From a virus, in the IMG/VR virus record IMGVR_UViG_3300029915_000003: DNA of 64,000 nt; one strand, given 5' to 3'. The notes beneath the pieces were generated by a model that did not search any database, had not been told where the DNA came from, and saw only the letters and a program-made list of their open reading frames with translations. How positions within the stretch are numbered: position 1 is the first letter of the stretch; every line of letters begins with the position of its first letter. This document shows, piece by piece, positions 1-64,000 of this stretch. Made by a program: the position numbers and the translations under genes.

Positions 1-288
1 GTCTTTGGTTGGACCCTTTTCGGCTATTGTCTTGGATACACCCATAGACTTGAGAATTTCACACTCACGAGGGCGTAAATACGACTCCAAACCAAGTATT
101 GGGGTAATCTTAGCCTTTTTAGCTAAATCGTAAATCTTGCGAACGCCAGCAAGAGTTCCATGGTCCGTAGTAGTAATATAGCCAGTGTTCAGGTCCAATT
201 CTCTACGCAAAAAAGATTCTGGTGTTGAGCCAGAATCAAGAGAAAGGGTGTGACAATGTGGTGTAACTAGTGGATCGAAATCTTTCAT
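1..288 (-). CDS. dnaE: DNA polymerase III alpha-like (PHP domain), N-terminal part; runs off the window
   Basis: Not in the ORF track. Manual translation MKDFDPLVTPHCHTLSLDSGSTPE...ITTTDHGTLAG...ILGLESY shows the PHP HxH, TDHG and GxE motifs of DnaE. Confidence 0.85.
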   Translation of the reverse strand, partial: MKDFDPLVTPHCHTLSLDSGSTPESFLRRELDLNTGYITTTDHGTLAGVRKIYDLAKKAKITPILGLESYLRPRECEILKSMGVSKTIAEKGPTKD

Positions 289-297
289 TGGTTAATC

Positions 298-326
298 AAT
301 GTAGCACAACGACCAACACTAGTCAA
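298..326 (-). promoter_or_regulatory. sigma70-type promoter for dnaE
   Basis: TTGACT-N17-TACATT with an extended TG, just upstream of the ATG at 288. Confidence 0.6.
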
Positions 327-761
327 CTAACCATTGAGGAATCTTAAGAATCCATGCAAAAAATCACTAATTCTATTGAATTCCAAAGAAACCAAAAACC
401 ACAAAGGAAAATAATGCCAATTAATCATACCTAGTATGCTTCCAGAACCTTTGTATTCCCAGGGGTTTCTATCTGTGAATCTTTTATAAATAAAAGCCCA
501 TATGAATTCAGAACTGTATATAACTAAAACATACAATATGGAGGTCAAAAACCAACCACAATGCATATTCACCTTAAGACACTCTAAGGCCATACCAGCT
601 GTACTATATACAGGTATTACGCTAAGATGACTGTACGTTACAAAGTGTACATCTCTATGTTTTATATAGGATTTTAGACCGGTAAATAGGTTTTCAAGTA
701 ATAAACCTACAACCCCTATGGCCAGAGCGTGTTGTAGCCATAGAAGTTGCATAGGAATCAC
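327..761 (-). CDS. membrane protein, putative ABC-transporter type IV (CmpB-like) permease family
   Basis: Several hydrophobic helices; P-V-Y, E-F-x-W and PWEY...G.I...YFPLW pattern. Confidence 0.55.
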   Translation of the reverse strand: MIPMQLLWLQHALAIGVVGLLLENLFTGLKSYIKHRDVHFVTYSHLSVIPVYSTAGMALECLKVNMHCGWFLTSILYVLVIYSSEFIWAFIYKRFTDRNPWEYKGSGSILGMINWHYFPLWFLVSLEFNRISDFLHGFLRFLNG

Positions 762-778
762 CCTATGTTTAAATATTA

Positions 779-1126
779 CTAGAGATTTTTATGCAAATGA
801 GGTAATGAAAGTAAAATAGTATTAAATAGTTTATCTATAGTGGGATCCCAAGACTTTTCTACACTATTTTCCATGATTATTTGCTGTAGATAGGCTAGAA
901 GGTCCAAAGCCTCCATTAAGGCATCAGCTCTGGCGTTACGACCATTAAAGGGCATCAAAGGAACACCATACCTTTTAATTCCAACCTCATTACGCTCTAC
1001 CATTAAATCTATAATAGATTCTGGAAGATCTACATTTCGGGCCTTTTCAAGAACCTCATGCCAACAACTATTAAAATCAGCAGACTTATTGACTGGTTCT
1101 GGTTGGTCCAGACTATAAGCTTCCAC
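779..1126 (-). CDS. conserved phage protein, possibly MazG-like nucleotide pyrophosphatase fold
   Basis: G-x-x-RYG-x-x-L...EALD-x-x-x-Y motif. Confidence 0.45.
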   Translation of the reverse strand: MEAYSLDQPEPVNKSADFNSCWHEVLEKARNVDLPESIIDLMVERNEVGIKRYGVPLMPFNGRNARADALMEALDLLAYLQQIIMENSVEKSWDPTIDKLFNTILLSLPHLHKNL

Positions 1127-1428
1127 TAAATAACTCCTAGGATTACCCTGAGTTTACTTACTATGTCTGAATATAATTCATCCAGGTCTTCAGTGGAAAT
1201 AAGAAGACTTTGAGCTATAGTGTGATCTGGTATTGGACCATCAAAACGTTCAATCATCTTATCCAAAGAATAACCATAACGTTTGCAGTACACGTAATCA
1301 GGATCGGTATGTATTTTTTCTCTTATCTCTTTAGGGTTTAAGGACACTAGGGACTCGAAACTGTAAAATCTTTGCGGTTGCGGGAGGAGGTTTGGACTTA
1401 TTGATGCGTTCAAGTGTTTTAAGTTCAT
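1126..1428 (-). CDS. hypothetical protein, possible C-terminal HTH
   Basis: ORF within the operon; DHTIAQSLLIS-type helix pair. Confidence 0.45.
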   Translation of the reverse strand: MNLKHLNASISPNLLPQPQRFYSFESLVSLNPKEIREKIHTDPDYVYCKRYGYSLDKMIERFDGPIPDHTIAQSLLISTEDLDELYSDIVSKLRVILGVI

Positions 1429-1717
1429 CCTCTATTTTCTTCTTTTGATTATTAGCCTGTTGACAATCTTGTTTGGTTTTAGCTAGGCATTCCTTGATTT
1501 TAATAATATCTTCCTTGGTCTTTAAGTACTCAAACATCTTGACTATCTTGGCGTCTTTCATGTTCCGATGGTGTTTTGTTAGCTTTTTCAGCTCAGAAAC
1601 CAATTCAACTGAAAAAACAGACATTTTGGTTATAATGTCATTTACACCGCTAAGTTTGATATTTACGTCAAGTATATCTGAATCAATCTGTCCCATACCA
1701 TTAATATTGGCAGTCAT
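1331..1717 (-). CDS. hypothetical coiled-coil protein
   Basis: Abuts the upstream gene; heptad-rich. Confidence 0.55.
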   Translation of the reverse strand: MTANINGMGQIDSDILDVNIKLSGVNDIITKMSVFSVELVSELKKLTKHHRNMKDAKIVKMFEYLKTKEDIIKIKECLAKTKQDCQQANNQKKKIEDELKTLERINKSKPPPATAKILQFRVPSVLKP

Positions 1718-2971
1718 CTAAGCTGGGAAACCGGGCCAAGCAGGTATAATGGAGTCCAAAGTAGTATCACGGTCTGTTTCTTCAGATACTTCAATAAACC
1801 TATAGTCGCCAAAGGGATGATCTGGGACTGATTCCCATAGAGTTTGACCATTGGCCATATCCATAGAACCTATAGATTGGGAGTAAGGATCCGGAGGAAT
1901 AAGGGCTCCGTTTGTAATAATTACCTTGTGGGGTAGTCTTACTACCGAAGCTGTATGTACGTGCCCTACGGCAAACATATCATAAGACACACCCAACGGC
2001 TTAGCGGCATTTATCTTATTTGTTTGATTTTCCAATGATTTAATGTTGATATTACTGGAAGGGAACCCTACATTGAGGACAGTATCACCGTGAGTTAAAA
2101 ACAAATGAGAATTATGAATAGGTACATCTACGTATGGAGTTAGGGGTATATGGAACCTAACATTTGACAATCCAATCGTAGCCCTATAAACTCCATAGTA
2201 TATATCCATTTCATTGGAATCCCACTTTTGGTCTACGCCCCGGTCTTTGTGACGGGACTTATCTCTTCCGTGGTTACCAGTGGTACAATAGACATCAACC
2301 AATGGAAATTCCTTGCTAAATATCTTAACGGCTTTTTCTATTAGCCACATAGCCCTAGCAACCTGTTCTCTAACAGGAGCGCCCTGGCGAGGATCGTGTA
2401 GGCATCCTTGAATTATATCCCCTCCAAGCAATAAGTTTAACTTGGTTTCTTTTCGATATTGGGGCTTATAATTAACCGTCTCTAATATAACCTTTGAAAA
2501 CCTACGAGCCTCTTCAGTCTTGCCATAAGGCAGGGGACATTCTGCTCCATTTAGGTCTGAACCGAAGTGGGTGTCAGATATAAACAGAGTAACCTCCCTG
2601 GTGGTCTTTACGTTGACCTTTTTGATATTAGGAGGGGTCCATTTATAATTTGAAAACCCCTTATCGATATAATTACAAAGATCTTCCCCTACTACTTGTC
2701 GGAAAATAGCCTCCTCTTTGGTCTTTTTGACTGTTTTTGCGGTTGTCTTGTCCCGTTTGGACTCTATGTCTGATTCGGTAATAGGAGTAAAAAGGGTATT
2801 TCTAAATTCATTGAACTTTTTGGAACCCAACTTGGACCAATATTCAATCAATGAATGATTATAACCGGTTTCGTTTTCCAGAATGTCTTTAAATTCCTTT
2901 AAAGTAATCCTGGATGGCTCTGTCGAATGAGCCAATATCAGTTTTTCTGTTATTTTACGGGGTTGAGACAT
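1718..2971 (-). CDS. calcineurin-like metallophosphoesterase
   Basis: SDTH, GGD, GNHGR, THGD and GHVH motifs. Confidence 0.85.
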   Translation of the reverse strand: MSQPRKITEKLILAHSTEPSRITLKEFKDILENETGYNHSLIEYWSKLGSKKFNEFRNTLFTPITESDIESKRDKTTAKTVKKTKEEAIFRQVVGEDLCNYIDKGFSNYKWTPPNIKKVNVKTTREVTLFISDTHFGSDLNGAECPLPYGKTEEARRFSKVILETVNYKPQYRKETKLNLLLGGDIIQGCLHDPRQGAPVREQVARAMWLIEKAVKIFSKEFPLVDVYCTTGNHGRDKSRHKDRGVDQKWDSNEMDIYYGVYRATIGLSNVRFHIPLTPYVDVPIHNSHLFLTHGDTVLNVGFPSSNINIKSLENQTNKINAAKPLGVSYDMFAVGHVHTASVVRLPHKVIITNGALIPPDPYSQSIGSMDMANGQTLWESVPDHPFGDYRFIEVSEETDRDTTLDSIIPAWPGFPA

Positions 2972-3579
2972 TAAGCTACCGCCTGGGTTGATTCCTTACT
3001 GGCAGCAGCCTTCTGTAGAGCCTCTTGATCTACATCCCAAAGCTCTAGAACCTCGGTACGGACGCCCGGTTGAACACTGAAGGTGTCTCCAACCTTCTTT
3101 CCAGCAACGAGAGCCTTGTATTCGTCCTTAAAGTCTACAAACTTAGTTAGGGCAAAGCCAGGACCGATTACTTTCTCGGGTGTCGTCTCGGTAGCCTCAG
3201 CAACGTCTCGAGTGACAAGAAATGTTAATTCTGACACGCTCTCGGCAGTACGAACCAGCCCCTGAGTCTTCCAACCCTCTAGCATGGCTTTTTGATTGTC
3301 AGCTTCAGTTTTAGCCTTGACTTCCCGATTTTCCTTAATACGATTGGAAATCAGATCGGCAATGTCACTTTTTAGAGTTGTACCGATAACTTCTACCATT
3401 GCTGTAATAATTTCAGATTGAAGACCAATGGCTTCTTTGTGATTCTTACTCATCTTATTGAAGCCAGCTTGTGTTTGCTCTAATAGATTGACAACATCTT
3501 TTTGGACGCCCTCTAATTGTTGCTCTAGAGCTAGTTGCTTTGTTTTCATACCGCTGAAGGGGATTTTAGGTGAAGACAT
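2971..3579 (-). CDS. hypothetical protein
   Basis: 202-aa ORF with coupled start/stop. Confidence 0.65.
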   Translation of the reverse strand: MSSPKIPFSGMKTKQLALEQQLEGVQKDVVNLLEQTQAGFNKMSKNHKEAIGLQSEIITAMVEVIGTTLKSDIADLISNRIKENREVKAKTEADNQKAMLEGWKTQGLVRTAESVSELTFLVTRDVAEATETTPEKVIGPGFALTKFVDFKDEYKALVAGKKVGDTFSVQPGVRTEVLELWDVDQEALQKAAASKESTQAVA

Positions 3580-3603
3580 TTTATTGGATTCCTTTGTTTT
3601 GGT

Positions 3604-4560
3604 TTATTCTTCTACTACATTACGAGTCATTCCACGTTGGACTAATCCAGCAACGCTACTTTCAGCCACTCCAGAACGAAGACCTGGAACCGCTGACACA
3701 TTTAAAGCAGCTATTCTTTGATTGTATTGAGTTTGAGCATGAGCACTTGCGTTTAAATTAGTTTCCCATTCCTGTTTCGAAGGGGCTGGTTTCATTTGAG
3801 AGGTGTCGGTGGGGTATACTTGACCACTCTTGGTTACTTCTACTTCTTTTTCATACACTTCATTAGTTTCTATATTATGGACTAAAGCCTTCCTGGTTTC
3901 AACTGTTTTTTTAAACTTGGCTTTAGGTGTTTTAACCTTAACGGGCTCAACAGGAGGATTTTTTGATTTCTTTTCCTTGACCATTTGAAGACCAGACTTA
4001 GTTTTTACCAAAATACGAGGAGGTTTAGTCTCCACCGATGGTGTTGGGGGAGGCAGGGTCTCTGGTTCTTTGACTGTGGGCTTCTTGGCTTTTGGTTTCT
4101 TAGGAGCGTCAGGAGGCTTGGGGGACATTTCGGGCTTCGGGGGTAGGCTTTGAGCCATGCTACTGGCGAACTGCACTATATTGGGCTCTGGAGGCTTAAT
4201 TTCAGACATTGGAGAGGGGCTGGAACCCATGATCTTGGCGGCTAGGATCTTTAAAGCTAAAATCTCTTCCCTGGTAAGGCCACTATTGGTATCTTGCTGT
4301 TTTAGACCAAACAGACTTTCTATTTCTGATTTGGCAAAATTCTTAAGTTTGTCAGATATGTAAACGGTAATACGATTTTGCTCTTCAAATAATACAGTGT
4401 TGATAAACTCTTGTAAATACTTGATAATTTCTACTCTAGATTCTATTTCGGCAGCAAAATTTGTAGTTGTAGCATGAACAGGGACAACACCCCTAACCTG
4501 TGGCTTAATAGGTTGGGGTGTCTCCTCTTCTATTTCTGTGTCAAAAGCTGATTCGTTCAT
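3604..4560 (-). CDS. hypothetical protein with Pro/Lys-rich disordered region
   Basis: 318-aa ORF in the operon. Confidence 0.65.
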   Translation of the reverse strand: MNESAFDTEIEEETPQPIKPQVRGVVPVHATTTNFAAEIESRVEIIKYLQEFINTVLFEEQNRITVYISDKLKNFAKSEIESLFGLKQQDTNSGLTREEILALKILAAKIMGSSPSPMSEIKPPEPNIVQFASSMAQSLPPKPEMSPKPPDAPKKPKAKKPTVKEPETLPPPTPSVETKPPRILVKTKSGLQMVKEKKSKNPPVEPVKVKTPKAKFKKTVETRKALVHNIETNEVYEKEVEVTKSGQVYPTDTSQMKPAPSKQEWETNLNASAHAQTQYNQRIAALNVSAVPGLRSGVAESSVAGLVQRGMTRNVVEE

Positions 4561-4580
4561 CTAAATATACCCTATCAGAC

Positions 4581-5228
4581 TTACTTCTTAAAGTCAACAT
4601 CTATTACCACGGGAGCATGGATAGGTCGGTAATACTCGTCTACGGAAGACACATTGTAATAGGAGATCCCGTTTTGGTCTGTACTTCCACGACCCTCATG
4701 GATGTGACCAAAAACTACAACTTTTGGCTTAACCTCTTGTATTTTATAAAGCAAAGCCAAAGATCCTACACTTAAGCCACCATCACGTCCAACATAATCT
4801 AAAATACCATACGGCGGACCGTGACTAATTACAAGGTCGGTATCTGCACTCATCGCTTCAAAATGTTTTGTAAGTTGAGTATCTGTACCCATAAAAGTCC
4901 AATTATAGAAATTGGGAGTATACGGAGTACCAAATATTTTAACACCATTTATTTCTATATTTTCATTAATTAGCAATTTAATACCAGCATCATTAAATTG
5001 TACTTTAGTCAAATCAGGAGCAGACTCAACAAATCTATCGTGATTACCAGGAACACAAACTACACCATAGGTATAGTTTTGTTTTACAGAAGACATCCAC
5101 TTTATAAAATAAAAAGTCTCTACATATGCTCCCCCTCCAGACCAATCCCCACAATGAACCAAAAGATCTCCATGGGGTAGATCTTTGAGTTCATAGCCAT
5201 GGGTATCACTTATTAATACTATTTTCAT
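4581..5228 (-). CDS. metallophosphoesterase (MPPED/239FB-like)
   Basis: Start trimmed to MKIVLISDTHG; HCGD, GNHD, SHGPP and FGHIHE motifs. Confidence 0.85.
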   Translation of the reverse strand: MKIVLISDTHGYELKDLPHGDLLVHCGDWSGGGAYVETFYFIKWMSSVKQNYTYGVVCVPGNHDRFVESAPDLTKVQFNDAGIKLLINENIEINGVKIFGTPYTPNFYNWTFMGTDTQLTKHFEAMSADTDLVISHGPPYGILDYVGRDGGLSVGSLALLYKIQEVKPKVVVFGHIHEGRGSTDQNGISYYNVSSVDEYYRPIHAPVVIDVDFKK

Positions 5229-5230
5229 TT

Positions 5231-8173
5231 TTAGGTCCTTACGACTTCGCAAGCACCACCACCACATGCGACAGAGCCAGAGAAATCGGTATTGTTGTCC
5301 TCTTCTTTTACTTCTCTTAAATCTATTGACTTGACTAAAGAACTTAAAGTATTAAATGTATCTTCCGTGCAATCCTCAAAAGGCATTTGAACATAAGAAG
5401 AATTGTCGTAAGGAAGTAGGGAGATGCCAGCGTAATGATTACGATTATCCCACATATACTTACATACACCATCCCACTCTTCTTCCTTAACAGATACCGT
5501 ACACGATACGTTGTGTTTATCAACTCCAGACACATGTCCTGCTGCCACCCAATACTTATTGTAAGCAATTGCTCGTTCCAGCAAATCCAGAGCAGACTCT
5601 TTCTCCCTTACAATAGCGTTACTTGGAGACATTTGAGGTATAGTAACTACGGTAGTATTTACCTCATTTTTTGCATCTTCACAAAGATCAGGAATAACCA
5701 TTTGTAAATATTTTGTTAGAGCGTCGTCCTTTACCATCCTGATCCTGCGTAGGTAATAGGGTGAGTGGCGTGCATGGATTCCACTAGAACTACCCACAAC
5801 GCAAGAACTAGAACCCTCCGGCTTGATTGTGGTGGTCCTGGCGGCTGGACGTATACCAATAGCCTTGGCAATAGATTGATTGGTCTCCAACACCAGCTTG
5901 GCTCCTTCTTCTAGCCATTCATTTGTTACTATTCCATTGGCATCAGCAACTCCTGTTAATGAAACACCAATTAAGGCTTCATAATCTGTAATCTGCTTCC
6001 AAGCTTGACGTAGGTATGGGAAATCAGTATATGAAGCTTGCAATGTTCCAATAATAGAAGCTGCCTTAACCCTATTAAGAAAATCTTGTTTGGTTTTAAT
6101 ACCAGTTTGATTTACTGAGGTGAGATTGCAAAATTGACCCCCAAAGACTTGACCTACATCGGGTATATTCATTGAAGCATTTAATGATATTTCATGGCAC
6201 TGTCCAATATGAATACCTATGCCAATCGATAGTGAATGACTGCCATCTACAGTACAACAGTAAACTTTTTCATCCACACCATCATCAACTATAGAGACTA
6301 TTTGATTATATTTATTTTTCAATGAATAGGTCGTGGTTTTATTAGAAAAAGAAATAAGTCTCTCGAATTTAACCTGTTTGGCCAAACAAATAGAAGAACT
6401 TTGACTGATAGTTAAACGATAAGCGTCTTTAGAATCATACGCTCCATATCCATCGTTAAAGTCTACTTTACATGCTTTTTTGGTTAACTTCAACTTACTT
6501 CTAACACCAATAGTCTTAAGAAGTGTTTGAAAATCAGAAAGCCACTGCTTGTTTATTGAAGTGATTTGATACATAAATCCATTACGAGTGTCACTTGAGG
6601 TTCCATCTGAATCCATGACTCCTGCGATAAAATCTAATTTAGACTGAAGATCCCAGACGAATACTTCTTTAGGTAGGGAGTGTTTGTATATAGTTGCCCA
6701 GTTTATAAGATCTTCTCGTCTTGGAGAAAGTCCCCTCATCCTCTTTCTGTTTTCACCAGAAGCAACAAAGTCTAAAGTGGAGACCTCATTATTTGTTTTG
6801 TCAGTATTGATGCAATCCAGCTCATTTGCTGATTTTAACAAGCGATCCTCACATGCATACTTGGTATCATAAAGGTACAAAAGTGGTATAATACCATTAC
6901 TCGCAGATCCGTCTCCAACTAGGAAACCTTTTAAATAGGCGGCTCTGGTTTTAACATTTCCGTTATTTAAAATAACCGATGGCCATAACTTATTGCCAAC
7001 AACTAAATCTTTAGCCTCTAAACGATCGCCGTTTTCCAATATAAAAGAGTGATATGGAGTTGTACGAACAATTGAACCATCTTGTAGTTCAATCTTCAAC
7101 ATCTTTTGGTTTTCTCCAGTTACGCGGAAGTTATCAACTGACTGCCATTCGAAACCATTCCAGATATCTACTGTTTTACCTACCAAATCCTCAACCGGAA
7201 ATGTTCCCTGTTTGGTAACAATAAGAGTACCAGCACCAAAACATGGATTAAATCCAGTAACCAACGGATTACCAGACCACGAGAATCCAGGTTCACCAGA
7301 ACCTGATTTACGACAAATATCAAATATATGGTAAAACTCATCCTTGGTAACTTCACCTCTAGGAAGGACGGCGCTGTTATTTGCACGGGCGCGATATGGG
7401 TGTTTCTCCCACCAGTTACCTGATTTAGACTTAAGCATCTCTTCATCGTCACGACTGAATAAACAAATTAACGCGGCGCGTCTAATTCCCCCAGCAAGAA
7501 CACAATCAGATCCAATACAAATAATATCGTGTACCTCTATTGGTTTAAGTTTACGACCAACAGCCGCTTTGAGTCTTATTTCAATTTCCTTCAAGGCATG
7601 CTTGAGTGGCTCTGGACCAGGAGCCTTTGCACCCGTAGTGACAAGAGGACTACCTTTTGCGCGAATCATACTAAAATCAAACTGAGGTTTTACTTTACGA
7701 TAAAAGTAAGCATCCATCAAAGCATCAAGGGCCTGAGCCCATCCCTCTATTGAGTCGTGAACTGTAAAATATCCCTCATCCCGAGGAAGTTGGATTGTTG
7801 GTAGTTTAACTACATGTTCCTTTTGAACACTATATCCCACCCCAGTCCCAGAAAGCAGACAAAATAGAATTTCACCAAAAACTCTAGTATCATCTATGGC
7901 GGTAAAAGCACAATTAAACAGACGGAGGTTGTTCTTAAGTACACCTTGTCCCCCAAACTGCATCCCTCTCATAGACGTTAAGCACTCTTTGTCCAAAACA
8001 AATTCGAAGGCATTCATTATCTTCTTTGATAGTTTTGGGAACCTGTCCAAATGCATAACCATTGAACGATTAACAGTTTCCTCCCAAGTCTCTCTACGGG
8101 AAAGATGAGATAAATGCTTGGCGTATGTACGAAATGATACTATCTGGGATAGAAGTGCAGATGAATTGTCCAT
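5231..8173 (-). CDS. nrdJ: class II (B12-dependent) ribonucleotide reductase, intein-containing
   Basis: RETWEE, FNCAF, GGIRRAALI, NP-[intein]-CHEI, TTIKPEG and C-terminal ACGGGAC. Confidence 0.92.
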   Translation of the reverse strand: MDNSSALLSQIVSFRTYAKHLSHLSRRETWEETVNRSMVMHLDRFPKLSKKIMNAFEFVLDKECLTSMRGMQFGGQGVLKNNLRLFNCAFTAIDDTRVFGEILFCLLSGTGVGYSVQKEHVVKLPTIQLPRDEGYFTVHDSIEGWAQALDALMDAYFYRKVKPQFDFSMIRAKGSPLVTTGAKAPGPEPLKHALKEIEIRLKAAVGRKLKPIEVHDIICIGSDCVLAGGIRRAALICLFSRDDEEMLKSKSGNWWEKHPYRARANNSAVLPRGEVTKDEFYHIFDICRKSGSGEPGFSWSGNPLVTGFNPCFGAGTLIVTKQGTFPVEDLVGKTVDIWNGFEWQSVDNFRVTGENQKMLKIELQDGSIVRTTPYHSFILENGDRLEAKDLVVGNKLWPSVILNNGNVKTRAAYLKGFLVGDGSASNGIIPLLYLYDTKYACEDRLLKSANELDCINTDKTNNEVSTLDFVASGENRKRMRGLSPRREDLINWATIYKHSLPKEVFVWDLQSKLDFIAGVMDSDGTSSDTRNGFMYQITSINKQWLSDFQTLLKTIGVRSKLKLTKKACKVDFNDGYGAYDSKDAYRLTISQSSSICLAKQVKFERLISFSNKTTTYSLKNKYNQIVSIVDDGVDEKVYCCTVDGSHSLSIGIGIHIGQCHEISLNASMNIPDVGQVFGGQFCNLTSVNQTGIKTKQDFLNRVKAASIIGTLQASYTDFPYLRQAWKQITDYEALIGVSLTGVADANGIVTNEWLEEGAKLVLETNQSIAKAIGIRPAARTTTIKPEGSSSCVVGSSSGIHARHSPYYLRRIRMVKDDALTKYLQMVIPDLCEDAKNEVNTTVVTIPQMSPSNAIVREKESALDLLERAIAYNKYWVAAGHVSGVDKHNVSCTVSVKEEEWDGVCKYMWDNRNHYAGISLLPYDNSSYVQMPFEDCTEDTFNTLSSLVKSIDLREVKEEDNNTDFSGSVACGGGACEVVRT
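6200..7243 (-). mobile_element. intein (348 aa) with LAGLIDADG homing endonuclease in NrdJ
   Basis: Begins CFGAGTLI after NP; LKGFLVGDGS and FIAGVMDSDGT motifs; ends VYCCTV...GIHIGQ before the catalytic Cys. Confidence 0.9.
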
Positions 8174-8187
8174 TTTTTCCTTGTAAT

Positions 8188-8263
8188 TGGCAGAGGGGGT
8201 TGGGATCGAACCAACTATTTACGCTTTTGGAGAGCGTCGTCTTACCGTTAAGACTTCCCCTCT
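8188..8263 (-). tRNA. tRNA-Trp (CCA)
   Basis: Cloverleaf; anticodon arm ACGCT-CTCCAAA-AGCGT; GTTCGA T-loop; encoded CCA. Confidence 0.92.
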
Positions 8264-8284
8264 ATTTGTGAGTGAGTTTAGATA

Positions 8285-8313
8285 ACATTATCACTTCGAA
8301 GAGAGTCAGTCAA
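8285..8313 (-). promoter_or_regulatory. sigma70-type promoter for tRNA-Trp/nrdJ
   Basis: TTGACT-N17-TAATGT. Confidence 0.6.
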
Positions 8314-8317
8314 GCCA

Positions 8318-8938
8318 TTATTTTCCTTGATTTATTTTAGCACCTTTTAGATAAGAAAGGGCTTGAAGGATCGCATCTGCTTCGTCATCCTGAGTACGAC
8401 CCAAAGTTACACCAAATATCTTAAAAACTAAATCGACAGCAAGATGTTTCTTTGTAATCTTACCAGTAATACCTAGTTTCTTTTTATCTAAAGGCTTCCC
8501 ATCTCTTTTTGCTTGGGATTTAGCCCTGGAAAGAGTTTGGTTTTGCTTACGTTGCTCTTTCGTTAGGGAAAGTCCGACCACTTTACGCCATTCGCTTGTG
8601 TCAATATATTGGACTTTATCTATAATATCCACATCCCAAAGAGCGTACAACACAGAGTAATGGATGAAAGCGAGCAAAGTCTGAGAGTGTCTGTTCATCC
8701 CTCGGTTTAATTGCTCGATTACTATAATATCTGGATTACAGTCCGTAACTTTATCAAATATATCTGTAGCTAAATCAAATACCCTCACGATGTTGTTTTT
8801 AGGATATTTTAATGTTTTATCTAGTTCCGGGGCTTCTATACGACCATAATCAAGCAACTTAGGCCCTACTGGAGTATCTTCCAGTAAGGCCCAACCTGCG
8901 CTAAGTGACAAATCTAAAGAAAGTACCTTAGTCCCCAT
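8318..8938 (-). CDS. ruvC: RuvC-like Holliday junction resolvase
   Basis: LSLDLS..GWA, IVIEQ and DEADAI acidic motifs. Confidence 0.8.
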   Translation of the reverse strand: MGTKVLSLDLSLSAGWALLEDTPVGPKLLDYGRIEAPELDKTLKYPKNNIVRVFDLATDIFDKVTDCNPDIIVIEQLNRGMNRHSQTLLAFIHYSVLYALWDVDIIDKVQYIDTSEWRKVVGLSLTKEQRKQNQTLSRAKSQAKRDGKPLDKKKLGITGKITKKHLAVDLVFKIFGVTLGRTQDDEADAILQALSYLKGAKINQGK

Positions 8939-8940
8939 TT

Positions 8941-9354
8941 TTATCCGAATTTAGATTCTACTATATAATTAATTTTTTCCTTTATTTCTTTAATGGAATC
9001 GGTATAGGGACCTTTTAGATTTGAAAGGTCGGCTTCTGCATCGGCAAGAGCAACGTCGTTTGACATGGCATCTTGGTTGCTCCATTCCTCGCCTAGAATC
9101 TCCATCAGTTTGTCGGCCTTATTGTCATTACGAGCCTTCTGAGCAGCTAGTTTGTTTTGTTTGGTGACAAGCTTGTAAGGTCCAAATAGACGTTCTACCT
9201 CTAGACTGGCAGCTTGTAGTTCACAATCATTACGCATAGCGTCATGAACGCTGTTTAGTTCGATATAGAGACTAATGAGTTTCTTTTGCTTTTCAGCATC
9301 AGGCATTGAGTCTATGATTGTTTGAAACTCTTGGGATAGTTCAACTTTGGCCAT
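8941..9354 (-). CDS. hypothetical helical protein with internal duplication
   Basis: DAMxND...L.GPY occurs twice. Confidence 0.6.
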   Translation of the reverse strand: MAKVELSQEFQTIIDSMPDAEKQKKLISLYIELNSVHDAMRNDCELQAASLEVERLFGPYKLVTKQNKLAAQKARNDNKADKLMEILGEEWSNQDAMSNDVALADAEADLSNLKGPYTDSIKEIKEKINYIVESKFG

Positions 9355-9366
9355 TTTTAATACCTT

Positions 9367-9915
9367 TTAATTAAGGGTTACTTTTGAATCGTGGACGTTT
9401 TGGAAAAGTACTTCTAATTCTTTGATTTTACCATTAGTAAAAGCACACTTGGTGATACACAGCTTATGAGGGATGGTGTCATCTAAAGATGGGTCTTTTT
9501 CGGACTCTAGTTCAGATATTGATTTTAGCAATTTGTCCTTCAAAACAGACAGATTTGTAATCTTGTCTTGACAAATGGTGTAATCAATAGCCTCTAGCTT
9601 TATCTCGTTACTAATGATCTTGTCCGAAACATAGTCACGAGCTGACTTGGCGTCTTGTTCTGTTTCAAACACCCTCATTATACAAATATTCAAATAAGAA
9701 CCATCTGGTTTTTCTAAAGGAAGAAGCTCCACCATAGGTAGTTCGGAATAGCCCTTTTCGGGCTCATCTCCCTCCTTGTAAACTAAACCGACATACCAAA
9801 AATCATCTGGATGGCCAATTACTAGATTTTCATTATCCAATTTTACTTTTCCCACTTTCGTTATATACGGTAATTGTTTGGTTGAAACGATCTTGATATT
9901 CTGAATCGTGCTCAA
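9367..9915 (-). CDS. hypothetical protein
   Basis: ORF in the operon, overlapping the sbcC end. Confidence 0.55.
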   Translation of the reverse strand: MSTIQNIKIVSTKQLPYITKVGKVKLDNENLVIGHPDDFWYVGLVYKEGDEPEKGYSELPMVELLPLEKPDGSYLNICIMRVFETEQDAKSARDYVSDKIISNEIKLEAIDYTICQDKITNLSVLKDKLLKSISELESEKDPSLDDTIPHKLCITKCAFTNGKIKELEVLFQNVHDSKVTLN

Positions 9916-11947
9916 TCAGTAAAAGCAACGTATCATGCGCAACAGTGACTGTCAAGAGTTCAATCAGAGCATCTTTTTCGGCCCTTCCTAGGCCAGTAAA
10001 CACCTCATCCAGAACGATCCAGTTGAATTTGATGCCAACCCTTCGAGCGATTACCTCCCTAACGGCTAGGTCTGAAACCAACTCTATTACAGATGATTGA
10101 CCTCCAGAAAGTTCATTAAATGGTATTTTAACGCCTTGTAGGTCTACGATAGGGGTGATGGTCTTGCGTACTTTTCCTGTTTTGGCCACCTTATCCCCAA
10201 AACTGAAGTTTATATTAGATGTGTTTGGAACTTTTCCCAATAGGTTGTTGATTTCCATGGAGATTTCTTCTAATATTTGCTCAAAATAATAAGCAGGGAA
10301 ACCATCCTTATGAACTATGGATAAAACGTCCTTTTCTATCTTGAGTATATTCTCTAATTGGTATTTTTCGTGGATTACGGATTGTATTTTGGCTTCCAAT
10401 TCATTTACTGTAGCTAGTACACCTTGGATACGAGCCTTTTCTTTATCCAAAGAAAGGTTTTCGTATTGAAGGGTCCGCAAAAGCGACTCTTGTACCTTAT
10501 ATTGTTCTAATATACCATTTAATTGAACACCAAGAACCTTAGTTTCCTTGTCTTTTTGGACGGTAATCTCTTTTTGTTCAGCTAGGTATTTTTCTTGAGC
10601 CAAGATAATATCATCATCAAACTTTTTAATTATGTTCTGTTTAATGATTTCAAATAAACTTCTATTCTCATTACGAGAAATCGTCCATTCATCTGTTTTC
10701 TTGGTAAGATCTAGTAATTCTTGTTCTAATTGGTATTTAGAGGGAGATAAATGTTCTAGTTGGTGTTTTTTTAACCTATTTAAATCATCTAATTGGGTAT
10801 TTAATTTGTTTTTAAGATTATTTTGATTTAACTTTAGGTTTTCTATTTTTATATTAATTGATTGTTTTTGTAAATCTGTAATGGGTTGTCCGCAGGCACC
10901 ACAATTAACATCTGACTCCAGGTCTATAATTGTTAATTCTATATTTTTAATGTCTTTTTTGGTAGAATCAATCTCGTAGGAAATCTTATTTATCATCAAA
11001 TTAGAATTTTCAATAGACTTGGATGTCTTTTGAATCTCATCATTAATAGTCTTACTGTTAAAATCTATATTTTTGTATTGTACATCTAATTCATCTAGTT
11101 TTTGTTGTAAATTAATTAATTCAATAGATTCTTCTAATTGTTTCTTCTTGTTTTCAGATGAATTTTTGATAATCTCTCTGGATATATTGGCCACCTGAGA
11201 CGCACGGTGGGTGTACATCTCGTCCACATCCCTCATTTTAGCTAAAAACAAATCTTTCTCTATATTTAACATGTCTATTTGAGATACCAGCGTTGACATG
11301 TTATGTTCATTTTCTTCTATCTTTGAGTCTATATCCAGTATAGTCTTAGGATCTAGATTGTTAACCTTACGCAACATGTCAATTTGACCATTAAGATTAT
11401 TAATCTGATTTTCTTTAACAAGTATTTGATTCTCTAACGATTTAATCGTATTAGAAGAAGTATCTGAGGCAGTATCAAAACTATTAATACCTAAAATCTC
11501 TGAAAGGAAGGTCTTTTTCTCTTCATCAGACAAACTCAAAAACATACCATTGGTACGTTGTGTACGGTAGGTAAGGTATTTAATGAGATTAGTGTTTATA
11601 CCAAAGATTTGGGATAGCTTATCCTTCTTTTGAGCTACAGTACCATGAACGGTACCCTCAAAAAACAATTCGGGGGTAGAGCCCCTGGTAGAAACAAGGG
11701 GAGAACCGTTCAATTCTAATTCTACGGAGCTATACCAAACGTCTGGGTCTATGTTGGATTTAAGGACTGTAGCCGATTTAGAACAATAATCCAACGAAAA
11801 AGCAAGTCCGTGGGTTAGATTGGACTTACCTACACCCGAAGAACCCTTAATATGAAGAATGCCATTTTCTGGAAACTTTATGGTGGTCTTGTCGTAAAAT
11901 GACCTAAAACCATACATTTCCAGTGATTTTAGTTTGGCTAGTTTCAT
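9833..11947 (-). CDS. sbcC: SbcC/Rad50/gp46-like recombination ATPase
   Basis: GFRSF, Walker A GSSGVGKS, coiled coil with CGAC zinc hook, LSGGQ signature, LDEVF. Confidence 0.9.
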   Translation of the reverse strand: MKLAKLKSLEMYGFRSFYDKTTIKFPENGILHIKGSSGVGKSNLTHGLAFSLDYCSKSATVLKSNIDPDVWYSSVELELNGSPLVSTRGSTPELFFEGTVHGTVAQKKDKLSQIFGINTNLIKYLTYRTQRTNGMFLSLSDEEKKTFLSEILGINSFDTASDTSSNTIKSLENQILVKENQINNLNGQIDMLRKVNNLDPKTILDIDSKIEENEHNMSTLVSQIDMLNIEKDLFLAKMRDVDEMYTHRASQVANISREIIKNSSENKKKQLEESIELINLQQKLDELDVQYKNIDFNSKTINDEIQKTSKSIENSNLMINKISYEIDSTKKDIKNIELTIIDLESDVNCGACGQPITDLQKQSINIKIENLKLNQNNLKNKLNTQLDDLNRLKKHQLEHLSPSKYQLEQELLDLTKKTDEWTISRNENRSLFEIIKQNIIKKFDDDIILAQEKYLAEQKEITVQKDKETKVLGVQLNGILEQYKVQESLLRTLQYENLSLDKEKARIQGVLATVNELEAKIQSVIHEKYQLENILKIEKDVLSIVHKDGFPAYYFEQILEEISMEINNLLGKVPNTSNINFSFGDKVAKTGKVRKTITPIVDLQGVKIPFNELSGGQSSVIELVSDLAVREVIARRVGIKFNWIVLDEVFTGLGRAEKDALIELLTVTVAHDTLLLLIEHDSEYQDRFNQTITVYNESGKSKIG

Positions 11948-12217
11948 TTACTCTTTAACCCCAGATCTATAGAAATCAGCATTTTCTATAGCGTCCTGCC
12001 TTGAACGCTCTTTTACTATTTCCTCAGCATCAACTAGACGCTCTATAGACCTTACCATTAAACCGTTATCTAATACCTCTTTAGTAGAAGTAGTCAAGGG
12101 CTTGGGATCCCTTAATAGCAACTCACCGCAAAGTTTGCACAATACGGGGATTTCTTGAGGCAGTAAACGCCTGGAACTCTTTTGGCATTTAACGCACTGA
12201 AAATGATAAATAGGCAT
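11948..12217 (-). CDS. FmdB-like zinc-ribbon protein
   Basis: MPIYHFQCVKC...CKLCG. Confidence 0.7.
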   Translation of the reverse strand: MPIYHFQCVKCQKSSRRLLPQEIPVLCKLCGELLLRDPKPLTTSTKEVLDNGLMVRSIERLVDAEEIVKERSRQDAIENADFYRSGVKE

Positions 12218-14017
12218 TTAATCTTCTAAGGAAGTATTAGAAGACCGCTCGAACGACAAAGCTTCCCTAGCCTCTTGGCGCTCTAGTTCTGCATCCCGAT
12301 GATAAACTACACATCCCCCTAGGGTGCCTAACTGGCTGGCAATTGATAAACTATTACGAACAGCCTCAAGCACAGCGGGAGTTGAATCAAGAAGACCAGC
12401 ATCCTTAGCGTTTACCCATTCGTTAGCCATGCAATCATAAATACTGGCTGTTTTGCTTGTCTGATTGGAAGCATTACCAGTAAGAGTACGAATGTTAGCA
12501 TCTACCTCTTCGTTATTTAGACCAATATTTGAATAAAGCCTACGAATAGGTTCTAGAAGGCTGGGAACCAGGATTTTATTAACTATATCCTTGTCTTGGT
12601 CATTTAGGTCTTTGATTTTAGGTAACTCAGTAGTGATTTTAGCTAAGGTCCAACCACCCGCAGGAAGGCAACCATGAGAAAGAGCGCCCTGTACGGCCCT
12701 TACCGCATCTTCAGCCCTATCCTTCTTTTCACGGATCTCTCCACTAGAAGAACCGGACACAATTAGACGAGCTATACCCCCTGTTATCTTGCCAATACGC
12801 TCCTCTATGATTGATTTGTCTAATTGAGACGAGGCTGACTTTGCTTGGGTTTTTAGTACATCCACCCTAGCTAAAACTAGCTCCTCATCACACTTACCAA
12901 TAATAGTAGACTTGTTGCGATACATTTCAAACATAGAAACGTCGCCTCCACCAAAGATACATTCATCGAATTCTTCTATTTCTTGTTCTGGAAGCAATCC
13001 AGGTAGTGGTTCAGAAATAGGATTAAATACAACCGCTCCGGTAATTGCAGATAGGTCTTCCAGGAAATCTAATTGACCATTAGGCATTTGGCTTAGGGGA
13101 GCCACAACCGGTACGATCTTAAGACCGTTAGGAGCCTTGAAATTGGTAGCTAGGTTAGCTATTACGTTTTCAGAAAAACCAGTGGCAACCATCACTACGT
13201 TTGGTGATTTATTGTGTATTTGCCATTTATGTTCAAGTATTTGAGCCAGACCAACAATTGACTGGATATCGTTAATTACACCAAAATACAGTACGAAAAA
13301 GGGACGTTCTAGCAAAACACGTTGATTTGTAGAGTCGTTTATGTATTCATGATAGAATTTACCCATTGTATCCTCATAGCCACGAGGAATGGGAAATCCT
13401 TCTATTTTTTCTACTTTATACTCTGATTCACCGGAGATCTCAGAAATGGTCACATTACCATCGTCTCCTACAAGCTCGAAACACTTAATAACAGCATCGG
13501 CTAATTCTGAATCACCGTTAGCAGAAACCTTAGCAATGGAGTATTGGGTATCCTTGGCTACCTTGAAGGCTTGTTTCCTGACCAATGGTTCGATAGAGGT
13601 CTTAAATAGCCTCTCTAGGGTCCTAACAGCCTTCTGGGGACTGACCTTTGGGTTTTTGATACAGAACTCTTGTACGTTACGAACGATGCTCTCAGAGAGG
13701 ATGGCGCAGGTAGTTGTACCATCACCAGCGTCATGCGCGGTTTTGGCAGCACCATCTCTAGCCGCTTCCATAATAGCATGCTGGGTGGGATTTGAGAATC
13801 CAAGGCTTTTAAAGACAGTAACACCGTCTTTTGTTATAATGTTGGGCATGCCAATTTCTTGACGCTCAATAATTACGACCTTACCGCCAGGACCAAGGGT
13901 TGAACCTACTATTTCAGAAATAGTAGCCATGGTATTTAATACCATTTGGTTCAAACCGTTGCGTACAGTTGTAACAGACTTAGGGGGAGACTTTACTTTA
14001 GAATATTGGGTAGCCAT
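12218..14017 (-). CDS. groEL: phage-encoded GroEL-like chaperonin
   Basis: TLGPGG, ITKDGVTV, AGDGTTT, EKKDRAEDA and PAGG motifs. Confidence 0.93.
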   Translation of the reverse strand: MATQYSKVKSPPKSVTTVRNGLNQMVLNTMATISEIVGSTLGPGGKVVIIERQEIGMPNIITKDGVTVFKSLGFSNPTQHAIMEAARDGAAKTAHDAGDGTTTCAILSESIVRNVQEFCIKNPKVSPQKAVRTLERLFKTSIEPLVRKQAFKVAKDTQYSIAKVSANGDSELADAVIKCFELVGDDGNVTISEISGESEYKVEKIEGFPIPRGYEDTMGKFYHEYINDSTNQRVLLERPFFVLYFGVINDIQSIVGLAQILEHKWQIHNKSPNVVMVATGFSENVIANLATNFKAPNGLKIVPVVAPLSQMPNGQLDFLEDLSAITGAVVFNPISEPLPGLLPEQEIEEFDECIFGGGDVSMFEMYRNKSTIIGKCDEELVLARVDVLKTQAKSASSQLDKSIIEERIGKITGGIARLIVSGSSSGEIREKKDRAEDAVRAVQGALSHGCLPAGGWTLAKITTELPKIKDLNDQDKDIVNKILVPSLLEPIRRLYSNIGLNNEEVDANIRTLTGNASNQTSKTASIYDCMANEWVNAKDAGLLDSTPAVLEAVRNSLSIASQLGTLGGCVVYHRDAELERQEAREALSFERSSNTSLED

Positions 14018-14028
14018 TATTAAAAGGA

Positions 14029-14057
14029 ATTATAATACTAAAATACTACAATGTCAA
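14029..14057 (-). promoter_or_regulatory. consensus sigma70 promoter for the groEL operon
   Basis: TTGACA-N17-TATAAT, exact consensus. Confidence 0.8.
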
Positions 14058-14073
14058 CATTAAAATACTACCG

Positions 14074-14259
14074 CTACCGCTTACCACTGAAGCGTTTTAT
14101 TCTATTAATTAATGTTAGCAAATCTCCAGGGTATCTGTAATCACCATAATCAAAAGCTAAAAAGTTATACTCATAGTTAACTTCATATAAATAATCGTGA
14201 ATATCTTTGGCTTCTTTTGGAGTTCTGGTTAAATAAGGTTCTTTTGGTTTAATTGGCAT
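14074..14259 (-). CDS. hypothetical protein
   Basis: Abuts the AAA gene. Confidence 0.5.
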   Translation of the reverse strand: MPIKPKEPYLTRTPKEAKDIHDYLYEVNYEYNFLAFDYGDYRYPGDLLTLINRIKRFSGKR

Positions 14260-15195
14260 TTAAAAAATATCCTTACTGAATCCTACCTTGGAATCGGTTG
14301 ATTCTGACTTTGGTTTGTTCTTCAATGCTTTTATACGGGCTGCTACTTCGTGGAGTTCCCCACCCATACATTTAACAGAAACTACCAATTCCTTAATATG
14401 ACCAAGACTAAAACCTTTAGTTAAACCAAGCCACTCTTGGTATTGTTCTTCTGTTAATTCATCTGTTAGCTTATACTTTAGGTATTGTAACTTTACATCA
14501 TCATCTGGCAAGCCAAACTCAAGTCTCCTATCGAAACGGGAGGGACGGTCGGTGAGTCTACCATCTAACTTTTCTGGGTAATTTGTGGTAGCTATATTGA
14601 CGGTATTGGCAACAGAAAATTGACCATCCAAAATAGCCAAAAGGTCTGCTTCGTTACCCTTTTCAATCATTGCGTCTATATCTTCCAAAAGCACCAATAA
14701 GGGGGTATCTTTGTTAACCTTACGTATATCCTGTAGGGCGTTTTTAAGATACCAAGCGTTATCAGCCATGAGAACGATTCCTCCGTTGCGGAAGAACTCT
14801 CTGGCTATTAAAGCAGTTATACTACTTTTACCACAACCAGGGGGACCATGTAAAAGATACCCACGTTTATGACTAAATCCATATTTAAGGTAAACTTCTT
14901 TTTTGGTGAAAAACTCCTGTATTTCTTGTAATATAATATTTACAGGTCCCTTTTCGGATACTATTAAATCATCCGTAGAAATCTTTATACTACGTAAGGA
15001 AACATTTGATAACCCATCTCCATCTACCGCTACGTAGTAACCAGGAGGAAGGGTTTCTTGTATACCCAAGGTACTACCCATCTCCATCCATTTTTCCAAT
15101 GGACGCATTTTGGATTTATCCGGAACGGTTGACACCGATATGGTATCGTTGCCAAGGTAAATATACTTCGGTTCTTTTTTAGGGTTATCAGTCAT
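14260..15195 (-). CDS. AAA+ ATPase
   Basis: LLHGPPGCGKS, LLEDID, TTNYPE and RPSRFD. Confidence 0.9.
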   Translation of the reverse strand: MTDNPKKEPKYIYLGNDTISVSTVPDKSKMRPLEKWMEMGSTLGIQETLPPGYYVAVDGDGLSNVSLRSIKISTDDLIVSEKGPVNIILQEIQEFFTKKEVYLKYGFSHKRGYLLHGPPGCGKSSITALIAREFFRNGGIVLMADNAWYLKNALQDIRKVNKDTPLLVLLEDIDAMIEKGNEADLLAILDGQFSVANTVNIATTNYPEKLDGRLTDRPSRFDRRLEFGLPDDDVKLQYLKYKLTDELTEEQYQEWLGLTKGFSLGHIKELVVSVKCMGGELHEVAARIKALKNKPKSESTDSKVGFSKDIF

Positions 15196-15214
15196 TTTTT
15201 ACCTATTTTAAATT

Positions 15215-15290
15215 TGGCTGTGGAGGATGGGGTTGAACCATCGACATTCGGATTAACAGTCCGACGCTCTGCCAACTGAGCTACTCCACA
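15215..15290 (-). tRNA. tRNA-Asn (GTT)
   Basis: Cloverleaf; anticodon loop CT-GTT-AA; encoded CCA. Confidence 0.92.
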
Positions 15291-15736
15291 TTTTCTATAA
15301 AGAACCTTAACATAGGTATCCTTGCGTTGTCAATCATTAAAAGTTACTTTACATTACAACCGTTACGTATTTAGCTTTATCTCCCTTTCTTTACGTTAAG
15401 CAAATTCTATTGGGTTCCTTAGCAAGATAGGGTTTCTACGTTTACCGGTGTTTGGGTATTTACAGAGTTTAGGGCAGCTTATTCAGCTTTAATTGGCATT
15501 TACGGGGATTTACTGTTGTCTAATAGTATAGACATAGCTATTCATTGATTTATCTTATTTGCTTTGGGTTGATAATTTTATTAGGTAAGGTTTCTTTAGA
15601 ATCTATTTAGTTTAATTATCTTCTAAAGGGATCTATTTAGAACCAGGGGTTGCTTTTCTTATCTAATTAAGGTAAGGTTGTTTTTAACTTTTTCGAAGGT
15701 AACCGTTACGTTTGTTACCAAAGATGGAGAAGCCCT

Positions 15737-15764
15737 ATTATACTGGTTTCAAAAAACGTGTCAA
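15737..15764 (-). promoter_or_regulatory. sigma70 promoter firing into non-coding DNA
   Basis: TTGACA-N16-TATAAT with no sizeable downstream ORF for about 400 bp. Confidence 0.6.
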
Positions 15765-15870
15765 GACAATTCTTTAGTAACGGTACTTTTTGTTGTAAGT
15801 GCCCAAGGTTCCTACCGAAAAGTTACTTTTCTTCTTGACTTCTATTGAAAATACCGGTAATATACCTTAT

Positions 15871-16455
15871 ATGAACAACAAAAAGCCTTTACTGGTTAAC
15901 TTTATAGGGGCTCCAGCCAGTGGTAAGACCACCGTAGCTGCCCTCACCTTCGGTGCTCTTAAGGAAGCTTCGGTACCCTGCGAACTGCTTACAGAGGTAG
16001 CGAGGAAACACATAGTTGGTCTTAAATATGTTAATAGGTGGAGCAATCCCCCCTGGAATGGTATTTTAACCGATAGAGACCAGAACGATATCTACATTGG
16101 CGAACTCTACCAAACAGAACGCTACGTTACGGTTTGTTCCCCAGAAACTGTTATAATTAGTGATTCCAGTCCAATAAATGCTATTATTTATAACCGTAGG
16201 TTGTCTAGTGACAAAATCATAATTAACGACTGGTTAGCTTACTGTAATCCCTTGTTCTTCTACTCCACCCCGGTACCTAATAATTTGGACACCTTGGACT
16301 CCAACCGAGTCCACTCTATCGAACAAATACACAATGCAGACCGGGAGATCCCCGGAATTATAGAAGAGTTAGGGTTGGAAGTTATTACCCTTAATGGTAA
16401 TTCCAACCAACGCCAACTTCAATGTCTTCATGCAATATATGACAGGTTGGCCTAA
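15871..16455 (+). CDS. P-loop nucleotide kinase (AAA_28/NadR-like)
   Basis: GAPASGKTT, E-x-AR, ISDSS; start trimmed to MNNKK. Confidence 0.75.
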   Translation: MNNKKPLLVNFIGAPASGKTTVAALTFGALKEASVPCELLTEVARKHIVGLKYVNRWSNPPWNGILTDRDQNDIYIGELYQTERYVTVCSPETVIISDSSPINAIIYNRRLSSDKIIINDWLAYCNPLFFYSTPVPNNLDTLDSNRVHSIEQIHNADREIPGIIEELGLEVITLNGNSNQRQLQCLHAIYDRLA

Positions 16456-16460
16456 ACCAG

Positions 16461-17939
16461 TTGTTATCAATAGTAGAACCCACCAGGGTTAATATAGATG
16501 AAAACGCTCCCATAGATGCCATTCGTAAGTATTTGGCATTTAAAGACATGGGTGTTTTATATCAAATAAAACAATTTAAAGCCAACAAGTGGTTATTGAA
16601 GAAAATAACCAACGAAGAGTGGAGTGAACGCCTACACTCCCTAGAGGCTCAAGTTGACCGTTCTGCTTTGTTTGAAGACTCGAATGGGTACTACACCTAT
16701 AGTGGTTTAGCTGAAGATTTATCCCAGCAGTTTGGGCTGCATTTAACCAATACAATTAAATACACCAAACCAACTCCGTTGTCTTGGACCCATACTCCTC
16801 CAGATTTAAGGTACTTTCAAGAGGATGTAGTTAAGTTGTTTCTACAGCACAAACACGCTGCGGTTAATCTTGCCGTAGGTATGGGGAAATCCTACATAGC
16901 CCTACATATAGCCCAAAGGCTAGGATTGAAAACCGTTGTAATGGTACCCTTTTCAGCTATAGCAAACCAATTGTACGCTACGTTCACTAAACATCTCGGT
17001 AAATATAGGGTGGGCATGTTTGGGGACGGTCGCAAGGACACCAGTAAACTCATAACCATAGCCGTGGCTCAATCGTTGGTTAGGGTCGAGGAGGGAACAC
17101 CCGAATGGGACGACCTGCAAGGGGTCAAGGTGCTCGTTTCAGATGAGTCCCATATGAACCCAGCCTCAACCCTGGAGGGTGTCTGTATGGGGCTCCTACG
17201 CAACGCAGAGTACCGTTTTGCTTTGTCTGGTACTCAGCTGCGTAGCGATGGTAGCGAAATTGTCCTTAAGGGTCTAGTAGGGCCTATTGTTTACAGTAAA
17301 AACATACAAGACGGAGTTAGAGAGGGTTTTCTAGCCAAACCCAAGTTTATTGTATATCGCTATAACAGCCAAGATCCCTATCGCTCTGCCGATACCAACA
17401 AGATGACCCAAAAACATTTATACTTAAATCCGGATATAAACACCCTGGTTGCCAATATAGTAAACATCAGTTCTGGCAAGATGGGTCAGTCCGTTTTGGT
17501 GTTAATTGATGAGTTTGGTCAATTTAATATGATTTACCCTCAATTTACATCAAATTTCAAATTTGCCCATGGGGGAGCCACCAAGGCCAACAAAAAACAC
17601 ATTCCTCCTGAATTCTGGAAATCAGAACCATTGGATTTAATTGAAGAATTTAACCAGTTAAAGTTTCCGGTAATGGTTGGAACCTCTTGTTGCTCAACCG
17701 GAGCTGACTTTAAGGTGCCCAAAACCGTTATTTACCTAAGAGGGGGAAAGTCTGAAATAGATTTCACCCAAAGTCTAGGTAGAGGAGTAAGGAAATTTGA
17801 TAATGGTACTTATAAGAAGGACTCCTTCACCTTTATTGATTTTTGGTGTCGGAACGTACCAGCCTTGGATCGTCACGCTAAGGCCAGAATAGCTTATATG
17901 AAAGCTATTGGTGGGGATATAAAGATTATTGATATTTAA
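16461..17939 (+). CDS. SF2 DNA helicase (UvsW-like)
   Basis: LRYFQ, GMGKS, DESH, LSGT and QSLGRGVR. Confidence 0.88.
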   Translation: MLSIVEPTRVNIDENAPIDAIRKYLAFKDMGVLYQIKQFKANKWLLKKITNEEWSERLHSLEAQVDRSALFEDSNGYYTYSGLAEDLSQQFGLHLTNTIKYTKPTPLSWTHTPPDLRYFQEDVVKLFLQHKHAAVNLAVGMGKSYIALHIAQRLGLKTVVMVPFSAIANQLYATFTKHLGKYRVGMFGDGRKDTSKLITIAVAQSLVRVEEGTPEWDDLQGVKVLVSDESHMNPASTLEGVCMGLLRNAEYRFALSGTQLRSDGSEIVLKGLVGPIVYSKNIQDGVREGFLAKPKFIVYRYNSQDPYRSADTNKMTQKHLYLNPDINTLVANIVNISSGKMGQSVLVLIDEFGQFNMIYPQFTSNFKFAHGGATKANKKHIPPEFWKSEPLDLIEEFNQLKFPVMVGTSCCSTGADFKVPKTVIYLRGGKSEIDFTQSLGRGVRKFDNGTYKKDSFTFIDFWCRNVPALDRHAKARIAYMKAIGGDIKIIDI

Positions 17940-17986
17940 ATAAGATACTTGACAATTGCTTTCTTTAGTATATACTGGTAAAAAAA

Positions 17987-18334
17987 ATGAATATCGAACT
18001 AAAATTAATAGGTTATCACTTAACGGATGGTTCCAAGAAGGAATTTGAATGTCCTGGGTGTGGACTTTGGTATCCAACTAAAGAAAAAACCCTTAACTGT
18101 ATCAAAAAGTTCCATTCAATGTCTAATGATTGGGAATACAAGAAGATAGAGGCTAATAATGGAGATATACTCCATATGGCTCAAGGCGTTGCTTCCAAGC
18201 CCAAATCAGAAGAAATTACCGATGAGTTCGACATAGTTAACAGTATGGCTAGTTCAGGAGAAGTTCCCCCAGAAGTAGTCAAAATACTCAAAAACCGTAT
18301 ACCTAAAAAGGCAACAAAAGGAAAGAACGAATAG
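17987..18334 (+). CDS. hypothetical zinc-finger protein
   Basis: CPGC...C...H; preceded by TTGACA-N16-TATACT. Confidence 0.55.
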   Translation: MNIELKLIGYHLTDGSKKEFECPGCGLWYPTKEKTLNCIKKFHSMSNDWEYKKIEANNGDILHMAQGVASKPKSEEITDEFDIVNSMASSGEVPPEVVKILKNRIPKKATKGKNE

Positions 18335-18340
18335 ATATTA

Positions 18341-20608
18341 ATGGCTTCATCTCAAGACCAGCATTTTGCTAACTTTCAAAAGATACTATCCTCCAAGATA
18401 GTTGCCTATGGAGAGCACCAAGGCTCTGAAAAGGACTTTATTAAGTCTCAAAAGAAGCAAGTTCTTAAGCTTTCAAAGCTGGAAGAGATGTTTCGTAAGG
18501 AACTATTACGAACTCCTCATGGTTTGCAGGTCTACATGGAATTTATCAACTTCATTAGGGATGACCGAAAGAATATATTAGATGCCAGACCTTACTTTCG
18601 TATAAGACAAGACGTGTTCACCAAGAAGGTATCCCCAGCCTTACGAACCAGGGATCCAAAGAACATACAAAAGTGTCATTTTAACTTTACCTTTATTTCA
18701 TTTGCCATGAAATATGTAGTGTTATCACCCAATGACCCATTAACAGATATTTACGAAGAACTTAAAGAAGTAAGGAATAAGCTAATAGAAGTGAACACAC
18801 CTTTGGCAATAGCCAGAAGCAGCCAATTCTATCGTAAAACTAAAAGAAATCACTTAACCCGCATGGACCTAATCCAGGTGGCGTTGGAAGGTTTGACTGC
18901 TGGAATAGACAAGTTTTGCGGTATTTACGACAATACCAAATACCGTCATATGCTTATAGGCAGAATTACGGGCAATCTAATTGAGGCTTATTGTATTGAC
19001 GAAAACACAATATTAAACCCAATAGGCCAGCCTCCAAAGAAGATTTCAGAGTTTATTCCTGGTGATAAGATTTTAGGAATTGATGATTCTGGGGCTATTA
19101 TAGAAACAGAAGTTGTAGCATTACACGATCATGGCGTCGTGGACGGCTATGAGGTTGAATTTGCCGATGGGTATAAGATAATATGCTCAAAAAATCACAA
19201 ATTCCTTACAGAAGAAGGTCAAATCCCAATTCACGAAATAGTATCCAGAGGCTTGGGTGTGCTTTGTGAGCCCACCAATGAAAACTGGTGGTTGGACAAC
19301 TCATTGCCAAATGGTTCTACCGTCCAAGAGAAAGATGTATGCTCACAAAAAAGTATGTCCAATCTGCAAAACACTGGTATACGAGACCCGGCGCTCGAAT
19401 GGGCTGAAACTAACCTTACATCAAACTCTAACCGAAGGATGGAAAAGTCTGTGCGGTCAGACTTTTCGAACACGTCGATTGTTTTACAGTCACAGAAAAA
19501 ACTGTCAGGTTTGTCAAAAAGCCATATTGGAGGGACTTGTCGCAAGGGCCAAGAATTGGCGGAACAAGAACATGGAACGTGTTCTAGAGCACATGCGGAA
19601 TATTTCGATAGCATTTCAGGAGTCTTTACAAAAAAGACCAGACCTAAAATCGAAACACACAGAAAAGGTGAAACAAGCTTCCATGGAATGGAGGTCGAAG
19701 AATCCAGAGGAATTCATCCTCAACATGAAAAAAGCCTGGGCCGCTCAGAAACCATCCAAGATGGAAGCGTGGTTACGGTCAAGCGGAACTATAACCTGGG
19801 ACGATGTTCAAATCAGATGCGGAAAGGAAAGAAAGCAGGTGGACTTCGTTTCTCCGGATCACAAAATATGGGTAGAAGTGGATGGGAGCTTTCACTTCAA
19901 AGAAGTATCGACGAAGCCGTTGAAGCAGAGATTGCCAAAGATTCAGCAACGGGATGCCATGTTGAAGACGGAGGCCCTATTGAGGAAAGATGTGACTTTG
20001 ATCCGATTAGCGGCGGATTGTTTCTATGCGACTGGCATACTAAAAGAGCCTTGGAGGGTGTGGCTATCAAACATGCTCCTCTCACCTCGACCAGGGGTTT
20101 GGTGTTGCGGAAAGTTGTACGATTTAGCCCCATGGGCACAAGAAGGATGTACGATCTTGAGGTCGCCCACCCCAAACATAACTTCCTTTTGCCTAACGGA
20201 ATAGTTACTAGCAATTCCGAAACAATGGTTCATTTTTACCCAACAGACAAGAGAAAACTGTATAATGCAAACAAAGTAATGAATAAATGTCGTACAGAGG
20301 ATTTTCAAGAAATATCTGCCAGGGTAAATGATTTAGCTAAAGAGCATTTATACACCACTACCCCAGAAGAAGTAACACATTTAGTGGCAGCTAGTAATCT
20401 AATTAATGCCGACTTCTCACCTCCCGCCCATTCCGGTGATAACCAAACCAAGACTATACAAGATACGATGCAGTATGCCGATGTACCGGAAAAACAACCA
20501 GATATAGGTTATGAAGCACATGAATTGAGCGGCAAGTTAGCACAAGCAATACGCAAATTAACAGTATTTGAGCAAAAACTACTAAGACTCAAGGGAATGG
20601 AATTTTAA
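18341..20608 (+). CDS. sigma70-family RNA polymerase sigma factor, intein-containing (spliced product about 347 aa)
   Basis: Region 2 motif RNKLIEVNTPLAI...DLIQVALEGLTAGIDKF; region 4-like LTVFEQKLLRL; intein inserted after region 2.4. Confidence 0.75.
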   Translation: MASSQDQHFANFQKILSSKIVAYGEHQGSEKDFIKSQKKQVLKLSKLEEMFRKELLRTPHGLQVYMEFINFIRDDRKNILDARPYFRIRQDVFTKKVSPALRTRDPKNIQKCHFNFTFISFAMKYVVLSPNDPLTDIYEELKEVRNKLIEVNTPLAIARSSQFYRKTKRNHLTRMDLIQVALEGLTAGIDKFCGIYDNTKYRHMLIGRITGNLIEAYCIDENTILNPIGQPPKKISEFIPGDKILGIDDSGAIIETEVVALHDHGVVDGYEVEFADGYKIICSKNHKFLTEEGQIPIHEIVSRGLGVLCEPTNENWWLDNSLPNGSTVQEKDVCSQKSMSNLQNTGIRDPALEWAETNLTSNSNRRMEKSVRSDFSNTSIVLQSQKKLSGLSKSHIGGTCRKGQELAEQEHGTCSRAHAEYFDSISGVFTKKTRPKIETHRKGETSFHGMEVEESRGIHPQHEKSLGRSETIQDGSVVTVKRNYNLGRCSNQMRKGKKAGGLRFSGSQNMGRSGWELSLQRSIDEAVEAEIAKDSATGCHVEDGGPIEERCDFDPISGGLFLCDWHTKRALEGVAIKHAPLTSTRGLVLRKVVRFSPMGTRRMYDLEVAHPKHNFLLPNGIVTSNSETMVHFYPTDKRKLYNANKVMNKCRTEDFQEISARVNDLAKEHLYTTTPEEVTHLVAASNLINADFSPPAHSGDNQTKTIQDTMQYADVPEKQPDIGYEAHELSGKLAQAIRKLTVFEQKLLRLKGMEF
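18992..20215 (+). mobile_element. intein (408 aa) in the sigma factor
   Basis: Block A CIDENT, block B IICSKNHKFLT, block F MYDLEV, block G HNFLLPNGIVTSN followed by Ser. Confidence 0.88.
19257..20204 (+). CDS. Vsr/DUF559-like PD-(D/E)xK endonuclease with Zn finger, nested in the +1 frame inside the intein
   Basis: CPIC and CQVC; SKMEAWL; VDF...WVEVDGSFH; RD...LIRL; AGAGG 5 nt before the GTG. Confidence 0.75.
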   Translation: MCFVSPPMKTGGWTTHCQMVLPSKRKMYAHKKVCPICKTLVYETRRSNGLKLTLHQTLTEGWKSLCGQTFRTRRLFYSHRKNCQVCQKAILEGLVARAKNWRNKNMERVLEHMRNISIAFQESLQKRPDLKSKHTEKVKQASMEWRSKNPEEFILNMKKAWAAQKPSKMEAWLRSSGTITWDDVQIRCGKERKQVDFVSPDHKIWVEVDGSFHFKEVSTKPLKQRLPKIQQRDAMLKTEALLRKDVTLIRLAADCFYATGILKEPWRVWLSNMLLSPRPGVWCCGKLYDLAPWAQEGCTILRSPTPNITSFCLTE

Positions 20609-20609
20609 T

Positions 20610-21005
20610 ATGGACAAACCTACTTTCGTTATAGATAATTTTACAGACGCAACGCCTGCTCCGGAATGGTTTAAATCACCTGAAGGTCCAGTTAATGGAC
20701 AAACCAAAACTGTAGCTTTTACAGTGAATGGACAAATAGCGGTAGAACCTTTTCAGGCCACCACGACCCTTAAGACTGTTAAGAGGGGTGGTTTGAGGGT
20801 GTTAGACCAAACAATTAGCCTTATTAAGACCAAAGCCGTATTTGACTACAAGGATTCAGATCTAGAGGTTTGCAGAGGAGGAAGTATTTATCTCAAGGGG
20901 AATGTAGGATTCCAAGCTTGGGCCAAACAGGTTTATGAATACGAGGGGATTAAATTCGTATTAGTTCCAAAGACTGAAATCGTAATGGTTAACAATAATG
21001 GCTAA
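20610..21005 (+). CDS. GroES-like co-chaperonin (divergent)
   Basis: QIAVEP...KTVKRGGL (mobile loop)...V.RGGSIYL...YEGIKFVLVPKTEIVMV parallels the GroES pattern. Confidence 0.55.
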   Translation: MDKPTFVIDNFTDATPAPEWFKSPEGPVNGQTKTVAFTVNGQIAVEPFQATTTLKTVKRGGLRVLDQTISLIKTKAVFDYKDSDLEVCRGGSIYLKGNVGFQAWAKQVYEYEGIKFVLVPKTEIVMVNNNG

Positions 21006-22017
21006 TTATTTAGTAGTTGGAGATTATCATGCGGTAGCTACGGAGTTGGACGAGTGCGCTCGTCTGATGGAGCGAATTTACAAACTCCAAGAAACCGATA
21101 AGTGGGATGGTATTGTATTCTTGGGAGACCAATATCACTCATTTGCTAATATAAACGCATATGTAATGGATTTTTGGACTAAATCATTTTCTGAACTAAA
21201 GACAAGATTTAAGGATGTGATAGCTCTGGTTGGTAATCACGACCAACCTGGAGACAATACGGATGAAGTCAAGATCCACTCCATGATTCCTCATAAATCA
21301 CAAATTACAGTAATAGATAAGCCAACTATTATAGATAATATGCTGTTTATGCCTTATTATCACAAGGAGGAAACTTGGTTGAATCACTATAATGAGCAAA
21401 ATCACTCTTCATTTCATACAGTTGTAGCACATCAAACATTCCAAGGGTGCATGTACGAAAACGGATTTTACGCCAAAGATGGTTTTGGTGTAGAAAACGT
21501 CCAGCACAATATAATCAGCGGTCACATTCATAAATTCCAAGATCTACGTAACAATCAACATCCATACAAAATGATTTATCCTGGAAGTCCCCGTTGGAGA
21601 AATGTCAGTGATACAAATGAAGGTAAATCTCTTTTTGATTTACATGTAAATCAGGATACTTTCCAACTAGCAGAAGCGTTAGATACAAATGAGGTTTGCT
21701 CTAAAATGCATCATATTGAGTTTGTCGAACCAGAAAGCACCAACAAGTTTCTTCCTAAAATTAAGGATAACGATAGGATTGTAGTGGATATTAAAGGTTC
21801 AGAAGCTTATATTAAGTCTGTTTTACCAGAAATATCTACCTGGGCTACTAGAATCAGGGTGTTTCCACAAAATCAAAAGAAGGTAACCGTTTCCGAGCAA
21901 AAATCCATAGAGGAGAGCTTGAAGGATTTTCTTTCCAACATCAAGGCCCCCAACGGAACACATCCAGACTGTTTATTAAGTAACGTAAAACGGAGGTTAC
22001 ATGCAGAGGAAGAATAG
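20998..22017 (+). CDS. sbcD: SbcD/Mre11/gp47-like nuclease
   Basis: GDYH, LGD, GNHD, SGHIH and YPGSP. Confidence 0.85.
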   Translation: MANYLVVGDYHAVATELDECARLMERIYKLQETDKWDGIVFLGDQYHSFANINAYVMDFWTKSFSELKTRFKDVIALVGNHDQPGDNTDEVKIHSMIPHKSQITVIDKPTIIDNMLFMPYYHKEETWLNHYNEQNHSSFHTVVAHQTFQGCMYENGFYAKDGFGVENVQHNIISGHIHKFQDLRNNQHPYKMIYPGSPRWRNVSDTNEGKSLFDLHVNQDTFQLAEALDTNEVCSKMHHIEFVEPESTNKFLPKIKDNDRIVVDIKGSEAYIKSVLPEISTWATRIRVFPQNQKKVTVSEQKSIEESLKDFLSNIKAPNGTHPDCLLSNVKRRLHAEEE

Positions 22018-22348
22018 AGAAGAACCAGAAGTAACACCTCAAGCTAAAGAGATTATTACCAAGATAAAATTGGCAATGGATCTCTTTAGACGTACAGGTG
22101 TCTTACACGATGTGCTAGCAGAACAATTAAAGCATTTATGTAGGTTTTATCTATTGGACCAAATATCCAGACTAGACCGTCTTGAGTTGGATTACGATTT
22201 GGAGGATCCCGATTACCCAAGGAAGGTAATCTTTATAGTAAACTCACCTTCAAAAACCATTAAATGTCCGCCGTTATTAAAGAAATTCACTAAATACTTA
22301 CTTGGTGAAGAGTTCAAAGTAATGGTAAAAGTAGAAAAGAAACCTTAA
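22001..22348 (+). CDS. hypothetical protein
   Basis: ORF in the operon. Confidence 0.55.
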   Translation: MQRKNREEPEVTPQAKEIITKIKLAMDLFRRTGVLHDVLAEQLKHLCRFYLLDQISRLDRLELDYDLEDPDYPRKVIFIVNSPSKTIKCPPLLKKFTKYLLGEEFKVMVKVEKKP

Positions 22349-22349
22349 A

Positions 22350-23048
22350 ATGACCACCCTGACCCTCCCAGATTCAAAACTAGCTCTATTGAGCGAAGGT
22401 GAACTAAAGGAATACGAAGATTTCCAACAATCGTTCCAAATGCCGCTGGCATACGATGTTGCGGAGGGATTCTACAAGACATTCGAAAAAGGTCGTACCT
22501 GCGAAGAGATATGCTCTGCAAACCTAGGTGTGGGGCTTGGATCTGTACTTGACGCTAGGATTAGGTTTAATTGGGATGCCCGGCGTGGACGCTATGAGTC
22601 TATGTTGGAATCTACCATGAAGTCAAAGTCACTTCATTCTCAGGCTACTGCTCTGAGTTTCGTTTCAGATCTTATAAGTGTAACCCAAATGAAACACCAA
22701 GAAGCCATTAATAACTATATGGCCACCAAGGATCCTAAGTTCTTAGAAAATACAATACAAATAACCAATGTTAGGGATTACAAATGCCTCGTGGAAATTC
22801 AAATGTTACTTTCTGGCCCTCCCGGTGGCCCCATACCGGTTCCCGGCAATACAGTTGTATATAATCAACAATTAGTAAATATGCCGGGAAATGGTCAGCC
22901 TCCCATTACGGTAACAATTGAACCCGAGGACCACCGTAAGTTCTTAGCCGAAAAGGCAGAAGAAATCAGCAAAGCAGACGAGGAGAGGGCTCGTGTAGCG
23001 GCAGCTGTAAGGAAACACAAAAAGAATGCAGAATCAGAGAATGGCTAG
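22350..23048 (+). CDS. probable terminase small subunit
   Basis: Directly upstream of TerL; HTH-like segment followed by W-x-x-RR. Confidence 0.45.
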   Translation: MTTLTLPDSKLALLSEGELKEYEDFQQSFQMPLAYDVAEGFYKTFEKGRTCEEICSANLGVGLGSVLDARIRFNWDARRGRYESMLESTMKSKSLHSQATALSFVSDLISVTQMKHQEAINNYMATKDPKFLENTIQITNVRDYKCLVEIQMLLSGPPGGPIPVPGNTVVYNQQLVNMPGNGQPPITVTIEPEDHRKFLAEKAEEISKADEERARVAAAVRKHKKNAESENG

Positions 23049-24984
23049 TAAGAAACCAGTTGCAATAGCCCCCGCAGACCCTCTTAATCAATCCAAAGAG
23101 CGTCGGTATCTGTTTGTTCCTTGCCAATCCAAGAAGGAACTCAAAAACTGGATCCGAGTCTATTTGGGTTTAGATTATCCAGACGGAAGAGTAGATCCTT
23201 CTTCTAATTCAGATCCAATGAGTTTGCTTTGGGAATTATACAGTGCGGCTGTAGATCCAGACAGAGAATGGGAGCGTTTATTGGGGTATGCTTCACGATT
23301 CTCGTTTAAGACGCTATCCGCCTCTATTTTGGAGTTATTGTTTTTGATCCATCATGGTCGCAACATAGCCCATATGGCTGCCCTAGAAGCTCAAGCCCAA
23401 AACTCTCAAGAATATATCAAGAAGTTCCTTAAATTACCTATATTTAATGGATTCTTATTAAAAGATAACACTCGCGAGCTATTCTTTAGTCGTTACTTAG
23501 ATCCAGTAACAAACATGTCCTTTACCGAAAAGGAAGTACCTCTCCTACCAACAGAAATAAGGGATAGGCTACAAAATTTAGTAAATTACATTAAAATCAT
23601 TGTTGCCACTACGGCTTCAGCTAATGGTCTGCACACCAATCTGGTTGTATTGGACGAAGTAGATCTTATAACAAATAAAGAAGCCTACAATGAAGCAAAA
23701 CTCATACCAACCGAAGAAAAGGGTTTTAGACCTATAACTTTTTTGACTTCTACCCGTAAATACTCTATTGGTTTAGTCCAAAAAGAAATAGACGCAGCGG
23801 CTGAAACTGGTCTTGAGGTAAGACACTGGAATATTTTAGACGTTACCGAGCGTTGTACAGAGGCTAGACACCAACCAACCAAAACCAAACTACCTATATA
23901 TCGTTCTCAGAAACTACTCAAGGCTATTTCAGAAGAAGACTTTGAGCGATTGGATATAGCTTCCAAAGAAAAATACGTAAAAGATGAAGGGTATTGGGGG
24001 TGCTTGAATGAATGTAAGTTATTTGCTGCCTGCAAGGGGAACCTAGTCAAACAAACCAATGGTTCTTCTATATTGAAGTCTATTGGCCATATTATACAAC
24101 AGTTCTCTATTAATGACCCAGAGAGAGCTAACGCTCAATTGCTTTGCAATAAACCCTCCAAAGAGGGTATGATTTACCCAAATCTTGATGCAGAGATCCA
24201 TTTTAAATCAGCCCAGCAAATTGCCAATATGATTACGGGGGAGGAGTTCCCAGAAAAATACACCCAAAAAGAACTAATAGGATTGGCTCAATCTCTAGAT
24301 TGTAGATTCGTGTCTGGTATGGATCATGGCTATACCCATAACTTTGCGGTATGTACTGGATTCATATATGGTAATAAGTTATTTATGATTGATTCTTTTG
24401 CTGTTCCAGAACTAGAAATAAGCCAAAAGATCAATTTGTGCAACGATCGTATTAAACACCTAGACCCAACTATATATCCAGACCCAGCCGATCCGGGTTC
24501 CAGGAAGACTTTTATTAATCACGGATACAAATGTAAGGAATTCAAAAAAGGTCCCGGTTCTGTATTGGAGGGTATCAATGCAGTTAGAACCAAACTCATG
24601 CCCTCTTTAGGTAGGGAACCAGAGGTTTATTTCATTAAGGACAACGATGGTGTATTGAATTTATTTGGAGATCTATCTAAATACCATTGGATCGTAGGTG
24701 TAGACGAAAAACCAACAGATGTTCCAGATGACGATAACGATGACAGTGCTGATGCCTTTAGATATCTTATTATGAATGAGTTTCCACTCAAAAAGAAGAA
24801 CAGAAACGCTTCGGAAGGCTCCGAATTACCCTATCTTTACCAAGAAAAGCCAATTTCCGAGCCTACTGTTGAGAATTTCATCACAAATCGCCTAGAAGCA
24901 CTGGGAGTTTCACGTTCAAATGAAGATTTAGACCAAAATACCAACAAAAACGACTCCAAGTCTAGCATAAAGTGGAGATTTTAA
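23041..24984 (+). CDS. terminase large subunit
   Basis: ASRFSFKT Walker A variant, VVLDEVD, LTST, GMDHG and DDSADAFRY nuclease motifs. Confidence 0.88.
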   Translation: MASKKPVAIAPADPLNQSKERRYLFVPCQSKKELKNWIRVYLGLDYPDGRVDPSSNSDPMSLLWELYSAAVDPDREWERLLGYASRFSFKTLSASILELLFLIHHGRNIAHMAALEAQAQNSQEYIKKFLKLPIFNGFLLKDNTRELFFSRYLDPVTNMSFTEKEVPLLPTEIRDRLQNLVNYIKIIVATTASANGLHTNLVVLDEVDLITNKEAYNEAKLIPTEEKGFRPITFLTSTRKYSIGLVQKEIDAAAETGLEVRHWNILDVTERCTEARHQPTKTKLPIYRSQKLLKAISEEDFERLDIASKEKYVKDEGYWGCLNECKLFAACKGNLVKQTNGSSILKSIGHIIQQFSINDPERANAQLLCNKPSKEGMIYPNLDAEIHFKSAQQIANMITGEEFPEKYTQKELIGLAQSLDCRFVSGMDHGYTHNFAVCTGFIYGNKLFMIDSFAVPELEISQKINLCNDRIKHLDPTIYPDPADPGSRKTFINHGYKCKEFKKGPGSVLEGINAVRTKLMPSLGREPEVYFIKDNDGVLNLFGDLSKYHWIVGVDEKPTDVPDDDNDDSADAFRYLIMNEFPLKKKNRNASEGSELPYLYQEKPISEPTVENFITNRLEALGVSRSNEDLDQNTNKNDSKSSIKWRF

Positions 24985-25022
24985 TCGTAAAATAGCCAAA
25001 AGGCCCGCAATTTTAAGGAAAT

Positions 25023-25994
25023 ATGGCTACTTTCAACGAACAATCCAATATTCAGTCGTTTTTCGACAACCCCAGAGCTATCCCCCAGCAATTTGCCTTT
25101 AATACTATTCAAAATATAGTAAATTTACCGGTAAATAATCCCACTGAGGTTAATTTAACCGTTCAGGCTGGATCTACTCTTTCCGCTTTCAACACATCTG
25201 TAGCTACCTCTATAGATAGTACTACTGTTTTTAGTCTTTCTGCCAATCCAATCATCTCTGGTACTTATAGATTTACCAACACGGGAGGTACGGCTCCTGC
25301 CTTTAGGACCGATAGGGGTCTTGCTCTTAACGGCCAAACCGCTTCTATTTCAACCAATACAAATGGAAGTGTTACTTTTTCTATTGTAGCTGGCTCTTTG
25401 GCGGCTCTTCAGGTCGGTGATTCTCTATTCATCCCCGGATTGTCCACTGGAGACGCTACGGGACCGTTTAATCCATCAAATGAGGGGCTTTGGACGGTTA
25501 CCTCAACCGGAACCCTATCTGTTACCCTGGTGCGTCCTGGGACGTTCAGTGCGTACTCCCAAGCTGGAGTAGTTATAACCTCCAACAGTCAAGTCCTCGG
25601 GTACTCATCTACCGGTGTTCAAATTGGTAATTTAGTCGATATACTAAGTGGGTTCAACGCTTATACCACAGGTACCTACACTGTAAGTCAAGTAACTCCT
25701 GGTTGGGTAGAGGTACAATCAGCTCAAGCCCTTCCTCCTCAAACAGGGATTATGCCCGGTGCTTCTGGAATGAATTTTTACAGTGGAGCTAAACGCTGGA
25801 TTAGGGTTCAAGTTAATCAATCAGCCGCCTTACAGTTAAATGGAGATACCACCATAGACACCCGTTTGGATCCAATTGTAATACAAGATGGTTCTCAATA
25901 TGCCTTTATGGAAAAAATAGGTTCTGTATTCAGCCTATCAATTGTAAATCGCTCTCTTTATTCAATGGCAGTACGAATTATGAGTTTTGAATAA
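25023..25994 (+). CDS. putative virion structural protein (beta-rich)
   Basis: S/T/G/N-rich; lies between TerL and portal. Confidence 0.55.
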   Translation: MATFNEQSNIQSFFDNPRAIPQQFAFNTIQNIVNLPVNNPTEVNLTVQAGSTLSAFNTSVATSIDSTTVFSLSANPIISGTYRFTNTGGTAPAFRTDRGLALNGQTASISTNTNGSVTFSIVAGSLAALQVGDSLFIPGLSTGDATGPFNPSNEGLWTVTSTGTLSVTLVRPGTFSAYSQAGVVITSNSQVLGYSSTGVQIGNLVDILSGFNAYTTGTYTVSQVTPGWVEVQSAQALPPQTGIMPGASGMNFYSGAKRWIRVQVNQSAALQLNGDTTIDTRLDPIVIQDGSQYAFMEKIGSVFSLSIVNRSLYSMAVRIMSFE

Positions 25995-26006
25995 AGGATA
26001 CCTACA

Positions 26007-27947
26007 ATGGCCAAGAAAAAACAACCAGAATTAAATGCCCTGGAAGAGGTTCTGAGTCTAAATAAGACAGAAGTTGGTCCTCATCTGGGGAAACGCTTAA
26101 TTACTGCTTTGGAAAATACAGTAGAATCAGATGTTAAATCTGTTAATCGTATAGGTTTTACTGTAGATCCGGTATCTGAGTCCCAAAATTCTTACTCTAC
26201 TATTTTCGTATACAAACCCCAATTCCTCTTAAGCGACATAATGCTTAAAAGGGTCGCCAGGGGAGATGAACTTGTAGCTGCCATAGCTACTGCCCGCTCA
26301 AACATGCTTGGTAGCTTTGGAGCACCAAGGGCGGATCGGTTTTCGTTTGGTCATAAAATTGTAATTAAACCAGAACTGGCCCATGAGTTAGATCAAGACA
26401 CAAAGGATGGTTTAAAGAAAAAGGTAGACGTTGTTGTTGATAAATTGGTAAAATGCGGTTCAGATCTTAAGGATGGAGACCATCTAAGCCTACGAGAGTT
26501 CCTGCACATCCAAGCTCGCTCAGCCATTATTTTGGGTAGATTTGCTACGGAGCGCATTTACAGGGATAATCCTTTTACTAATAAGAAGGAATTCTTCGCC
26601 TTCCGCCCTATAGATGCGGGCACTATATATGTAGCTACCAATCAACAACGGGCAGCAGCTAAGATCCGGGAAGAAGCCCGCAAGACCCTTAAAAGACTAC
26701 GTAGGGACAAGCATATAGATGAAACTTTCGAAATAGACCGTTTCGAAAACGATGAATATAAATGGATTCAAGTAATTAACAATCAACCCAAACAAGCATT
26801 TACTGATGATGAGTGCTGTGTAATTAATTGCTATCCCGTTCAAGACTTTGAGTTGTGCGGGTATCCCTTAACTCCTATAGATACGGTTATTTCGGCTATT
26901 ACCACTCACATTAATATCTCTGTATGGAATAAAGGCTATTTCCAGAACGGAAGAGCCAGCAGGGGTATGTTGGTTATTAAATCGGACGATGTTACAGAGC
27001 GGGAAGTTGGCTTGATTAGACAGCAATTCCAAGCCTCTATTAATGGGGCCAGCGCAGCCTTCCGTATGCCTGTCTTTGGCGTTCCTGAAAAGTCGGATAT
27101 CAACTGGATGCCAATTGATGCTGGCTCTAGGGATATGGAATTTCAATACCTTTCAGACTCCAATGCCCGTACTATCTTGTCTGCCTTTCAAATCTCTCCG
27201 GAAGAAATTCCAGGTCTGGCCCATCTTTCCAGGGGTAGCAGTGCTCAAGACACCTCTGAATCTAATGGCGAATACATGCTTACCGCTCATAGAGATGTAG
27301 GCTTGCGCCCCCTGGTAAACATCTTTGAGACTTTCTTGAATGAACAAATCCTACCCCTTCTAGACGAAGAGGTAGCTCGCTATTGTACAGTTAAATTACT
27401 AGGATTAGAAGCCGATACCGCCGAAAAGGAATCAGTACGATTCCAAACTGACGGCCCCATCCACATGGAGTATGATGAGATCCTACAACGGGTAGAGAAA
27501 CCTACTGTTGGTAAGGAATGGGGAGGTAAATTCCCTCTAAATCCTCAATGGCAGTCAATTATAGATAAATATCTATATGTGGATGAAATTCGTACACATT
27601 TCTTTGGATTGCCCCCAGATCCAAATTTCCACTACGTAAGGGACCCTTATAATTTTCAATTTCTCCAGTTTAATTTCCAAAAACAACAAATGGAAATGCA
27701 AATGAAAATGCAGGAACAAGCAATGGCCGAACAGGGAGCCCAAGCCCCTTCTTCTCCAGCAGGCGGGAGTATGAGCCCCACACCCCCTGGAGAAGAAGGA
27801 GTGAATGCACAAAACCTACCTAAAACCAAGGATCCCAACTATGTCAATGCCCAAAATGAAAAACCCAATATGGCAGTAAATGCCACAGAGGGTCAACTTT
27901 CAGAAGCTGCGGGGAAAGCAGGAGAAGCTTTTGGAGCTAAACCCTAA
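26007..27947 (+). CDS. portal protein
   Basis: FRPIDAGTI, YPLTPID, YFQNGR...GML, DMEFQ, AFQISPEEI and GLRPL motifs. Confidence 0.88.
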   Translation: MAKKKQPELNALEEVLSLNKTEVGPHLGKRLITALENTVESDVKSVNRIGFTVDPVSESQNSYSTIFVYKPQFLLSDIMLKRVARGDELVAAIATARSNMLGSFGAPRADRFSFGHKIVIKPELAHELDQDTKDGLKKKVDVVVDKLVKCGSDLKDGDHLSLREFLHIQARSAIILGRFATERIYRDNPFTNKKEFFAFRPIDAGTIYVATNQQRAAAKIREEARKTLKRLRRDKHIDETFEIDRFENDEYKWIQVINNQPKQAFTDDECCVINCYPVQDFELCGYPLTPIDTVISAITTHINISVWNKGYFQNGRASRGMLVIKSDDVTEREVGLIRQQFQASINGASAAFRMPVFGVPEKSDINWMPIDAGSRDMEFQYLSDSNARTILSAFQISPEEIPGLAHLSRGSSAQDTSESNGEYMLTAHRDVGLRPLVNIFETFLNEQILPLLDEEVARYCTVKLLGLEADTAEKESVRFQTDGPIHMEYDEILQRVEKPTVGKEWGGKFPLNPQWQSIIDKYLYVDEIRTHFFGLPPDPNFHYVRDPYNFQFLQFNFQKQQMEMQMKMQEQAMAEQGAQAPSSPAGGSMSPTPPGEEGVNAQNLPKTKDPNYVNAQNEKPNMAVNATEGQLSEAAGKAGEAFGAKP

Positions 27948-28174
27948 TAACCTTGAATGGTGCCATCCCCGATATATAATTCCCTACCTGCGGTGGTTGT
28001 TACCCTGTGGGGGTCGTAGGGATTATTGAATGGATTATAGGTGGTTTCTCCAGCCAAAATCCAAACACTAGGTATATTTTGTGTGTATTGGGATTGAATT
28101 AGTCTCTGACATTCCTCTGCGGTTCCTTCGGCATCAACAATCGTACCGTCTGTTTTGGTTATTTTGATTTTCAT
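27944..28174 (-). CDS. hypothetical protein
   Basis: Last ORF of the minus-strand operon. Confidence 0.5.
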   Translation of the reverse strand: MKIKITKTDGTIVDAEGTAEECQRLIQSQYTQNIPSVWILAGETTYNPFNNPYDPHRVTTTAGRELYIGDGTIQGY

Positions 28175-28181
28175 AAGTTCC

Positions 28182-28352
28182 CTAAGCCTCTTCCATATAA
28201 TAGTTATCTAAAGCGTCGAATTCTTCTTGATTGAATGTATTGTAAAGAGCATCCATCTGATTGGATAATTCTTCCATTTCATCCATATCCTCGCTTTGAT
28301 TGGATTTATTTAATAAATTAATATACTTTACAACCTTGTCAGGGTAAGACAT
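28182..28352 (-). CDS. small acidic protein (56 aa)
   Basis: Manual translation MSYPDKVV...SEDMDEMEEL...EEFDALDNYYMEEA; fills the operon gap. Confidence 0.5.
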   Translation of the reverse strand: MSYPDKVVKYINLLNKSNQSEDMDEMEELSNQMDALYNTFNQEEFDALDNYYMEEA

Positions 28353-28797
28353 TGTGCGCTCCTATATACATTTGGGATAATACTGATTTAACCTTATTTC
28401 TGCCAGATAGAACCCTTATGTAGGGTATAAATAGGGATTCTATGACTAATTCTTTTGATGGTAGGTGCTTATCACCCTGGTCTCGCTCACCACAAGCCAT
28501 ACTTATATTTAACTTGATTTCTGGAGTAAAATCTAGGTGAAACTCATCGTTGTCTATATCTAGACGTTCGGATGTTTCATATATAATATTCATGCTCAAA
28601 CACAAGGTATGGTCTCCAGACTTTTCCAGCACTCCATACCCAATAATCCTATCATCATATCCAAGGATTTTAATTAAATCAGAGTTAAACTTTGTAACGT
28701 AAGTTACATTTATACCAAATTCATTAAAAGGAATGACTATATTCCTCATTTCTTTGATTTTGGCTCTAGATAGGTCGAAGGCTTCGTTGGAGTTCAT
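28339..28797 (-). CDS. hypothetical protein
   Basis: ORF in the operon. Confidence 0.55.
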   Translation of the reverse strand: MNSNEAFDLSRAKIKEMRNIVIPFNEFGINVTYVTKFNSDLIKILGYDDRIIGYGVLEKSGDHTLCLSMNIIYETSERLDIDNDEFHLDFTPEIKLNISMACGERDQGDKHLPSKELVIESLFIPYIRVLSGRNKVKSVLSQMYIGAHNVLP

Positions 28798-28800
28798 TGG

Positions 28801-29202
28801 TTACACGTAGTTTTTAGTGGTTTCATTTAACACATTGATATCTACATCTGGATTGGGAAGTAATTTAGCTATAATTTGAACTATTAGATCTACTTCTTGC
28901 TGAAAGATAGCATCCTTTTCCAAATCTTTCAACAGGTCGGTACGTATGTAGTCTGGATCTACTTCTCCCAGGAAGGTGACAGCATCCAACGGAAACCCTT
29001 CCTTGATAGCCCTGGCAGCTAAAACAACCAAGGTCAAATTGTAATCTCCATACAAAATGGAACCCTCCAGATACCCTTCTTGTAGTTGTTTGAAGATAAT
29101 TTGGTTTAATTCTTGCTTTGTTTCTAGTTCTTTACGGCTCTTGGTGAAGGGGACTATATCTTTTAGTATTTTTAGTATATCAAAATGAGGATTTACGGCC
29201 AT
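28801..29202 (-). CDS. hypothetical protein
   Basis: ORF in the operon. Confidence 0.55.
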   Translation of the reverse strand: MAVNPHFDILKILKDIVPFTKSRKELETKQELNQIIFKQLQEGYLEGSILYGDYNLTLVVLAARAIKEGFPLDAVTFLGEVDPDYIRTDLLKDLEKDAIFQQEVDLIVQIIAKLLPNPDVDINVLNETTKNYV

Positions 29203-29396
29203 TCTTGTTCCCGTTCCAATTCTTCGTTATCCCACTCTTGTAATTCTTTGTTGTAGGTCTTTATATTCAATATACGATTAATTTCTAATTCGTAATGCTC
29301 CATAGTAATAGACCCCCTCTTTAGGGCTTCGGATATACTAAGCAACTCTTCATTTAGAGTTGATTGTTTCTGGTTTTTCATTATGCCTCTTGACAA
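29193..29396 (-). CDS. hypothetical protein
   Basis: ORF in the operon. Confidence 0.45.
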   Translation of the reverse strand: MSRGIMKNQKQSTLNEELLSISEALKRGSITMEHYELEINRILNIKTYNKELQEWDNEELEREQEWP

Positions 29397-29505
29397 ACAA
29401 AATTACCAATAAGTAAAAAGCTATAAATGGGGTGGTAACAGCCAGGGAAATTACTCCTGTAGCTAACATTAACCACATCATAATTACTACTAGATCCCAA
29501 TCCAT
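29350..29505 (-). CDS. small membrane protein (51 aa)
   Basis: Manual translation MDWDLVVIMMWLML...LLVILFVKRH. Confidence 0.45.
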   Translation of the reverse strand: MDWDLVVIMMWLMLATGVISLAVTTPFIAFYLLVILFVKRHNEKPETINSK

Positions 29506-29948
29506 TATTCACCCTTTAAAATTGCAATTTGTTTCTTTAGTTCCTGGTTTTCCAATTTCAATTGGTCTCTTTCTACTAATAAGGGTAAGTCTGGGGTATA
29601 TTTAAGTAAATGTCCATTAGACCATACCTCATCTGGAGTGTTTGAAGTTAACGGTTCACCTGTTCTTCGTTCTATTACCCACTTAATTAATCCAGTATAA
29701 CCGTCTTTTTCTATGATTTTAACCAAAGCAGGCGCGTCCATATAGTCTATTGATTCACAATCAGCGCATCCCCAGGCAAAAACATCATTTACCAATAGAC
29801 CTAAACTTGGAACCCCATTATTCCATCCAGGAAGTCCAATCAGTACATGGTTTATGTCTTTTGTTCCACTTAAGAACGCATATTCATTTGCGCATAGCAA
29901 GTGGGCTGCCTCCAGCCATTTAACTCTTTCTTCTAGACTATTTTGCAT
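29505..29948 (-). CDS. conserved phage hypothetical protein
   Basis: VNDVFAWGCADCE motif. Confidence 0.6.
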   Translation of the reverse strand: MQNSLEERVKWLEAAHLLCANEYAFLSGTKDINHVLIGLPGWNNGVPSLGLLVNDVFAWGCADCESIDYMDAPALVKIIEKDGYTGLIKWVIERRTGEPLTSNTPDEVWSNGHLLKYTPDLPLLVERDQLKLENQELKKQIAILKGE

Positions 29949-30216
29949 ATGTCTTTTGATGATTCGAGCAGTTCAATAGGTCGGCAGCGTATTTTACTCT
30001 GCTCTGCCTACACTCATCTATGTACTTACTGGCCATAGACATGGTTTTGGAGTCCTCTTCTAATTGTTGACCGCATGTCTTTATCGTTAGAGTGTATTGA
30101 TCCATTCCCTGTACGTAGAGTTTGATAGATTTGTCGTAATTATGGATAGTTAATTGTTGAGCTATTATGATAAGTAGAAAGCTGATTATAATAATACTTT
30201 TAAGATATTTTAACAT
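29938..30216 (-). CDS. N-terminally membrane-anchored coiled-coil protein
   Basis: TM helix followed by a helical domain with Cys. Confidence 0.5.
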   Translation of the reverse strand: MLKYLKSIIIISFLLIIIAQQLTIHNYDKSIKLYVQGMDQYTLTIKTCGQQLEEDSKTMSMASKYIDECRQSRVKYAADLLNCSNHQKTYAK

Positions 30217-30217
30217 A

Positions 30218-31051
30218 TTATAAACCTATAATTCCAGGGTAATTGGTGCGATTTTCGTTGGGAATGGTTTGACGGTAAGACTTCCAGCCCGTAAATGGGC
30301 CATGGCGCTCTGTGGGTTCTACGGGGGTTAGACTATGCTCTAAGGGTGAAAAGTGACCATTTGTGACTAGACTGCTAAATGTGGAACGGTCTTTTTCAAT
30401 TACGGGTGAATTTGAGTCGTGGTTTTCATAGCTGACCCTAGCACACCTAGCAACACAGCATTCTATTGCTATTTCAAGGGGCAGGGACGCCCTTTCTAGC
30501 TCTGTTACATAGGGAAGGTGCCAATCCCCTGGTTTAACCAAGCGCGGCTGGCTGGCCTTGGCTGCGTCCGCCATCATGTATGCCAATTCCATGAATTCTG
30601 GCTGAGCGTCTGGATGGCACCGTTGCCATAGAAGATTGGACAGTTCCGTAGTGGTATATATTTGCTTTGTATACGAAAACGTATCCAACGGTCTGGAAGC
30701 AGTTTGCTTGTGTATTCCCAGCTTTTGTAGGTTTTCTACAGTTTTAGCAGTATATTCAATCAAATCTTCCCAAATTCCCTTGGCTTGGTTTTGTGTTTGA
30801 GGATCCACTTCTTCCCTAGCGGACATTCCGGGTTGATTTTTACCCCAATGATTCGGAATGAAGGGATTTGAACGTACAGAAGATAATCGTTTGTGCAAGG
30901 GTACAGCCCTAGATGAGGCTGTATTCCTTGCAGCCATACGATATGTGTTGATTTCTGGTAGAATTAGTCTTGGGAACGACAACTCCAAGGTAATAACCCT
31001 AATCCCTTGTTCAGATACACTATCCTGTATTACCTTGGAGTATGTAGACAT
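30218..31051 (-). CDS. thyX: FAD-dependent thymidylate synthase
   Basis: E.NTYRMAARNTASSRA, LGIHKQ...R, RCHPDAQPE, ARCARVSY and HFSPLEH; start trimmed to MSTYSK. Confidence 0.88.
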   Translation of the reverse strand: MSTYSKVIQDSVSEQGIRVITLELSFPRLILPEINTYRMAARNTASSRAVPLHKRLSSVRSNPFIPNHWGKNQPGMSAREEVDPQTQNQAKGIWEDLIEYTAKTVENLQKLGIHKQTASRPLDTFSYTKQIYTTTELSNLLWQRCHPDAQPEFMELAYMMADAAKASQPRLVKPGDWHLPYVTELERASLPLEIAIECCVARCARVSYENHDSNSPVIEKDRSTFSSLVTNGHFSPLEHSLTPVEPTERHGPFTGWKSYRQTIPNENRTNYPGIIGL

Positions 31052-31428
31052 TATTTGCCTGCGTCTGTACCTGCGCCTGAAACACCGGCATCTACAGTTA
31101 CGGGTGTAGGGGGAGGAGGAACAGGAGTCGGGGGCGTGTTCGAGCAGCAAAGGCAGTTTAGTACCGCTGTTTCCTTTCCAGCCGTTCCAGCCTTGGTTGT
31201 TAGATAGTTACCCGAAAATCCATCCAAACAAACCGGAGCCTCATTTAGACCCTTTTCAGACCAACTCCAACCGCATTGATTGGGTACGTAACATACGTTG
31301 GCCGGAGGGCGTGTTTCTACCTTAGAAACTGTGGCGTTCGGAACGTTCCGAGTGCCGTATTTGTAACTAACGACTCCAACTAAGCTGATTGAAACTACCA
31401 CAAGTGCCGTTAATACCTTATTATTCAT
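31051..31428 (-). CDS. secreted or membrane-anchored Cys-rich protein with Pro linker and DAG tail
   Basis: Signal/TM segment, six Cys, VDAGVSGAGTDAG. Confidence 0.55.
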   Translation of the reverse strand: MNNKVLTALVVVSISLVGVVSYKYGTRNVPNATVSKVETRPPANVCYVPNQCGWSWSEKGLNEAPVCLDGFSGNYLTTKAGTAGKETAVLNCLCCSNTPPTPVPPPPTPVTVDAGVSGAGTDAGK

Positions 31429-32326
31429 GTTTGTTATCCTTTTGGTTGTTTGTGTTGGAAACCTTGAACTTCTTCATGACGAAAATAGCTACCTTCAGAC
31501 ACCCTATCACAAATCGACGGGCCATTCTACTGAAAAAGTTAGGGGTGTAGGGAACTACTGCTTGGGTTTGAGTTTTATCCAAACCGTCATTTAGTATTCC
31601 GGTTTGAATTAGGAATTTAACCCTATCTTCAGTTTGCCGAGTTGTAGACTGAAGTAGGGCCTTACTCACCTCATCTGTAGGCTGGGGCCACGGAATCATA
31701 GCATTGATATCAGCAGGAAGCACTTGTTTGTTGCGTTCCCTTATTTGGGAATATGATTTAAATAGAGTCTCGCTGCTAAATATGTTTCGAGTTGGCTTGT
31801 TTCCCTTATCGAACAGTTCCCGGCCAATATCTCCATCTAAAACAGCCAAACCCGTGTCTTCCGCCTTTTGTAGATCTTGTACCGGTACAAACACAAAGGT
31901 AAACATGGCCGACCTAGCAGGTTTGGGAAAATCAACATAAGCTAGTCTTATGTAACTGGGAGGAGCCATGCACCCAATAAAAGGAACCTGACGATAGAAC
32001 TCATTTACAATGCTGGCGAATTCTTCCTTTTCCGATTCGGTAGGAGGGTAATTGGCCAAAAAGCTTAAATATACCAACCGATACTCTTTTGTGTCTATAA
32101 AAAGAGAATCATTGGTGTTTTTGACATTATATACTTTCTTTAGTTCATTTTTTACAACTGGACTAAATAGGTCTAAATTCAAAGGAAATAAGGTTAGGGG
32201 TCCCGGAGGTGACACCGCAATATCAGAAACGATATCTGCGGCCCCCTTCTCCAAGGATTCTATTGTTGATTTAAATTGTTCTTCATTTAATTGATTGGTA
32301 TTTTTCATAGAACAGAACAATACCAT
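31421..32326 (-). CDS. hypothetical protein
   Basis: 301-aa ORF; upstream TTGACA-N17-TATTGT suggests the start is MKNTN. Confidence 0.6.
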   Translation of the reverse strand: MVLFCSMKNTNQLNEEQFKSTIESLEKGAADIVSDIAVSPPGPLTLFPLNLDLFSPVVKNELKKVYNVKNTNDSLFIDTKEYRLVYLSFLANYPPTESEKEEFASIVNEFYRQVPFIGCMAPPSYIRLAYVDFPKPARSAMFTFVFVPVQDLQKAEDTGLAVLDGDIGRELFDKGNKPTRNIFSSETLFKSYSQIRERNKQVLPADINAMIPWPQPTDEVSKALLQSTTRQTEDRVKFLIQTGILNDGLDKTQTQAVVPYTPNFFSRMARRFVIGCLKVAIFVMKKFKVSNTNNQKDNKHE

Positions 32327-32385
32327 ACGGTTTTGGGGTTGTCAAGTGGGCTCTGTTGGAATATTATTGTATGCATAATTCTATA

Positions 32386-34350
32386 TCATATCGTTTTCTT
32401 CCACAACCATCGGTCTTTACCGCAATCCCAAATACGGTTTAGGCCCATGATCTGTGTTGCCTCCGTCTCAGTCATTCCGTCTGGACATCCGATCTTTTCC
32501 TTGCGGTATTTACTTTTGTGCTTACGAAACGTGTCACTACCAGACTTGACATAAGAATAATCTGGTAGAGATGTATCTGTTAACACAAAATTTGCATTTT
32601 TATACATATTCCCTTGCGACCACCGTTTATCTGAAAAACTAACAATATCAGTTACATTGTTATTTTTAACAAAGTTAGACATCAATCGATCGAATCCGCC
32701 TGTTACTGCATATCCTATTTTGACACAATATCTATTTAATTCCCAAAAACCCGGTACCGAATAACCCTTTCTTTCCGGAGAGGAGGGTGAAAATGTCATG
32801 GCTGCTATAATCTCCCCATCCACCTCTAATACATATGGATTCCTGACGATATCTATTGATTGTATGTGATTTTCTTTGATAAATTCGGACACCTTGGCCG
32901 GATCTCCCGGTTTGACTATTCCATCTCTGGCACCAATACGCTTTATGTCTTTATGTTTTAATATGGCTTTAATATATCCTATAACTTGTTCTCTTTTTGT
33001 TAGCCACTCATCCGCAAATATGGTAATTAATCGTATACCTTTTGCTTCTGCTGACTTTAATTTATCTAAATGCCTATTCTTTGCATTCGGCTTGGCGTCG
33101 CTGTGCCAATATAGTCCGCAGTATTCAATTGCTACATTTTGTTCTGGTATGTAAATATCTAATTCTTTCCCATTGTCAAGAACACTTCTTGTCTTTTGAA
33201 CATTATAACCTAAATCTTGTAGTAATTTTGCTATGTTACGCTCTTCTCTACTTTGTTCACAACCACAAGACTGTGCCCGTTCATAGGCTATTTCCCATAG
33301 CACAGCGGTAAACAAAGATCCACAAAAACACCTGAGTTCCACTCTTTCTGACATAGACGGAACGCGATCCGTATCTATGCGCTCCCCAACCAAAAGGAAT
33401 TCTTTGTTTTTTGCTGACTGTCTGATGTCGCCCCAAGTGTATTTAGAGTCGCGCTGCATGTTGTTTTTGCGCGCTTCCTCGTCCAGTAGAATTTCACGTT
33501 TTACGCACTCCCTGGTTACGACTCCCTTGTCAATTCCAAAAAAGTCAGCAATTTCCTGACAGCTCTTTTTATCAACTAGTCGCATATTCGCTATAGCATC
33601 TAGGGTTGTCCTAGAACACGGAAGAAATACATGATCTTTTTGACTTTGACTTAGAGTTATCCCCTGTGTAGATAGGGACCATTTTATTTGTCCTAAACTA
33701 TAACCGGTTTCTTTGGATATTTCTGGTATAGTTAATGGTTTATTTGTATCTCGTAGCAATCTAATAGCAGTATTAATTTCTTCTCGATTATCGTCAACCA
33801 AAATAGCACTTAATTGAGTTTTGTCTAACAATACACCCTCGTTACGACAAATATATTCAACGGTATCTTCTGATTGACCAGTCAGCATCGCAATTTCATA
33901 ATATGAAGGAGTGTTTTTTTGTTTTCTGTAATCTGTTATAATTTTTCTAAGCTCATCAGAGTAAATTCTGCGAACTTCGCTCTGTCCTTGTTTGCTTAGA
34001 TAAAATCCATTGTCGCTACAAATGGTACGCACCTTGTTTTCGTGTAATCCCAAAATGGTAGCGATTGATTTTTCAGAGCAATTGGAGTCTTTTAACTGCT
34101 TGATTTTGTTTATTGTTTCTTGTGAAACTGGTGTGTAATCGTGGGTAAGTCTTCCTTTGTGTATGTTTTCTCTGCGTGCTTCCTTGCTTAATTTAGCTCC
34201 ATTTCTAGTAGATAGTTTATTTACCTGAGAAACAGTCAATCCAAGCGTAACGGCTATTTCTTTGGCTGTTTTTCCTTCTTTTTTTTGTCGTATAATTTCT
34301 GATTTAATTTCTGGTGAAGCTCGATACCGTTGTCCTGTGCTCTGTGTCAT
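32386..34350 (-). CDS. free-standing Hef-like homing endonuclease with tandem HTH repeats
   Basis: About six HTH repeats, CxCG/SCGC, ELDIY...AIEYCGLYWHS, and a C-terminal WELNRYC...SFSD.R domain; own TTGACA-N17-TACTAT promoter. Confidence 0.75.
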   Translation of the reverse strand: MTQSTGQRYRASPEIKSEIIRQKKEGKTAKEIAVTLGLTVSQVNKLSTRNGAKLSKEARRENIHKGRLTHDYTPVSQETINKIKQLKDSNCSEKSIATILGLHENKVRTICSDNGFYLSKQGQSEVRRIYSDELRKIITDYRKQKNTPSYYEIAMLTGQSEDTVEYICRNEGVLLDKTQLSAILVDDNREEINTAIRLLRDTNKPLTIPEISKETGYSLGQIKWSLSTQGITLSQSQKDHVFLPCSRTTLDAIANMRLVDKKSCQEIADFFGIDKGVVTRECVKREILLDEEARKNNMQRDSKYTWGDIRQSAKNKEFLLVGERIDTDRVPSMSERVELRCFCGSLFTAVLWEIAYERAQSCGCEQSREERNIAKLLQDLGYNVQKTRSVLDNGKELDIYIPEQNVAIEYCGLYWHSDAKPNAKNRHLDKLKSAEAKGIRLITIFADEWLTKREQVIGYIKAILKHKDIKRIGARDGIVKPGDPAKVSEFIKENHIQSIDIVRNPYVLEVDGEIIAAMTFSPSSPERKGYSVPGFWELNRYCVKIGYAVTGGFDRLMSNFVKNNNVTDIVSFSDKRWSQGNMYKNANFVLTDTSLPDYSYVKSGSDTFRKHKSKYRKEKIGCPDGMTETEATQIMGLNRIWDCGKDRWLWKKTI

Positions 34351-34436
34351 GTTGTTCCCATGTCTGATAGTTGTTTGTACAAATATTTTATTTTTATGAT
34401 TTCAATAGTAACAAAACTGAAATGTCCTGTCAAGAC

Positions 34437-34472
34437 AAAAGAAAACCCCGGTACTTTTTAGGGTGCCGGGGC
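34437..34472 (-). terminator. intrinsic terminator after the capsid gene
   Basis: CCCCGGCAC...GTACCGGGG stem followed by TTTTCTTTT on the minus strand. Confidence 0.75.
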
Positions 34473-34496
34473 AATCTAATTACTTGATTTTAATGG

Positions 34497-35888
34497 TTAA
34501 AATGTTGAAGCGATATTATCAAGCAACACATTCTTGCGGGGCTGATAGCCTCGAACGCAGAGGAAGCGGAAATGACCCTCAGGTTGGGATAAGTCAGTTA
34601 CCGCTAGCTTTACTCGGCTGTATGGGCTTAGTTCGGCAAAGTCCCACGTATCTGATTGGAACGCAGTACCAGTAACGAAACCAGGGATACGATTGCCTAG
34701 GTCCGTAAAGGTTACAGTGGTCGCACCAGGGGTTACCGCTACGTTACCAATGAACTTGAACGTTGAACCACCGGCCGCAGTACGGAATACGCGGCAGAAC
34801 TTAACCGGTTGCGTAACAGTGATTACAGAGGCTACTTGCTGACCGGCCGCAGTGATGGTCGCAGTAATGGCAGGTGATAGAACTGATTCACCAATTTCAT
34901 TAACTGAGGTCGCCTTGTATTGGTAAACATCGCCCGCATTGAACGCCGTGCTGCCTGACGTAATGCTCGCAGCGCCCATGGAAGGAGCCGCAGGGCTGTT
35001 CGCACGAGTCGGATCAGGACCAGTACGGCCTGAGAGGAAGCGTGACGCGGTTAGACGCATCGTGCCACCTGAAACCCATTGCCTACGTAGATCCGCCCCG
35101 GTCGCGTCTTGAGGTGAGTTCGCTAAGATAATGCGTTCTTTGCCTAGAGCGATCTTGTTGTACGCTGATAGCGTCTTTGGATCTAGGAGGAATTCATCGG
35201 CTGAACCCATGTTCATCGCTGAACGAACTGAGCAGTCCTCTAGGTTGGTTTGCTGTAGAACCGTGCCGCATTGTAGAACTACCGTGTCATCGGAACCATA
35301 CGCACCGAACATGAGGTCGTGGGCGTTACGTTGTGAGTCTGATTGACGAACTTGAACGGTAACACCGCTCATATTCGCTAGGGACGGGATAGCGTTCGGG
35401 TTACCATCAAATACGCCCGCATTGCTAAAGTCGTCCTTGCCGCGCCAACCGTCGAACTCGATATCGCCAGCGATTTTCTTGGTCGCATCTGACGCAGCGC
35501 GTTCCTCGTTGCCCTTGCCATCGACCGTATCAACTAGCGTCGCTTGGAGGGTAACCCTACGAATTGAGGAGTAGTAGCTCATAGGATAAACGATACGAAC
35601 GAACGAGCTTACTTCCTCTTGACCGATCGCACCTTCGATTACAGCTGAACCACCAAAGATACCGTAGCTTAGTTGACGATCAAACTGAGCGGTAGTAGCC
35701 TTAATCGGCTTAACTTTGAGTAGCTTCTGGAGACGAATCGCATCGTCACCGAAAGTAACTACATGCATTACGTCCGAAAGGTCTTCGCGTTGTAGCGCGG
35801 CACCTTGGGTTAGAGTGGAAGGAGCGGCATTGTAATTGCCCGCTTCTAGGGCTTTCGTTAGATCCATTAAAGTTTGAAGTGCGTCCAT
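34497..35888 (-). CDS. major capsid protein (SPO1/Twort-like) with inserted Ig/Fn3-like domain
   Basis: KALEAG...P...GAALQREDL N-terminus; strongly biased codon use; followed by a terminator. Confidence 0.85.
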   Translation of the reverse strand: MDALQTLMDLTKALEAGNYNAAPSTLTQGAALQREDLSDVMHVVTFGDDAIRLQKLLKVKPIKATTAQFDRQLSYGIFGGSAVIEGAIGQEEVSSFVRIVYPMSYYSSIRRVTLQATLVDTVDGKGNEERAASDATKKIAGDIEFDGWRGKDDFSNAGVFDGNPNAIPSLANMSGVTVQVRQSDSQRNAHDLMFGAYGSDDTVVLQCGTVLQQTNLEDCSVRSAMNMGSADEFLLDPKTLSAYNKIALGKERIILANSPQDATGADLRRQWVSGGTMRLTASRFLSGRTGPDPTRANSPAAPSMGAASITSGSTAFNAGDVYQYKATSVNEIGESVLSPAITATITAAGQQVASVITVTQPVKFCRVFRTAAGGSTFKFIGNVAVTPGATTVTFTDLGNRIPGFVTGTAFQSDTWDFAELSPYSRVKLAVTDLSQPEGHFRFLCVRGYQPRKNVLLDNIASTF

Positions 35889-35928
35889 GATATTTCCTTT
35901 GTTCCTTTATTAGAGGTGTATTGCTAAA

Positions 35929-36831
35929 TTATGACAACAGATGCTTAATTGCTGAAACGTCGATTTCGCCTAAGAAGTAATGCATGACCGTATCTAATTC
36001 GTGTTTAGATAGGTTTCCTGATTCTACTTTCTTGTTAAGAGCAGTACGTATTTCGCTCTTGCTAAGCGTAGGGACTTCTTCGGGCGTCTTAACGTCTATA
36101 CCAGTAAATGACTTACGCATCGGCTGGGTGATCTTGTTAATGGCATTAATCGCCATATCTAAGGTCTTGGAGAGGTCAACAACCTTGGTCTCTAATTCTT
36201 TATTAGATTTCTTTAGGTCGTTAATTTCCGTTTCTGATTTCATTGCTGGAGCCGGAGCCGGAGCAGCCGCAGGAGCAGCAGGAGCCGCCGCAGGGGCTGG
36301 AGCGGGAGTGCCGCCCATACCTTGAGGAGCCGGAGCCGCTGATTGCGCCATTTTGGCTTCAATAACTTGCTTGATAGCCATAAAGTGGGCTTCTAGGCTT
36401 TGTGGGTCTAGTTTTCCATATTCGGCTGATAGTTGTTCCGGGGTAACACCCTGATCTTGCGCAGGATCTTGCCCAGGGGCCGGAGGTAGACCCGCATCAG
36501 GCGTCATTCCGGTGTCGGCAATGGCGTTATTCGGATCTTCTGAAGGCCCCGCGTCCGGAGGACCACCGGCACCACAAGTGGGGCAAGCAGATCCCCCAGC
36601 CGGAGCTTCTGATTCACTAGCCGGAGGAGCACTAGGAGAAGGACTCGGAGCTTCCGCAGTCTCGCTAGCTTCGTCAGGAGAACCTTCAGACGGAGCGCCA
36701 GCCCCATCCTCGTCCTTGGCTAAGGCCGCAGTTCCTTCGCTTTGGCTCTTTTTGAGAGCATCAGCGAAGAGATTGTGGGCCTCCTTAACGAGCGTATCAA
36801 GCTCTGATTTAGTAATATTTTCGAAATCCAT
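35929..36831 (-). CDS. probable capsid scaffold protein
   Basis: Acidic, Pro/Ala-rich, coiled coil; many KS sites; upstream of the MCP. Confidence 0.6.
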   Translation of the reverse strand: MDFENITKSELDTLVKEAHNLFADALKKSQSEGTAALAKDEDGAGAPSEGSPDEASETAEAPSPSPSAPPASESEAPAGGSACPTCGAGGPPDAGPSEDPNNAIADTGMTPDAGLPPAPGQDPAQDQGVTPEQLSAEYGKLDPQSLEAHFMAIKQVIEAKMAQSAAPAPQGMGGTPAPAPAAAPAAPAAAPAPAPAMKSETEINDLKKSNKELETKVVDLSKTLDMAINAINKITQPMRKSFTGIDVKTPEEVPTLSKSEIRTALNKKVESGNLSKHELDTVMHYFLGEIDVSAIKHLLS

Positions 36832-36858
36832 ATATACCTTTCTTTTCCGTAGCTTTTA

Positions 36859-37383
36859 TTAGCTTTGGTTGGTGAGAGGATTGTATTGATCGATAACGAA
36901 GGAGGGTGAGAGTTGCGTGGCGGCTAGTACGTTGGCTGGGGTTGGAGCAGTTCCGGCCGTGGTTAGAACGAGCGTAACGCGCATGCCAGTTCCAATGCAG
37001 TCACCGATAACTTGTAGACGAGCAGCTTCGTTGGTCCAAATGGTGTTATTGCTGGTGTGGTAGTTTTCGAAACCCATTAGGAGTTGGTGAGGCGTATATA
37101 CTTCCTGCGCGTTGCCAATTGAGTTGTTCCAAACGTTTGACGCAACGCCCGTGGTGAGATTTAATTGCTCTGGTAGGAGGATGAGTGACGCTGAGTTGCT
37201 ATTGCTGCCTGAAGCTTGGGTACCAATTAGGACCGCAGGCTGAACTGAGCCAGGGCCGCTACCAACAGTAATGGTAGTATTGGTTACAGTGATATTCGCC
37301 CCGGATGAGCCTTGGCCTTGTAGGCGAAGGCTTAGGTCGTTGGCTAGCTGAGCAGCTACGTTCATTGCTTTAAAAGTGGCCAT
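36859..37383 (-). CDS. putative head decoration or structural protein
   Basis: T/N/S/G-rich; first gene of the capsid operon. Confidence 0.5.
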   Translation of the reverse strand: MATFKAMNVAAQLANDLSLRLQGQGSSGANITVTNTTITVGSGPGSVQPAVLIGTQASGSNSNSASLILLPEQLNLTTGVASNVWNNSIGNAQEVYTPHQLLMGFENYHTSNNTIWTNEAARLQVIGDCIGTGMRVTLVLTTAGTAPTPANVLAATQLSPSFVIDQYNPLTNQS

Positions 37384-37480
37384 AATAGTGTTTTCCTTTA
37401 GAAAGTGTGGTTAGGGCTTCTTGCTTACCCTGACCTACAACATAAGTTTGAGATATAATTAGGGAAACAATTTTAGTAAC

Positions 37481-37876
37481 ATGGAAAAAACATACCCCCA
37501 AACCAAGATTTGTGTTATTTGCAAAAGAGAATTAGACACCAAGAAGGATTTTTACGTAAGAGATATTGATTCTAGTTGCCCTAGAAGTGAGTGTAAGGCT
37601 TGCTTTATTATCAATAAGAGAATGCGCAAATATAATAAGTTTTGTTCAGAGTGTCATCTACCGTGCCGTCCAAAACGTAACGGTAAATGCTATAAATGCA
37701 ACAAAAGACAAGGGCTACGAGAATGCTCCCGGTGCTTTCAGTTGCTTTCTTATTATTTGAGCTTTTACAAGGATAGGGGTTCTGTATGCAAAAAATGCTA
37801 TCTAAAGGGTCTAAGGAAGACTCGTAAGAAGGATGCTTTTGAACAGTTCTATGAAATACTATCCAAGTTTATGTAG
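37481..37876 (+). CDS. multi-CxxC zinc-binding protein
   Basis: Six CxxC motifs; basic. Confidence 0.55.
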   Translation: MEKTYPQTKICVICKRELDTKKDFYVRDIDSSCPRSECKACFIINKRMRKYNKFCSECHLPCRPKRNGKCYKCNKRQGLRECSRCFQLLSYYLSFYKDRGSVCKKCYLKGLRKTRKKDAFEQFYEILSKFM

Positions 37877-37880
37877 GTGT

Positions 37881-38741
37881 TTATCCCACATCTGAGGCAA
37901 AATTGGTTAATGTGTACAGAGATTTAATTCTACGCATTATATCGTCGTATTGTTTAGACATGTTATCTATGGCGTTCTGATAAACCTGGGGTCCAGATGA
38001 GGATGTACTTTGATTCATCCCATCCAACCCTAACGATTGACTATTAACCAAAGCCCTAGTGGCTTGTAATTGTTGTAGAATTAGACAAGAAGCCTTTAGT
38101 CCTATAGCTTCATTAAGGATGTTTGGAACCAAACTGTCAGGAAAACCGACAGTATACTCAACGTAGAAATAGTTGGTCAGCCAGCTGTTACCAGCCAAGC
38201 CATTACCCAGCCAAAAGATACCCCCTCCAGCCCCATTGTTATTGGTAGCGAATTGACCCTGAGAATAAACTCCAACCCCTATGGCTGTAAGCGATACCAC
38301 TCCAGCGTATAACATCGAAGTATCTATCCACTCGTTAGGGAATATGTATTGGTCTATTTCTTGTCCACCGATACGAATAGACAATTGCTTAATGCTATTT
38401 ACTGGCAAAGACTTTAACTTCATGTAGTTTTGTGTTTTAAATAACTGATAATCATATGGTAACTTATCGGTCATTTGCTTTTCCATTATATTTAGACCAG
38501 TGGCTTCTATAATGGAAATTGCCCTTTCGATCTGTTTAAATATAATAGTGTCCGACATCGCTTGTTTTTGTCCGGTAGTTGGATTTGGGAACGGTGAAAC
38601 TAATGGGATCCCCCAAAGATACTCATCCCTTATTTGTTGGGCGGTGATTAATGGACCGCAATTGCTAAAACCACTGGAATTAACCTCTCCAGGTTGAAAC
38701 AAACTACCTAATGATGGCTTAGCACCTTGTTGATTGGACAT
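37881..38741 (-). CDS. head-tail adaptor/neck protein
   Basis: YLWGIPL, VEYTVGF, EAIG..A and SLGLDGMNQS pattern. Confidence 0.6.
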   Translation of the reverse strand: MSNQQGAKPSLGSLFQPGEVNSSGFSNCGPLITAQQIRDEYLWGIPLVSPFPNPTTGQKQAMSDTIIFKQIERAISIIEATGLNIMEKQMTDKLPYDYQLFKTQNYMKLKSLPVNSIKQLSIRIGGQEIDQYIFPNEWIDTSMLYAGVVSLTAIGVGVYSQGQFATNNNGAGGGIFWLGNGLAGNSWLTNYFYVEYTVGFPDSLVPNILNEAIGLKASCLILQQLQATRALVNSQSLGLDGMNQSTSSSGPQVYQNAIDNMSKQYDDIMRRIKSLYTLTNFASDVG

Positions 38742-38794
38742 ATTTAATTAAAATTGCTATTTGCTACAAAAGGTGAGGTAATTTTATATGTAAA

Positions 38795-40723
38795 ATGGAC
38801 AAACACAACAACCAGACCATGGATAATTCCCAATCTCAACCCACAAACAAAAATTTATCCATGATTATAGATGGACTAGTATCTGTAGAGTCGCCCGATA
38901 AGAGTGCAGAAACACTTTCTATCGAAGGGGCCGACATCTCTTCTCTTGTTGGTGGATCTCTCAACAGAGAGCATGCCGATACTAAAGAGTTTGGTTTTTC
39001 CTCTGTTGTCGGAAAGTGTATATATGCAGTAAAATTAATAAAAAGAACCGATTGTTCCAACGATAGAGAATTAAGTTTTTGGGATAAATGGGAATTACCG
39101 TGCATTTACGCAAAGTTTAGATTGTTCAATGATCACGAAGAATCTCTCGCTGCACAGTCTATCATTAGGGATAGTTTTATTAACAATGAATCTCTTCCCG
39201 GCCTTTCAATAGAAGGAAAAACAATTAAACAAGAAGGCTCCATATTAAAATCCACAATTGCTAGGGATGTTGCTTTAACCTTTAAACCAGCCAACGCAGC
39301 TTGTATAACTGGTGTTTTAGAGGATCCAGTTATTGGCTATAAATACCAAGAAGTAGAAGAAGAGGAACTAGGTAAATCCCTAGAGGCTGGTAATTGTAAT
39401 TCGGCTCCCGGAACCCTTACTCAGGGAGCGGCCCTACAAAGAGAATCCATAGGGAATAAGGTAGCCAAGGTTAAGGTACCCAAGGGTTGGAAAGACATTT
39501 ACAAAAAACTTTCTGTTAAATATGGAGTTCAAAAAGCCCTGGAAGCTGTAATGGAAGCTTCTAGTACCCAAAAATCAGAATTAAAGGTAGAATCGGTGGT
39601 CTCCAATCTTCCTACCGTAGAGGCATCCCCCTTGCTTTTGAAGTTCGAAAGTGATATCGTAGAATTTAAACAAGTGGTTTTGGACCTTGGTCGGCTAATT
39701 AAGGCTGAAAAGGATTCATCTCCAGTAATAACTATGCGTGACAATCCGGAAATCAAATATAAGGTCCTAGGGGAAGACCCCAACTTTTATTACCTAAAAC
39801 ACTATAAGGATGAAGGTATTCCTGGTAACATAACTAAGGTCCGTAGGTTTGCTATCGACCAATTCTTTGATACCTCCAATCTACCCAAGAATCACACTGA
39901 GACTTCTACCGATGATGCGGTAACCAAGTTTACTCATTCTGCCAACCAATTATCTTTGTTAAATGGTATTAATCTAACATCCAAGACCAAGCCTCCAGAG
40001 CACTACAGGGAGGGTGTAAATAGTAATTACCCAGATAAACCATTTTGGACTAAGAACAAAAACAAACAAGCGGTATATATCAAAAACAACATATCCGACA
40101 TTCCCAATCAGGCTGAACATGAAGGTATTTATAACCTATTTGGTCATAAGTATTTTGGCTTGGGAGAACACTTACCGGTAGTTTCTGTATTCAAACACCC
40201 AATTACAGGAGTTAACACTTTGGCTGTCGAAGGTATCCCTAACGTTAGCCATCTACGCAAATACCATGACGATGAAAAGAACACAGACGCTCCGGTATTG
40301 GATCATTGTGACTGTCTAGCCCACAACGGTTCTAATGGCAATTTAGATCGCCTATTTCTAGCGGATTGGTTGCTTGGAAAACAAGACCGCTCTCGTATGA
40401 ATATGCTATTTAATAATAAAGATACCTCTAAATTGCATATAATCGATAATTCCAATCTCTTTACTCCAACAAAAGAGTTAACCCAAACCGGAATATATCC
40501 CAAGTACTCTATGTACTACGATAGGGTGAATCCAGCTTTCAACAAAGAAACCCTTCCTTGGTTTCAAGGACTCAACCTCCCATCCATGATAGCTGATTTA
40601 GGTAAGATGGGTGTTAGCCATGATCAAATAGCTGGGGTTATGTCTAGATACGCTCAAGCAGCCAAAGCACTATCCGATCCACAAGGTAGCCGTAGTAAGC
40701 TTTGGCATGGAGGCTACACCTAA
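38795..40723 (+). CDS. prohead protease fused to a C-terminal HipA/PI3K-like kinase domain
   Basis: Protease: S...D...E, NREH, GLSIEG, VALT..PAN. Kinase: VYIK, E.E, DWLLGKQDRSRMN, IIDN..F. Confidence 0.75.
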   Translation: MDKHNNQTMDNSQSQPTNKNLSMIIDGLVSVESPDKSAETLSIEGADISSLVGGSLNREHADTKEFGFSSVVGKCIYAVKLIKRTDCSNDRELSFWDKWELPCIYAKFRLFNDHEESLAAQSIIRDSFINNESLPGLSIEGKTIKQEGSILKSTIARDVALTFKPANAACITGVLEDPVIGYKYQEVEEEELGKSLEAGNCNSAPGTLTQGAALQRESIGNKVAKVKVPKGWKDIYKKLSVKYGVQKALEAVMEASSTQKSELKVESVVSNLPTVEASPLLLKFESDIVEFKQVVLDLGRLIKAEKDSSPVITMRDNPEIKYKVLGEDPNFYYLKHYKDEGIPGNITKVRRFAIDQFFDTSNLPKNHTETSTDDAVTKFTHSANQLSLLNGINLTSKTKPPEHYREGVNSNYPDKPFWTKNKNKQAVYIKNNISDIPNQAEHEGIYNLFGHKYFGLGEHLPVVSVFKHPITGVNTLAVEGIPNVSHLRKYHDDEKNTDAPVLDHCDCLAHNGSNGNLDRLFLADWLLGKQDRSRMNMLFNNKDTSKLHIIDNSNLFTPTKELTQTGIYPKYSMYYDRVNPAFNKETLPWFQGLNLPSMIADLGKMGVSHDQIAGVMSRYAQAAKALSDPQGSRSKLWHGGYT

Positions 40724-41195
40724 TATGCAAATCTTTAATATTCACAGAATCCATATAAATCCAGAAGGTGAAACCCAGCGACAATTAGTAGGTAAATACT
40801 CATTGGATAATGGGTTGTTTAACGTATTGGAAGACCATGAGGGTGTTTTCGATGGAGCCCAAAGTGGCGGTCAAGTAACTCCAGACCTACAAGCCACTTT
40901 AGATGGTTTTAACTCCAGCTCCTATTATCAAACTGAAGATATAGACAGTATGGAGTATAAGCTAGGGGAAATACCAGAAAGCACCGTTACCGATTTAGCC
41001 CACCTACATAACGATATGTTGGCTAAAAATCCCACCCAGGAATTTACACTGGCCAGAGACGGTAAAGCCTACAAATTATGCTATAATCATGCCTTGGGTA
41101 CCTTTACCATAAATAATAGTAGCGCCACTCCAGAAGAAATAGACTCCATCCTAGAAGAGGTACGTTCCGGTAGAGCAGCTTTAGAGGGTCTATAA
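40707..41195 (+). CDS. hypothetical protein
   Basis: ORF in the protease operon. Confidence 0.6.
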   Translation: MEATPNMQIFNIHRIHINPEGETQRQLVGKYSLDNGLFNVLEDHEGVFDGAQSGGQVTPDLQATLDGFNSSSYYQTEDIDSMEYKLGEIPESTVTDLAHLHNDMLAKNPTQEFTLARDGKAYKLCYNHALGTFTINNSSATPEEIDSILEEVRSGRAALEGL

Positions 41196-41197
41196 TT

Positions 41198-42325
41198 ATG
41201 AATTGGTTAGATGATTTAATAAAAAACAATCCTACCTTCAAGGAATCACTAGAAAATCTAGGGGGTTCGGGAGGGGGAGTGTCTTCAGATGATGTTCAAA
41301 GACTTAATAATCATCTAAATACAGACACGCTTACTGGTCTTGGCAACCGTAAGGCTTATAACGAACATATATCCAAAAATCCAGAAGGATTCCACATACA
41401 CATAGAAGGCAACGATCACGGGCATTTAACTAAAACCCATGGGATTGGCCCATCTGAAGACGCCTTAAAAGCCTACGCTACGTCTGCCCAATCGGCGATG
41501 GACACTATGGTTGGCAGAGGTAAGGGAAAACTATTTAGATTGGAAGGTGATAAGTTCGTAGCCCACATCCCTACCGAAGCTGAAGCTCATTCATTTGTAA
41601 GAGCTTTCAGGAATCATCTAGAGTCCCATCCTCCTGTCATGGGAACCCACAATATGGCTGCTACGATTGGGATTGGTTCTAACCAACTAGAAGCATCTGG
41701 AGCCTTGAAAGAAGCCAAGGCGGACCGTAAGGCTATGGGTTACGAAAAGGGTAGTTCTAAAACCCACATCAAAATTCATGGTTCTGATATTTATAAATCA
41801 GAATCAGAATTTCCGGATTTACAGAAAATGGCCATCAAGGGCTTGGCTCCTGGACCTCAGGTCCAACAAGATATCTACGATTATTCCCACCTACTAACTC
41901 CAGCCCATAGGGCTTCTGGCTATAAAGTACAGCTTAAGTCTAGACGAGTAGGTCATGGTAGGCATACGTTGGAGTCCAACATCTTCCATAACGAGATCCC
42001 AGTTGGATTCGCTTCTTCTTTCATGGAACCAGACCATTTAGGGCGTCCAGCCGTCAATATAGAGCACTCCAACATAGAGCCTGAACACCAACGTAAGGGT
42101 CTTGGAGTAGCGGCATACGAAGCCCTATTGACTCATGGCCATCATAAGCTTGGAGCTACCAGGGTTGCAGGAGACATACATTCCACCTCTGCCTCTGGAG
42201 TCCACCAAAAGCTTTCCGACAAGCACGGTATGGACTATAAACCTCAAGATAACCCGAATAAGTTTCACGATCAAACGGGTCCTTACGACAACAGATTCTC
42301 AGAATATAATTATCCCATAAAGTAG
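41198..42325 (+). CDS. degenerate GGDEF domain fused to a GNAT acetyltransferase
   Basis: TDTLTGLGNR and FRLEGDKF; IEPEHQRKGLG acetyl-CoA motif A. Confidence 0.75.
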   Translation: MNWLDDLIKNNPTFKESLENLGGSGGGVSSDDVQRLNNHLNTDTLTGLGNRKAYNEHISKNPEGFHIHIEGNDHGHLTKTHGIGPSEDALKAYATSAQSAMDTMVGRGKGKLFRLEGDKFVAHIPTEAEAHSFVRAFRNHLESHPPVMGTHNMAATIGIGSNQLEASGALKEAKADRKAMGYEKGSSKTHIKIHGSDIYKSESEFPDLQKMAIKGLAPGPQVQQDIYDYSHLLTPAHRASGYKVQLKSRRVGHGRHTLESNIFHNEIPVGFASSFMEPDHLGRPAVNIEHSNIEPEHQRKGLGVAAYEALLTHGHHKLGATRVAGDIHSTSASGVHQKLSDKHGMDYKPQDNPNKFHDQTGPYDNRFSEYNYPIK

Positions 42326-42330
42326 GTTAA

Positions 42331-42501
42331 ATGGAATTTAACAAAAGATTGTTCAAGTCCTTTAGATTTTGTAAACACGATTGGATTGAAGAACATACCG
42401 AGTTGGAGTATTTAAAATATAGGGAAGAATTGTTATTTGATTGCGATCTTTGTAAAAAAACTGTAGTGTACAATCTTAAGGCCAGGGAATCCCGAGAGTA
42501 A
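42331..42501 (+). CDS. YxRxCxH/CxxC microprotein family member
   Basis: Manual translation: SFRFCKH...CDLC...YNLKAR. Confidence 0.6.
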   Translation: MEFNKRLFKSFRFCKHDWIEEHTELEYLKYREELLFDCDLCKKTVVYNLKARESRE

Positions 42502-42526
42502 TTTTAGGGGTAACCTAAGAGGACTC

Positions 42527-43432
42527 TTGGATACCATAAAAGCCCCAAATACATTAAAGTACTATTCCGATGATATTTCCGATAAAGAAATAGCTGAAGG
42601 TCTAGAAGATGAGCATCCTTTGGTGGTGTTGGCTGCTCGTAAGGCTCAAGCCAAGCGTAAGGGGATTGGGTTCGTCCACGGTTTGAATATAACGCACAGC
42701 GTTGTATCTGTTGGGGGAAAACACCTAGACCAAATATTCCTACACGCTCCGGTTGGATTCTCTGAGGATCCTGTAGTTCAAAAGGTAATGGCTAACTACA
42801 ACCAAAAGTTCCATCACTTTAACCCTCATTTCGATGGGACGGTTTTGGGTTATGTTACGTATGGGGATGGAATGGTTCATTTTGCTAGCTTCCCATTCTT
42901 GGATACCAATACCGTGGATCCTGTTTATGAGTTTATGGGTATTACCCAACCCTACCTAAACAACGAATTTACGGGGATCTTACGTACCGGAGTTTCTGAT
43001 TACCTAGGTATAAAGCCAGAAGACCTAACCGGTTATATTGAAAATATCCTTAGTGGATACCTAGGGACTTTCATTTCTATTCCATCCAGTAATGACCATT
43101 TAACTAATTATTTGATTGCCACCGTACCTTTAAAGGGAGAGCAGTGGGATACAATGAACAAACTTTCCCTGTATTCGGATGTTGGTTCAAACATGGAGTT
43201 GTTCCAAACCATGTTCAAGTATCTATTTGACGAGTCTTACCAGAAAGAGATAACCGATAAGGCTGTTAATGGGACCAATGGGTGGGATACTTACCTACGT
43301 ACCGCCTGGATCATGCTTCAATCCCGTCTAGCCTCCATCTCCAAAGAAGAGATTGAATATTATGAACAAAACAATGGGGCTTGTAATTTCTACAATCCCG
43401 AAGTAACTGTAAGTCCAATGAAAGAAGAATAA
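42527..43432 (+). CDS. hypothetical protein
   Basis: AAGGAGG RBS before a TTG start; 301 aa. Confidence 0.65.
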   Translation: MDTIKAPNTLKYYSDDISDKEIAEGLEDEHPLVVLAARKAQAKRKGIGFVHGLNITHSVVSVGGKHLDQIFLHAPVGFSEDPVVQKVMANYNQKFHHFNPHFDGTVLGYVTYGDGMVHFASFPFLDTNTVDPVYEFMGITQPYLNNEFTGILRTGVSDYLGIKPEDLTGYIENILSGYLGTFISIPSSNDHLTNYLIATVPLKGEQWDTMNKLSLYSDVGSNMELFQTMFKYLFDESYQKEITDKAVNGTNGWDTYLRTAWIMLQSRLASISKEEIEYYEQNNGACNFYNPEVTVSPMKEE

Positions 43433-43436
43433 ATAT

Positions 43437-43730
43437 ATGTTTAAAATAGGCCGCGCTACATTTTGTGATTCTTGTGGTAATATACGTTTAACTAAGGTTT
43501 TAAACCAAGGCAAGACCAATCACCACGAAATGCTATTGGGGCGATTTGATCGTCACTCAATTATCCATCAAGAACCAAGCGAATTCCCATATACTTGCTT
43601 GGACTGCAAGAAGGTTGTCACCGACCCAAACGCTCCGGCTCCAGTGGTGGCTCCAGTGGTAACCAAGGTCTCCGTAAAGACCCCAGAACCGGTTATCCAC
43701 CTAGCTCCTGAAGATGAAATCAAGGAATAA
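43437..43730 (+). CDS. small zinc-binding protein
   Basis: CDSC...CLDC. Confidence 0.55.
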   Translation: MFKIGRATFCDSCGNIRLTKVLNQGKTNHHEMLLGRFDRHSIIHQEPSEFPYTCLDCKKVVTDPNAPAPVVAPVVTKVSVKTPEPVIHLAPEDEIKE

Positions 43731-44066
43731 CTAGGTTGTTGGTTTTACAGTAAAATCAATTAAATCTGAATAAATACTATTTAAGGCTTCGGCGTCCAGC
43801 CGGGGCCTTTCTAGTTCCAGGAAGGTCTCTTCATCCAGTAGTACTACCTCCCTAGTAAGTTTCTTGGGAATGTCGTCTAGATTTAGGTGTATAATATACA
43901 TTTCTGACTTAGCTGCATCCAAATCTACCACGTTTACTATAACCAAGCTCTGGTCTACCATAGGATCTACCCATACCGTATATCGAGAAGGATCCGCTCT
44001 GGTTAAAACAGAGTCCATAATTGCATCTACCTTGCCGTGCCAACTACCCTTCTTTACGTCTAGCAT
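43731..44066 (-). CDS. hypothetical protein
   Basis: ORF downstream of the MazG-like gene. Confidence 0.55.
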   Translation of the reverse strand: MLDVKKGSWHGKVDAIMDSVLTRADPSRYTVWVDPMVDQSLVIVNVVDLDAAKSEMYIIHLNLDDIPKKLTREVVLLDEETFLELERPRLDAEALNSIYSDLIDFTVKPTT

Positions 44067-44068
44067 AT

Positions 44069-44707
44069 TTAAATTACTCCAAATAGATCTAACTGGGAGG
44101 GGTGTTTATCACTAATAAAAGACTCCAGTCGTCCCGGATACCGTTCGAACAGCTTCCGGGATGTAGCCGTTAGGGCAGTTTCGTAAGCAAAGCCAGACAT
44201 ATTGCAAAGGTCCGACAAACCAAACAGTACATTGCGTAGAGCGATTTCGACGGGTTCCCGGATATCCTGTTCTGTTTTGTTGCCGTGAAAGAGGAACTTC
44301 TTGACGGACTCTCCGGCGTCCTTGGCGTTGTTGAGGACGTAGTTCAGCCTGTCCCTGAAGCCATCTTGGTTGCTGGATGGGTCTAGTGCGTTGTTGTGTT
44401 TCTCTAGGTAGGTGCGGGTGTACTCACCCATCGGCTGTAGCCCTAGCTCCCGTTGTAGGTTGGCCACGTACCAAGTGACATCCCCTATTTCCAGTTGGGC
44501 CGGTAAGAACTCTTGGGGTTTGGCGTTCATTGGGGTCATGTACTTGTACCCATCGAAATAGGCCCCGTGTAGTTCGATAGCTTCATCCACCAGCCCTAGC
44601 GCAAAGTTGGCTAGTTTTTCGCGGTGCGTCAAAGTCAAATTAACGGTGATTCCGGATTTAATGTAAAAATCTTCATAGAAGTGTTCTGCTAGAGTTGGAA
44701 TTTTCAT
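44069..44707 (-). CDS. MazG-like nucleotide pyrophosphohydrolase
   Basis: ALGLVDEAIE, EIGDVTWY and KKFLFHG; promoter TTGACA-N17-TAGAGT upstream. Confidence 0.7.
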   Translation of the reverse strand: MKIPTLAEHFYEDFYIKSGITVNLTLTHREKLANFALGLVDEAIELHGAYFDGYKYMTPMNAKPQEFLPAQLEIGDVTWYVANLQRELGLQPMGEYTRTYLEKHNNALDPSSNQDGFRDRLNYVLNNAKDAGESVKKFLFHGNKTEQDIREPVEIALRNVLFGLSDLCNMSGFAYETALTATSRKLFERYPGRLESFISDKHPSQLDLFGVI

Positions 44708-44793
44708 GGTCCCCACTCTACCAAAGAGAGTAAGAGGTGTCAAGGGGGTTGCAAAAAATCGTTAGGTGTGTTAGATTCAAACATTGGAGTGAA

Positions 44794-45000
44794 ATGAAAA
44801 GACTATACTTTTATTTACGCTTGTGTAGGCATAAACCTACATATCTTTCTTTGTTAGAGACAGATGCCAGTACCGCCTGGATCACATGTAAGGATTGCTG
44901 TGACAATATAATTGGCTATTATAGGTTTGATTTTACAAATAGGTGCATCAAAAGGGTTAAAAGCTACTTACAAGGAAAGGGTGAAAAGTCAGGAGAATGA
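44794..45000 (+). CDS. YxRxCxH/CxxC microprotein
   Basis: YLRLCRH...CKDC; GGAG RBS; TTGCAA-N17-TAGATT promoter upstream. Confidence 0.65.
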   Translation: MKRLYFYLRLCRHKPTYLSLLETDASTAWITCKDCCDNIIGYYRFDFTNRCIKRVKSYLQGKGEKSGE

Positions 45001-45182
45001 ATAAAGTATTAATAATACAGCCCTGTAAGCACAATAAGTTGATAAACTATACAGACTCAGAAGTATATTGGGCTGCTATGGAATGTATAGCTTGTGATAG
45101 ATACTACTTTTTCAACTTTTTAACCAGACAGCTTATTTTTGAAGAACCCAAAGGTGTTGGTTGGTATAGAGTAAGAAAATGA
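44997..45182 (+). CDS. YxRxCxH/CxxC microprotein
   Basis: IIQPCKH...CIAC; ATGA coupling. Confidence 0.65.
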   Translation: MNKVLIIQPCKHNKLINYTDSEVYWAAMECIACDRYYFFNFLTRQLIFEEPKGVGWYRVRK

Positions 45183-45523
45183 TTAAAAATCCCATTTATG
45201 TACGTCCATGTAAGCACAACACCTACTCTGGTGTAGGTTACTACATAATAGACAACCAATTAAGCTACGAGTGCGAACAATGCACTATGTTTTTTCAAAA
45301 GAAGGATCATAGAGTTGACCTTATATATTACGCTTTTACAGGAGAAAGAAAAATAAAACCAATAGTAAAATGGTGGAATGAAGGATATTTCACTTACACT
45401 ACATGGGAACAATTTTTGTCTTGCCATAATAGACTTCGGAATAAGTTGGAATATTATCTGTTTAAAATTTTGTACTTTTTGGCTAGATTCTTCTGGGTCA
45501 TTATTGATAACGATTTTTTTTAG
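45179..45523 (+). CDS. YxRxCxH/CxxC microprotein with hydrophobic C-terminal extension
   Basis: YVRPCKH...CEQC. Confidence 0.65.
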   Translation: MIKNPIYVRPCKHNTYSGVGYYIIDNQLSYECEQCTMFFQKKDHRVDLIYYAFTGERKIKPIVKWWNEGYFTYTTWEQFLSCHNRLRNKLEYYLFKILYFLARFFWVIIDNDFF

Positions 45524-45549
45524 GATACCATCCTACCTAGACCTACATC

Positions 45550-45783
45550 ATGATAAATACAATCAAAGAATTTAACATCTACTTCCGGTTCTGCAAACAC
45601 ATCTTTGGATATACTTGTTATTTGTCCAAAGAAAACTTCCTGTTTCAAGGTAAGAGTGAACCTATAATAAGAAGATGGGTGTTTTGTAATGATTGCAAAA
45701 AATACTTTACCATTAATGAACGGCTTGTGATTCCCAACAGAATTACCAAAAAGTCTAACCTTCTAGATTCGGTACTGGGTTAA
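45550..45783 (+). CDS. YxRxCxH/CxxC microprotein
   Basis: YFRFCKH...CNDC. Confidence 0.65.
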   Translation: MINTIKEFNIYFRFCKHIFGYTCYLSKENFLFQGKSEPIIRRWVFCNDCKKYFTINERLVIPNRITKKSNLLDSVLG

Positions 45784-45930
45784 ATGAGATCTTTCTACTA
45801 TATACGTGTATGTAGGTCGTGCGTATATTCCAATAATGTATTTGACTATTTTTGCTGTATACATTGCAAACTGGATCATGTAATTAGGGATAGAATTGTT
45901 GAAAATATTGAATGTGGAGTCTGGATATGA
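45784..45930 (+). CDS. YxRxC/CxxC microprotein (variant)
   Basis: Manual translation: YIRVCRSC...CIHC. Confidence 0.55.
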   Translation: MRSFYYIRVCRSCVYSNNVFDYFCCIHCKLDHVIRDRIVENIECGVWI

Positions 45931-45961
45931 AAAACACCCTTGTGTATTCTATTGGTACCAC

Positions 45962-46162
45962 ATGAAAACCCATCCCTATTACCGTCCTTGCCCACATGTA
46001 CATACATACGACTCTGGTAAATACGGAAAGTTCTTTTCCAACCCATTAAGTGAATGTATGTATTGCAATCTGAGTCTAATAGCTAACGATAGGGCTGTTT
46101 ATACTATAGATTTGTACTCCGATGATTACGATGATTTCGAAGAAGATGGTTCCATATTGTGA
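45962..46162 (+). CDS. YxRxCxH/CxxC microprotein
   Basis: YYRPCPH...CMYC. Confidence 0.65.
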   Translation: MKTHPYYRPCPHVHTYDSGKYGKFFSNPLSECMYCNLSLIANDRAVYTIDLYSDDYDDFEEDGSIL

Positions 46163-46317
46163 AATATAAATTACCCTATTACAGACCTTGCAAACACTCC
46201 CAAGGAATAATGAAGTCTTGCTCAACCTGCTCAGTCTACTTGTTGGATAGAGTTTGTCATAAAATAGTCAACTTTTCTAATTGGACCGGAATGGGACCGC
46301 TTAATTCGGGCAAATAA
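46159..46317 (+). CDS. YxRxCxH/CxxC microprotein
   Basis: Manual translation: YYRPCKH...CSTC; GTGA coupling. Confidence 0.6.
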   Translation: MKYKLPYYRPCKHSQGIMKSCSTCSVYLLDRVCHKIVNFSNWTGMGPLNSGK

Positions 46318-46318
46318 T

Positions 46319-46489
46319 ATGAAAAACGTACTATTTGTAAGACCATGTAGGCATTTGTACGATACAGATAATTACGCTTCTTGGGAAGGTATGGGGTGTT
46401 CTGATTGTAGAATAAGGTATTATTTCGATTATACAAACCGATACCTTTCCTTCCGTAAATACAGAATAATACTCCGGAATACCAAATGA
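46319..46489 (+). CDS. YxRxCxH/CxxC microprotein
   Basis: Manual translation: FVRPCRH...CSDC. Confidence 0.6.
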   Translation: MKNVLFVRPCRHLYDTDNYASWEGMGCSDCRIRYYFDYTNRYLSFRKYRIILRNTK

Positions 46490-46665
46490 AATACAACTTT
46501 TACACTAGATACTGCCCTCACTATTTCAATGCATACGAAGATGAAGATGAATACGATTTATTGGCACTAATATGCTGTGGTTATTGCGGAGTACTCCACT
46601 ACCAATTTAAACTCTCCAGCCGAACCCTGATCGTATCCAAATGCGATTATTTGGGCGATGAATGA
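46486..46665 (+). CDS. YxRxCxH/CxxC microprotein
   Basis: Manual translation: YTRYCPH...CGYC. Confidence 0.6.
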   Translation: MKYNFYTRYCPHYFNAYEDEDEYDLLALICCGYCGVLHYQFKLSSRTLIVSKCDYLGDE

Positions 46666-46690
46666 TATTTTGGGATTTTGATAGAGACAA

Positions 46691-46783
46691 ATGAATAATA
46701 TAATATCTAAATACTATAAGTCCTTCCCTTACGTAAGATTTTTGGGTCACTATGCCCGACTCTTAACCTCAATACTGGCCTAA
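46691..46783 (+). pseudogene. degenerate microprotein family member
   Basis: PYVRFLGH (Cys lost), truncated; paralog of 47416-47580. Confidence 0.45.
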
Positions 46784-46804
46784 ACCCCTGGATTAAGCCT
46801 TGCT

Positions 46805-47032
46805 ATGTATAACAAAACCAACCTACCCTATTACCGTCCTTGCCCCCATACATATACCTATGATACGATTAGATATAATAAGTTCTGTTTAAATCCCTTA
46901 AGAGATTGTACGTATTGCTCCACCTCCCTAACTGTTAACGAAAGGAATGTTGAAGCCATGGAACTATACAACAAATACTACTACGAAGAGGATGAAATTG
47001 AAATACAATTTACCTTATGTAAGACAATGTAG
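46805..47032 (+). CDS. YxRxCxH/CxxC microprotein
   Basis: YYRPCPH...CTYC; close paralog of 45962-46162. Confidence 0.65.
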   Translation: MYNKTNLPYYRPCPHTYTYDTIRYNKFCLNPLRDCTYCSTSLTVNERNVEAMELYNKYYYEEDEIEIQFTLCKTM

Positions 47033-47171
47033 GCATCTATACGATCCAATTCTGTTCTACCTATACGAAGTAGGTGCGTCGTGCCGTGATTGTCGAATCG
47101 TATACTTTTTCAACGATACAACCCGACAACAGGATAGCCGTAAATACCTACCTATACCCAAAAACCAATGA
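46992..47171 (+). CDS. YxRxCxH/CxxC microprotein
   Basis: YVRQCRH...CRDC. Confidence 0.62.
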   Translation: MKLKYNLPYVRQCRHLYDPILFYLYEVGASCRDCRIVYFFNDTTRQQDSRKYLPIPKNQ

Positions 47172-47398
47172 AATATACTTTTTATACCAGATATTGCCCT
47201 CATTCCTATAATGCCCCTAAAGATGTCCATATATGCGATTTATTGGAAATGTATTGTTGCACCCCTTGCGGGGAATCCCATTTCCTATTTAGACTCACCG
47301 ACCGAACCTTAATTACTACCAAATGTGATTTTTACAACCAAGAGGAAACAAACCGTATCCCTATCCCCGACCTCTTACAGTTTTTAAACACACCTTAA
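47168..47398 (+). CDS. YxRxCxH/CxxC microprotein
   Basis: YTRYCPH...CTPC; paralog of 46486-46665. Confidence 0.65.
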   Translation: MKYTFYTRYCPHSYNAPKDVHICDLLEMYCCTPCGESHFLFRLTDRTLITTKCDFYNQEETNRIPIPDLLQFLNTP

Positions 47399-47415
47399 TA
47401 CCCTCTGAAAACCCA

Positions 47416-47580
47416 ATGTATAAACTATCCCCATACTATAAATACAAACCCTACGTAAGGTTTTGCGGCCACCCCTCGATCTGCTTTTGGGATTCTTACT
47501 CCCACTTGTGCCTTATATGCCAAACACAAACAAGGTTTGATACAATTACCAGGGAAATAAGTTTTATAGAAAAATTATAA
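47416..47580 (+). CDS. YxRxCxH/CxxC microprotein
   Basis: Manual translation: YVRFCGH...CLIC. Confidence 0.6.
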   Translation: MYKLSPYYKYKPYVRFCGHPSICFWDSYSHLCLICQTQTRFDTITREISFIEKL

Positions 47581-47592
47581 TAAGGATCCTCC

Positions 47593-47763
47593 TTGAAACC
47601 AACCAAATCCCCCTTGTCCCAAAATTCCCCATACCGTCGCCCCTGCAAACACCTTTTCGTTGCCCTTAAATTACAAATCGAATTATGGCTACAAACAAAC
47701 AATACTACCGTAGACGCTCTTTGTATGGTGAAAATGGAAGAACACCCGACCTTTCTTTTTTAG
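47593..47763 (+). CDS. YxRxCxH microprotein (CxxC degenerate)
   Basis: Manual translation: YRRPCKH; TTG start after TAAGGA. Confidence 0.45.
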   Translation: MKPTKSPLSQNSPYRRPCKHLFVALKLQIELWLQTNNTTVDALCMVKMEEHPTFLF

Positions 47764-47821
47764 ATATAAAATTTTTATAAAAAAAATTGGATTTAACTTA
47801 AAGGGACTACAGAGTAAATAC

Positions 47822-47920
47822 CCCTGGTAACGGTTCCTTGGTAATGGTTCCTTGGTAATGGTTCTTAACGTAACGGTTCCTTGGTAACGGTTCCTTGGTA
47901 ACGGTTCCTTGGTAACGGTT
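47822..47920. repeat. tandem repeat, 7 x about 14 bp (CCTTGGTAACGGTT)
   Basis: Read directly from the sequence; four of the seven units carry small variants. Confidence 0.9.
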
Positions 47921-48088
47921 TTATTAGGGGAAAATTATCTTAAAAATTCCAGGTGTAATACGTAAAGTCCCCCCAAACCCCAAAACCCCCTATCCTACCC
48001 AGGGGAACCTCCCCGGATAGTATCACCTATACCCCCCCCCGTGATTACCCTGTAAGGAATAACCCCTAAGACTAAGGTCCAGGATCCT

Positions 48089-48238
48089 TGGCAAGGATCT
48101 TGCTTGGTAAACCCGGTATGTTTATTGCATAGGGGAACCGGCATGGTTATTGCTAGTGGTAGCGTGGCAACGATATTGCAAGGATCCTAATGGTATGGTT
48201 ATTGCATAGGGATTTCGTTGCTTGCAAGCCTTATGCCA
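48089..48238. promoter_or_regulatory. phased array of sigma54 -24/-12 boxes
   Basis: YGGYA...TTGCW (GG-N10-GC) at 48089, 48114, 48139, 48165 and 48191 (+) and 48223-48238 (-). Confidence 0.75.
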
Positions 48239-48278
48239 TATCATTAGCAATGGTTTCCCGGCTATGGTCCCTTTGGAT

Positions 48279-48294
48279 TGTTCCACGTGGAACA
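48279..48294. promoter_or_regulatory. parS site
   Basis: TGTTCCACGTGGAACA inside a perfect 24-bp palindrome at 48275-48298. Confidence 0.8.
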
Positions 48295-48389
48295 ATCCTG
48301 CGCGTGCGCATGTGTGTGTATGTGGATGTGAGTGTATGCCCACATCTATATATGGTGTGTCGTACCCAAGACCTAGGTCTCAAGCTTTC

Positions 48390-48432
48390 TGGGGATAACC
48401 TGTTAGTAAGCTGTTAGTAAGCCTGTGGATAA
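48390..48432 (-). promoter_or_regulatory. DnaA-box cluster
   Basis: TGGGGATAA, TGTTAGTAA x2 and a perfect TGTGGATAA at 11-12 bp spacing. Confidence 0.65.
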
Positions 48433-49007
48433 CTTTTGGCACGGATCTTGTCTAGGCGTTTTCAGCGTCTGGACGGGATAGAGCCTAGGGATCCTCGGGC
48501 CGCGCTAGGAAGGGCGGATCCGCTCGTTTAATTGGCATTTAGCGCAAAGCGTCATTTAATCCGACTTTAGTCTTATTTTTGAGACCCTAAGCAAGATCCT
48601 TGCCAAAGAGTCTAAGCTATGTCGGCACGTTTGTTGCTACGCGCGCGGGCGCTTGATCCTTTGGTAAGGGATTAGAATTTCCCCTACGGGGAGAAACCGT
48701 TCGTTTGAGACGACGACGCATTGCGTCAAGAGTTTTACGTTAGGGGAATTCGAGGATTCCTCTAGCGGTCTAACCCCTTGAATTCCTTACTGTACAGTTT
48801 CACTACAGACTATGACAACCTTGTCCTAGTGACTTTTCTCAATGGTTTCATACAGTTAACCCTTTTTAGACCTTAGTCCTATGATCCAAGCGTCTCGATC
48901 CTGTCTGTTTTGCTGTACCATTTGGATCGTTTCCCCTACGGGGAGAGATCGTTCGATCCCATTGTAATCATTACACTTTTTTCCCCGCCCTGTTTTGGCG
49001 TAACGCT

Positions 49008-49023
49008 TGGCATGGCCGCTGCA
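49008..49023 (+). promoter_or_regulatory. candidate sigma54 promoter for the DUF932 operon
   Basis: TGGCATGGCCGCTGCA (GG-N10-GC), about 155 bp upstream of the ATG. Confidence 0.4.
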
Positions 49024-49178
49024 TAATAGGCCATTATCTCAGTTTGGTTCGCTCCTCTCTCTCTCCGAGGCGTTTCCCCTCTCCCCGCTGTTTCCCTCTA
49101 CAGAAAAAGGATTGACGGCCCCCTTCTTCTCTGGTACAACCTTCCCCGCTGTTTCCCTCTACGAAAAGGATCCTCCCC

Positions 49179-50390
49179 ATGATTTCCACCGATACCGATA
49201 TTGATTTCGCTGGCCTCACTCCCACCGAGACGCCGATCGCCTCGGATCCGGCCCCCATGGCCGATCTGGATCTCATTGAGTACGTTTCCCCTTCCGATCC
49301 GCACGTGATCATTCCCGAGATCGTCTCCACGCCTAACACCGTCTTGGATCACTCGGTCGGTTTCGGTCGCGTCGATGGCGATGAGCGCGCCGCGCTGGAC
49401 ACTGGAACCGTCCAGTTCGTGAGTTCGACCACCACGTCAACGGATCTGGCGGGAAACAGCACGGCCAGCGTTCAAACGATGGGTATGGTCGCAGGGGGCG
49501 CGCGCGAGATCCTGGCCAAGGCGGATCTGGCCTTTACCGTCGAAAGCGCGCCGATCTACACGTTGCGCGGAGGTCTTCCCGTCCAGATCGAAGGCAAAAA
49601 GGCGCTTGTCCGCACCGATACCGAGGAACCGGTCGGACTGGCAGGCGATGGGCGCGGGATCATTCAGTACGGGGAATGGGGCGAGGTGGTGGATATGCTG
49701 ATCGAACGCGCGAATGGCGAATTGTCGTTTGCTAACGCGATCAAACTGGACAACGGCGGGGCCATGGTTATGCAGATGGCCCGCAAGGGGAGCGTGGGGC
49801 GCTATGACGTTAAGGACATGATCACGTTGATCACGTCCCACAACGGTCGTTTCGCTGCCACGTTGGGATTTTCCCGCACCATGGTCGTTTGCGATAACAC
49901 GCTCGCGCATGCTCTCCACGAGGCAAAAAACGGGATCAAACTGAAGCACACCCGCCACGTTGCAGAGCGGTTCTCGCTCATTGCGGATGCACTCGAGATG
50001 TCGAAGGCGTATGCGGGCGCGCTGGATAATCACACGCTCCGGATGATGGGCCAAAAGATGACCGATGATCAGATGGTGCGGCTTGCGTCGAAACTGATCC
50101 CTTCCGATAGCGCCCGCGCGGAGGGTATGCGTGAAAAGCTGATCAGTGCGTGGACTACCGCGCCCGGAGCGGCTCCGGGGACGCGCTGGGGCGGATTGCA
50201 AGCGGTTACGTACTACACCTCCCACCTCATGGGATCGCGTGACACTGGACGCGCAGCGCAAGCCGCGAAATTTGAATCGCAATACATGGGAGCCGCGCAA
50301 AAGTTTTCGCAGAGCGGTTTTGACGTTCTGACGGACGATCGGGAATTCGAGGGACTGGCCAACGTGCAGATCGTCCGTCGCGCTCTGTAG
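49179..50390 (+). CDS. DUF932/DUF945 phage-plasmid family protein
   Basis: ALVRTDT, SHNG, VVCDNTL, KHT and GT.WG..QAVT motifs. Confidence 0.8.
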   Translation: MISTDTDIDFAGLTPTETPIASDPAPMADLDLIEYVSPSDPHVIIPEIVSTPNTVLDHSVGFGRVDGDERAALDTGTVQFVSSTTTSTDLAGNSTASVQTMGMVAGGAREILAKADLAFTVESAPIYTLRGGLPVQIEGKKALVRTDTEEPVGLAGDGRGIIQYGEWGEVVDMLIERANGELSFANAIKLDNGGAMVMQMARKGSVGRYDVKDMITLITSHNGRFAATLGFSRTMVVCDNTLAHALHEAKNGIKLKHTRHVAERFSLIADALEMSKAYAGALDNHTLRMMGQKMTDDQMVRLASKLIPSDSARAEGMREKLISAWTTAPGAAPGTRWGGLQAVTYYTSHLMGSRDTGRAAQAAKFESQYMGAAQKFSQSGFDVLTDDREFEGLANVQIVRRAL

Positions 50391-50587
50391 TCGGCCGTTG
50401 TTAGGGTACCGAGGGGAGGGATCTTCCTCGCGGTACCTTGTAGAGCGGCCCCATCCTCATTATGAGCGCAGTGTTTTCAACCTATACCAATTGGACCTTC
50501 CCTCTGTTTGCGTTGCGCCTTGGCCTGTTTCCCGCTCTTCTCTGATACCGTTTTCAGTTTCCGTTAACCGCCATAAAGGAAAAACCC

Positions 50588-50800
50588 ATGAAAACACCGA
50601 AAGTCTCGAACGTGGATCTCTTTCAGCTGCTCAATATGGCTTTTTGCGAAGGACAGGACGGAACGAAGTGGGAGGATCTGGCCTACACGTTCAGGTGCGC
50701 TCGCGATGATAAAGCTTTGGCCGACATGGGCGCTCGTTTCTTTGATGATGATTCCCTTGTCAACTTCTATGTACAGGTTAAGCTGGCTTTCGAGGAATAA
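50588..50800 (+). CDS. hypothetical protein
   Basis: AAGGA RBS. Confidence 0.6.
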   Translation: MKTPKVSNVDLFQLLNMAFCEGQDGTKWEDLAYTFRCARDDKALADMGARFFDDDSLVNFYVQVKLAFEE

Positions 50801-51156
50801 CCCATAAACAGGCGCTTAAACACGCTCGCGGCGGGATCCTCCCGATACTGCGCGTGTGTGTACAGGATATCGGCCGCATCCCATAACGGTTAAAGGCTGT
50901 TGGGGTAGGTTAGGAGGATCCTCTTTTAACCTACCTTGTAGAGCTTTCAACCTTCCCCTTTTAACCCATAAAGGAAAAACCCCATGCCTACCACCAACGG
51001 CCACATTAACAATCTGCGAGAGGCGACCGATCTGGATCGTGAAACCGCTACGTCCCACACTGCCTATTGGGATTGTTACGGATTGATTCCTCGTGCAAAA
51101 CCTACCTTGTAGAGCTTTCAACCTTCCTTCTTTTAACCCATAAAGGAGAATCCACA

Positions 51157-51591
51157 ATGGCAAACATTGGCGAGACAGACAGAAACGGATTCACGACAGT
51201 GCACGTAGAGGAGAGCGACGGCGTGTGGTATGATCTGGCGATCTCTCTGGACGAAGAGAGCGAGATTGATGGATCGTTCAGTGATAGCAGCGTTGCGGAC
51301 TATGTGCGCGAACAGATTGCAGCAGGAAACCCATGGGCATGGTGCGTTGCCCGCGTCACCGCGCGAGCAGGCGAGGGGCGTGGAGTCGATTACCTCGGAT
51401 CCTGCAGCTATAGGGATACTTCCGAGTTCGTTCAGCCCGGTGGTTATTTCGACGATATGAAGCGGACGGCCCGGGCGGATCTCGTCTCGGAACTCAAACT
51501 CTCGGTAGATGTTGGCAACGCAGCGCGCGCCACGCTTGCGAAACTGTCAGGCAACCCGGATCCCATCTACACGCTGCACGATAACGGTTAA
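51157..51591 (+). CDS. conserved phage early protein; paralog of 53875-54264
   Basis: WAWC..V.A...G...DYLG.CS...Y..DM. Confidence 0.65.
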   Translation: MANIGETDRNGFTTVHVEESDGVWYDLAISLDEESEIDGSFSDSSVADYVREQIAAGNPWAWCVARVTARAGEGRGVDYLGSCSYRDTSEFVQPGGYFDDMKRTARADLVSELKLSVDVGNAARATLAKLSGNPDPIYTLHDNG

Positions 51592-51675
51592 AGGCTGTTG
51601 GGGTAGGTTAGGAGGATCCTCTTTTAACCTACCTTGTAGAGCTTTCAACCTTTTACCCCATAAAGGAAAAACCCC

Positions 51676-52071
51676 ATGCCTACCACTACCAAAAGGATCA
51701 CACCAATGAAACCCAATTTTGAGATCATCGATCACGGCTGTGAACACGGCCAGTATTTCCAGGGGTGCGGCGTCTCTTTTACTCCCTTTTTGCATGTTGT
51801 CACCGGGGTAGCAGATACCCCGGCCGATGCACTCGAGGATGCTATCTCTAGTCTGTACGATCAGGCGGAACGGCCGGACGATGAAGCATTGACCGCGATC
51901 GAGGCGGAAGCGGCCGTCTTGATTGCTAACGCGCCTGCTACCGCACACAAGAATTGCCACGAAGATTGCCGTCAATATTTTGACGGTACTGATGAACAGT
52001 TTGAACGCTCGCACGAAATGTGCGAAATTGCCTATCGGGTATCAATCCGCTTTGGACGAAAGGAAGGCTAA
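51676..52071 (+). CDS. hypothetical protein
   Basis: RBS; DHG.E..QYFQGCGV motif. Confidence 0.6.
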   Translation: MPTTTKRITPMKPNFEIIDHGCEHGQYFQGCGVSFTPFLHVVTGVADTPADALEDAISSLYDQAERPDDEALTAIEAEAAVLIANAPATAHKNCHEDCRQYFDGTDEQFERSHEMCEIAYRVSIRFGRKEG

Positions 52072-52342
52072 CCCGTATGCGTATGCGGAACGGTAAAGCG
52101 CACCGGCTTTGCTCAAAAGGAAGCAATCCGACTCGAGGATGGTACAACCGCCATGTAGTCAAGCGGATCACAGCTAAGGCTATGCGGCGTGCCGCTAAGC
52201 TGCTCAATGAGGATTGTCCGCGCATGGTCGGGATCGGATGGTGCTTTTAAGTGTTTTAACCGCTGTTCGAGTAAGCCAGTGCTTTCTTGGCTTACTCTTT
52301 AGAGCGGTTAACCTGTTTTAACTCTTTCCCCCGAGGTATCCC

Positions 52343-52906
52343 ATGGCTCTCAACATCTTCGATTCATACAACAACAAGATCGTTTTGCCTAACGATATCA
52401 ACGGATTAGACGTTACCGTTAAACAGTGGAAAGGATCTAAACATCGGCAATACATCGAACTTAAGGATCTGGACGGTCGCGCCATCATCCTGCTAAGTCC
52501 TGAGAATGCGGGAGATACGGGATACATACACGCGGGGGGCGCTTCTTACCGCATCGCTGAAAACGGTTACAACGGCGATGCTGTTTGGCTTGGGCGCTGC
52601 GCTCCCCGCTATTTCGTATGCTTTGGGGAAGATCTAGAAGAAACGATCGAAAGCGCGGCGGAGTGGGCCGCTGACAACGCGCCCGGGTACCTAGTAGAGG
52701 ATTCCCTTATCCATACGCTCTACAAAGAAGCCTTCGCGGAAGGATTGAGCGAAAGAGCCGCGCAAGAGCAAGCGACACAAGATATGATCTACACAGAATC
52801 GGGGTATATTGAATCCGAGGATCTAGGTGTTTTCAAGCCTAGCGCGGAAGTTTTGTCCGCTGCTACCGTTATCGGTAAAATGCTGCGCGCAGAAAGCGAG
52901 GGTTAA
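52343..52906 (+). CDS. hypothetical acidic protein
   Basis: GAGG RBS; 187 aa. Confidence 0.6.
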   Translation: MALNIFDSYNNKIVLPNDINGLDVTVKQWKGSKHRQYIELKDLDGRAIILLSPENAGDTGYIHAGGASYRIAENGYNGDAVWLGRCAPRYFVCFGEDLEETIESAAEWAADNAPGYLVEDSLIHTLYKEAFAEGLSERAAQEQATQDMIYTESGYIESEDLGVFKPSAEVLSAATVIGKMLRAESEG

Positions 52907-52909
52907 ACA

Positions 52910-53365
52910 ATGGCAAACACTAGGGATTTTGTGGCGAAGTATGGGATCAAGGTGCAGGCCATCCGCACCGTTAGCAATCCGAATGCAACAAAAGGCGACT
53001 GGAACGACAAGGCGCGGCACTGGCTTTGTGTGTTGCATAGGGACTCGGGCCAAAGCGCCCCCGTGCAACGTCCTAACGGATCATGGGTTAAACAGCCGAT
53101 CGCCCATACGATGCCAGTCTATTTCTCGCAAGGATCAGGCCACAAGCGGGAGCCCACTGCTTGGGACGTGCTCGATTGCCTTGCATCGGACGTATCCGGA
53201 GCGGATCAAGACTTCGGGGGATGGGCCGGTGATCTCGGTTACGACAAGGATTCAAGAGAAGCGGAACGCACGTTCAATACTATCAAGCAACAGTCGGTTG
53301 CGTTGGGGGAGTTTTTGGGCCGACCGCTTTTGTCAGAGCTTTTGACCGATTATGAGGGTCTTTAA
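52910..53365 (+). CDS. conserved phage hypothetical protein
   Basis: DVLDCLASD...F..W..DLGYD.DSR motif. Confidence 0.65.
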   Translation: MANTRDFVAKYGIKVQAIRTVSNPNATKGDWNDKARHWLCVLHRDSGQSAPVQRPNGSWVKQPIAHTMPVYFSQGSGHKREPTAWDVLDCLASDVSGADQDFGGWAGDLGYDKDSREAERTFNTIKQQSVALGEFLGRPLLSELLTDYEGL

Positions 53366-53431
53366 AAGCTAAAAAGCTTAGTTTTTACCATTAGTTAAAC
53401 CCTCTTTACCCCTAAACCCGAGGCTTTCCCA

Positions 53432-53659
53432 ATGGAACCGCACGGAACGATCATAGAAGGCCGCTTAAAAGGCACTCGCTGCGCTTTGGTGCGGGTTGTC
53501 GATCCTCCCGCGCCTTGCTCTGGTAGTGAGACGGTGCGCCTAGAAATGGTGGTGGTGCGAGTGTTTGACTGTGCGGATCCTAGCTTTTCGCCTGAATGGC
53601 CGATCCGCATTCCTCGTGCGCATGTTTTGCTTGACTCCGATGCACCGAAAGAAGGCTAA
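53432..53659 (+). CDS. hypothetical protein
   Basis: Leader CCCTAAACCCGAGGCT shared with 54766. Confidence 0.5.
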   Translation: MEPHGTIIEGRLKGTRCALVRVVDPPAPCSGSETVRLEMVVVRVFDCADPSFSPEWPIRIPRAHVLLDSDAPKEG

Positions 53660-53874
53660 ACTATATGAAAGCATATGATATTGTCCGCCGATTCTACGGT
53701 TTAGACCCTATTGTTTCCGAGGATAAGCTGGTGGAAATGGTGGCAAACGACGGAAGAGGAGTGCAAGGAATGCGGGAGCGAAGAGCCTAACCATCAATGC
53801 GATAACTGCGCTTAAAATAGGTATGATTTAACACACATTAACCTACACTCTCTAACAAAAAGGTTATAGATTAT

Positions 53875-54264
53875 ATGGAACAATATCGCGAAACGGTTCA
53901 TACCGAGGTTGTTAACGGTATCACTTATACTGTTGATTTAACGTCGGAATGGGAAAGGATGAAAAATCATTTTCCAGAACAAGAAGACGCAGAAATGATC
54001 GCGCGGCTCGAAGAGCGTTGTGACGATGGGGACATGTGGGCGTGGTGCGACATAACCGTGACCGCATCATGCGAGGGATTCAAGGCTAGCGACAACCTCG
54101 GATGCTGCTCTTTTGATAACAAGGCTCAATTCTTAGCGGATGATTATTATAAAGATATGAAAGCGGGAGCTTTGTACGCTTTGCGTACCAACATTGAAAA
54201 GGTAGGAAAGGAACTGGCAGCGGCTCAAGTAGTGTTGGCAGCTAACGCACACTTGCCGGGTTAA
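53875..54264 (+). CDS. conserved phage early protein; paralog of 51157-51591
   Basis: WAWCDITVTA...DNLGCCS...YYKDM. Confidence 0.65.
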   Translation: MEQYRETVHTEVVNGITYTVDLTSEWERMKNHFPEQEDAEMIARLEERCDDGDMWAWCDITVTASCEGFKASDNLGCCSFDNKAQFLADDYYKDMKAGALYALRTNIEKVGKELAAAQVVLAANAHLPG

Positions 54265-54311
54265 TTGGTAGTATATAAACCCCAATTACAATCGTTGAAA
54301 GGAACTATAAA

Positions 54312-54671
54312 ATGTCTTGTTTTGTTTGCACTCCCGAGCATATCTCCGCTATCGTAACAGCTAACTACGATCCAGGCTTCCGGGGAATGCCCGTCGAAGA
54401 TGCTTTTCGCCTGCTCGAGGATGCTAATATCGCGGCCTATAACGCTCGCTATCGTGGAAATGACTCCTCGTCTCGGAACGTCTATCGGTACAAGCGAGAA
54501 GATCGTTTGCGTTCGCCTGTAGAAGTTATACGGTTGATCCACACGCTCGAGTATCAGTGCAATAGAACATCGGAATGGAGCGTTAGCAAAGCATATGAGT
54601 TTTTGCAAGAGGCTAAAGATGCACAGATCCGGCGTCTAGAGGGATATGAATCCGCCCCCTATAGCATTTAG
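54312..54671 (+). CDS. conserved phage hypothetical protein
   Basis: N...YNARY...LEYQC motif. Confidence 0.62.
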   Translation: MSCFVCTPEHISAIVTANYDPGFRGMPVEDAFRLLEDANIAAYNARYRGNDSSSRNVYRYKREDRLRSPVEVIRLIHTLEYQCNRTSEWSVSKAYEFLQEAKDAQIRRLEGYESAPYSI

Positions 54672-54765
54672 ATATATCCTCGATTTGATCCGCTCCCAAA
54701 AAGCTTAGCGAAACCAAGTAGTTATCTTTTCAACCGCTGTTAACCCTAAACCCGAGGCTACCCGT

Positions 54766-55257
54766 ATGAGCGACTCCGAAGCATTGGCAACCTTGAAGCG
54801 ATATCTGCGCGGCGCGAACCTGAACGGTGCGGACCTGTGCGACGCGAACCTGCGCAACGCGAACCTGCGCGACGCGAACCTGAGCGGTGCGGACCTGTGC
54901 GGTGCGAACCTGAGCGGTGCGAACCTGCGCGACGCGAACCTGAGCGACGCGGACCTGAGCGGTGCGAACCTGTGCGACGCGGACCTGAGCGGTGCGGACC
55001 TGAGCGGTGCGAACCTGAGCGGTGCGAACCTGAGCGACGCGAACCTGTGCGGTGCGGACCTGAGCGGTGCGGCCCTGTGCGGCGCGGACCTGAGCAACGC
55101 GGCGGACCTGAGCATCGCGGACCTGAGCGGTGCGAACCTGAGCGGTGCGGACCTGAGCGACGCGCACCTGAGCGGTGCGGCCCTGCGCAACGCGGACCTG
55201 AGCGGCGCGTATTTTTACAACCACGGAACTCTCTACAAGGTCGCCTCGGCGATCTAA
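54766..55257 (+). CDS. pentapeptide repeat protein
   Basis: A(D/N)LxG/D repeats. Confidence 0.85.
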
Positions 55258-55533
55258 AAATCCGCCCGTCTAAGAGAAAGGTCTAAACCCATGAAAACTG
55301 ATAAAAGCTCGAAATGCACCTACTGCGCGATGGGTTTTAAGGCGAATGAATACGGAAGGCACCCGGAAAGCCACGATCCAGAGCAGCGGCTTTGCCCTAA
55401 GTTCAGGGCAGAACAGGAACAACGCGACGCGGACGCTTTCGCTTCTCGCAACTAGAGCTTGACTTGCAAAAGGATCCGGGTCAAATAGGCTTTAACGCTC
55501 TTAAAGGCGCTTTCTCTAACAAGGGGTAAACAA

Positions 55534-56055
55534 ATGGGATACATGTCCTTCCGAAACGCTACCAAGCAAGACATTATCTCTAAGATTTTGGGGGATAGTG
55601 GTTACACCATTTATGATCATTGCCTTAAGGGTAATGTGCTTTGGACTGTCCAGTCGCAAGCGTTGGTTTACGCACCGCGTTACATCGGTTGTTACATACT
55701 GGAAAGCCGCGAAGATGGATATGCTTATAAGGCTTTGAGCGAAGGTGATTACCCTTACTATTTCGATTGTCCCACATCCTTCTTCAAACAGGCCCCTACC
55801 CCCTATAACGAAAATGCGGTCAAGTGGCGCGCACGTTGCGAGTCCCTCCGGCAAGAGCTGAAGCGTGTTAAGGGGTCGCTGGCTATTGGCAATGTCGTTC
55901 CGTTGATCTTCGGATGCACGGTGGAGGGTTCCCCCGTTGCGTCTGTGCGAGTCGTTTCCGTTCGCCCTTTGATGGTTGAACGGCTGGACGTTCCAGGCGT
56001 GTTCAAGCTGCCCCGTAAGTTTATCGATACCAATGTCAATCGGACCGCTCTTTAA
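55534..56055 (+). CDS. DUF6927-like protein
   Basis: YAYK..SE...PYYFDCP...WR.RC. Confidence 0.55.
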   Translation: MGYMSFRNATKQDIISKILGDSGYTIYDHCLKGNVLWTVQSQALVYAPRYIGCYILESREDGYAYKALSEGDYPYYFDCPTSFFKQAPTPYNENAVKWRARCESLRQELKRVKGSLAIGNVVPLIFGCTVEGSPVASVRVVSVRPLMVERLDVPGVFKLPRKFIDTNVNRTAL

Positions 56056-56077
56056 CCCTTACAAAAGGAAACACACC

Positions 56078-56341
56078 ATGCATCCCTTGCAACTCCTACT
56101 GGAAAACCAAGCTTTTTTTGAAGTCCGTTCCTACTCTGGACGTAGTATGTACGGGCGAAAGTGTCTAGGTGTAGAGTTTGATGGAAATAATGGCCTAGGA
56201 CGTATCTTGGCGGCTATTATTTACGGTACTAATGATGATAATCGGGAGGATCTGGCGGATGCAGTAAAGAATACGTGTACTGATTCTATGGGGCTTGGGA
56301 TTATCGTGTATTTCCCTAACGTGCCTTATACCGAGGAATAA
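56078..56341 (+). CDS. conserved phage hypothetical protein
   Basis: RSYSGRSMYG..CLG...DSMG...IVYFP. Confidence 0.62.
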   Translation: MHPLQLLLENQAFFEVRSYSGRSMYGRKCLGVEFDGNNGLGRILAAIIYGTNDDNREDLADAVKNTCTDSMGLGIIVYFPNVPYTEE

Positions 56342-56551
56342 CCAGATATGACCCAAAACTGGATTAAAGATATACAAAACAATTCATGGATTGTAATACG
56401 TGCTGGTTTAAACGGTTATTTCCAATTTAGTTAATAAATGGACTAAAGACAATTTAGAGGAATGTTCGAAGAAACTTGACAACGATCCGAAGATGCCCTA
56501 AAGTGGCTTTTCGATGTAAACACCTTTGACTTTGAGAAAGGATCCCCCCTA

Positions 56552-56794
56552 ATGGCTCGTCTGAAGGCTCACCAGAAGGTTTCCCGCGACTTCCAGCTTC
56601 GTCTTACCAAGGTGCGGCGCGACGCTCGTTATTGCGCTGAACGGTTCGATGCTGCGCGGGACTCGCGGGAGGCCAATACGTGGTGGCATGCAATGAAGGA
56701 AGCGCAAGCAGAGAGGGCATATTACGTTGAAATGCTCCATGCAATGAGGATTTACCGGAAAATCGAGCGCAAGAAGCGGGTTGGTATCGGATAG
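56552..56794 (+). CDS. basic hypothetical protein
   Basis: TTGACA-N17-TAAAGT promoter and AAGGA RBS upstream. Confidence 0.55.
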   Translation: MARLKAHQKVSRDFQLRLTKVRRDARYCAERFDAARDSREANTWWHAMKEAQAERAYYVEMLHAMRIYRKIERKKRVGIG

Positions 56795-56869
56795 TCCGAC
56801 TTTATATAAATGGCTTTTGTTGCGCGACCCAAGAAGAAGCCGAAGCTTATTAAATAAAGGATAATTCCC

Positions 56870-57576
56870 ATGAAAACCTACACGCAAAAAGAACTTTCCG
56901 AAACCCTCCGTTTGCATAAACTCTGGTTAGAAGGTAAGACCGAAGGTGTACAGGCCGATCTGTACGATGCCGATCTGTCCGGGGCCGATCTGTCCGGGGC
57001 CAATTTGACCGGGGCTAATTTGACCGGGGCCAATCTGTCCGGGGCTAATTTGACCGGGGCCAATCTGTCCGGGGCTATTCTGACCGGGGCCGACCTGACC
57101 GGGGCCAATCTGACCGGGGCCGACCTGACCGGGGCCAATCTGGAAGGGGCCAAATTGACCGGGGCCAATCTGTCCAGGGCCAATCTGTCCAAGGCCAATC
57201 TGTCCAAGGCCGATCTTACCGGGGCCAATCTGAGCGGGGCCAACGGTTTCCCAGAAGAGGAAATTGCCAAGCGTCAAATTGTACCGAAGGAAGGGGAGTT
57301 TATTGGTTACAAAAAGCTTGGAAACGGTACGGTGGCGAAGCTTTTGATTCCGGCCGGGGCCAAGCGCATCGGGGGATGACCGATCGCAAGTGTCGGGCTG
57401 AGTTCGCAACGGTACTGGAAGGATCCGGCTTTTCCCGGTATGATTCTTCTTTTGAGTACCGTTGCGGGGAAACCGTTTATCCAACTACTGAAAATCCCTT
57501 CAACCCAGATCCTTTGGTGAAATGTTCTGGGGGGATCCATTTTTTTCTTACCCCAGAAGAAGCCGAAGCTTATTAA
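56870..57576 (+). pseudogene. pentapeptide repeat + DUF5758-like protein split by a 1-nt frameshift in a G5 tract
   Basis: ORFs 56870-57379 and 57376-57576 together align with the intact paralog 58991-59821. Confidence 0.75.
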
Positions 57577-57585
57577 ATAAAGGAT

Positions 57586-57729
57586 AAGCTTTGGCTGGCT
57601 GGTAAGGCTGGAGGTGTACACGCCAATCTGAGCGGGGCCAACCTGATCAGGGCCAATCTGTACGGAGCCAAGGGTTTTCCACAAGAAGAAGTTTCCAAGC
57701 GTCAAATCGTATCAAAGGAAGGGGAATAG
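57586..57729 (+). pseudogene. start-less remnant of a pentapeptide repeat gene
   Basis: [20 protein letters not shown]...KRQIV. Confidence 0.7.
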
Positions 57730-57738
57730 GAATAACAA

Positions 57739-58464
57739 TTGGACTCTACTCTGTTTAAGCCTATCCATAAGCTTCGCAACACTTACCGACCCATTGCTAA
57801 GGAACTAGAAAAGGATATCATCCTTAAGGCTCAAGCAGGGGACAAGAAGTCTCGTGATTTACTGGTAAACAGTAATATGGGACTGGTCATTAAGGAAGCC
57901 CGCAAACAGGCTGGTAGGAAACTGGATATTAATGATTTGGTACAGGTTGGAGCAATGGCCCTATTGGAAACCATTGATAAGTTTGATACCAGTAAGGATT
58001 TGAAGTTTATTACCTACGCCAAGTGGCTGGTGGTAAGCCGTATGCAACGATACCGGGCGGCTCAAAGCGGTATTGTTCATTACGATACCGATAAAACCCG
58101 GCAAGAAGGATATGGGGCTAAAAGGTCGGATCAAAGCCTAAATGAGATTTATTCCAATAGCAAAAAGAATGACATTGAAGGTGATGTGGAGTACCAAGAC
58201 CTTTTAGTGTGTGATGAACCCACCCCAGAAGATAACGCTATTCGCTCTCAAACAAATGGAGAGGTAGCCCTATTTATGGATAATCTTCAAAAGACCCTTA
58301 CCCCTATGGAGAAAGAGTTTATTCCCCGTATTGGTGAAAAAGAGAAGAACAGGGTTCCGCTTCATGAAATCGGTAAAAAGTATGGGTATTGCCGGGAATC
58401 GGTACGACAAAAAGAGGCTAAACTGGTAGCTTGTTTGGCAAATGACCTTAAGGAATACGCATAA
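57739..58464 (+). CDS. sigma70-family sigma factor (RpoH/SigF-like size)
   Basis: LVNSNMGLV, DLVQVG..AL...DKFD...KFITYAKW and LHEIG..YG..RESVRQ.E. Confidence 0.88.
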   Translation: MDSTLFKPIHKLRNTYRPIAKELEKDIILKAQAGDKKSRDLLVNSNMGLVIKEARKQAGRKLDINDLVQVGAMALLETIDKFDTSKDLKFITYAKWLVVSRMQRYRAAQSGIVHYDTDKTRQEGYGAKRSDQSLNEIYSNSKKNDIEGDVEYQDLLVCDEPTPEDNAIRSQTNGEVALFMDNLQKTLTPMEKEFIPRIGEKEKNRVPLHEIGKKYGYCRESVRQKEAKLVACLANDLKEYA

Positions 58465-58602
58465 CAATCGGAACAAAAGGCTTGACACCATTTACGAGAA
58501 AACTCCCCGAAACGTAACAATTAAATAGGATTTATCTTCAAATCCCAAGCTTGACACCTCGAAATGTTCGTGCTACATTGGCAAGACAATGGAGGGGACG
58601 CA

Positions 58603-58968
58603 ATGGACATTTTGATTTTGGATGATGAAGATGTTAGACACTCTGAGTTCGCCAAGCGTTTTCGGGAGCATAACGTATTCCATACCAAGGATCCTTGGGA
58701 AGCTGTTTGCTGGATGAAGGAACGTAAGTTCGATTTGGTTTCTTTAGACCATGACCTTAACTGGTTCGAGTTTACACCCTACAAGCAGGAGATCACTGGT
58801 ACTGAGGTTGCACGTGCGATGCTTGCCCTTCCTGGCGAAAATAGGCCCGGTGAAATTCATATCCACAGTTGGAATCCAGATGGAGCGCGGCGGATGTTTC
58901 TGATTTTGAAAGAGGCCGGGTTTGTTCATATCATCCGCAACCCTTTTACTGCAATTAAATCCATTTAG
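58603..58968 (+). CDS. cyclic-phosphate-processing receiver-like (cREC) domain protein
   Basis: ILDD, SLDHDL, TG..V and HSWNP.GA..M; TTGACA-N17-TACATT promoter. Confidence 0.72.
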   Translation: MDILILDDEDVRHSEFAKRFREHNVFHTKDPWEAVCWMKERKFDLVSLDHDLNWFEFTPYKQEITGTEVARAMLALPGENRPGEIHIHSWNPDGARRMFLILKEAGFVHIIRNPFTAIKSI

Positions 58969-58990
58969 CCCCATAAAAAGGACAATTCCC

Positions 58991-59821
58991 ATGAAAACCT
59001 ACACGCAAAAAGAACTTTCCGAAACCCTCCGTTTGCATAAGCTTTGGTTAGAAGGTAAGGCTGGAGGTGTACTGGCCAATCTGTACGGGGCTATTCTGTC
59101 CGGGGCCAATCTGTCCGAGGCTATTCTGTCCGGGGCCGAACTGATCAGGGCCAAATTGACCGGGGCCAATCTGTCCGGGGCCGAACTGATCAGGGCCAAT
59201 CTGTCCGGGGCCGAACTGATCAGGGCCAATCTGACCGGGGCCAAATTGACCGGGGCCAATCTGTCCGGGGCCAATCTGTCCGGGGCCAATCTGTCCGGGG
59301 CCGATCTGTACGGGGCCACACTGACCTGGGCCACACTGACCTGGGCCAAATTGACCGGGGCCAATCTGTCCGGGGCTAATCTACGCGGGGTCAATCTGTC
59401 CGGGGCCAATCTGTCCGAGGCCAATCTGTCCGGGGCTAATCTGTCCGGGGTCAATCTGTCCGGGGCCAATCTACGCGGGGCCAAAAACTTTCCCCCGAGG
59501 GAGATAGCCAAGCGTCAAATTGTTCCCCCCGTAGGTGAATTTATCGGTTACAAGAAGGTTTACAATAGAACTCGGGGGGCAGTCGTAATTGGTTTGCGAA
59601 TTCCAGCCGGAGCCAAGCGTGTTGGGGGCGTAATTGGTCGAAAGTGTCGAGCGTCTTGCGTTGTCGCTCTTGGAAGTGGCGTAAGCAATTTCGATGGAAG
59701 CTTCAAGTATACCAAGGGGAAGAAGGCTAAACCCAAGAAGCCTTTTAATCCAGATCCCTTGGTGGAATGCACTAGCGGGATCCACTTCTTTTTGACACCA
59801 GAAGAAGCCGTAGACTATTAG
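58991..59821 (+). CDS. pentapeptide repeat protein with C-terminal DUF5758-like domain
   Basis: Repeats followed by FIGYKK, RKCRA and C..GIHFF...EEA..Y. Confidence 0.85.
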   Translation: MKTYTQKELSETLRLHKLWLEGKAGGVLANLYGAILSGANLSEAILSGAELIRAKLTGANLSGAELIRANLSGAELIRANLTGAKLTGANLSGANLSGANLSGADLYGATLTWATLTWAKLTGANLSGANLRGVNLSGANLSEANLSGANLSGVNLSGANLRGAKNFPPREIAKRQIVPPVGEFIGYKKVYNRTRGAVVIGLRIPAGAKRVGGVIGRKCRASCVVALGSGVSNFDGSFKYTKGKKAKPKKPFNPDPLVECTSGIHFFLTPEEAVDY

Positions 59822-60025
59822 AAAGCCACCAACACGAAAACGGGATTTCCAAATGCCGAACTACGAAGGCTAAGTCTTACCTTGCAAAAGCACAAAAGAT
59901 AGCAACCAAACTAGATCAAACCATCGTTTTCTCTACCGAACCCAACAAGGATGAACCTCATTTTTGGACTCATTCTAGTTGGTGTATCGGTGAAGATGAA
60001 TACTAAACCTCCAAAGGAATTAAAT

Positions 60026-60295
60026 ATGACTAAAACCAAAGTAGACCTGAAGTCCCTTAATGACCAAGATCTGGCCGATGAGTTGGAACGTCGAAAAAAT
60101 GAGTCCAGAGAAGAGAAGAGCCGGAAGAATCAAGCTCGTATTATCGAACTCATTTCAATTGTAAGGGAAAGTATGCAAGAAATCGAACTTCTTGCTAAGG
60201 AATCCCAACAGTATGTGGTTGTTGGTTGGGGTGGTGGTAGTACCAGTTTTGATGGTAAGAGTGATTTCCCCGAGTGGTATTCTTCTAGCTGCTAA
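60026..60295 (+). CDS. small helical protein, WxxSxxC-tail family
   Basis: Ends EWYSSSC. Confidence 0.58.
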   Translation: MTKTKVDLKSLNDQDLADELERRKNESREEKSRKNQARIIELISIVRESMQEIELLAKESQQYVVVGWGGGSTSFDGKSDFPEWYSSSC

Positions 60296-60371
60296 ATAGG
60301 ATATAATACAAATGCTACTACGACAATCCTTCGTGGGAATCAAGTAGTAGTTGTTGGTAAGGAGATCATAT

Positions 60372-60614
60372 ATGCCTATTATTGAATACGGTGGGGAAAA
60401 TCACACCCCCGAAGAAGAAGCCAAGCGCAAAGAAGCTGGAGCCAAGGTAGATGTCTTGTTCAAAGAGGCCCTGGCTATCTTAGCCAAGGCGGAAATCATA
60501 GCCAAAGAGGCTGGAATATTGGTTGAGTTCCCGCTTGACGGCATCGATGGGATATACTATAACGGTTCAGGTGACTTTTGGACCTCATCGCAATGGTGCT
60601 TAGGCAATGGGTAA
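60372..60614 (+). CDS. small helical protein, WxxSxxC-tail family
   Basis: FWTSSQWC. Confidence 0.6.
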   Translation: MPIIEYGGENHTPEEEAKRKEAGAKVDVLFKEALAILAKAEIIAKEAGILVEFPLDGIDGIYYNGSGDFWTSSQWCLGNG

Positions 60615-60804
60615 CAAGGCAGAAAAGAAGCGTCAAGAAGATCTAGAGAAGATGACCGAGCATCTAGATAAAGCCTTGCGCCTAGTAGAAAAAGCTCAAA
60701 AGATAGCTAAGCGCCTTGATTTGACTATCAAATTCGATATGCCTTTGGATGATTCCGAAGATATGCGCTTTTGGACTCATTCCAGTTGGTGTATTTACCC
60801 ATAA
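60607..60804 (+). CDS. small helical protein, WxxSxxC-tail family
   Basis: FWTHSSWC. Confidence 0.6.
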   Translation: MGNKAEKKRQEDLEKMTEHLDKALRLVEKAQKIAKRLDLTIKFDMPLDDSEDMRFWTHSSWCIYP

Positions 60805-60816
60805 AGGGAGTAGCCC

Positions 60817-61539
60817 GTGCTTCTCATCGGTAGCCATGCAGCTAAGATAAATGGGTTGGTTCTTGCCCAAACTGTTCAAATCAATAACAGTTACTTTTAC
60901 GTAGCCGATCTGAACACTCTTTATGCTTTGAAGATGTCCCATCGTTTCCTACGCAATAGCCCCCATTTCTATAAGACAATGGCGGATATCAAGCTGATGC
61001 GTAAAAACGGCTTGGAGATAAGCCCGGACCTAAAAGAATGGTACAAGCTACGGGTTAAGGAAACCTATTGGTATAAGCACCCAAAACTGAACGTCTCTAA
61101 GGAACAGTTCTTTAAAGATGATTCTATTAATTACATCTACGACCACGATTCTATTCATGAATCCGTGGCTGGTCGGCATGAGCCTATGTATACCAAATAC
61201 CTTAAGCCGGGATCAGAGGTGGAATGTGACCGGGCCTTATGGGAAGCGTTGCCTAAAGAACTTAAGCTAAAGGGCGTAGCTGAAGAGGCTTACGTACTTG
61301 CCTTGGAGCGTAGCCAGATCCCTTTTAAGGACAAGGGAATCGACCCATACGACTCTTTTAAATACGCTTTGATGAAAGTCTGTACCTCTATTACTTCGGG
61401 CTGGTTCCGGGAGTTCGCCTGGGAAAACCACGATGAGGTGCTAGATATGTACGACGCTACCTACGTAGATAGGTTCTGGATGGACGTAAAGGCCGGGGAA
61501 GTCAAGCCATTTACCCCTACCGTATCATTGATGGGATAA
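60817..61539 (+). CDS. conserved phage protein (DUF7275-like)
   Basis: LKMSH, FF.D...YDHDSIH, EE..VLALER and TSGWFR. Confidence 0.55.
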   Translation: MLLIGSHAAKINGLVLAQTVQINNSYFYVADLNTLYALKMSHRFLRNSPHFYKTMADIKLMRKNGLEISPDLKEWYKLRVKETYWYKHPKLNVSKEQFFKDDSINYIYDHDSIHESVAGRHEPMYTKYLKPGSEVECDRALWEALPKELKLKGVAEEAYVLALERSQIPFKDKGIDPYDSFKYALMKVCTSITSGWFREFAWENHDEVLDMYDATYVDRFWMDVKAGEVKPFTPTVSLMG

Positions 61540-61651
61540 ATATCGACCTTCCTATTACGATGATAAGGGGAATAAGATATTCCTGTTGAAAGAAACTTGA
61601 CACCTCAAATCTAGGGTGTTAAATTAAGGATCCTTCTTAAAGCCAAATGGA

Positions 61652-61960
61652 GTGCATATGGTCAACGAAACTGTTAGTTTGCTTCGTAGCTTCATTTCCA
61701 GTCGTACTGTTATTTCCTTTGAGTACAATGGAGGGAGACGGACCGTAGAGCCTTATTGCCTTGGTATTAACCATAAGGGAAATACTGTTCTTAGAGCTTA
61801 CCAACTGGAAGGATACAGCGAAACCAATACTCCTACCGGTTGGAAGATGTTCCTGGTTCCATCTATCAACCTTATTGAATTCAGCTTTCAATCCTTTCAA
61901 ATTAGAAGTCAGTACAATCCAAACGACAAAGCAATGGTCGAAATCCTGGAAAGAGTTTAA
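61652..61960 (+). CDS. stand-alone WYL domain protein
   Basis: F.Y.G..R.VEPY.LG...LRAYQ...WKMF; TTGACA-N17-TAAATT promoter. Confidence 0.8.
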   Translation: MHMVNETVSLLRSFISSRTVISFEYNGGRRTVEPYCLGINHKGNTVLRAYQLEGYSETNTPTGWKMFLVPSINLIEFSFQSFQIRSQYNPNDKAMVEILERV

Positions 61961-62039
61961 ATAAAATGACTACACTTTTGAATGAGGCAAAGCGTCTGTA
62001 CCACTCCCATCCGTCCGATGCGAACGGGGTGTCTCAGAG

Positions 62040-62309
62040 GTGAAAAAGCTAATTATTGGTCTATTATTGCTATTGATTGGATGCAGCCAAGAGCCATTCC
62101 TACAAGAAGACAACATTTGTGCTGTATACTACTGTAATGGTAATGTAACACTTCTTACATATCAAGACGGTCAAGGGGTGTGTCTATGTGAGTGTAAGGA
62201 TGGTGGTATCGGTGTTTATGCTCCGGCACCTCTATTGAACGTATCCAGCCAAGAACTTTCCCGTATCGTTAGAGTTCAGCAACAATGGGCGGCGATGTGT
62301 TCAAACTAA
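62040..62309 (+). CDS. putative lipoprotein
   Basis: MKKLIIGLLLLLIGC lipobox. Confidence 0.6.
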   Translation: MKKLIIGLLLLLIGCSQEPFLQEDNICAVYYCNGNVTLLTYQDGQGVCLCECKDGGIGVYAPAPLLNVSSQELSRIVRVQQQWAAMCSN

Positions 62310-62461
62310 TATACATCAGACCTTGTAAGCACAGGTGGGGAGTTATGGGATACAATCTAGTTAGTATTAACTGTATTTGCGATAGATGCTTGCGCGCAGG
62401 AGAGAGCCGCGTTCGGGTGTTTAATTTCAATATAAGAAACTTCAGCCATATGGGCATTTAA
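62297..62461 (+). CDS. YxRxCxH/CxxC microprotein
   Basis: Manual translation: YIRPCKH...CDRC...FNFNIR. Confidence 0.58.
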   Translation: MFKLIYIRPCKHRWGVMGYNLVSINCICDRCLRAGESRVRVFNFNIRNFSHMGI

Positions 62462-62608
62462 ATGGTGACAAACATATACGTAAGGTACTGCTGCAAGCAT
62501 TTTAGCTATGGTTTATATCTAAGTCCTGTTAGTCTTACTTTTGTTGTTTTTTGTGAGAGTTGTGGTGTTTTGAACTTTTCCTTAAACGAACGTAAGATGA
62601 TTCATTGA
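62462..62608 (+). CDS. YxRxCxH/CxxC microprotein
   Basis: Manual translation: YVRYCCKH...CESC...FSLNER. Confidence 0.58.
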   Translation: MVTNIYVRYCCKHFSYGLYLSPVSLTFVVFCESCGVLNFSLNERKMIH

Positions 62609-62807
62609 CATACCTCCCAAAAGAGTGTACAAAGCTCCTCCATTTAACGCAGGAGCCTACATTGACAGTCAACAAGATCCGTGATATCGTTTGGTTTGCT
62701 GGTTTCGCTTATATTTGCTTGTGGCCTTTGTTTTGAAATAATACAGATTTGAAACGATAAGCATTAAACATAATTTTCCTTGGTTGGTAATTCGAAAAAG
62801 GAGAATT

Positions 62808-63329
62808 ATGACAAAAAAAGATTACGATATAAACCCTAAATTATGCAAGCAATGCAATTGTGTTATCGTCTTTGAAAAAAGAGAAAACAAGTTCTGTACT
62901 AGTAAGTGCAGTGCAATTATTAATAATAAAACAAGAATTAGGAAAACCAAAAAAATAAGACTATGCGAATGCGGATCACAAACATCCTCTAGATGTGCAA
63001 AGTATTGTAAACATTGTATTGAAAAAGGAAAACATCTTCACATAGCCAAAAATTTCAATTCTATTAAATCGGAATCAGCTAGAAGAAGATGGTTACTAAG
63101 AGAGTCAAAAACACCAGAATGTTCTTTGTGTGGTATAAATACGTGGCAAGGAAAACCAACACCAGTTGTTATGGATCACATAGATGGAAATCCAAATAAC
63201 AACTGTCGGGAAAACCTTCGTTTAATTTGCTCCAATTGCGATGCACAACTACCAACATACAAAGGAAAAAATAAGGGGAATGGAAGACATTCCAGGGCTC
63301 AAAGATACAAAAATGGTCAATCTTACTAA
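62808..63329 (+). CDS. HNH homing endonuclease with Zn fingers
   Basis: CSLC, DHIDGN..NN...NL..ICSNC; directly upstream of tRNAs. Confidence 0.85.
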   Translation: MTKKDYDINPKLCKQCNCVIVFEKRENKFCTSKCSAIINNKTRIRKTKKIRLCECGSQTSSRCAKYCKHCIEKGKHLHIAKNFNSIKSESARRRWLLRESKTPECSLCGINTWQGKPTPVVMDHIDGNPNNNCRENLRLICSNCDAQLPTYKGKNKGNGRHSRAQRYKNGQSY

Positions 63330-63338
63330 AAACACATT

Positions 63339-63414
63339 GCACTCTTCATATAGTGGCCTATTATACTGAGCTTGTACCTCAGTCACGGTGGTTCAAATCC
63401 ACCAGGGTGCTCCA
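63339..63414 (+). tRNA. tRNA-Thr (TGT)
   Basis: GCACTCT/AGGGTGC acceptor stem; CTGAG-CTTGTAC-CTCAG; encoded CCA. Confidence 0.85.
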
Positions 63415-63446
63415 CTTTATTCCCTCGTATCAAAGTAAATAATTTT

Positions 63447-63523
63447 GGCCCTGTAGCTCAGATGGACAGAGCAAGTTTTTCCTAAAAACTAGGTCGGAAG
63501 TTCAAATCTTCCCAGGGTCGCCA
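63447..63523 (+). tRNA. tRNA-Arg (CCT)
   Basis: AGTTT-TTCCTAA-AAACT anticodon arm; encoded CCA. Confidence 0.88.
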
Positions 63524-63542
63524 ATTTAAACCAAGGAACCTA

Positions 63543-64000
63543 ATGAAAACCCCTACGCCTGATGAACTTTCCGAAACCCTCCGTTTGCACCAACTCTGGT
63601 TAGAAGGTAAGGCTGGAGGTGTACGGGCCAATCTGTCCGGGGCCAATCTGACCGGGGCCGACCTGACCGGGGCTATTCTGTACGAGGCCAATCTGTACGG
63701 GGCTATTCTGACCGGGGCTATTCTGTACGAGGCCAATCTGTACGGGGCTAATCTGACCGGGGCTAATCTGACCGGGGCTAATCTGTCCGGGGCCAATCTG
63801 TCCCAAGCCAATCTGACCGGGGTCGATCTGTCCTGGGCCAATCTGTCCAAGGCCGATCTGGAAGGGGCCAATCTGTCCAAGGCCGATCTGTCCGGGGCCG
63901 ATCTGTACGGGGCCGATCTGTACGGGGCCTATCTGGAATGGGCCAATCTGACCGGGGCCGACCTGACCGGGGCTATTCTGTACGAGGCCAATCTGTACGG
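63543..64000 (+). CDS. pentapeptide repeat protein, partial (runs off the window)
   Basis: [23 protein letters not shown] followed by ANLxG repeats; not in the ORF track. Confidence 0.85.
   Translation, partial: MKTPTPDELSETLRLHQLWLEGKAGGVRANLSGANLTGADLTGAILYEANLYGAILTGAILYEANLYGANLTGANLTGANLSGANLSQANLTGVDLSWANLSKADLEGANLSKADLSGADLYGADLYGAYLEWANLTGADLTGAILYEANLY

Follow-up and report, generated by a model that had tools for sequence, protein, structure and literature searches.

The gene at positions 38795..40723 of the window, by which we mean the whole stretch of 64,000 nucleotides that was analysed, probably encodes a capsid-maturation protease made as a self-cleaving polyprotein, in which an enlarged C-terminal 'propeptide' would be an enzyme cargo. 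Judging from the sequence, the structure models and the analogy with known head proteins, we give this reading a probability of roughly 55 %. The phage comes from peat, is uncultured and is related to Myxococcus phage Mx1. The initial annotation had described the product as a prohead protease fused to a kinase via a copy of the capsid N-terminus, and all three parts are borne out, the two enzymes by their folds and the copy by its identity to the capsid arm. They follow one another along a single chain:

38795..40723, plus strand: 642-aa ORF of the protease-kinase polyprotein, comprising protease, arm copy, linker and kinase
38855..39349, plus strand: prohead protease domain, residues 21-185; assemblin fold, AF2 pLDDT ~97
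39368..39448, plus strand: copy of the N-terminal arm of the major capsid protein (MCP), residues 192-218; 21/27 identity to MCP residues 10-36
39374-39379 (K and S codons), plus strand: predicted self-cleavage site L192-G-K194↓S195, within the arm copy (the arrow marks the cut)
39449..39904, plus strand: Lys-rich linker, residues 219-370; AF2 confidence low where modelled, residues 261-329 left out of the model
39527..39538, plus strand: second candidate cleavage site V245-Q-K247↓A248, from a pattern scan; followed by L-E-A, as in the MCP
39905..40720, plus strand: type II PI4K-like kinase, residues ~371-642; AF2 pLDDT 88.6, pTM 0.84

The arm copy and the linker, which lie between the two enzyme domains, are modelled with low confidence (pLDDT 50-66). 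The 642-residue protein matched no Pfam family at E<=0.1 and no PHROG at E<=0.01, a single-sequence search against PDB sequences returned a chance match only, and 10 kb of the window found no match among phage records by megablast. The protease is likewise missed by the curated models (Pfam Peptidase_S78/U35 and the PHROG protease), its homology being at profile level only: hhalign joins the domain to the SPO1-like and LMTA-34 (S78-type Herelleviridae) proteases at E-values of 1e-15 and 1e-9 respectively, and the LMTA-34 protease itself matches Pfam S78 at 7e-5. The best structural match of the modelled domain is T4 gp21 (5jbl; Z 10.3, rmsd 2.8, 121 aa), and VIA-align Z scores of 9.9, 7.6 and 6.7 were obtained for the VZV, HCMV and KSHV proteases, compared with 5.8 for the next unrelated fold. 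All top 50 Foldseek matches are herpesvirus proteases or gp21. His60 (38972-38974) and Ser138 (39206-39208) are invariant in sets of 41 and 92 relatives; when the SPO1-like and LMTA-34 proteases are aligned, the two residues fall on their N-x-x-H and S-[IV]-E-G motifs. His114, a candidate third catalytic residue, is invariant in the Mx1-like clade and is also found in LMTA-34; the SPO1-like enzyme has no His at the aligned position.

The capsid protein from which the arm would be copied is encoded on the opposite strand, next to a probable scaffold gene:

34497..35888, minus strand: MCP, 463 aa; phrog_752 match at E 1e-40, 55 % identical to the Mx1 MCP
35781..35861, minus strand: MCP residues 10-36, the original of the arm copy; predicted maturation cut K12↓A13
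35929..36831, minus strand: 300-aa probable scaffolding protein, rich in Ala and Pro, part of it coiled; lies immediately upstream of the MCP

The segment behind the protease had been noted as nearly identical to the MCP start, and the comparison agrees: the local alignment score is 108, as against 38 ± 4.5 for 300 shuffles. The underlying DNA matches at just 55 of 81 bases, and the same codon is used at only 9 of the 21 identical residues, therefore the similarity appears to be maintained at the protein level and not to stem from a recent DNA duplication. The two arms also co-vary: among 31 genomes the arm copy resembles the MCP of its own genome (17.97/27) more than the MCPs of other genomes (16.30/27), a value not attained in any of 10,000 permutations, in a test that ignores kinship among the genomes. 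A Leu-to-Tyr change is common to arm copy and MCP in particular lineages, and so is a one-residue insertion.

In Mx1 and in phages of the SPO1 and A511 types, too, the protease domain is followed by this arm copy. The Herelleviridae proteases (SPO1-like and A511/LMTA-34-like; Peptidase_S78) share with the window protein a homologous domain followed by a Lys↓Ser arm copy, however, they are only ~255-265 aa long, end in a short tail after the copy and carry no enzyme cargo. Since these proteases have the copy without any cargo, the sequence comparison indicates that the arm copy is an old part of the protease lineage and no special linker of the kinase fusion. The capsid copy of the initial annotation is thus present, whereas its role as a device joining the two enzymes does not hold.

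The Lys↓Ser bond within the copy is the predicted point of self-cleavage. Lys194 is kept in 90 of 92 relatives, with a hydrophobic residue at P3 and Ala, Thr or Ser at P1'. The capsid protein of Listeria phage A511 is reportedly matured at a Lys-Ser bond, and a homologous capsid protein lends support to such a cut: the mature phi812-type MCP in PDB entry 9row begins at Ser25, right after Lys24, at the aligned position, and has 439 aa as compared with 463 aa in 5lii. Because the L-x-K↓A/S site is shared and the mature phi812-type MCP starts at K↓S, we infer that the protease trims the capsid protein during maturation. Six [LIVMF]-x-K-[AST] sites are found in the scaffold, whose homologue adjoins the MCP in 33 related loci. 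Cleavage behind Glu in A-L-E↓A, in the style of T4 and phiKZ, was also considered and rejected, as the Glu is replaced by Thr in most protease copies while Lys is retained in 90 of 92.

Three further sites of Lys↓Ser/Ala type had been proposed downstream. All are present, but VQK↓ALEA alone fits the conserved pattern: TQKS (residues 258-261) has no hydrophobic P3, and LIKA (residues 301-304) aligns in relatives to a G-K-x-V-x-P-G block. The position of VQK↓A (245-248) is not conserved in relatives, and K247↓A248 may serve as a second cut on the strength of its motif. If this bond is used, the arm copy would be parted from the kinase and therefore could not anchor it.

The C-terminal domain had been called HipA/PI3K-like, and a fold comparison had been proposed as a check on it. 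The modelled domain does have a two-lobed kinase fold of PI3K/PI4K type, with PI4K II alpha as a match at Z 19.2 (rmsd 3.1 Å, 240 residues); the alpha and beta enzymes (4pla, 4wtv) both give Z ~19 over ~240/272 residues. Helicobacter pylori CtkA (3akj) follows at 14-15, HipT at 12-13.7 and HipA at 10.4-10.8. Membership of the PI3K/PI4K/HipA superfamily is thereby upheld; within it, given Z 19 as against 11-14 for HipA and HipT, 'type II PI4K-like' is on the model the more exact label and 'HipA-like' the less exact one. Sequence identity to the type II PI4Ks and CtkA is 13-15 %. These proteins and the window kinase have in common the D-R-x-x-x-N and I-D-N/H motifs, and the likeness to the type II PI4Ks is one of fold and motifs, implying neither a lipid substrate nor membrane-anchoring inserts in the window kinase.

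Foldseek gave 266 matches to the kinase at E<1e-3, headed by PI3Ks, with 7e-7 for p110 and Vps34. Although the window protein lies below the Pfam threshold, 35 of 41 relatives match PF00454 at E<=0.01 (best 1.3e-13), and the family profile hits among PDB sequences only PIKK, PI3K and PI4K catalytic loops (E 0.005-0.4). No HipA Pfam family is among the matches of the 41 relatives. HipA_2 clusters are included among the structural look-alikes in the ESM Atlas, which we take as a lead only. No HTH antitoxin gene of HipB or HipS type adjoins the kinase gene, the locus being a phage head module, and a word-based search of limited sensitivity found no short stand-alone relatives of the kinase part. 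The catalytic loop Asp531-Asn536 (DRSRMN) lies at 40385-40402 and the IIDN motif at residues 549-552; the ATP-binding Lys430 (40082-40084) with its partner Glu443 (40121-40123), the Mg-binding Asp551 (40445-40447), and D531, R532 and N536 of the loop are invariant or at least 90 % conserved. With this full set of catalytic residues the kinase is apparently active.

A survey of the C-terminal domains of orthologous proteases, as the initial annotation had suggested, shows that the cargo position is variable. Among 79 related loci the protease is followed by a kinase in 23 and by a canonical GGDEF cyclase in at least nine, the rest having other or unknown domains. A search for related loci from the single protein gave no relatives, and the loci were obtained from an alignment of closer relatives. 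The protease-kinase protein matches 823 clusters (50 % identity) at E<1e-3, most of which unite protease, arm copy and kinase in a single polypeptide; the 10 family members that were looked up are all metagenomic and unnamed or annotated as 'hypothetical protein'. A search of genome contigs for relatives yielded 5 loci, all in metagenome bins. In the kinase-bearing loci a cyclase is encoded by the next gene or the one after, and in the window too the protease-kinase gene is followed by:

40707..41195, plus strand: 162-aa ORF; 17-nt overlap with the end of the kinase gene
41198..42325, plus strand: GGDEF-like plus GNAT protein, 375 aa; same gene string, two genes downstream of the protease-kinase gene

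In some relatives homologues of the 162-aa ORF are fused to the N-terminus of a GGDEF protein, and relatives bear a GGDEF domain of the type seen at 41198..42325 at the C-terminus of the protease itself.

Among cultivated phages a relative was found in Mx1 alone, namely its 'putative prohead protease' (WNM70322.1, 1239 aa; genome OR576727.2). It has the same order of protease (36-44 % identical), arm copy and C-terminal kinase (30 % identical, E 4e-15), the copy matches Mx1's own MCP, and the two genes downstream (small ORF, nucleotide cyclase) correspond to those of the window. Unlike the window, Mx1 has ~600 extra residues without a Pfam match between arm copy and kinase, and its MCP gene lies downstream on the same strand. 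The Mx1 genome announcement makes no mention of a kinase or an arm copy, and no published description of the arm copy or of the protease-kinase fusion was found in the literature.

These features suggest the following course of events. As every prohead protease, the polyprotein would be built into the procapsid and would thereby bring the kinase inside, with the arm copy acting as shared substrate and recognition element and perhaps doubling as a loading handle. Once activated, the protease would cut the MCP at K12↓A13, itself at K194↓S195 and possibly at K247↓A248, and the scaffold at several L-x-K↓S/T sites. A folded kinase fragment of ~40-50 kDa would be too large to exit the shell and would stay in the DNA-filled head, from where it would most likely be expelled with the DNA and could phosphorylate a host protein or lipid right as infection begins. 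Packaging, virion retention and injection of the kinase are thus what we infer from the analogy with other phages. A wider proposal, which we regard as possible but doubtful, is that arm copy and Lys↓Ser site serve SPO1/Mx1-type phages in general as a module for loading and release. In the Mx1-like clade each head might then be filled with tens of copies of PI4K-like kinase and/or GGDEF cyclase, and these, injected with the DNA, could rewire host phosphorylation or cyclic-nucleotide signalling (for example nucleotide-based immunity) before phage gene expression.

The kinase could instead work in the producing cell late in infection, the protease fusion coupling its expression or timing to head assembly, with little or none of it in virions. 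We consider this unlikely, although the gene does sit in a late-type string of head genes, with neighbouring genes tightly spaced or overlapping. A promoter scan stayed at chance level, and no clear unit boundaries emerged from terminator-like sites. Cytoplasmic phage kinases do exist, T7 gp0.7 being an example (cited in PMC5512222). Such a role, however, does not sit well with the fact that the cargo is always preceded by a conserved protease site matching that for capsid maturation. It also has to contend with the enzymology of the family, since prohead proteases such as HK97 gp4, T4 gp21 and the herpesvirus assemblin are generally active only within procapsids. A GGDEF cyclase as the alternative cargo in the same position suits a delivery module better than an enzyme timed to assembly.

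Rather improbable, in our view, is that a packaged kinase serves head assembly, acting on scaffold, portal, MCP or DNA-associated proteins, or is simply a bulk core protein and no host effector. It is true that the kinase is physically tied to the assembly protease, that scaffold and linker are rich in Lys, Ser and Thr, and that large myoviruses commonly have internal core proteins (PMC10052503). Yet in 54 of the 79 related loci no kinase is detectable with the protease, while MCP and scaffold are conserved; the kinase is therefore dispensable for building a head of this kind, and that a nucleotide cyclase can take its place speaks for interchangeable cargo.

Very improbable, too, is that the C-terminal domain has lost its catalytic activity and is left only as a large propeptide or scaffold-like spacer that is degraded after maturation. 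Besides the failure of the window protein to reach the Pfam threshold, the loop has DRS instead of the DRH of the family, Ser replacing the family His, and the adjoining GGDEF-like gene has the degenerate signature EGDKF, so that not all 'cargo' enzymes here need be active. Nevertheless Lys430, Glu443, Asp531, Asn536 and Asp551 are all present and invariant or nearly so in the family, and the modelled fold is compact (pLDDT 88.6). Type II PI4-kinases themselves are not known to carry a His at that place. That the fusion is an artefact of metagenomic assembly or gene calling can practically be dismissed even for a window from a peat metagenome, as Mx1, a sequenced isolate, has the single-ORF architecture too, and so do independent protein clusters and IMG/VR contigs by the hundred. 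The window stretch is present in contigs of at least 10 peat runs, with no RNA run among the runs listed.

The reading as a self-cleaving protease with an enzyme cargo has partial counterparts among known head proteins. The herpesvirus assemblin precursor has R and M sites. This precursor (pUL26 type), SPN3US gp245 and T4 gp21 resemble the window protein in joining the assemblin fold to a C-terminal extension, and their extensions are self-removed at a motif that matches the capsid or scaffold substrates (PMC10052503). Specifically, gp245 removes its own C-terminal propeptide in vivo at the motif found in its substrates, and head proteins that are ejected are also processed by it (PMC10052503). 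The extension in these cases is a scaffold or a 64-residue propeptide, cut after Ala or Glu, whereas in the window it is a kinase with a predicted cut after Lys. Purified Herelleviridae virions contain prohead-protease peptides (PMC12282133; PMC3601020).

Enzyme domains attached to a head-assembly protein, and differing from one related phage to the next, are also familiar from T4 Alt and the internal proteins, MuF-fused toxins and polyvalent proteins (Iyer et al. 2017, PMC5512222; Jamet et al. 2017, PMC5576092), and the head-packaged 'polyvalent' effectors typically bear kinase, GNAT and GGDEF domains (PMC5512222). The carrier there is MuF, the portal or an N-terminal targeting peptide, unlike the maturation protease of the window, and the polyvalent-protein kinase is a truncated Ser/Thr kinase, while that of the window is of PI3K/PI4K type. 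If the proposed delivery is correct, this would be, as far as we have found, the first case in which a phage head delivers a kinase of PI3K/PI4K type and the first in which the maturation protease itself is the cargo carrier. It would provide a simple, testable rule for loading foreign proteins into heads of SPO1/Mx1-type phages and releasing them there, and Mx1 with Myxococcus xanthus offers a cultivable system for the idea. The family concerned is a large one (over 800 clusters at 50 % identity), and even well-studied phages (SPO1, A511, the K/phi812 group) have a co-evolving capsid cut-site and arm copy in the prohead protease that seems to have gone unremarked.

As a minor observation on the gene itself, an alternative in-frame ATG at 38819 would give a 634-aa form, and this form is present in the protein library.

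The window derives from a large myovirus of peat metagenomes that has not been cultivated, and a sequencing-run search found more than half of the stretch in contigs from at least 10 peat runs. Chaperonin, ribonucleotide reductase and thymidylate synthase are also encoded, along with the following genes.

23026-24984, terminase
26007-27947, portal
34497-35888, minus strand, major capsid protein (MCP), matching phrog_752 at E 1e-40
35929-36831, minus strand, probable scaffold of 300 residues, Ala/Pro-rich with a coiled C-terminal half
38795-40723, plus strand, polyprotein of 642 aa
40707-41195, plus strand, ORF of 162 aa overlapping the end of the kinase gene by 17 nt
41198-42325, plus strand, GGDEF-like and GNAT protein

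The initial annotation described the polyprotein as a prohead protease fused, via a copy of the capsid N-terminus, to a PI3K/HipA-like kinase. The ORF is borne out as real, and so are the protease and the copy. Its start is ambiguous (38770-38821): the ATG at 38795 lies about 16 nt after a Shine-Dalgarno-like A-A-G-G-T-G-A-G-G, and an alternative ATG at 38819 would yield 634 aa, as in the protein library entry.

Residues 21-185 were modelled by AlphaFold2 from a 92-sequence alignment with pLDDT of about 97, and the model indicates a capsid-assembly protease fold. Structural alignment placed T4 gp21 first (Z 10.3, rmsd 2.8 Å, 121 residues), followed by the varicella-zoster protease (Z 9.9) and then the HCMV and KSHV proteases, the best unrelated fold reaching a Z of 5.8 only; the top 50 Foldseek hits were all gp21 or herpesvirus proteases. 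His60 and Ser138 are invariant across the family. Using hhalign, the family profile matched two prohead proteases: one from an SPO1-like Bacillus phage at E 1e-15 (probability 98.6%), the other from LMTA-34, an A511-like Listeria phage, at E 1e-9. The latter protease itself matches Pfam Peptidase_S78. No Pfam or PHROG model reached the window polyprotein; its protease is a divergent family member, visible only at the level of profile and fold.

Directly behind this domain, polyprotein residues 192-218 are identical to MCP residues 10-36 at 21 of 27 positions, with an alignment score of 108 against 38 ± 4.5 in shuffles. At the DNA level only 68% of the bases are alike, and of the 21 identical residues just 9 have the same codon; selection on the protein has therefore preserved the match, which is no fresh duplication. 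This capsid-arm copy is old and general. Myxococcus phage Mx1, with an MCP 55% identical to that of the window, encodes a 'putative prohead protease' (1239 aa) made up of the same three parts; the arm copy in it resembles the Mx1 MCP, not the window MCP. Similarly, in the proteases of Bacillus phage SPO1L4 (L081:3416-4177, about 253 aa) and LMTA-34 (L080:4084-4878, 264 aa), the protease domain is immediately followed by a segment that repeats the N-terminus of the respective phage's MCP together with its Lys|Ser site. Both copies align with that of the window in hhalign, and in the SPO1-like protease the similarity to the MCP extends about 10 residues beyond that in the window. Mx1-type proteins (L001:7959-11678 in Mx1 itself; P0006, P0015) additionally have about 600 residues between arm copy and kinase, a region that includes conserved blocks (V-P-D-T-H-F, for example) and has no match in Pfam.

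The copy also changes together with the capsid protein. IMG/VR provided 78 related loci, about 60 of them containing both genes. Among 31 non-redundant genomes, the arm copy shared 17.97 of 27 positions with the MCP of its own genome and 16.30 with those of other genomes; the own-genome value was reached by none of 10,000 permutations, in a test which ignores shared ancestry and counts lineages more than events. A Leu-to-Tyr change in one lineage and a one-residue insertion in another are found in arm copy and MCP alike.

A Lys ahead of the arm copy is kept in 90 of 92 aligned family sequences, with L/I/V at P3 and A/T/S then L/I/M after it. The phi812-type MCP, from a Staphylococcus-infecting relative, has been deposited in two lengths: 5lii has all 463 residues, and the chain in 9row, of 439 residues, starts at the Ser immediately after the aligned Lys. 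By homology, maturation cuts are predicted at K12|A13 in the window MCP and K194|S195 in the polyprotein. The propeptide of MCPs in this clade is just 9-14 residues, so that most of the shared segment lies on the side retained in the mature capsid protein; the segment may bind the groove of the protease itself, adjacent capsid subunits or the scaffold. The strict pattern [LIVMF]-x-K-[AST]-[LIMFV] has a single match in the MCP, the maturation site itself, and just two in the polyprotein, at 192 and at 245 (V-Q-K|A-L-E-A). Among the further sites suggested earlier, V-Q-K|A thus fits, T-Q-K-S lacks a hydrophobic P3, and L-I-K-A is not a conserved site, aligning instead with a G-K-x-V-x-P-G block of the relatives. 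Six looser [LIVMF]-x-K-[AST] sites in the probable scaffold are what its sequence would be expected to show if the protein is digested; one, M-R-K|S-F-T-G, resembles the A511-type capsid site.

For residues 330-642, a model from 91 sequences reached pLDDT 88.6 and pTM 0.84, its opening 40 or so residues being disordered. Foldseek retrieved 266 PDB chains at E<1e-3, led by PI3K p110 and Vps34. In an independent structure search type II PI4-kinases ranked top (Z 19.2, rmsd 3.1 Å, 240 residues), clearly above H. pylori CtkA (14-15), HipT (12-14), PI3Ks (about 11) and HipA (about 10.5) as well as ATM, Fam20 and CotH. Conservation is complete or almost complete at Lys430, Glu443, Asp531, Arg532, Asn536 and Asp551; the catalytic loop reads D-R-S in the window and D-R-H in the family. 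Pfam PI3_PI4_kinase was matched by 35 of 41 relatives (best 1.3e-13), and a search of PDB sequences with the family profile returned only PIKK, PI3K and PI4K catalytic loops. The initial PI3K/HipA-like assignment holds at superfamily level, and on the modelled fold 'type II PI4K-like' appears the more exact description.

What follows the arm copy is variable. HMMs built from the alignments found the kinase fused to the protease in 23 of 79 loci and as a separate gene in 2; in the remainder the protease has just a short tail or runs on into an extension of another kind, as long as 1,650 residues. Five of eight scanned long non-kinase proteases end in a GGDEF domain (E 1e-10 to 1e-15), and BLAST found the same cyclase fused to the protease C-terminus in at least nine related loci. 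Where the kinase is present, as in Mx1 and the window, the cyclase gene follows directly or after one intervening gene. The window's version has an added GNAT domain and the signature E-G-D-K-F, where all 23 relatives compared keep G-G-D-E/x-F. The intervening 162-aa ORF has no family match; three related loci (L015, L018, L037) have a homologue of it fused N-terminally to their GGDEF protein. Kinase, GNAT and GGDEF are all domain kinds listed for head-packaged 'polyvalent' effectors (PMC5512222).

The domain set, conserved site, co-variation and variable cargo are established by this analysis; the remaining steps of the mechanism we infer. The polyprotein would enter the procapsid, as any prohead protease must, and cut the MCP, the scaffold and itself, each after Lys; the compact kinase fragment would then be trapped by the shell and remain with the DNA. 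We estimate a chance of roughly three in four that the kinase enters the procapsid. Its persistence in virions is somewhat favoured. Purified P100-like and Bc431v3 virions contain protease peptides (PMC12282133, PMC3601020), which shows that such heads can retain material derived from the protease. By analogy with T4 Alt, internal proteins and the SPN3US ejection proteins, the kinase would most likely be meant for injection into the next cell; action in that host is proposed tentatively. SPN3US ejection proteins are processed by gp245, which cuts off its own C-terminal propeptide at the substrate motif (PMC10052503). Protease precursors that cleave themselves are already known, as is enzyme cargo packaged in heads; new here is the protease as carrier, with a PI4K-like kinase or a cyclase as cargo. 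Our literature search found no paper on the protease-kinase fusion or the arm copy, the Mx1 genome announcement mentions neither, and the records of ten family members are nameless or read 'hypothetical protein'.

Other features of the window may be mentioned. Among the head genes, 37481-37876 (plus strand, opposite to its neighbours) encodes a protein of 131 residues that is rich in Cys and has numerous C-x-x-C pairs; 17 related loci have a homologue close to the protease gene. Immediately downstream of the MCP gene, 32386-34350 (minus strand) encodes a homing-endonuclease-like protein of 654 residues (phrog_3339, E 3e-83) that contains several helix-turn-helix modules. Across 48000-60000 the G+C content climbs from about 0.39 to 0.50-0.54 and genes turn small and co-oriented; among their products are DUF932 and sigma-70 region 2 proteins and, at 58922-59821, a pentapeptide-repeat protein carrying DUF5758. 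The ribonucleotide reductase ORF (5231-8173, minus strand) matches its family in two separated stretches and a 755-aa ORF (18341-20608, plus strand) has a weak intein-splicing match; both may contain inteins.

Follow-up and report, generated by a model that had tools for sequence, protein, structure and literature searches.

The 64,000-nt stretch of DNA analysed here (the window) comes from an uncultured large phage, IMG/VR record IMGVR_UViG_3300029915_000003. Between positions 44794 and 47763, it carries a tandem array of very small genes, m01 to m15, whose products share a Cys/His motif near their N-terminus. Thirteen of these copies are intact ORFs (44794-47580) and two (m10 and m15) are decayed, and three further intact copies (o1, o2, and o3) are located outside the array, giving 18 copies in all. 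A preliminary description of this DNA had proposed about 15 copies in the array and about 18 in the window, a count that our analysis bears out. Of the three outliers that it listed, those at 42331 and 62462 were confirmed, but the one placed at 62297 has its ATG at 62285.

Organization of the Array

All copies are encoded on the plus strand, and the E values given below are those obtained with the family profile. The array opens with m01 (44794-45000, 68 aa, with YLRLCRH followed by CKDC, E 2.6e-17), m02 (44997-45182, 61 aa, in which a conserved Arg is replaced by Gln, E 2e-18), and m03 (45179-45523, 114 aa, E 5.1e-16), the C-terminus of which carries a long aromatic and hydrophobic extension. 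They are followed by m04 (45550-45783, 77 aa), which has the longest loop of the family (28 residues), and by m05 (45784-45930, 48 aa, E 3.8e-11), whose first knuckle reads C-R-S-C, with a Cys at +3 and no His at +2. These five copies are intact.

The next genes form two related blocks. Block A opens with m06 (45962-46162, 66 aa, acidic, pI 4.6) and also contains m08 (46319-46489, 56 aa, basic, pI 9.6) and m09 (46486-46665, 59 aa, acidic, pI 4.9), which are the paralogs of m11 (46805-47032, 75 aa), m12 (46992-47171, 59 aa, basic), and m13 (47168-47398, 76 aa, E 1.7e-19) in block B, respectively. The extended C-terminus of m11 overlaps m12 by 41 nt. Between m06 and m08, m07 (46159-46317, 52 aa) starts with GTG, has the shortest loop (7 residues), and is without a partner in block B. 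The 30-aa remnant m10 (46691-46783) is a truncated ORF in which the first Cys has become Leu, and its equivalent in block B is the intact m14 (47416-47580, 54 aa, E 6.5e-10). Finally, m15 (47593-47763, a 56-aa ORF with a TTG start, E 5.8e-4) keeps the N-terminal YRRPCKH but has lost the CxxC, and is therefore probably a decayed copy. Outside the array, o1 (42331-42501, 56 aa, E 5e-13) is an isolated intact copy, while o2 (62285-62461, 58 aa, E 1.8e-14, nearest paralog m07) and o3 (62462-62608, 48 aa, E 1e-15), both intact, abut each other, the latter with C-C-K-H as its first knuckle (His at +3).

The array is one close-packed unit. Four junctions are ATGA start/stop overlaps (m01/m02, m02/m03, m08/m09, and m12/m13) and one is a GTGA overlap (m06/m07), as described previously, and two more are separated by 0 or 1 nt. 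The only gap of a length sufficient for a promoter is the 86-nt divergent intergenic region upstream of m01, in which a weak sigma70-like site, the candidate for the sigma70-type promoter of the preliminary description, can be read from the sequence (44749-44777, plus strand; TTGCAA at 44749, a 17-nt spacer, and TAGATT at 44777). This candidate site agrees with the consensus at 8 of 12 positions, which is under the threshold of the promoter scanner, and promoter-like sites were not in excess in the region (18 versus 19.3 in shuffled sequences). The array copies may be co-transcribed from this single upstream intergenic region and translationally coupled. A Shine-Dalgarno sequence is missing from most of them, but this absence is uninformative because the whole phage has few such sequences (19 of its 42 long genes by a lenient count).

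Delimitation of the Family

The family profile was searched against the 1366 stop-to-stop ORFs of at least 25 aa found throughout the window. Sixteen ORFs were retrieved at E ≤ 6.5e-10, all on the plus strand, followed by m15 and then by the best unrelated ORF at E 0.1. In a six-frame translation of the window, the strict motif [YFWVIL]-x-[RQK]-x-C-[KRPG]-H occurred 14 times, on the plus strand only, with 13 occurrences between 44812 and 47632 and one at 62312, compared to a mean of 1.2 and a maximum of 4 in 30 shuffles of the window. The motif [YF]-x-R-x-C-[KRP]-H, initially noticed near the ORF starts, is thus real. The C-terminal motif, first written as an aromatic-x-[FL]-x-x-x-R strand, is better expressed as hydrophobic-x3-4-[DNEST]-R-x-[LIV].

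The copies are highly divergent, with a median pairwise identity of about 19%. Clustering the small ORFs by BLAST was not sensitive enough, since no more than 4 of the 16 copies were linked, and it also produced low-complexity artefacts in the GC-rich relatives; a count of the two-knuckle pattern was used in its place. The predicted pI values range from 4.6 to 9.8; 11 of the 16 intact copies have a pI above 8.4, four are distinctly acidic (pI 4.6-5.8), and the remaining one is neutral.

Duplication History and Selection

Three pairs of DNA segments within the array can still be aligned, 45974-46066 with 46826-46918 (74%), 46336-46651 with 47018-47333 (65%), and 46698-46750 in m10 with 47420-47472 at the start of m14 (72%). 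On the evidence of these matches, part of the array was generated by an old duplication of a block of four to five genes, in which the m08-m09 pair was copied as a unit to give m12-m13. More generally, the sequences of the copies, two of them decayed, demonstrate that the family has grown by repeated tandem duplication and evolved by birth and death.

We considered the possibility that duplication left these ORFs behind without any function, or that they belong to a repeat or motif at the DNA level and are open by chance. The decay of m10 and m15, the missing Shine-Dalgarno sequences, and the scores close to zero obtained with a codon model trained on the long genes of the phage would agree with this explanation, although the scarcity of Shine-Dalgarno sequences throughout the phage deprives the second of these arguments of its weight. 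With the same codon model, the annotated frame was the top-scoring of the six in 14 of the 18 copies. Several observations stand against the leftover explanation. Synonymous codons vary at every conserved residue: the near-invariant Arg is encoded by five codons from two codon families (CGC, CGT, CGG, AGA, and AGG), the first Cys by TGT and TGC in a ratio of 8:8, and the His by CAT and CAC in a ratio of 6:8. Conservation is therefore not that of a DNA-level motif devoid of codon-position bias, which would have undermined the initial proposal, and a DNA-level repeat was rejected on these grounds. The dN/dS ratios (NG86) were 0.35 for m06/m11, 0.48 for m08/m12, and 0.22 for m09/m13, with dS around 1; when pooled by region, they rose from 0.11 in the N-terminal motif to 0.37 in the loop and 0.43 in the C-terminal part. 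Moreover, 16 frames are still open despite the low identity between copies. These ratios indicate that the intact copies are under purifying selection, and we regard the leftover explanation as highly improbable and strongly disfavoured. The loops gave no signal of positive selection, although dS is near saturation there and sites are few.

Metal Site and Fold

Four candidate metal ligands are kept in all 16 intact copies, namely C-x-H or C-x-x-C/H followed by CxxC. Three of them are invariant Cys residues, and the second ligand of the first knuckle is a His at +2 in 14 copies, a Cys at +3 in m05, and a His at +3 in o3. Two Arg residues are also conserved, one adjoining the first knuckle and the other on the hairpin. 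In each copy, the initiating Met stands about 9-10 residues ahead of the conserved aromatic-x-Arg-x-Cys-x-His knuckle, and this knuckle is followed by a loop of 7-28 residues that is entirely different from one copy to the next, the CxxC knuckle, and a predicted beta-hairpin on which the second of the conserved Arg residues is placed. As suggested by their pattern of conservation, the four ligands most likely coordinate a single zinc ion in each copy, and the zinc would stabilize the fold of a protein whose small size leaves little room for a hydrophobic core. The loop, the faces of the predicted hairpin, and the tails vary among the copies. These data support the earlier proposal in that the family is expanded, codes for proteins, and combines a conserved Cys/His scaffold of four ligands with sequences that diverge strongly between the ligands.

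The same proposal identified this scaffold as a zinc ribbon; the four-ligand scaffold holds, but the ribbon fold is only probable. AF2 models of m08 and m09 were of modest confidence (pLDDT 70.6 and 60.6) and shared a topology in which a strand leads into the CxxC and is followed by a hairpin, with no strand around the first knuckle. The best profile matches in the PDB were to the zinc ribbons of Elf1 (E 0.29) and Rpb12 (E 0.34) and were not significant. For a 56-residue model, a wide fold search with VIA-align gave a best Z of 3.4, and Foldseek gave no match at E ≤ 0.001 against the PDB and BFVD. Two other types of Cys-rich proteins were considered and rejected. Zinc-binding anti-sigma factors (ZAS) have an H-x3-C-x2-C arrangement, whereas the His lies here 7-28 residues before the CxxC, and no Pfam match was found. 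Metallothioneins were set aside because Cys makes up only 5-12% of the residues.

Searches for Relatives

When the family profile was searched against 1.84 billion (1.84e9) representative proteins, only the window's own proteins and no relative were found, along with one spurious match to a 2265-aa protein (E 2.7e-4). Half of the window's own copies were missing from these matches, the likeliest reason being that gene calling often misses genes of this length, and absence from the protein library is therefore weaker evidence than it appears. Eight copies scanned against Pfam-A gave nothing below E 0.016 and nothing above the gathering score, PHROGs v4 gave no family match and three single-member matches (E 0.0026-0.0095), and the known anti-defence and defence-related profiles of PADLOC-DB were unmatched, with a single match at E 0.017. 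The family had initially been left unrecognised, and in agreement with this, its profile maps onto no well-characterised family in Pfam, PHROGs, PADLOC, the PDB, or the representative proteins.

At the DNA level, the array had no match among GenBank phages (blastn, distant mode), and tblastn searches with m08, m13, and m02 returned nothing, or noise at E 6. A word-index search of 5.8e9 clusters with two queries (A1 and A2) again retrieved the window's own proteins only. The motif [PI]Y[YVI]RPC[KP]H produced pattern matches, but no relative, in viral, metagenome, and species-genome collections; the metagenome scan also missed the phage's own JGI contigs, which that collection may not contain. 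Finally, the family was absent from Mx1 and from 71 related phage loci, including 10 long related IMG/VR genomes. These loci were gathered with an alignment that included the Mx1 portal, a portal-only scan of viral contigs having given none.

Genomic Setting and Population Variation

The array is located in a genome arm of about 21 kb without convincing counterpart in related phages. Of the genes compared in the 42.5-64 kb interval, none had a convincing match in three complete related genomes, in which the head genes do match; the sole marginal match (26% identity, E 6e-6) was found in one of these genomes. Neighbouring genes encode a DUF932 protein, four pentapeptide-repeat proteins, a sigma-factor-like protein, and a cREC receiver protein.

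Ten independent metagenome assemblies of the phage differed within the array by only two SNPs (46307 and 46919) and by no internal indel. Variability is thus to be found between old paralogs and is not ongoing, and no current arms-race turnover is visible. The sequence between the ligands had been called hypervariable, a term that is appropriate among the old paralogs but not within the phage population. For the same reason, a target of a diversity-generating (DGR) or phase-variable system was rejected.

Functional Interpretation

Taken together, the copies very probably constitute a real, selected, lineage-specific family of metal-scaffold proteins. Their function is a more tentative matter. 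The reading that we favour, with a probability of roughly 0.45, is that of a repertoire of small binding modules carried in a lineage-specific accessory arm. Each copy would be a small module for binding a different macromolecule, protein or nucleic acid, of the host or the phage, and the modules may serve as part of the phage's equipment for host interaction, take-over, or counter-defence. Counting against this reading, positive selection was not detected, the ten assemblies were almost identical across the array, the AF2 models were of modest confidence and had no significant fold match, and no anti-defence or defence-related profile was matched. The anti-defence or host-protein-binding role suggested at the outset is kept here as a candidate.

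The basic majority of the copies and the two conserved Arg residues fit nucleic-acid binding as well as protein binding. All copies might accordingly be nucleic-acid binders, either specific regulators of transcription or translation or structural DNA-binding proteins, an alternative that we consider somewhat unlikely. In addition to these two features, it is consistent with the ribbon-like scaffold, with the origin of the weak best PDB matches (Elf1 and Rpb12) in the transcription machinery, with the precedent of phage G (PMC7824862), and with the sigma-factor-like gene present in the same genome arm. However, these PDB matches are not significant, the four clearly acidic copies and the neutral one are not easily accommodated, at least 16 regulators would be a large number in a genome of about 163 kb, and no repeated operator-like DNA motif was found to be tied to the family.

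Another explanation is that coupled neighbours of opposite charge form heterodimers, in which case the array would specify a small number of hetero-oligomeric complexes in place of numerous independent binders. The predicted pI values of m06/m07 (4.6/9.6), m08/m09 (9.6/4.9), and m12/m13 (9.3/5.8) point in this direction, as do the GTGA and ATGA overlaps joining these pairs and the copying of m08-m09 as a unit, but the coupled m01, m02, and m03 are all basic. We judge this explanation to be quite unlikely. A fuller scenario would return to the binder repertoire and combine it with such pairs: in one lineage, a minimal Cys-His-Cys-Cys scaffold, either invented or diverged past recognition, would have been amplified into a repertoire of specific binders, including coupled charge-complementary heterodimers, and used against host defence or machinery. 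Taken as a whole, this scenario is unlikely.

If this last scenario were true, the phage would have made its own library of natural mini-binders, and the array would exemplify a wider, undescribed habit of large phages, sizeable parts of whose genomes consist of expanded families of tiny proteins without assigned function. Should the copies be specific binders, each would provide a small probe for, or inhibitor of, some host process in ready-made form, and the origin of new host-interaction proteins in phages would be easier to understand; should they be regulators, an exceptionally extensive private complement of DNA- or RNA-binding factors would be at work in a phage of about 163 kb. The array is a clean example, with an orphan scaffold of about 55 residues present in 16 copies that are intact and under selection, a readable duplication history, and decayed members, in an accessory arm that also holds DNA-mimic-type pentapeptide proteins and a phage sigma-factor-like protein.

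Comparison with Known Systems

Classical zinc ribbons such as Elf1 and Rpb12/RpoP resemble the copies in having four ligands on two knuckles and a CxxC followed by a basic beta-hairpin, the hairpin of the copies being a prediction, but their first knuckle is also a CxxC, whereas here it is C-x-H, with the His two residues after the Cys. At the level of gene organization, the array recalls the host-takeover module of SPO1, a cluster of small early genes from a myovirus to which our phage is distantly related, the portal of our phage being a distant match to that of SPO1 (about 22% identity). In both cases, numerous small genes are packed closely together in the genome of a large myovirus; the SPO1 genes are not known to be paralogs of one family or Cys/His proteins.

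The closest known parallel is the zinc-ribbon expansion of Bacillus phage G, with about 35 copies, for which a nucleic-acid-binding role was proposed by Iyer et al. 2021 (PMC7824862); this sole published parallel takes up a single sentence of a comparative paper. The phage G copies are longer (about 92-117 aa, compared to 48-77 aa and one of 114 aa here), have CPIC as their first knuckle, where ours is C-x-H, and C-x3-C as their second, and end in a conserved ENDRYL-type helix. The family profile had no match in the 497,513-bp phage G record, and hhalign gave a probability of 1.3% against phage G gp32, gp34, gp35, and gp37. On these sequence comparisons, the two expansions appear to be analogous but not homologous, each being a many-copy, lineage-specific, partly tandem expansion of small Cys-ligand proteins in a large phage.

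Delimitation of the Family and Organization of the Array

Fifteen short ORFs fill the plus strand between positions 44794 and 47763. Translated in six frames, the window contains 14 occurrences of the strict motif [YFWVIL]-x-[RQK]-x-C-[KRPG]-H, all on the plus strand (13 in the array and one at 62312); shuffled window sequence contains 1.2 on average and 4 at most. A profile built from the alignment of the 16 intact copies was run, with all filters off, on the 1366 stop-to-stop ORFs of the window and set apart 16 ORFs with E-values of 1.7e-19 to 6.5e-10. Outside this set, m15, the decayed last copy of the array, scored 5.8e-4 and the best unrelated ORF 0.1. The family comprises 13 intact and two decayed copies in the array, numbered m01 to m15 in order (the decayed ones being m15, 47593-47763, and the 30-residue remnant m10, 46691-46783), and three intact outlying copies at 42331 (o1), 62285 (o2), and 62462 (o3). 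This count agrees with the earlier estimate of about 15 members in the array and about 18 in the window.

In most copies, the Met start lies 9-10 residues upstream of the first Cys. The array junctions consist of four ATGA overlaps, one GTGA overlap, and two gaps of 0 or 1 nt, the others measuring 12-31 nt, so that the 86-nt region upstream of m01 is the only spot with room for a promoter. A candidate sigma70-type promoter (TTGCAA-17 nt-TAGATT, 44749-44777) matches at 8 of 12 positions and falls under the scanner threshold, and promoter-like sites were not in excess in the array region when compared to shuffles. An 89-aa ORF (62040-62309) with a lipoprotein-type N-terminus, in which a hydrophobic stretch ends in LIGC, overlaps the start of o2 by 25 nt.

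Conservation at the Protein Level

Synonymous codons are mixed at the conserved residues: TGT and TGC are each used eight times for the first Cys, CAT six and CAC eight times for the His, both codons occur at the two later Cys, and the conserved Arg is encoded by CGC, CGT, CGG, AGA, and AGG. Conservation therefore operates at the amino-acid level, and the view that this is a protein-coding family rather than a DNA-level motif was upheld. The dN/dS ratio (NG86), restricted to the three paralog pairs that are alignable codon by codon, was 0.35 for m06/m11, 0.48 for m08/m12, and 0.22 for m09/m13, with dS between 0.96 and 1.6; pooled by region, it rose from 0.11 in the N-terminal motif to 0.37 in the loop and 0.43 from the CxxC onward. 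These ratios below 1 and the codon variation at conserved residues speak strongly against junk ORFs or a repeat maintained at the DNA level. For 14 of the 18 copies, a codon model trained on the long genes of the phage favored the annotated frame; the summed score was +29 for that frame and -227 or lower for each of the other five. A Shine-Dalgarno sequence is missing from most copies, as it is from the majority of the phage's long genes, of which 19 of 42 have one by a lenient count. Taken together, these sequence patterns indicate that the intact copies are selected protein-coding genes.

Protein Anatomy and Predicted Fold

In the alignment, Met1 and three Cys are invariant and one Arg is nearly so; a second Arg, after the CxxC, is preceded by a polar and followed by an aliphatic residue. 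Four candidate metal ligands are kept in all 16 intact copies. The His is located at +2 from the first Cys in 14 of them, and m05 and o3 replace it by another ligand residue (Cys and His, respectively, both at +3), a pattern expected of a real metal site. Loop length between the two knuckles varies from 7 to 28 residues; the loops are unalignable between most copies, and pairwise identity has a median of about 19% and a maximum of 54%.

AlphaFold2, supplied with the 16-sequence alignment, gave one common topology for m08 (pLDDT 70.6) and m09 (pLDDT 60.6), in which a strand leads into the CxxC with a two-stranded hairpin behind. The best matches of a PDB profile search, the zinc ribbons of Elf1 and Rpb12, were not significant (E 0.29-0.34), and fold searches with the predicted models returned nothing usable; for these reasons, we describe the family as probably zinc-ribbon-like. 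Two small proteins outside the family carry CxxC...CxxC pairs (43437-43730 and 11951-12217, the latter on the minus strand), and the 97-aa one shows a weak match to the NOB1 ribbon (E 0.006).

Duplication History and Present-Day Variation

DNA self-comparison revealed three colinear matches, 45974-46066/46826-46918 (74%), 46336-46651/47018-47333 (65%), and 46698-46750/47420-47472 (72%), identifying block A (m06-m10) and block B (m11-m14) as an old duplication. The blocks later diverged through a gain of m07 in A or its loss from B, through decay of m10, and through a lengthening of the m11 tail, which now runs 41 nt into m12. By pairwise identity, the nearest relatives of the outlying copies lie inside the array (m07 for o2, m04 for both o3 and o1); copies have thus also moved, and the family history is one of birth-and-death evolution.

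Across 41-51 kb, ten independently assembled versions of the phage show 99.76-100% identity, with just two variable positions in the array. The hypervariability between ligands noted in the preliminary description therefore holds among ancient paralogs and not among these assemblies. An active diversity-generating or phase-variation mechanism was considered and found no indication in this near-identical array. Directly after the array, a 14-nt tandem repeat (TGGTAACGGTTCCT, 6.8 copies, 47825-47920) has one unit fewer in two of the ten assemblies, and several contigs stop or carry N runs at 47920-48029, a site of long C runs.

The Phage and Its Accessory Arm

The window, a segment of a large, uncultured tailed phage, carries genes for a portal protein (26007-27947, Pfam Phage_portal), a GroEL-like chaperonin, four tRNAs, and a B12-type ribonucleotide reductase split by an intein. 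Intein-splicing domains were matched in two genes (5231-8173, minus strand, and 18341-20608, plus strand), and the reductase also contains a LAGLIDADG domain. The gene adjoining the array is recorded on contigs of up to 162,820 bp, and 21 contigs with this gene were read from assemblies in ENA, JGI, and Logan. Portal identity is 49% with Myxococcus phage Mx1 and about 22% with portals of the SPO1 type; an alignment of the window and Mx1 portals recovered 71 related IMG/VR loci with portal identities of 25-52%. The nearest complete relatives by portal (IMG/VR G003 and G006, about 50% identity) have a G+C content of 58-60%, compared to about 40% in this phage, whose composition has thus shifted far from theirs; the host has presumably changed as well. 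Within the window, G+C is 0.38-0.42 until about 48,000 and 0.50-0.54 thereafter.

Three complete relatives contain clear homologs of the head-module genes, whereas the genes tested in the roughly 21 kb from 42527 to 64000 gave no convincing tblastn match in these genomes, the sole marginal one (55534-56055, 26% identity, E 6e-6) being in one of the three. The array therefore lies in a lineage-specific accessory arm. This arm also contains a MazG-like gene on the strand opposite to the array, a stretch of about 1.4 kb that lacks long ORFs (47764-49178) and coincides with a G+C jump from 0.38 to 0.53, and genes for one DUF932, one DUF7275, and one HNH-like protein. A sigma-factor-like gene (57739-58464, Sigma70_r2, E 3.8e-12) is followed by one for a cREC_REC receiver-domain protein (58564-58968, E 5.4e-13). 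Four pentapeptide-repeat proteins are encoded at 54766-55257, 56870-57379, 58922-59821, and 63543-64000; two carry a DUF5758 tail, and the pentapeptide repeats appear in the DNA as 15-nt tandem arrays.

Distribution of the Family

No significant match to the family was found in Pfam, PHROGs, or PADLOC. Among 1.84 billion representative proteins, the profile had eight genuine matches, each of them a protein of the window itself, and word-index protein searches likewise gave only proteins of the window. The profile matches left out half of the copies in the window, most likely because gene callers often skip genes this short. Since protein libraries under-sample such genes, the DNA was also screened in all six frames. 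Scans for the motif turned up no relative in viral, metagenome, or species-genome collections, and the profile had no match in Mx1. In ten long related genomes, of which seven are rated complete, only one 12.6-bit match appeared, inside a 1450-aa frame. The hmmsearch method that recovers the 16 window copies detected no copy in the 71 related loci or in two complete relatives, where the best E-value was 0.11. A simple two-knuckle pattern occurs in 17 small ORFs of the 64-kb window, all but one of them family members, versus six ORFs, all unrelated, in a relative with a complete genome of 155 kb. Within the limits of the data now available, the family is therefore confined to this phage lineage.

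Possible Roles and Comparison with Bacillus Phage G

The pI of the copies ranges from 4.6 to 9.8, and three translationally coupled pairs (m06/m07, m08/m09, and m12/m13) combine a basic and an acidic partner. Coupled copies of opposite charge might form heterodimers, which we regard as rather improbable. The main rival, that the copies are nucleic-acid-binding regulators or structural DNA-binding proteins, would fit the two conserved Arg and the basic character of most copies, but acidic copies exist, and we consider it somewhat unlikely. Our tentative preference (probability of roughly 0.45) is that the copies are small binding modules with different targets, serving host interaction (take-over, regulation, or counter-defence). 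This reading is the most economical for a conserved minimal metal scaffold with unrelated loops and tails, a wide charge range, purifying selection, a tight operon, and a location in an accessory arm. Regarding the preliminary description, its observation is confirmed and its interpretation supported in part: the protein family, scaffold, and expansion held up, while the suggested anti-defence or host-protein-binding repertoire shares this tentative status.

The closest described case is a zinc-ribbon expansion of about 35 copies in Bacillus phage G, for which Iyer et al. proposed a role as nucleic-acid-binding regulators or structural DNA-binding proteins (PMC7824862). The four phage G proteins examined differ from the present family in their length (about 92-117 aa), CPIC first knuckle, and conserved C-terminal helix; profile-profile comparison gave a probability of 1.3%, and the family profile had no match in the phage G genome. 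Judging from these comparisons, the two cases represent one kind of phenomenon in separate families. The array is a lineage-specific expansion of a small, predicted metal-binding protein in a large phage, a kind already known; its sequence family is an orphan, and its C-x-H first knuckle is unusual.

Follow-up and report, generated by a model that had tools for sequence, protein, structure and literature searches.

Clustered sigma-54-type boxes in a gene-free block of an Mx1-like phage belong to a virus-enriched class of arrays and may dock host sigma-54

Why should a phage carry a head-to-tail series of sigma-54-type boxes in DNA that encodes no protein, most of them with no gene downstream? 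The question is raised by a locus in a window of 64 kb, by which we mean the whole stretch of viral DNA that was analysed (64,000 nucleotides of the IMG/VR record IMGVR_UViG_3300029915_000003). The window is part of an Mx1-like myovirus with a genome of about 165 kb, which has been assembled repeatedly from metagenomes. It encodes terminase, portal, capsid protein, ribonucleotide reductase, a GroEL-like chaperonin, helicases and four tRNAs. The capsid protein shares 55% identity with that of Mx1, a Myxococcus phage of 169.6 kb and the one close relative in culture, and this identity, the sole clue to the host, suggests a Myxococcus-type bacterium. The -24/-12 consensus of sigma-54 promoters, said to have been given by Barrios et al. 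in 1999, is YTGGCACGR-N3-TTGCW. By the core of this consensus (TGGCAYGR..TTGCW) the boxes are taken here to be sigma-54-type.

The sequence-only reading of the locus had listed ten boxes between 48089 and 49023, and each of them was found at its coordinate and on its strand. Five co-oriented boxes (48089-48206, plus strand) start at 48089, 48114, 48139, 48165 and 48191, and the start-to-start spacing of 25, 25, 26 and 26 bp claimed for them was reproduced. They are faced by an inverted box, TGGCATAAGGCTTGCA (48223-48238, minus strand), which is an exact match. Further to the right lie TGGCACGGATCTTGTC (48437-48452, plus strand), a near match with a perfect -24 half in which the GC of the -12 half is lost (TTGTC); an inverted copy of the 48089 box (48590-48605, minus strand), which is an exact match and sits in an arm of an inverted repeat; CGGCACGTTTGTTGCT (48623-48638, plus strand), an exact match that was also found by the weighted scan; and TGGCATGGCCGCTGCA (49008-49023, plus strand), a near match that keeps GG-N10-GC and reads CTGCA. 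The GG and GC dinucleotides stand ten bases apart in the eight exact boxes and in the 49008 box, while the 48437 box has no GC. It was likewise confirmed that the boxes lie on both strands, in non-coding DNA and mostly without a downstream gene, and that they differ internally and in their spacers while the motif is kept; every spacer and linker position varies among the units. The 49008 box is the only one in a plausible promoter position, 155 nt before the start of the DUF932 gene, whereas no gene lies downstream of the five-box array in the direction of its boxes, and two boxes face the other way.

Within the window the boxes are strongly concentrated. Exact matches to YGGYA-N6-TTGCW number 8 within 550 bp and only 3 in the remaining 63 kb, a density about 23-fold above that of the rest of the window. 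When the enrichment was checked by a weighted consensus scan, 9 hits were obtained in 48000-49100 versus 22 in the other 62.9 kb, and 2000 first-order Markov simulations of the region yielded a mean of 0.48 and a maximum of 4, versus the 9 observed. The earlier conclusion that sigma-54-type sites are clustered beyond chance in non-coding DNA has held; the sponge, or titration of sigma-54, and the coating of first-injected DNA that had been proposed with it are hypotheses.

The array shares a 1.8-kb gene-free block with a 14-bp tandem repeat, a perfect parS palindrome and DnaA boxes. The untranslated DNA at 47781-49178 lies between an array of Cys/His microprotein genes (about 40% GC) and a GC-richer block of small genes on the plus strand. 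No credible ORF and no Rfam match could be detected in 47781-49178, sigma-70 promoter-like or terminator-like sites are not in excess there, and the stretch without ORF or Rfam match extends for 973 nt after the five-box array. The GC content rises from 0.39 to 0.59 across the block, being about 40% on the left and 52-59% on the right. The non-coding block was recovered in 10 independent metagenome contigs at 98.7-100% identity; the strains differ by an indel of one copy of the 14-bp repeat, by a few substitutions and, in one contig, by a gap with an N-run, and none of the differences falls inside a box. Since 10 independent contigs carry the block and the aligned differences spare the boxes, it is no assembly artefact. 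The same recurrence indicates that the junction between 40% and 52-59% GC is real and not a chimera.

Several other repeats are found in and around the block. An A/T tract occupies 47757-47800 and is followed by the tandem repeat (47825-47920, plus strand, 6.8 copies of the unit TGGTAACGGTTCCT, TRF score 148), the copy number of which varies among strains, 4 of the 10 contigs showing a 14-bp indel. The repeat unit contains TTGGTAAC, which is like a lone -24 half-site, and the same octamer, as GTTACCAA, is also present beside the array of another contig, L163 (420-450 and 600-620); either occurrence is perhaps a coincidence. An imperfect inverted repeat of about 40 nt, with arms at 48067-48105 and 48563-48609 that both carry the same box, brackets the array, the parS palindrome and the DnaA boxes; its matches are I1, 21 nt at 95%, and I6, 13 nt at 92%, both 483 nt apart. 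A repeat with a CCCCTACGGGG hairpin is present on the plus strand in two copies (D6, 92%), at 48678-48703 and at 48930-48955. GATC is about 4-fold in excess in 48000-49400 (22 observed versus 5.5 expected) and in excess also in 49179-56000 (74 versus 26), with a slight depletion in 1-47000 (130 versus 170). It occurs in the spacer of several window boxes (GGATCTTGC), and the array boxes of an unrelated phage record of 91.6 kb, G016, contain GATC as well (TGGCACGGATCTTGCT; four boxes, 28-bp period).

The first gene after the block, with which the GC-rich, GATC-dense block of small genes starts, encodes a DUF932 protein (49179-50390, plus strand; Pfam PF06067, E 1e-24). An identical protein sequence recurs on 24 metagenome contigs, the longest of 162.6 kb, and 10 of these contigs include the non-coding block. 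A search for homologues returned near-identical strains and two distant homologues only, and the 116-kb contig of one of the latter has no boxes; in the literature on DUF932 in plasmid leading regions nothing relevant was found. Farther right in the GC-rich block are a sigma-70-family factor gene (57739-58464) and several pentapeptide-repeat/DUF5758 genes (58922-59821 and neighbours). On the minus strand of the left part of the window, a gene for a 311-aa AAA ATPase (14260-15195; PF00004, E 4e-16) adjoins an ORF-free strand-switch region at 15.3-15.8 kb.

Among the boxes there are also candidate sites for ParB and DnaA, two further proteins of the host. An inverted-repeat search (I8) detected a perfect 16-bp palindrome of chromosomal parS type, TGTTCCACGTGGAACA, at 48279-48294, 41 bp past the last array box. 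Chromosomal parS is a 16-bp palindrome of the TGTTNCACGTGAAACA type, and on that basis the palindrome is called a putative ParB site. It is unique among the 123 array loci that were checked and absent from Mx1 and four IMG/VR relatives, and no parA or parB was seen among the window ORFs screened. The second kind of site is a DnaA-box cluster on the minus strand (48390-48432), in which TGGGGATAA at 48390 has one mismatch and TGTGGATAA at 48424 has none; the cluster also includes two weak copies of an 11-bp repeat.

Equivalent arrays, which the sequence-only reading had proposed to look for in related phages, were not found there: Mx1 has 4 scattered matches in 170 kb and no array, and the four IMG/VR relatives (capsid identity 52-60%) have 0-1 box matches each and no array. 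Since Mx1 and four other relatives do without it, the array is not essential to the Mx1-like phage type. Neither the block nor an 11-box array had a BLAST match among 50,697 cultured-phage records, and the exact 32-mer that was looked up is absent from IMG/VR. Many unrelated phages, on the other hand, do carry arrays. With a three-box pattern (TTGCW, a 9-10-nt gap, a full box, a second gap of 9-10 nt and another full box, equivalent to a 25-26 bp period) 37 stretches of IMG/VR were matched, containing arrays of 3-14 boxes, while the reversed three-box motif, used as a control, gave 0 matches in IMG/VR. In 596 Gb of prokaryote genomes the same pattern matched only 12 times. These matches are mostly weak, being exact tandem repeats or two-box matches in which G at -20 is rare; several lie on MAG contigs that are possibly phage, and none of the 12 has coding similarity to the window. 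A wider search of IMG/VR, with gaps of 0-30 nt, gave at least 120 matches; after removal of near-identical contigs the arrays represent at least 88 independent lineages. Neighbouring boxes in the matches listed, whose spacing could range from 16 to 46 bp, most often lie 26-28 bp apart (21, 36 and 35 cases), and a broad second maximum is seen at 43-47 bp.

The agreement of the class boxes with the sigma-54 consensus extends to positions beyond those fixed by the search. In a logo of 280 distinct units from 94 loci, cited here for positions that the search pattern left free or set loosely, T is present at -27 in 65% and at -26 in 98%, C at -23 in 92%, C or T at -21 in 98%, G at -20 in 75% and A or G at -19 in 80% of the units, and the linker is unconserved. 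The bipartite, asymmetric motif is the same as in bacterial sigma-54 promoters, including these unimposed flanking preferences. The window falls within the class, having at least three co-oriented boxes at about 25-28 bp with variable linkers in an ORF-free block, and its boxes are weaker than the class norm: T at -26 and C at -23 are each found in 3 of the 5 array boxes, A at -21, which makes up 1.4% in the class, in 2 of the 5, and CGG or GGT occurs in three window boxes.

Chance clustering, or a neutral tandem repeat that has no function and was amplified recently, is in our opinion extremely improbable. The arrays of L027, L031 and L047 are built of identical units and have for that reason probably been amplified recently, which favours a neutral repeat. 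The units of the window, however, differ at every spacer and linker position while the motif is kept, and this explanation is opposed by the simulations as well as by the reversed-motif control and the logo of the class. A reading of the boxes as sigma-70 promoters, with TTGCA as the -35 element, was also rejected: the 25-26-bp period leaves a spacer of 14-15 nt, and the would-be -10 element is unconserved.

The phages that carry arrays span 38-65% GC and 44-92 kb and possess several unrelated terminase types. Of 87 independent arrays, 72 lie outside any frame of at least 150 codons, and A/T tracts are abundant in the array flanks across the class. In nine mostly complete genomes (G011, G015, G016, G018, G022, G025, G029, G031 and G038) the boxes are restricted to one region of 0.1-3 kb per genome, and the window, with 8 of its 11 exact boxes within 550 bp of 64 kb, shows the same restriction. 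In the 57-kb genome G029 (L040/L047) the direct terminal repeats given by IMG/VR are the box array itself, the two ends consisting of identical 26-bp units; the assembly may have broken in the array and so produced the call as an artefact.

The boxes have no preferred direction. Relative to the next gene their orientation is nearly random (15 co-directional, 16 convergent), and relative to terL it is the same in 13, opposite in 13 and mixed in 3 of 29 lineages. T7-like inward promoters that pull the DNA into the cell were rejected on the latter ratio. The position of the arrays is more regular than their direction. In every locus that includes terL the array stands upstream of that gene, the distance being usually 1-1.7 kb; this was so in 20 of 20 loci of a first sample and in 48 of 48 loci of a second one (29 independent lineages, among the matches listed). 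Since terL is nearby in only 6 of 12 well-flanked lineages, the placement is a strong preference and not a rule, and in the window terL (23026-24984) is 23 kb away from the array, which does not lie just upstream of it. With gene calls in the metagenome loci that are crude (longest ORFs), terL and portal were the only families found to recur beside arrays, and the small genes that separate array from terL show no relation among lineages. In L163 a consensus sigma-70 promoter at 883-915 precedes a small protein with AT-hook-like GRP motifs, then a cell-wall hydrolase-like gene and terL; the gene for this small protein comes first after the array in a large set of related contigs (L019, L020, L039, L043, L046 and cluster 1). 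Taken as a class, the arrays are enriched in viruses, neutral in orientation and confined to one region per genome, and no activator gene was found with them in the records described below.

Could the boxes be working promoters? Arranged in tandem and fired by an enhancer-binding protein of the host or by a phage activator that has escaped recognition, they might be kept tightly off and then strongly transcribe the DUF932-led block, or a non-coding RNA from 48.2-49.2 kb. We regard this as possible though rather doubtful. The boxes fit the promoter consensus, and the five-box array points to the plus-strand block that starts at 49179, as do the two boxes at 48623 and 49008. Single boxes in G022 and G025 look promoter-like, being scattered among small genes over about 2 kb, and in 13 of the 29 lineages the boxes aim at terL, where late promoters are usually located. 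There is also a precedent, since PMC10914365 describes, citing Ceyssens et al. 2008, a sigma-54-dependent promoter and transcription in the Pseudomonas phage YuA. Like the array phages YuA uses the sigma-54 of its host, but it does so from a single promoter before genes, and no box array was found anywhere in its 58.7 kb.

No activator gene could be detected that would fire such promoters. The domains Sigma54_activat (PF00158) and Sigma54_DBD were found in none of 35 array-bearing records, 6 of which are at least 90% complete; the GAFTGA, ELFGH and RpoN-box motifs are absent from all six frames of the 64-kb window, out of a genome of about 165 kb; and the sole AAA protein found in the window belongs to the general family PF00004 and not to PF00158. 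The geometry is also unfavourable. A period of 25-26 bp would put each start site inside the next box, and judged by the footprint sizes the sites may be too tightly packed for independent promoters. The window array is followed by gene-free DNA, convergent or interleaved boxes exist (48191 plus against 48223 minus; plus and minus boxes interleaved at about 21 bp in L040), and about half of the arrays aim at the 3' end of a convergent gene, as in L043, where a Pfam-confirmed GP88 gene converges with the array and is entered by it at its 3' end. In L163 the packaging operon has a consensus sigma-70 promoter of its own (TTGACT-17-TATAAT), and the antisense array about 300 bp upstream is thus not the promoter of that operon. 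Moreover, one region per genome does not make a regulon. Bacterial sigma-54 promoters differ from the phage arrays in these respects, since the latter consist of up to 14 copies placed head to tail at 25-28 bp on either strand, mostly without a downstream gene, without an activator gene in the records searched and in one region per genome, and such arrays are nearly absent from 596 Gb of prokaryote genomes.

The boxes may instead be read by a protein other than sigma-54, encoded by the phage or not, and their likeness to sigma-54 sites would then be a coincidence. The repeats could in that case be origin iterons, terminase (pac/cos) repeats, or terminus or injection-stop repeats of the T5 iss type. 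We consider this unlikely, even though the block has much of the look of an origin or terminus, with its tandem repeat, A/T tract, DnaA boxes, palindromes, inverted-repeat bracket and dense GATC. There is a single such region per genome, and the region just upstream of the terminase genes, where the arrays are found when terL is near, is the usual and classic site of cos, pac and genome ends. A parallel is the iss of phage T5, which lies in the left terminal repeat beside early genes, is a large untranslated region of direct and inverted repeats, palindromes and host DnaA boxes, and has been proposed to act through a host protein bound to the entering DNA (10.1101/866236). The window likewise has untranslated repeats, palindromes and DnaA boxes, with an inverted-repeat bracket; T5 iss contains eight DnaA boxes, versus one perfect box and one with a single mismatch in the window, and the description of iss lists no sigma-54 boxes or parS, both of which are present here (10.1101/866236).

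What speaks against a reader of this kind is the motif itself, which is asymmetric and identical in very different phages and matches sigma-54 at six positions that were not forced. Besides terL and portal no family recurs near the arrays, the small genes between array and terL being unrelated, and the window array is 23 kb from its terL. The in-phase spacing of iterons is typically about 22 bp, as opposed to the 26-28-bp period of the arrays. Of the features of an iteron origin, DnaA boxes and an A/T tract are seen in the window and no initiator gene is adjacent, while its repeats are conserved at the sigma-54 positions only and are spaced by 25-26 bp.

A related explanation keeps sigma-54 as the reader and makes the locus a replication origin, in which closed sigma-54 complexes, melted at -12, or sigma-54 transcription would help the opening, and the DnaA boxes and the A/T tract would supply the initiation. 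In the 500 bp around arrays, perfect DnaA boxes indeed reach 18 times their background density (21 in 127 kb versus 9 in 979 kb), often clustered and embedded among the boxes as in the window; the array flanks are rich in A/T tracts, there is one region per genome, and transcription-activated origins are known from lambda, T7 and T4. Such perfect boxes were however found near the arrays of only 7 of the 88 lineages, another candidate origin had previously been placed at 15.3-15.8 kb of the window, beside a helicase, and we know of no case of sigma-54 acting at a replication origin. For these reasons this explanation appears quite improbable. In unrelated phage contigs clusters of 2-5 perfect DnaA boxes with a regular spacing of 11, 22 or 39 bp are seen beside or inside arrays (L117 399-529; L123 2469-2538; L050 1928-1996; L163 505-524).

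The reading that we favour, tentatively and with somewhat less than even confidence, is that the boxes form a docking array for host sigma-54 or its RNA polymerase within a hub of host-factor sites, and are not ordinary promoters. The boxes exist, are non-random and fit the sigma-54 consensus; that sigma-54 reads them, that their function is binding and not transcription, and that the phage benefits is what we infer from the comparisons above. Host RpoN, presuming that the host has rpoN, would occupy the close-packed boxes, most probably as holoenzyme in an inactive closed complex. According to PMC4591121, the sigma-54 closed complex forms without an activator, and the holoenzyme binds DNA in a transcriptionally inactive state, with many non-promoter sites in E. 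coli. The array would be one module of the hub, together with DnaA boxes and, here, parS, inside the inverted-repeat bracket, and as soon as the phage DNA is in the cell, DNA-binding proteins that the host already contains would be loaded onto it at the hub, no phage protein being needed. The outcome might be that sigma-54 is captured or titrated, that a stable nucleoprotein block (an anchor, roadblock or insulator) forms at a module boundary, or both; help for an origin, or a role on the entering DNA like that of the T5 iss DnaA boxes, are other candidate benefits.

Further considerations favour the docking array. Since the asymmetric motif stays constant among carriers that differ widely in GC content and genome length, a conserved host factor explains it better than a phage protein, which would evolve too fast to keep it, and the unrelated terminase types, together with the lack of a recurring neighbour family besides terminase and portal, lead to the same preference. 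Furthermore, binding fits better than a conventional promoter because no activator gene was found in the records searched, the boxes keep to one region and their direction is independent of genes. The enrichment of perfect DnaA boxes beside arrays, in 7 independent lineages, also speaks for a hub of host-factor sites. On the other side, the docking reading is weakened by the window boxes, which are below the class norm, and by the single boxes of G022 and G025, which look like real promoters. A pure sponge would leave the placement upstream of terL unexplained, and a local, architectural role is therefore indicated.

Among known systems the E. coli datA locus offers a partial analogy. There a cluster of DnaA boxes on the chromosome serves, together with IHF, to titrate DnaA or to inactivate it. 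Like the array it is a non-coding cluster of high-affinity sites that binds a host factor, as is predicted for the array, and does not express a gene; it differs in being chromosomal, specific for DnaA and assisted by IHF. To our knowledge no equivalent of datA exists for a sigma factor. The early promoters A1-A3 of T7 are sigma-70 promoters about 125 bp apart, which point inward at the entering end and are transcribed. They resemble the arrays in that several sites for host polymerase are packed near a genome end or module boundary, but the arrays have no consistent direction. In the literature we found no description of phage sigma-54 arrays, of sigma-54 titration or of decoys.

Alone among bacterial sigma factors, sigma-54 keeps polymerase parked on DNA without firing. 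Should phages make use of this property by means of dense arrays of sites, the host would be manipulated by DNA alone, in a manner invisible to gene-based annotation. The array class is common (at least 120 IMG/VR matches), virus-specific and positionally constrained, and because it is placed before packaging genes and beside DnaA boxes as well, it probably reflects a general and undescribed step of infection. More doubtful is the wider proposal that many phage lineages possess a compact takeover hub free of phage protein, with consensus sites for universally conserved host DNA-binding proteins, which would capture sigma-54 polymerase, DnaA and, here, ParB on the phage DNA. The window, with sigma-54 boxes, a perfect parS and DnaA boxes in one bracket, illustrates such a multi-factor hub clearly and would be a fragment well suited to binding assays, and arrays of this kind would be compact natural parts for sigma-54 titration in synthetic biology. 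If the proposal is true, the replicating genome would titrate sigma-54 and shut off the sigma-54-dependent responses of the host, or hold, at the boundary that precedes the packaging genes, a nucleoprotein structure that serves as anchor or roadblock, or do both, and with the arrays a natural DNA sponge for a sigma factor would be seen for the first time.
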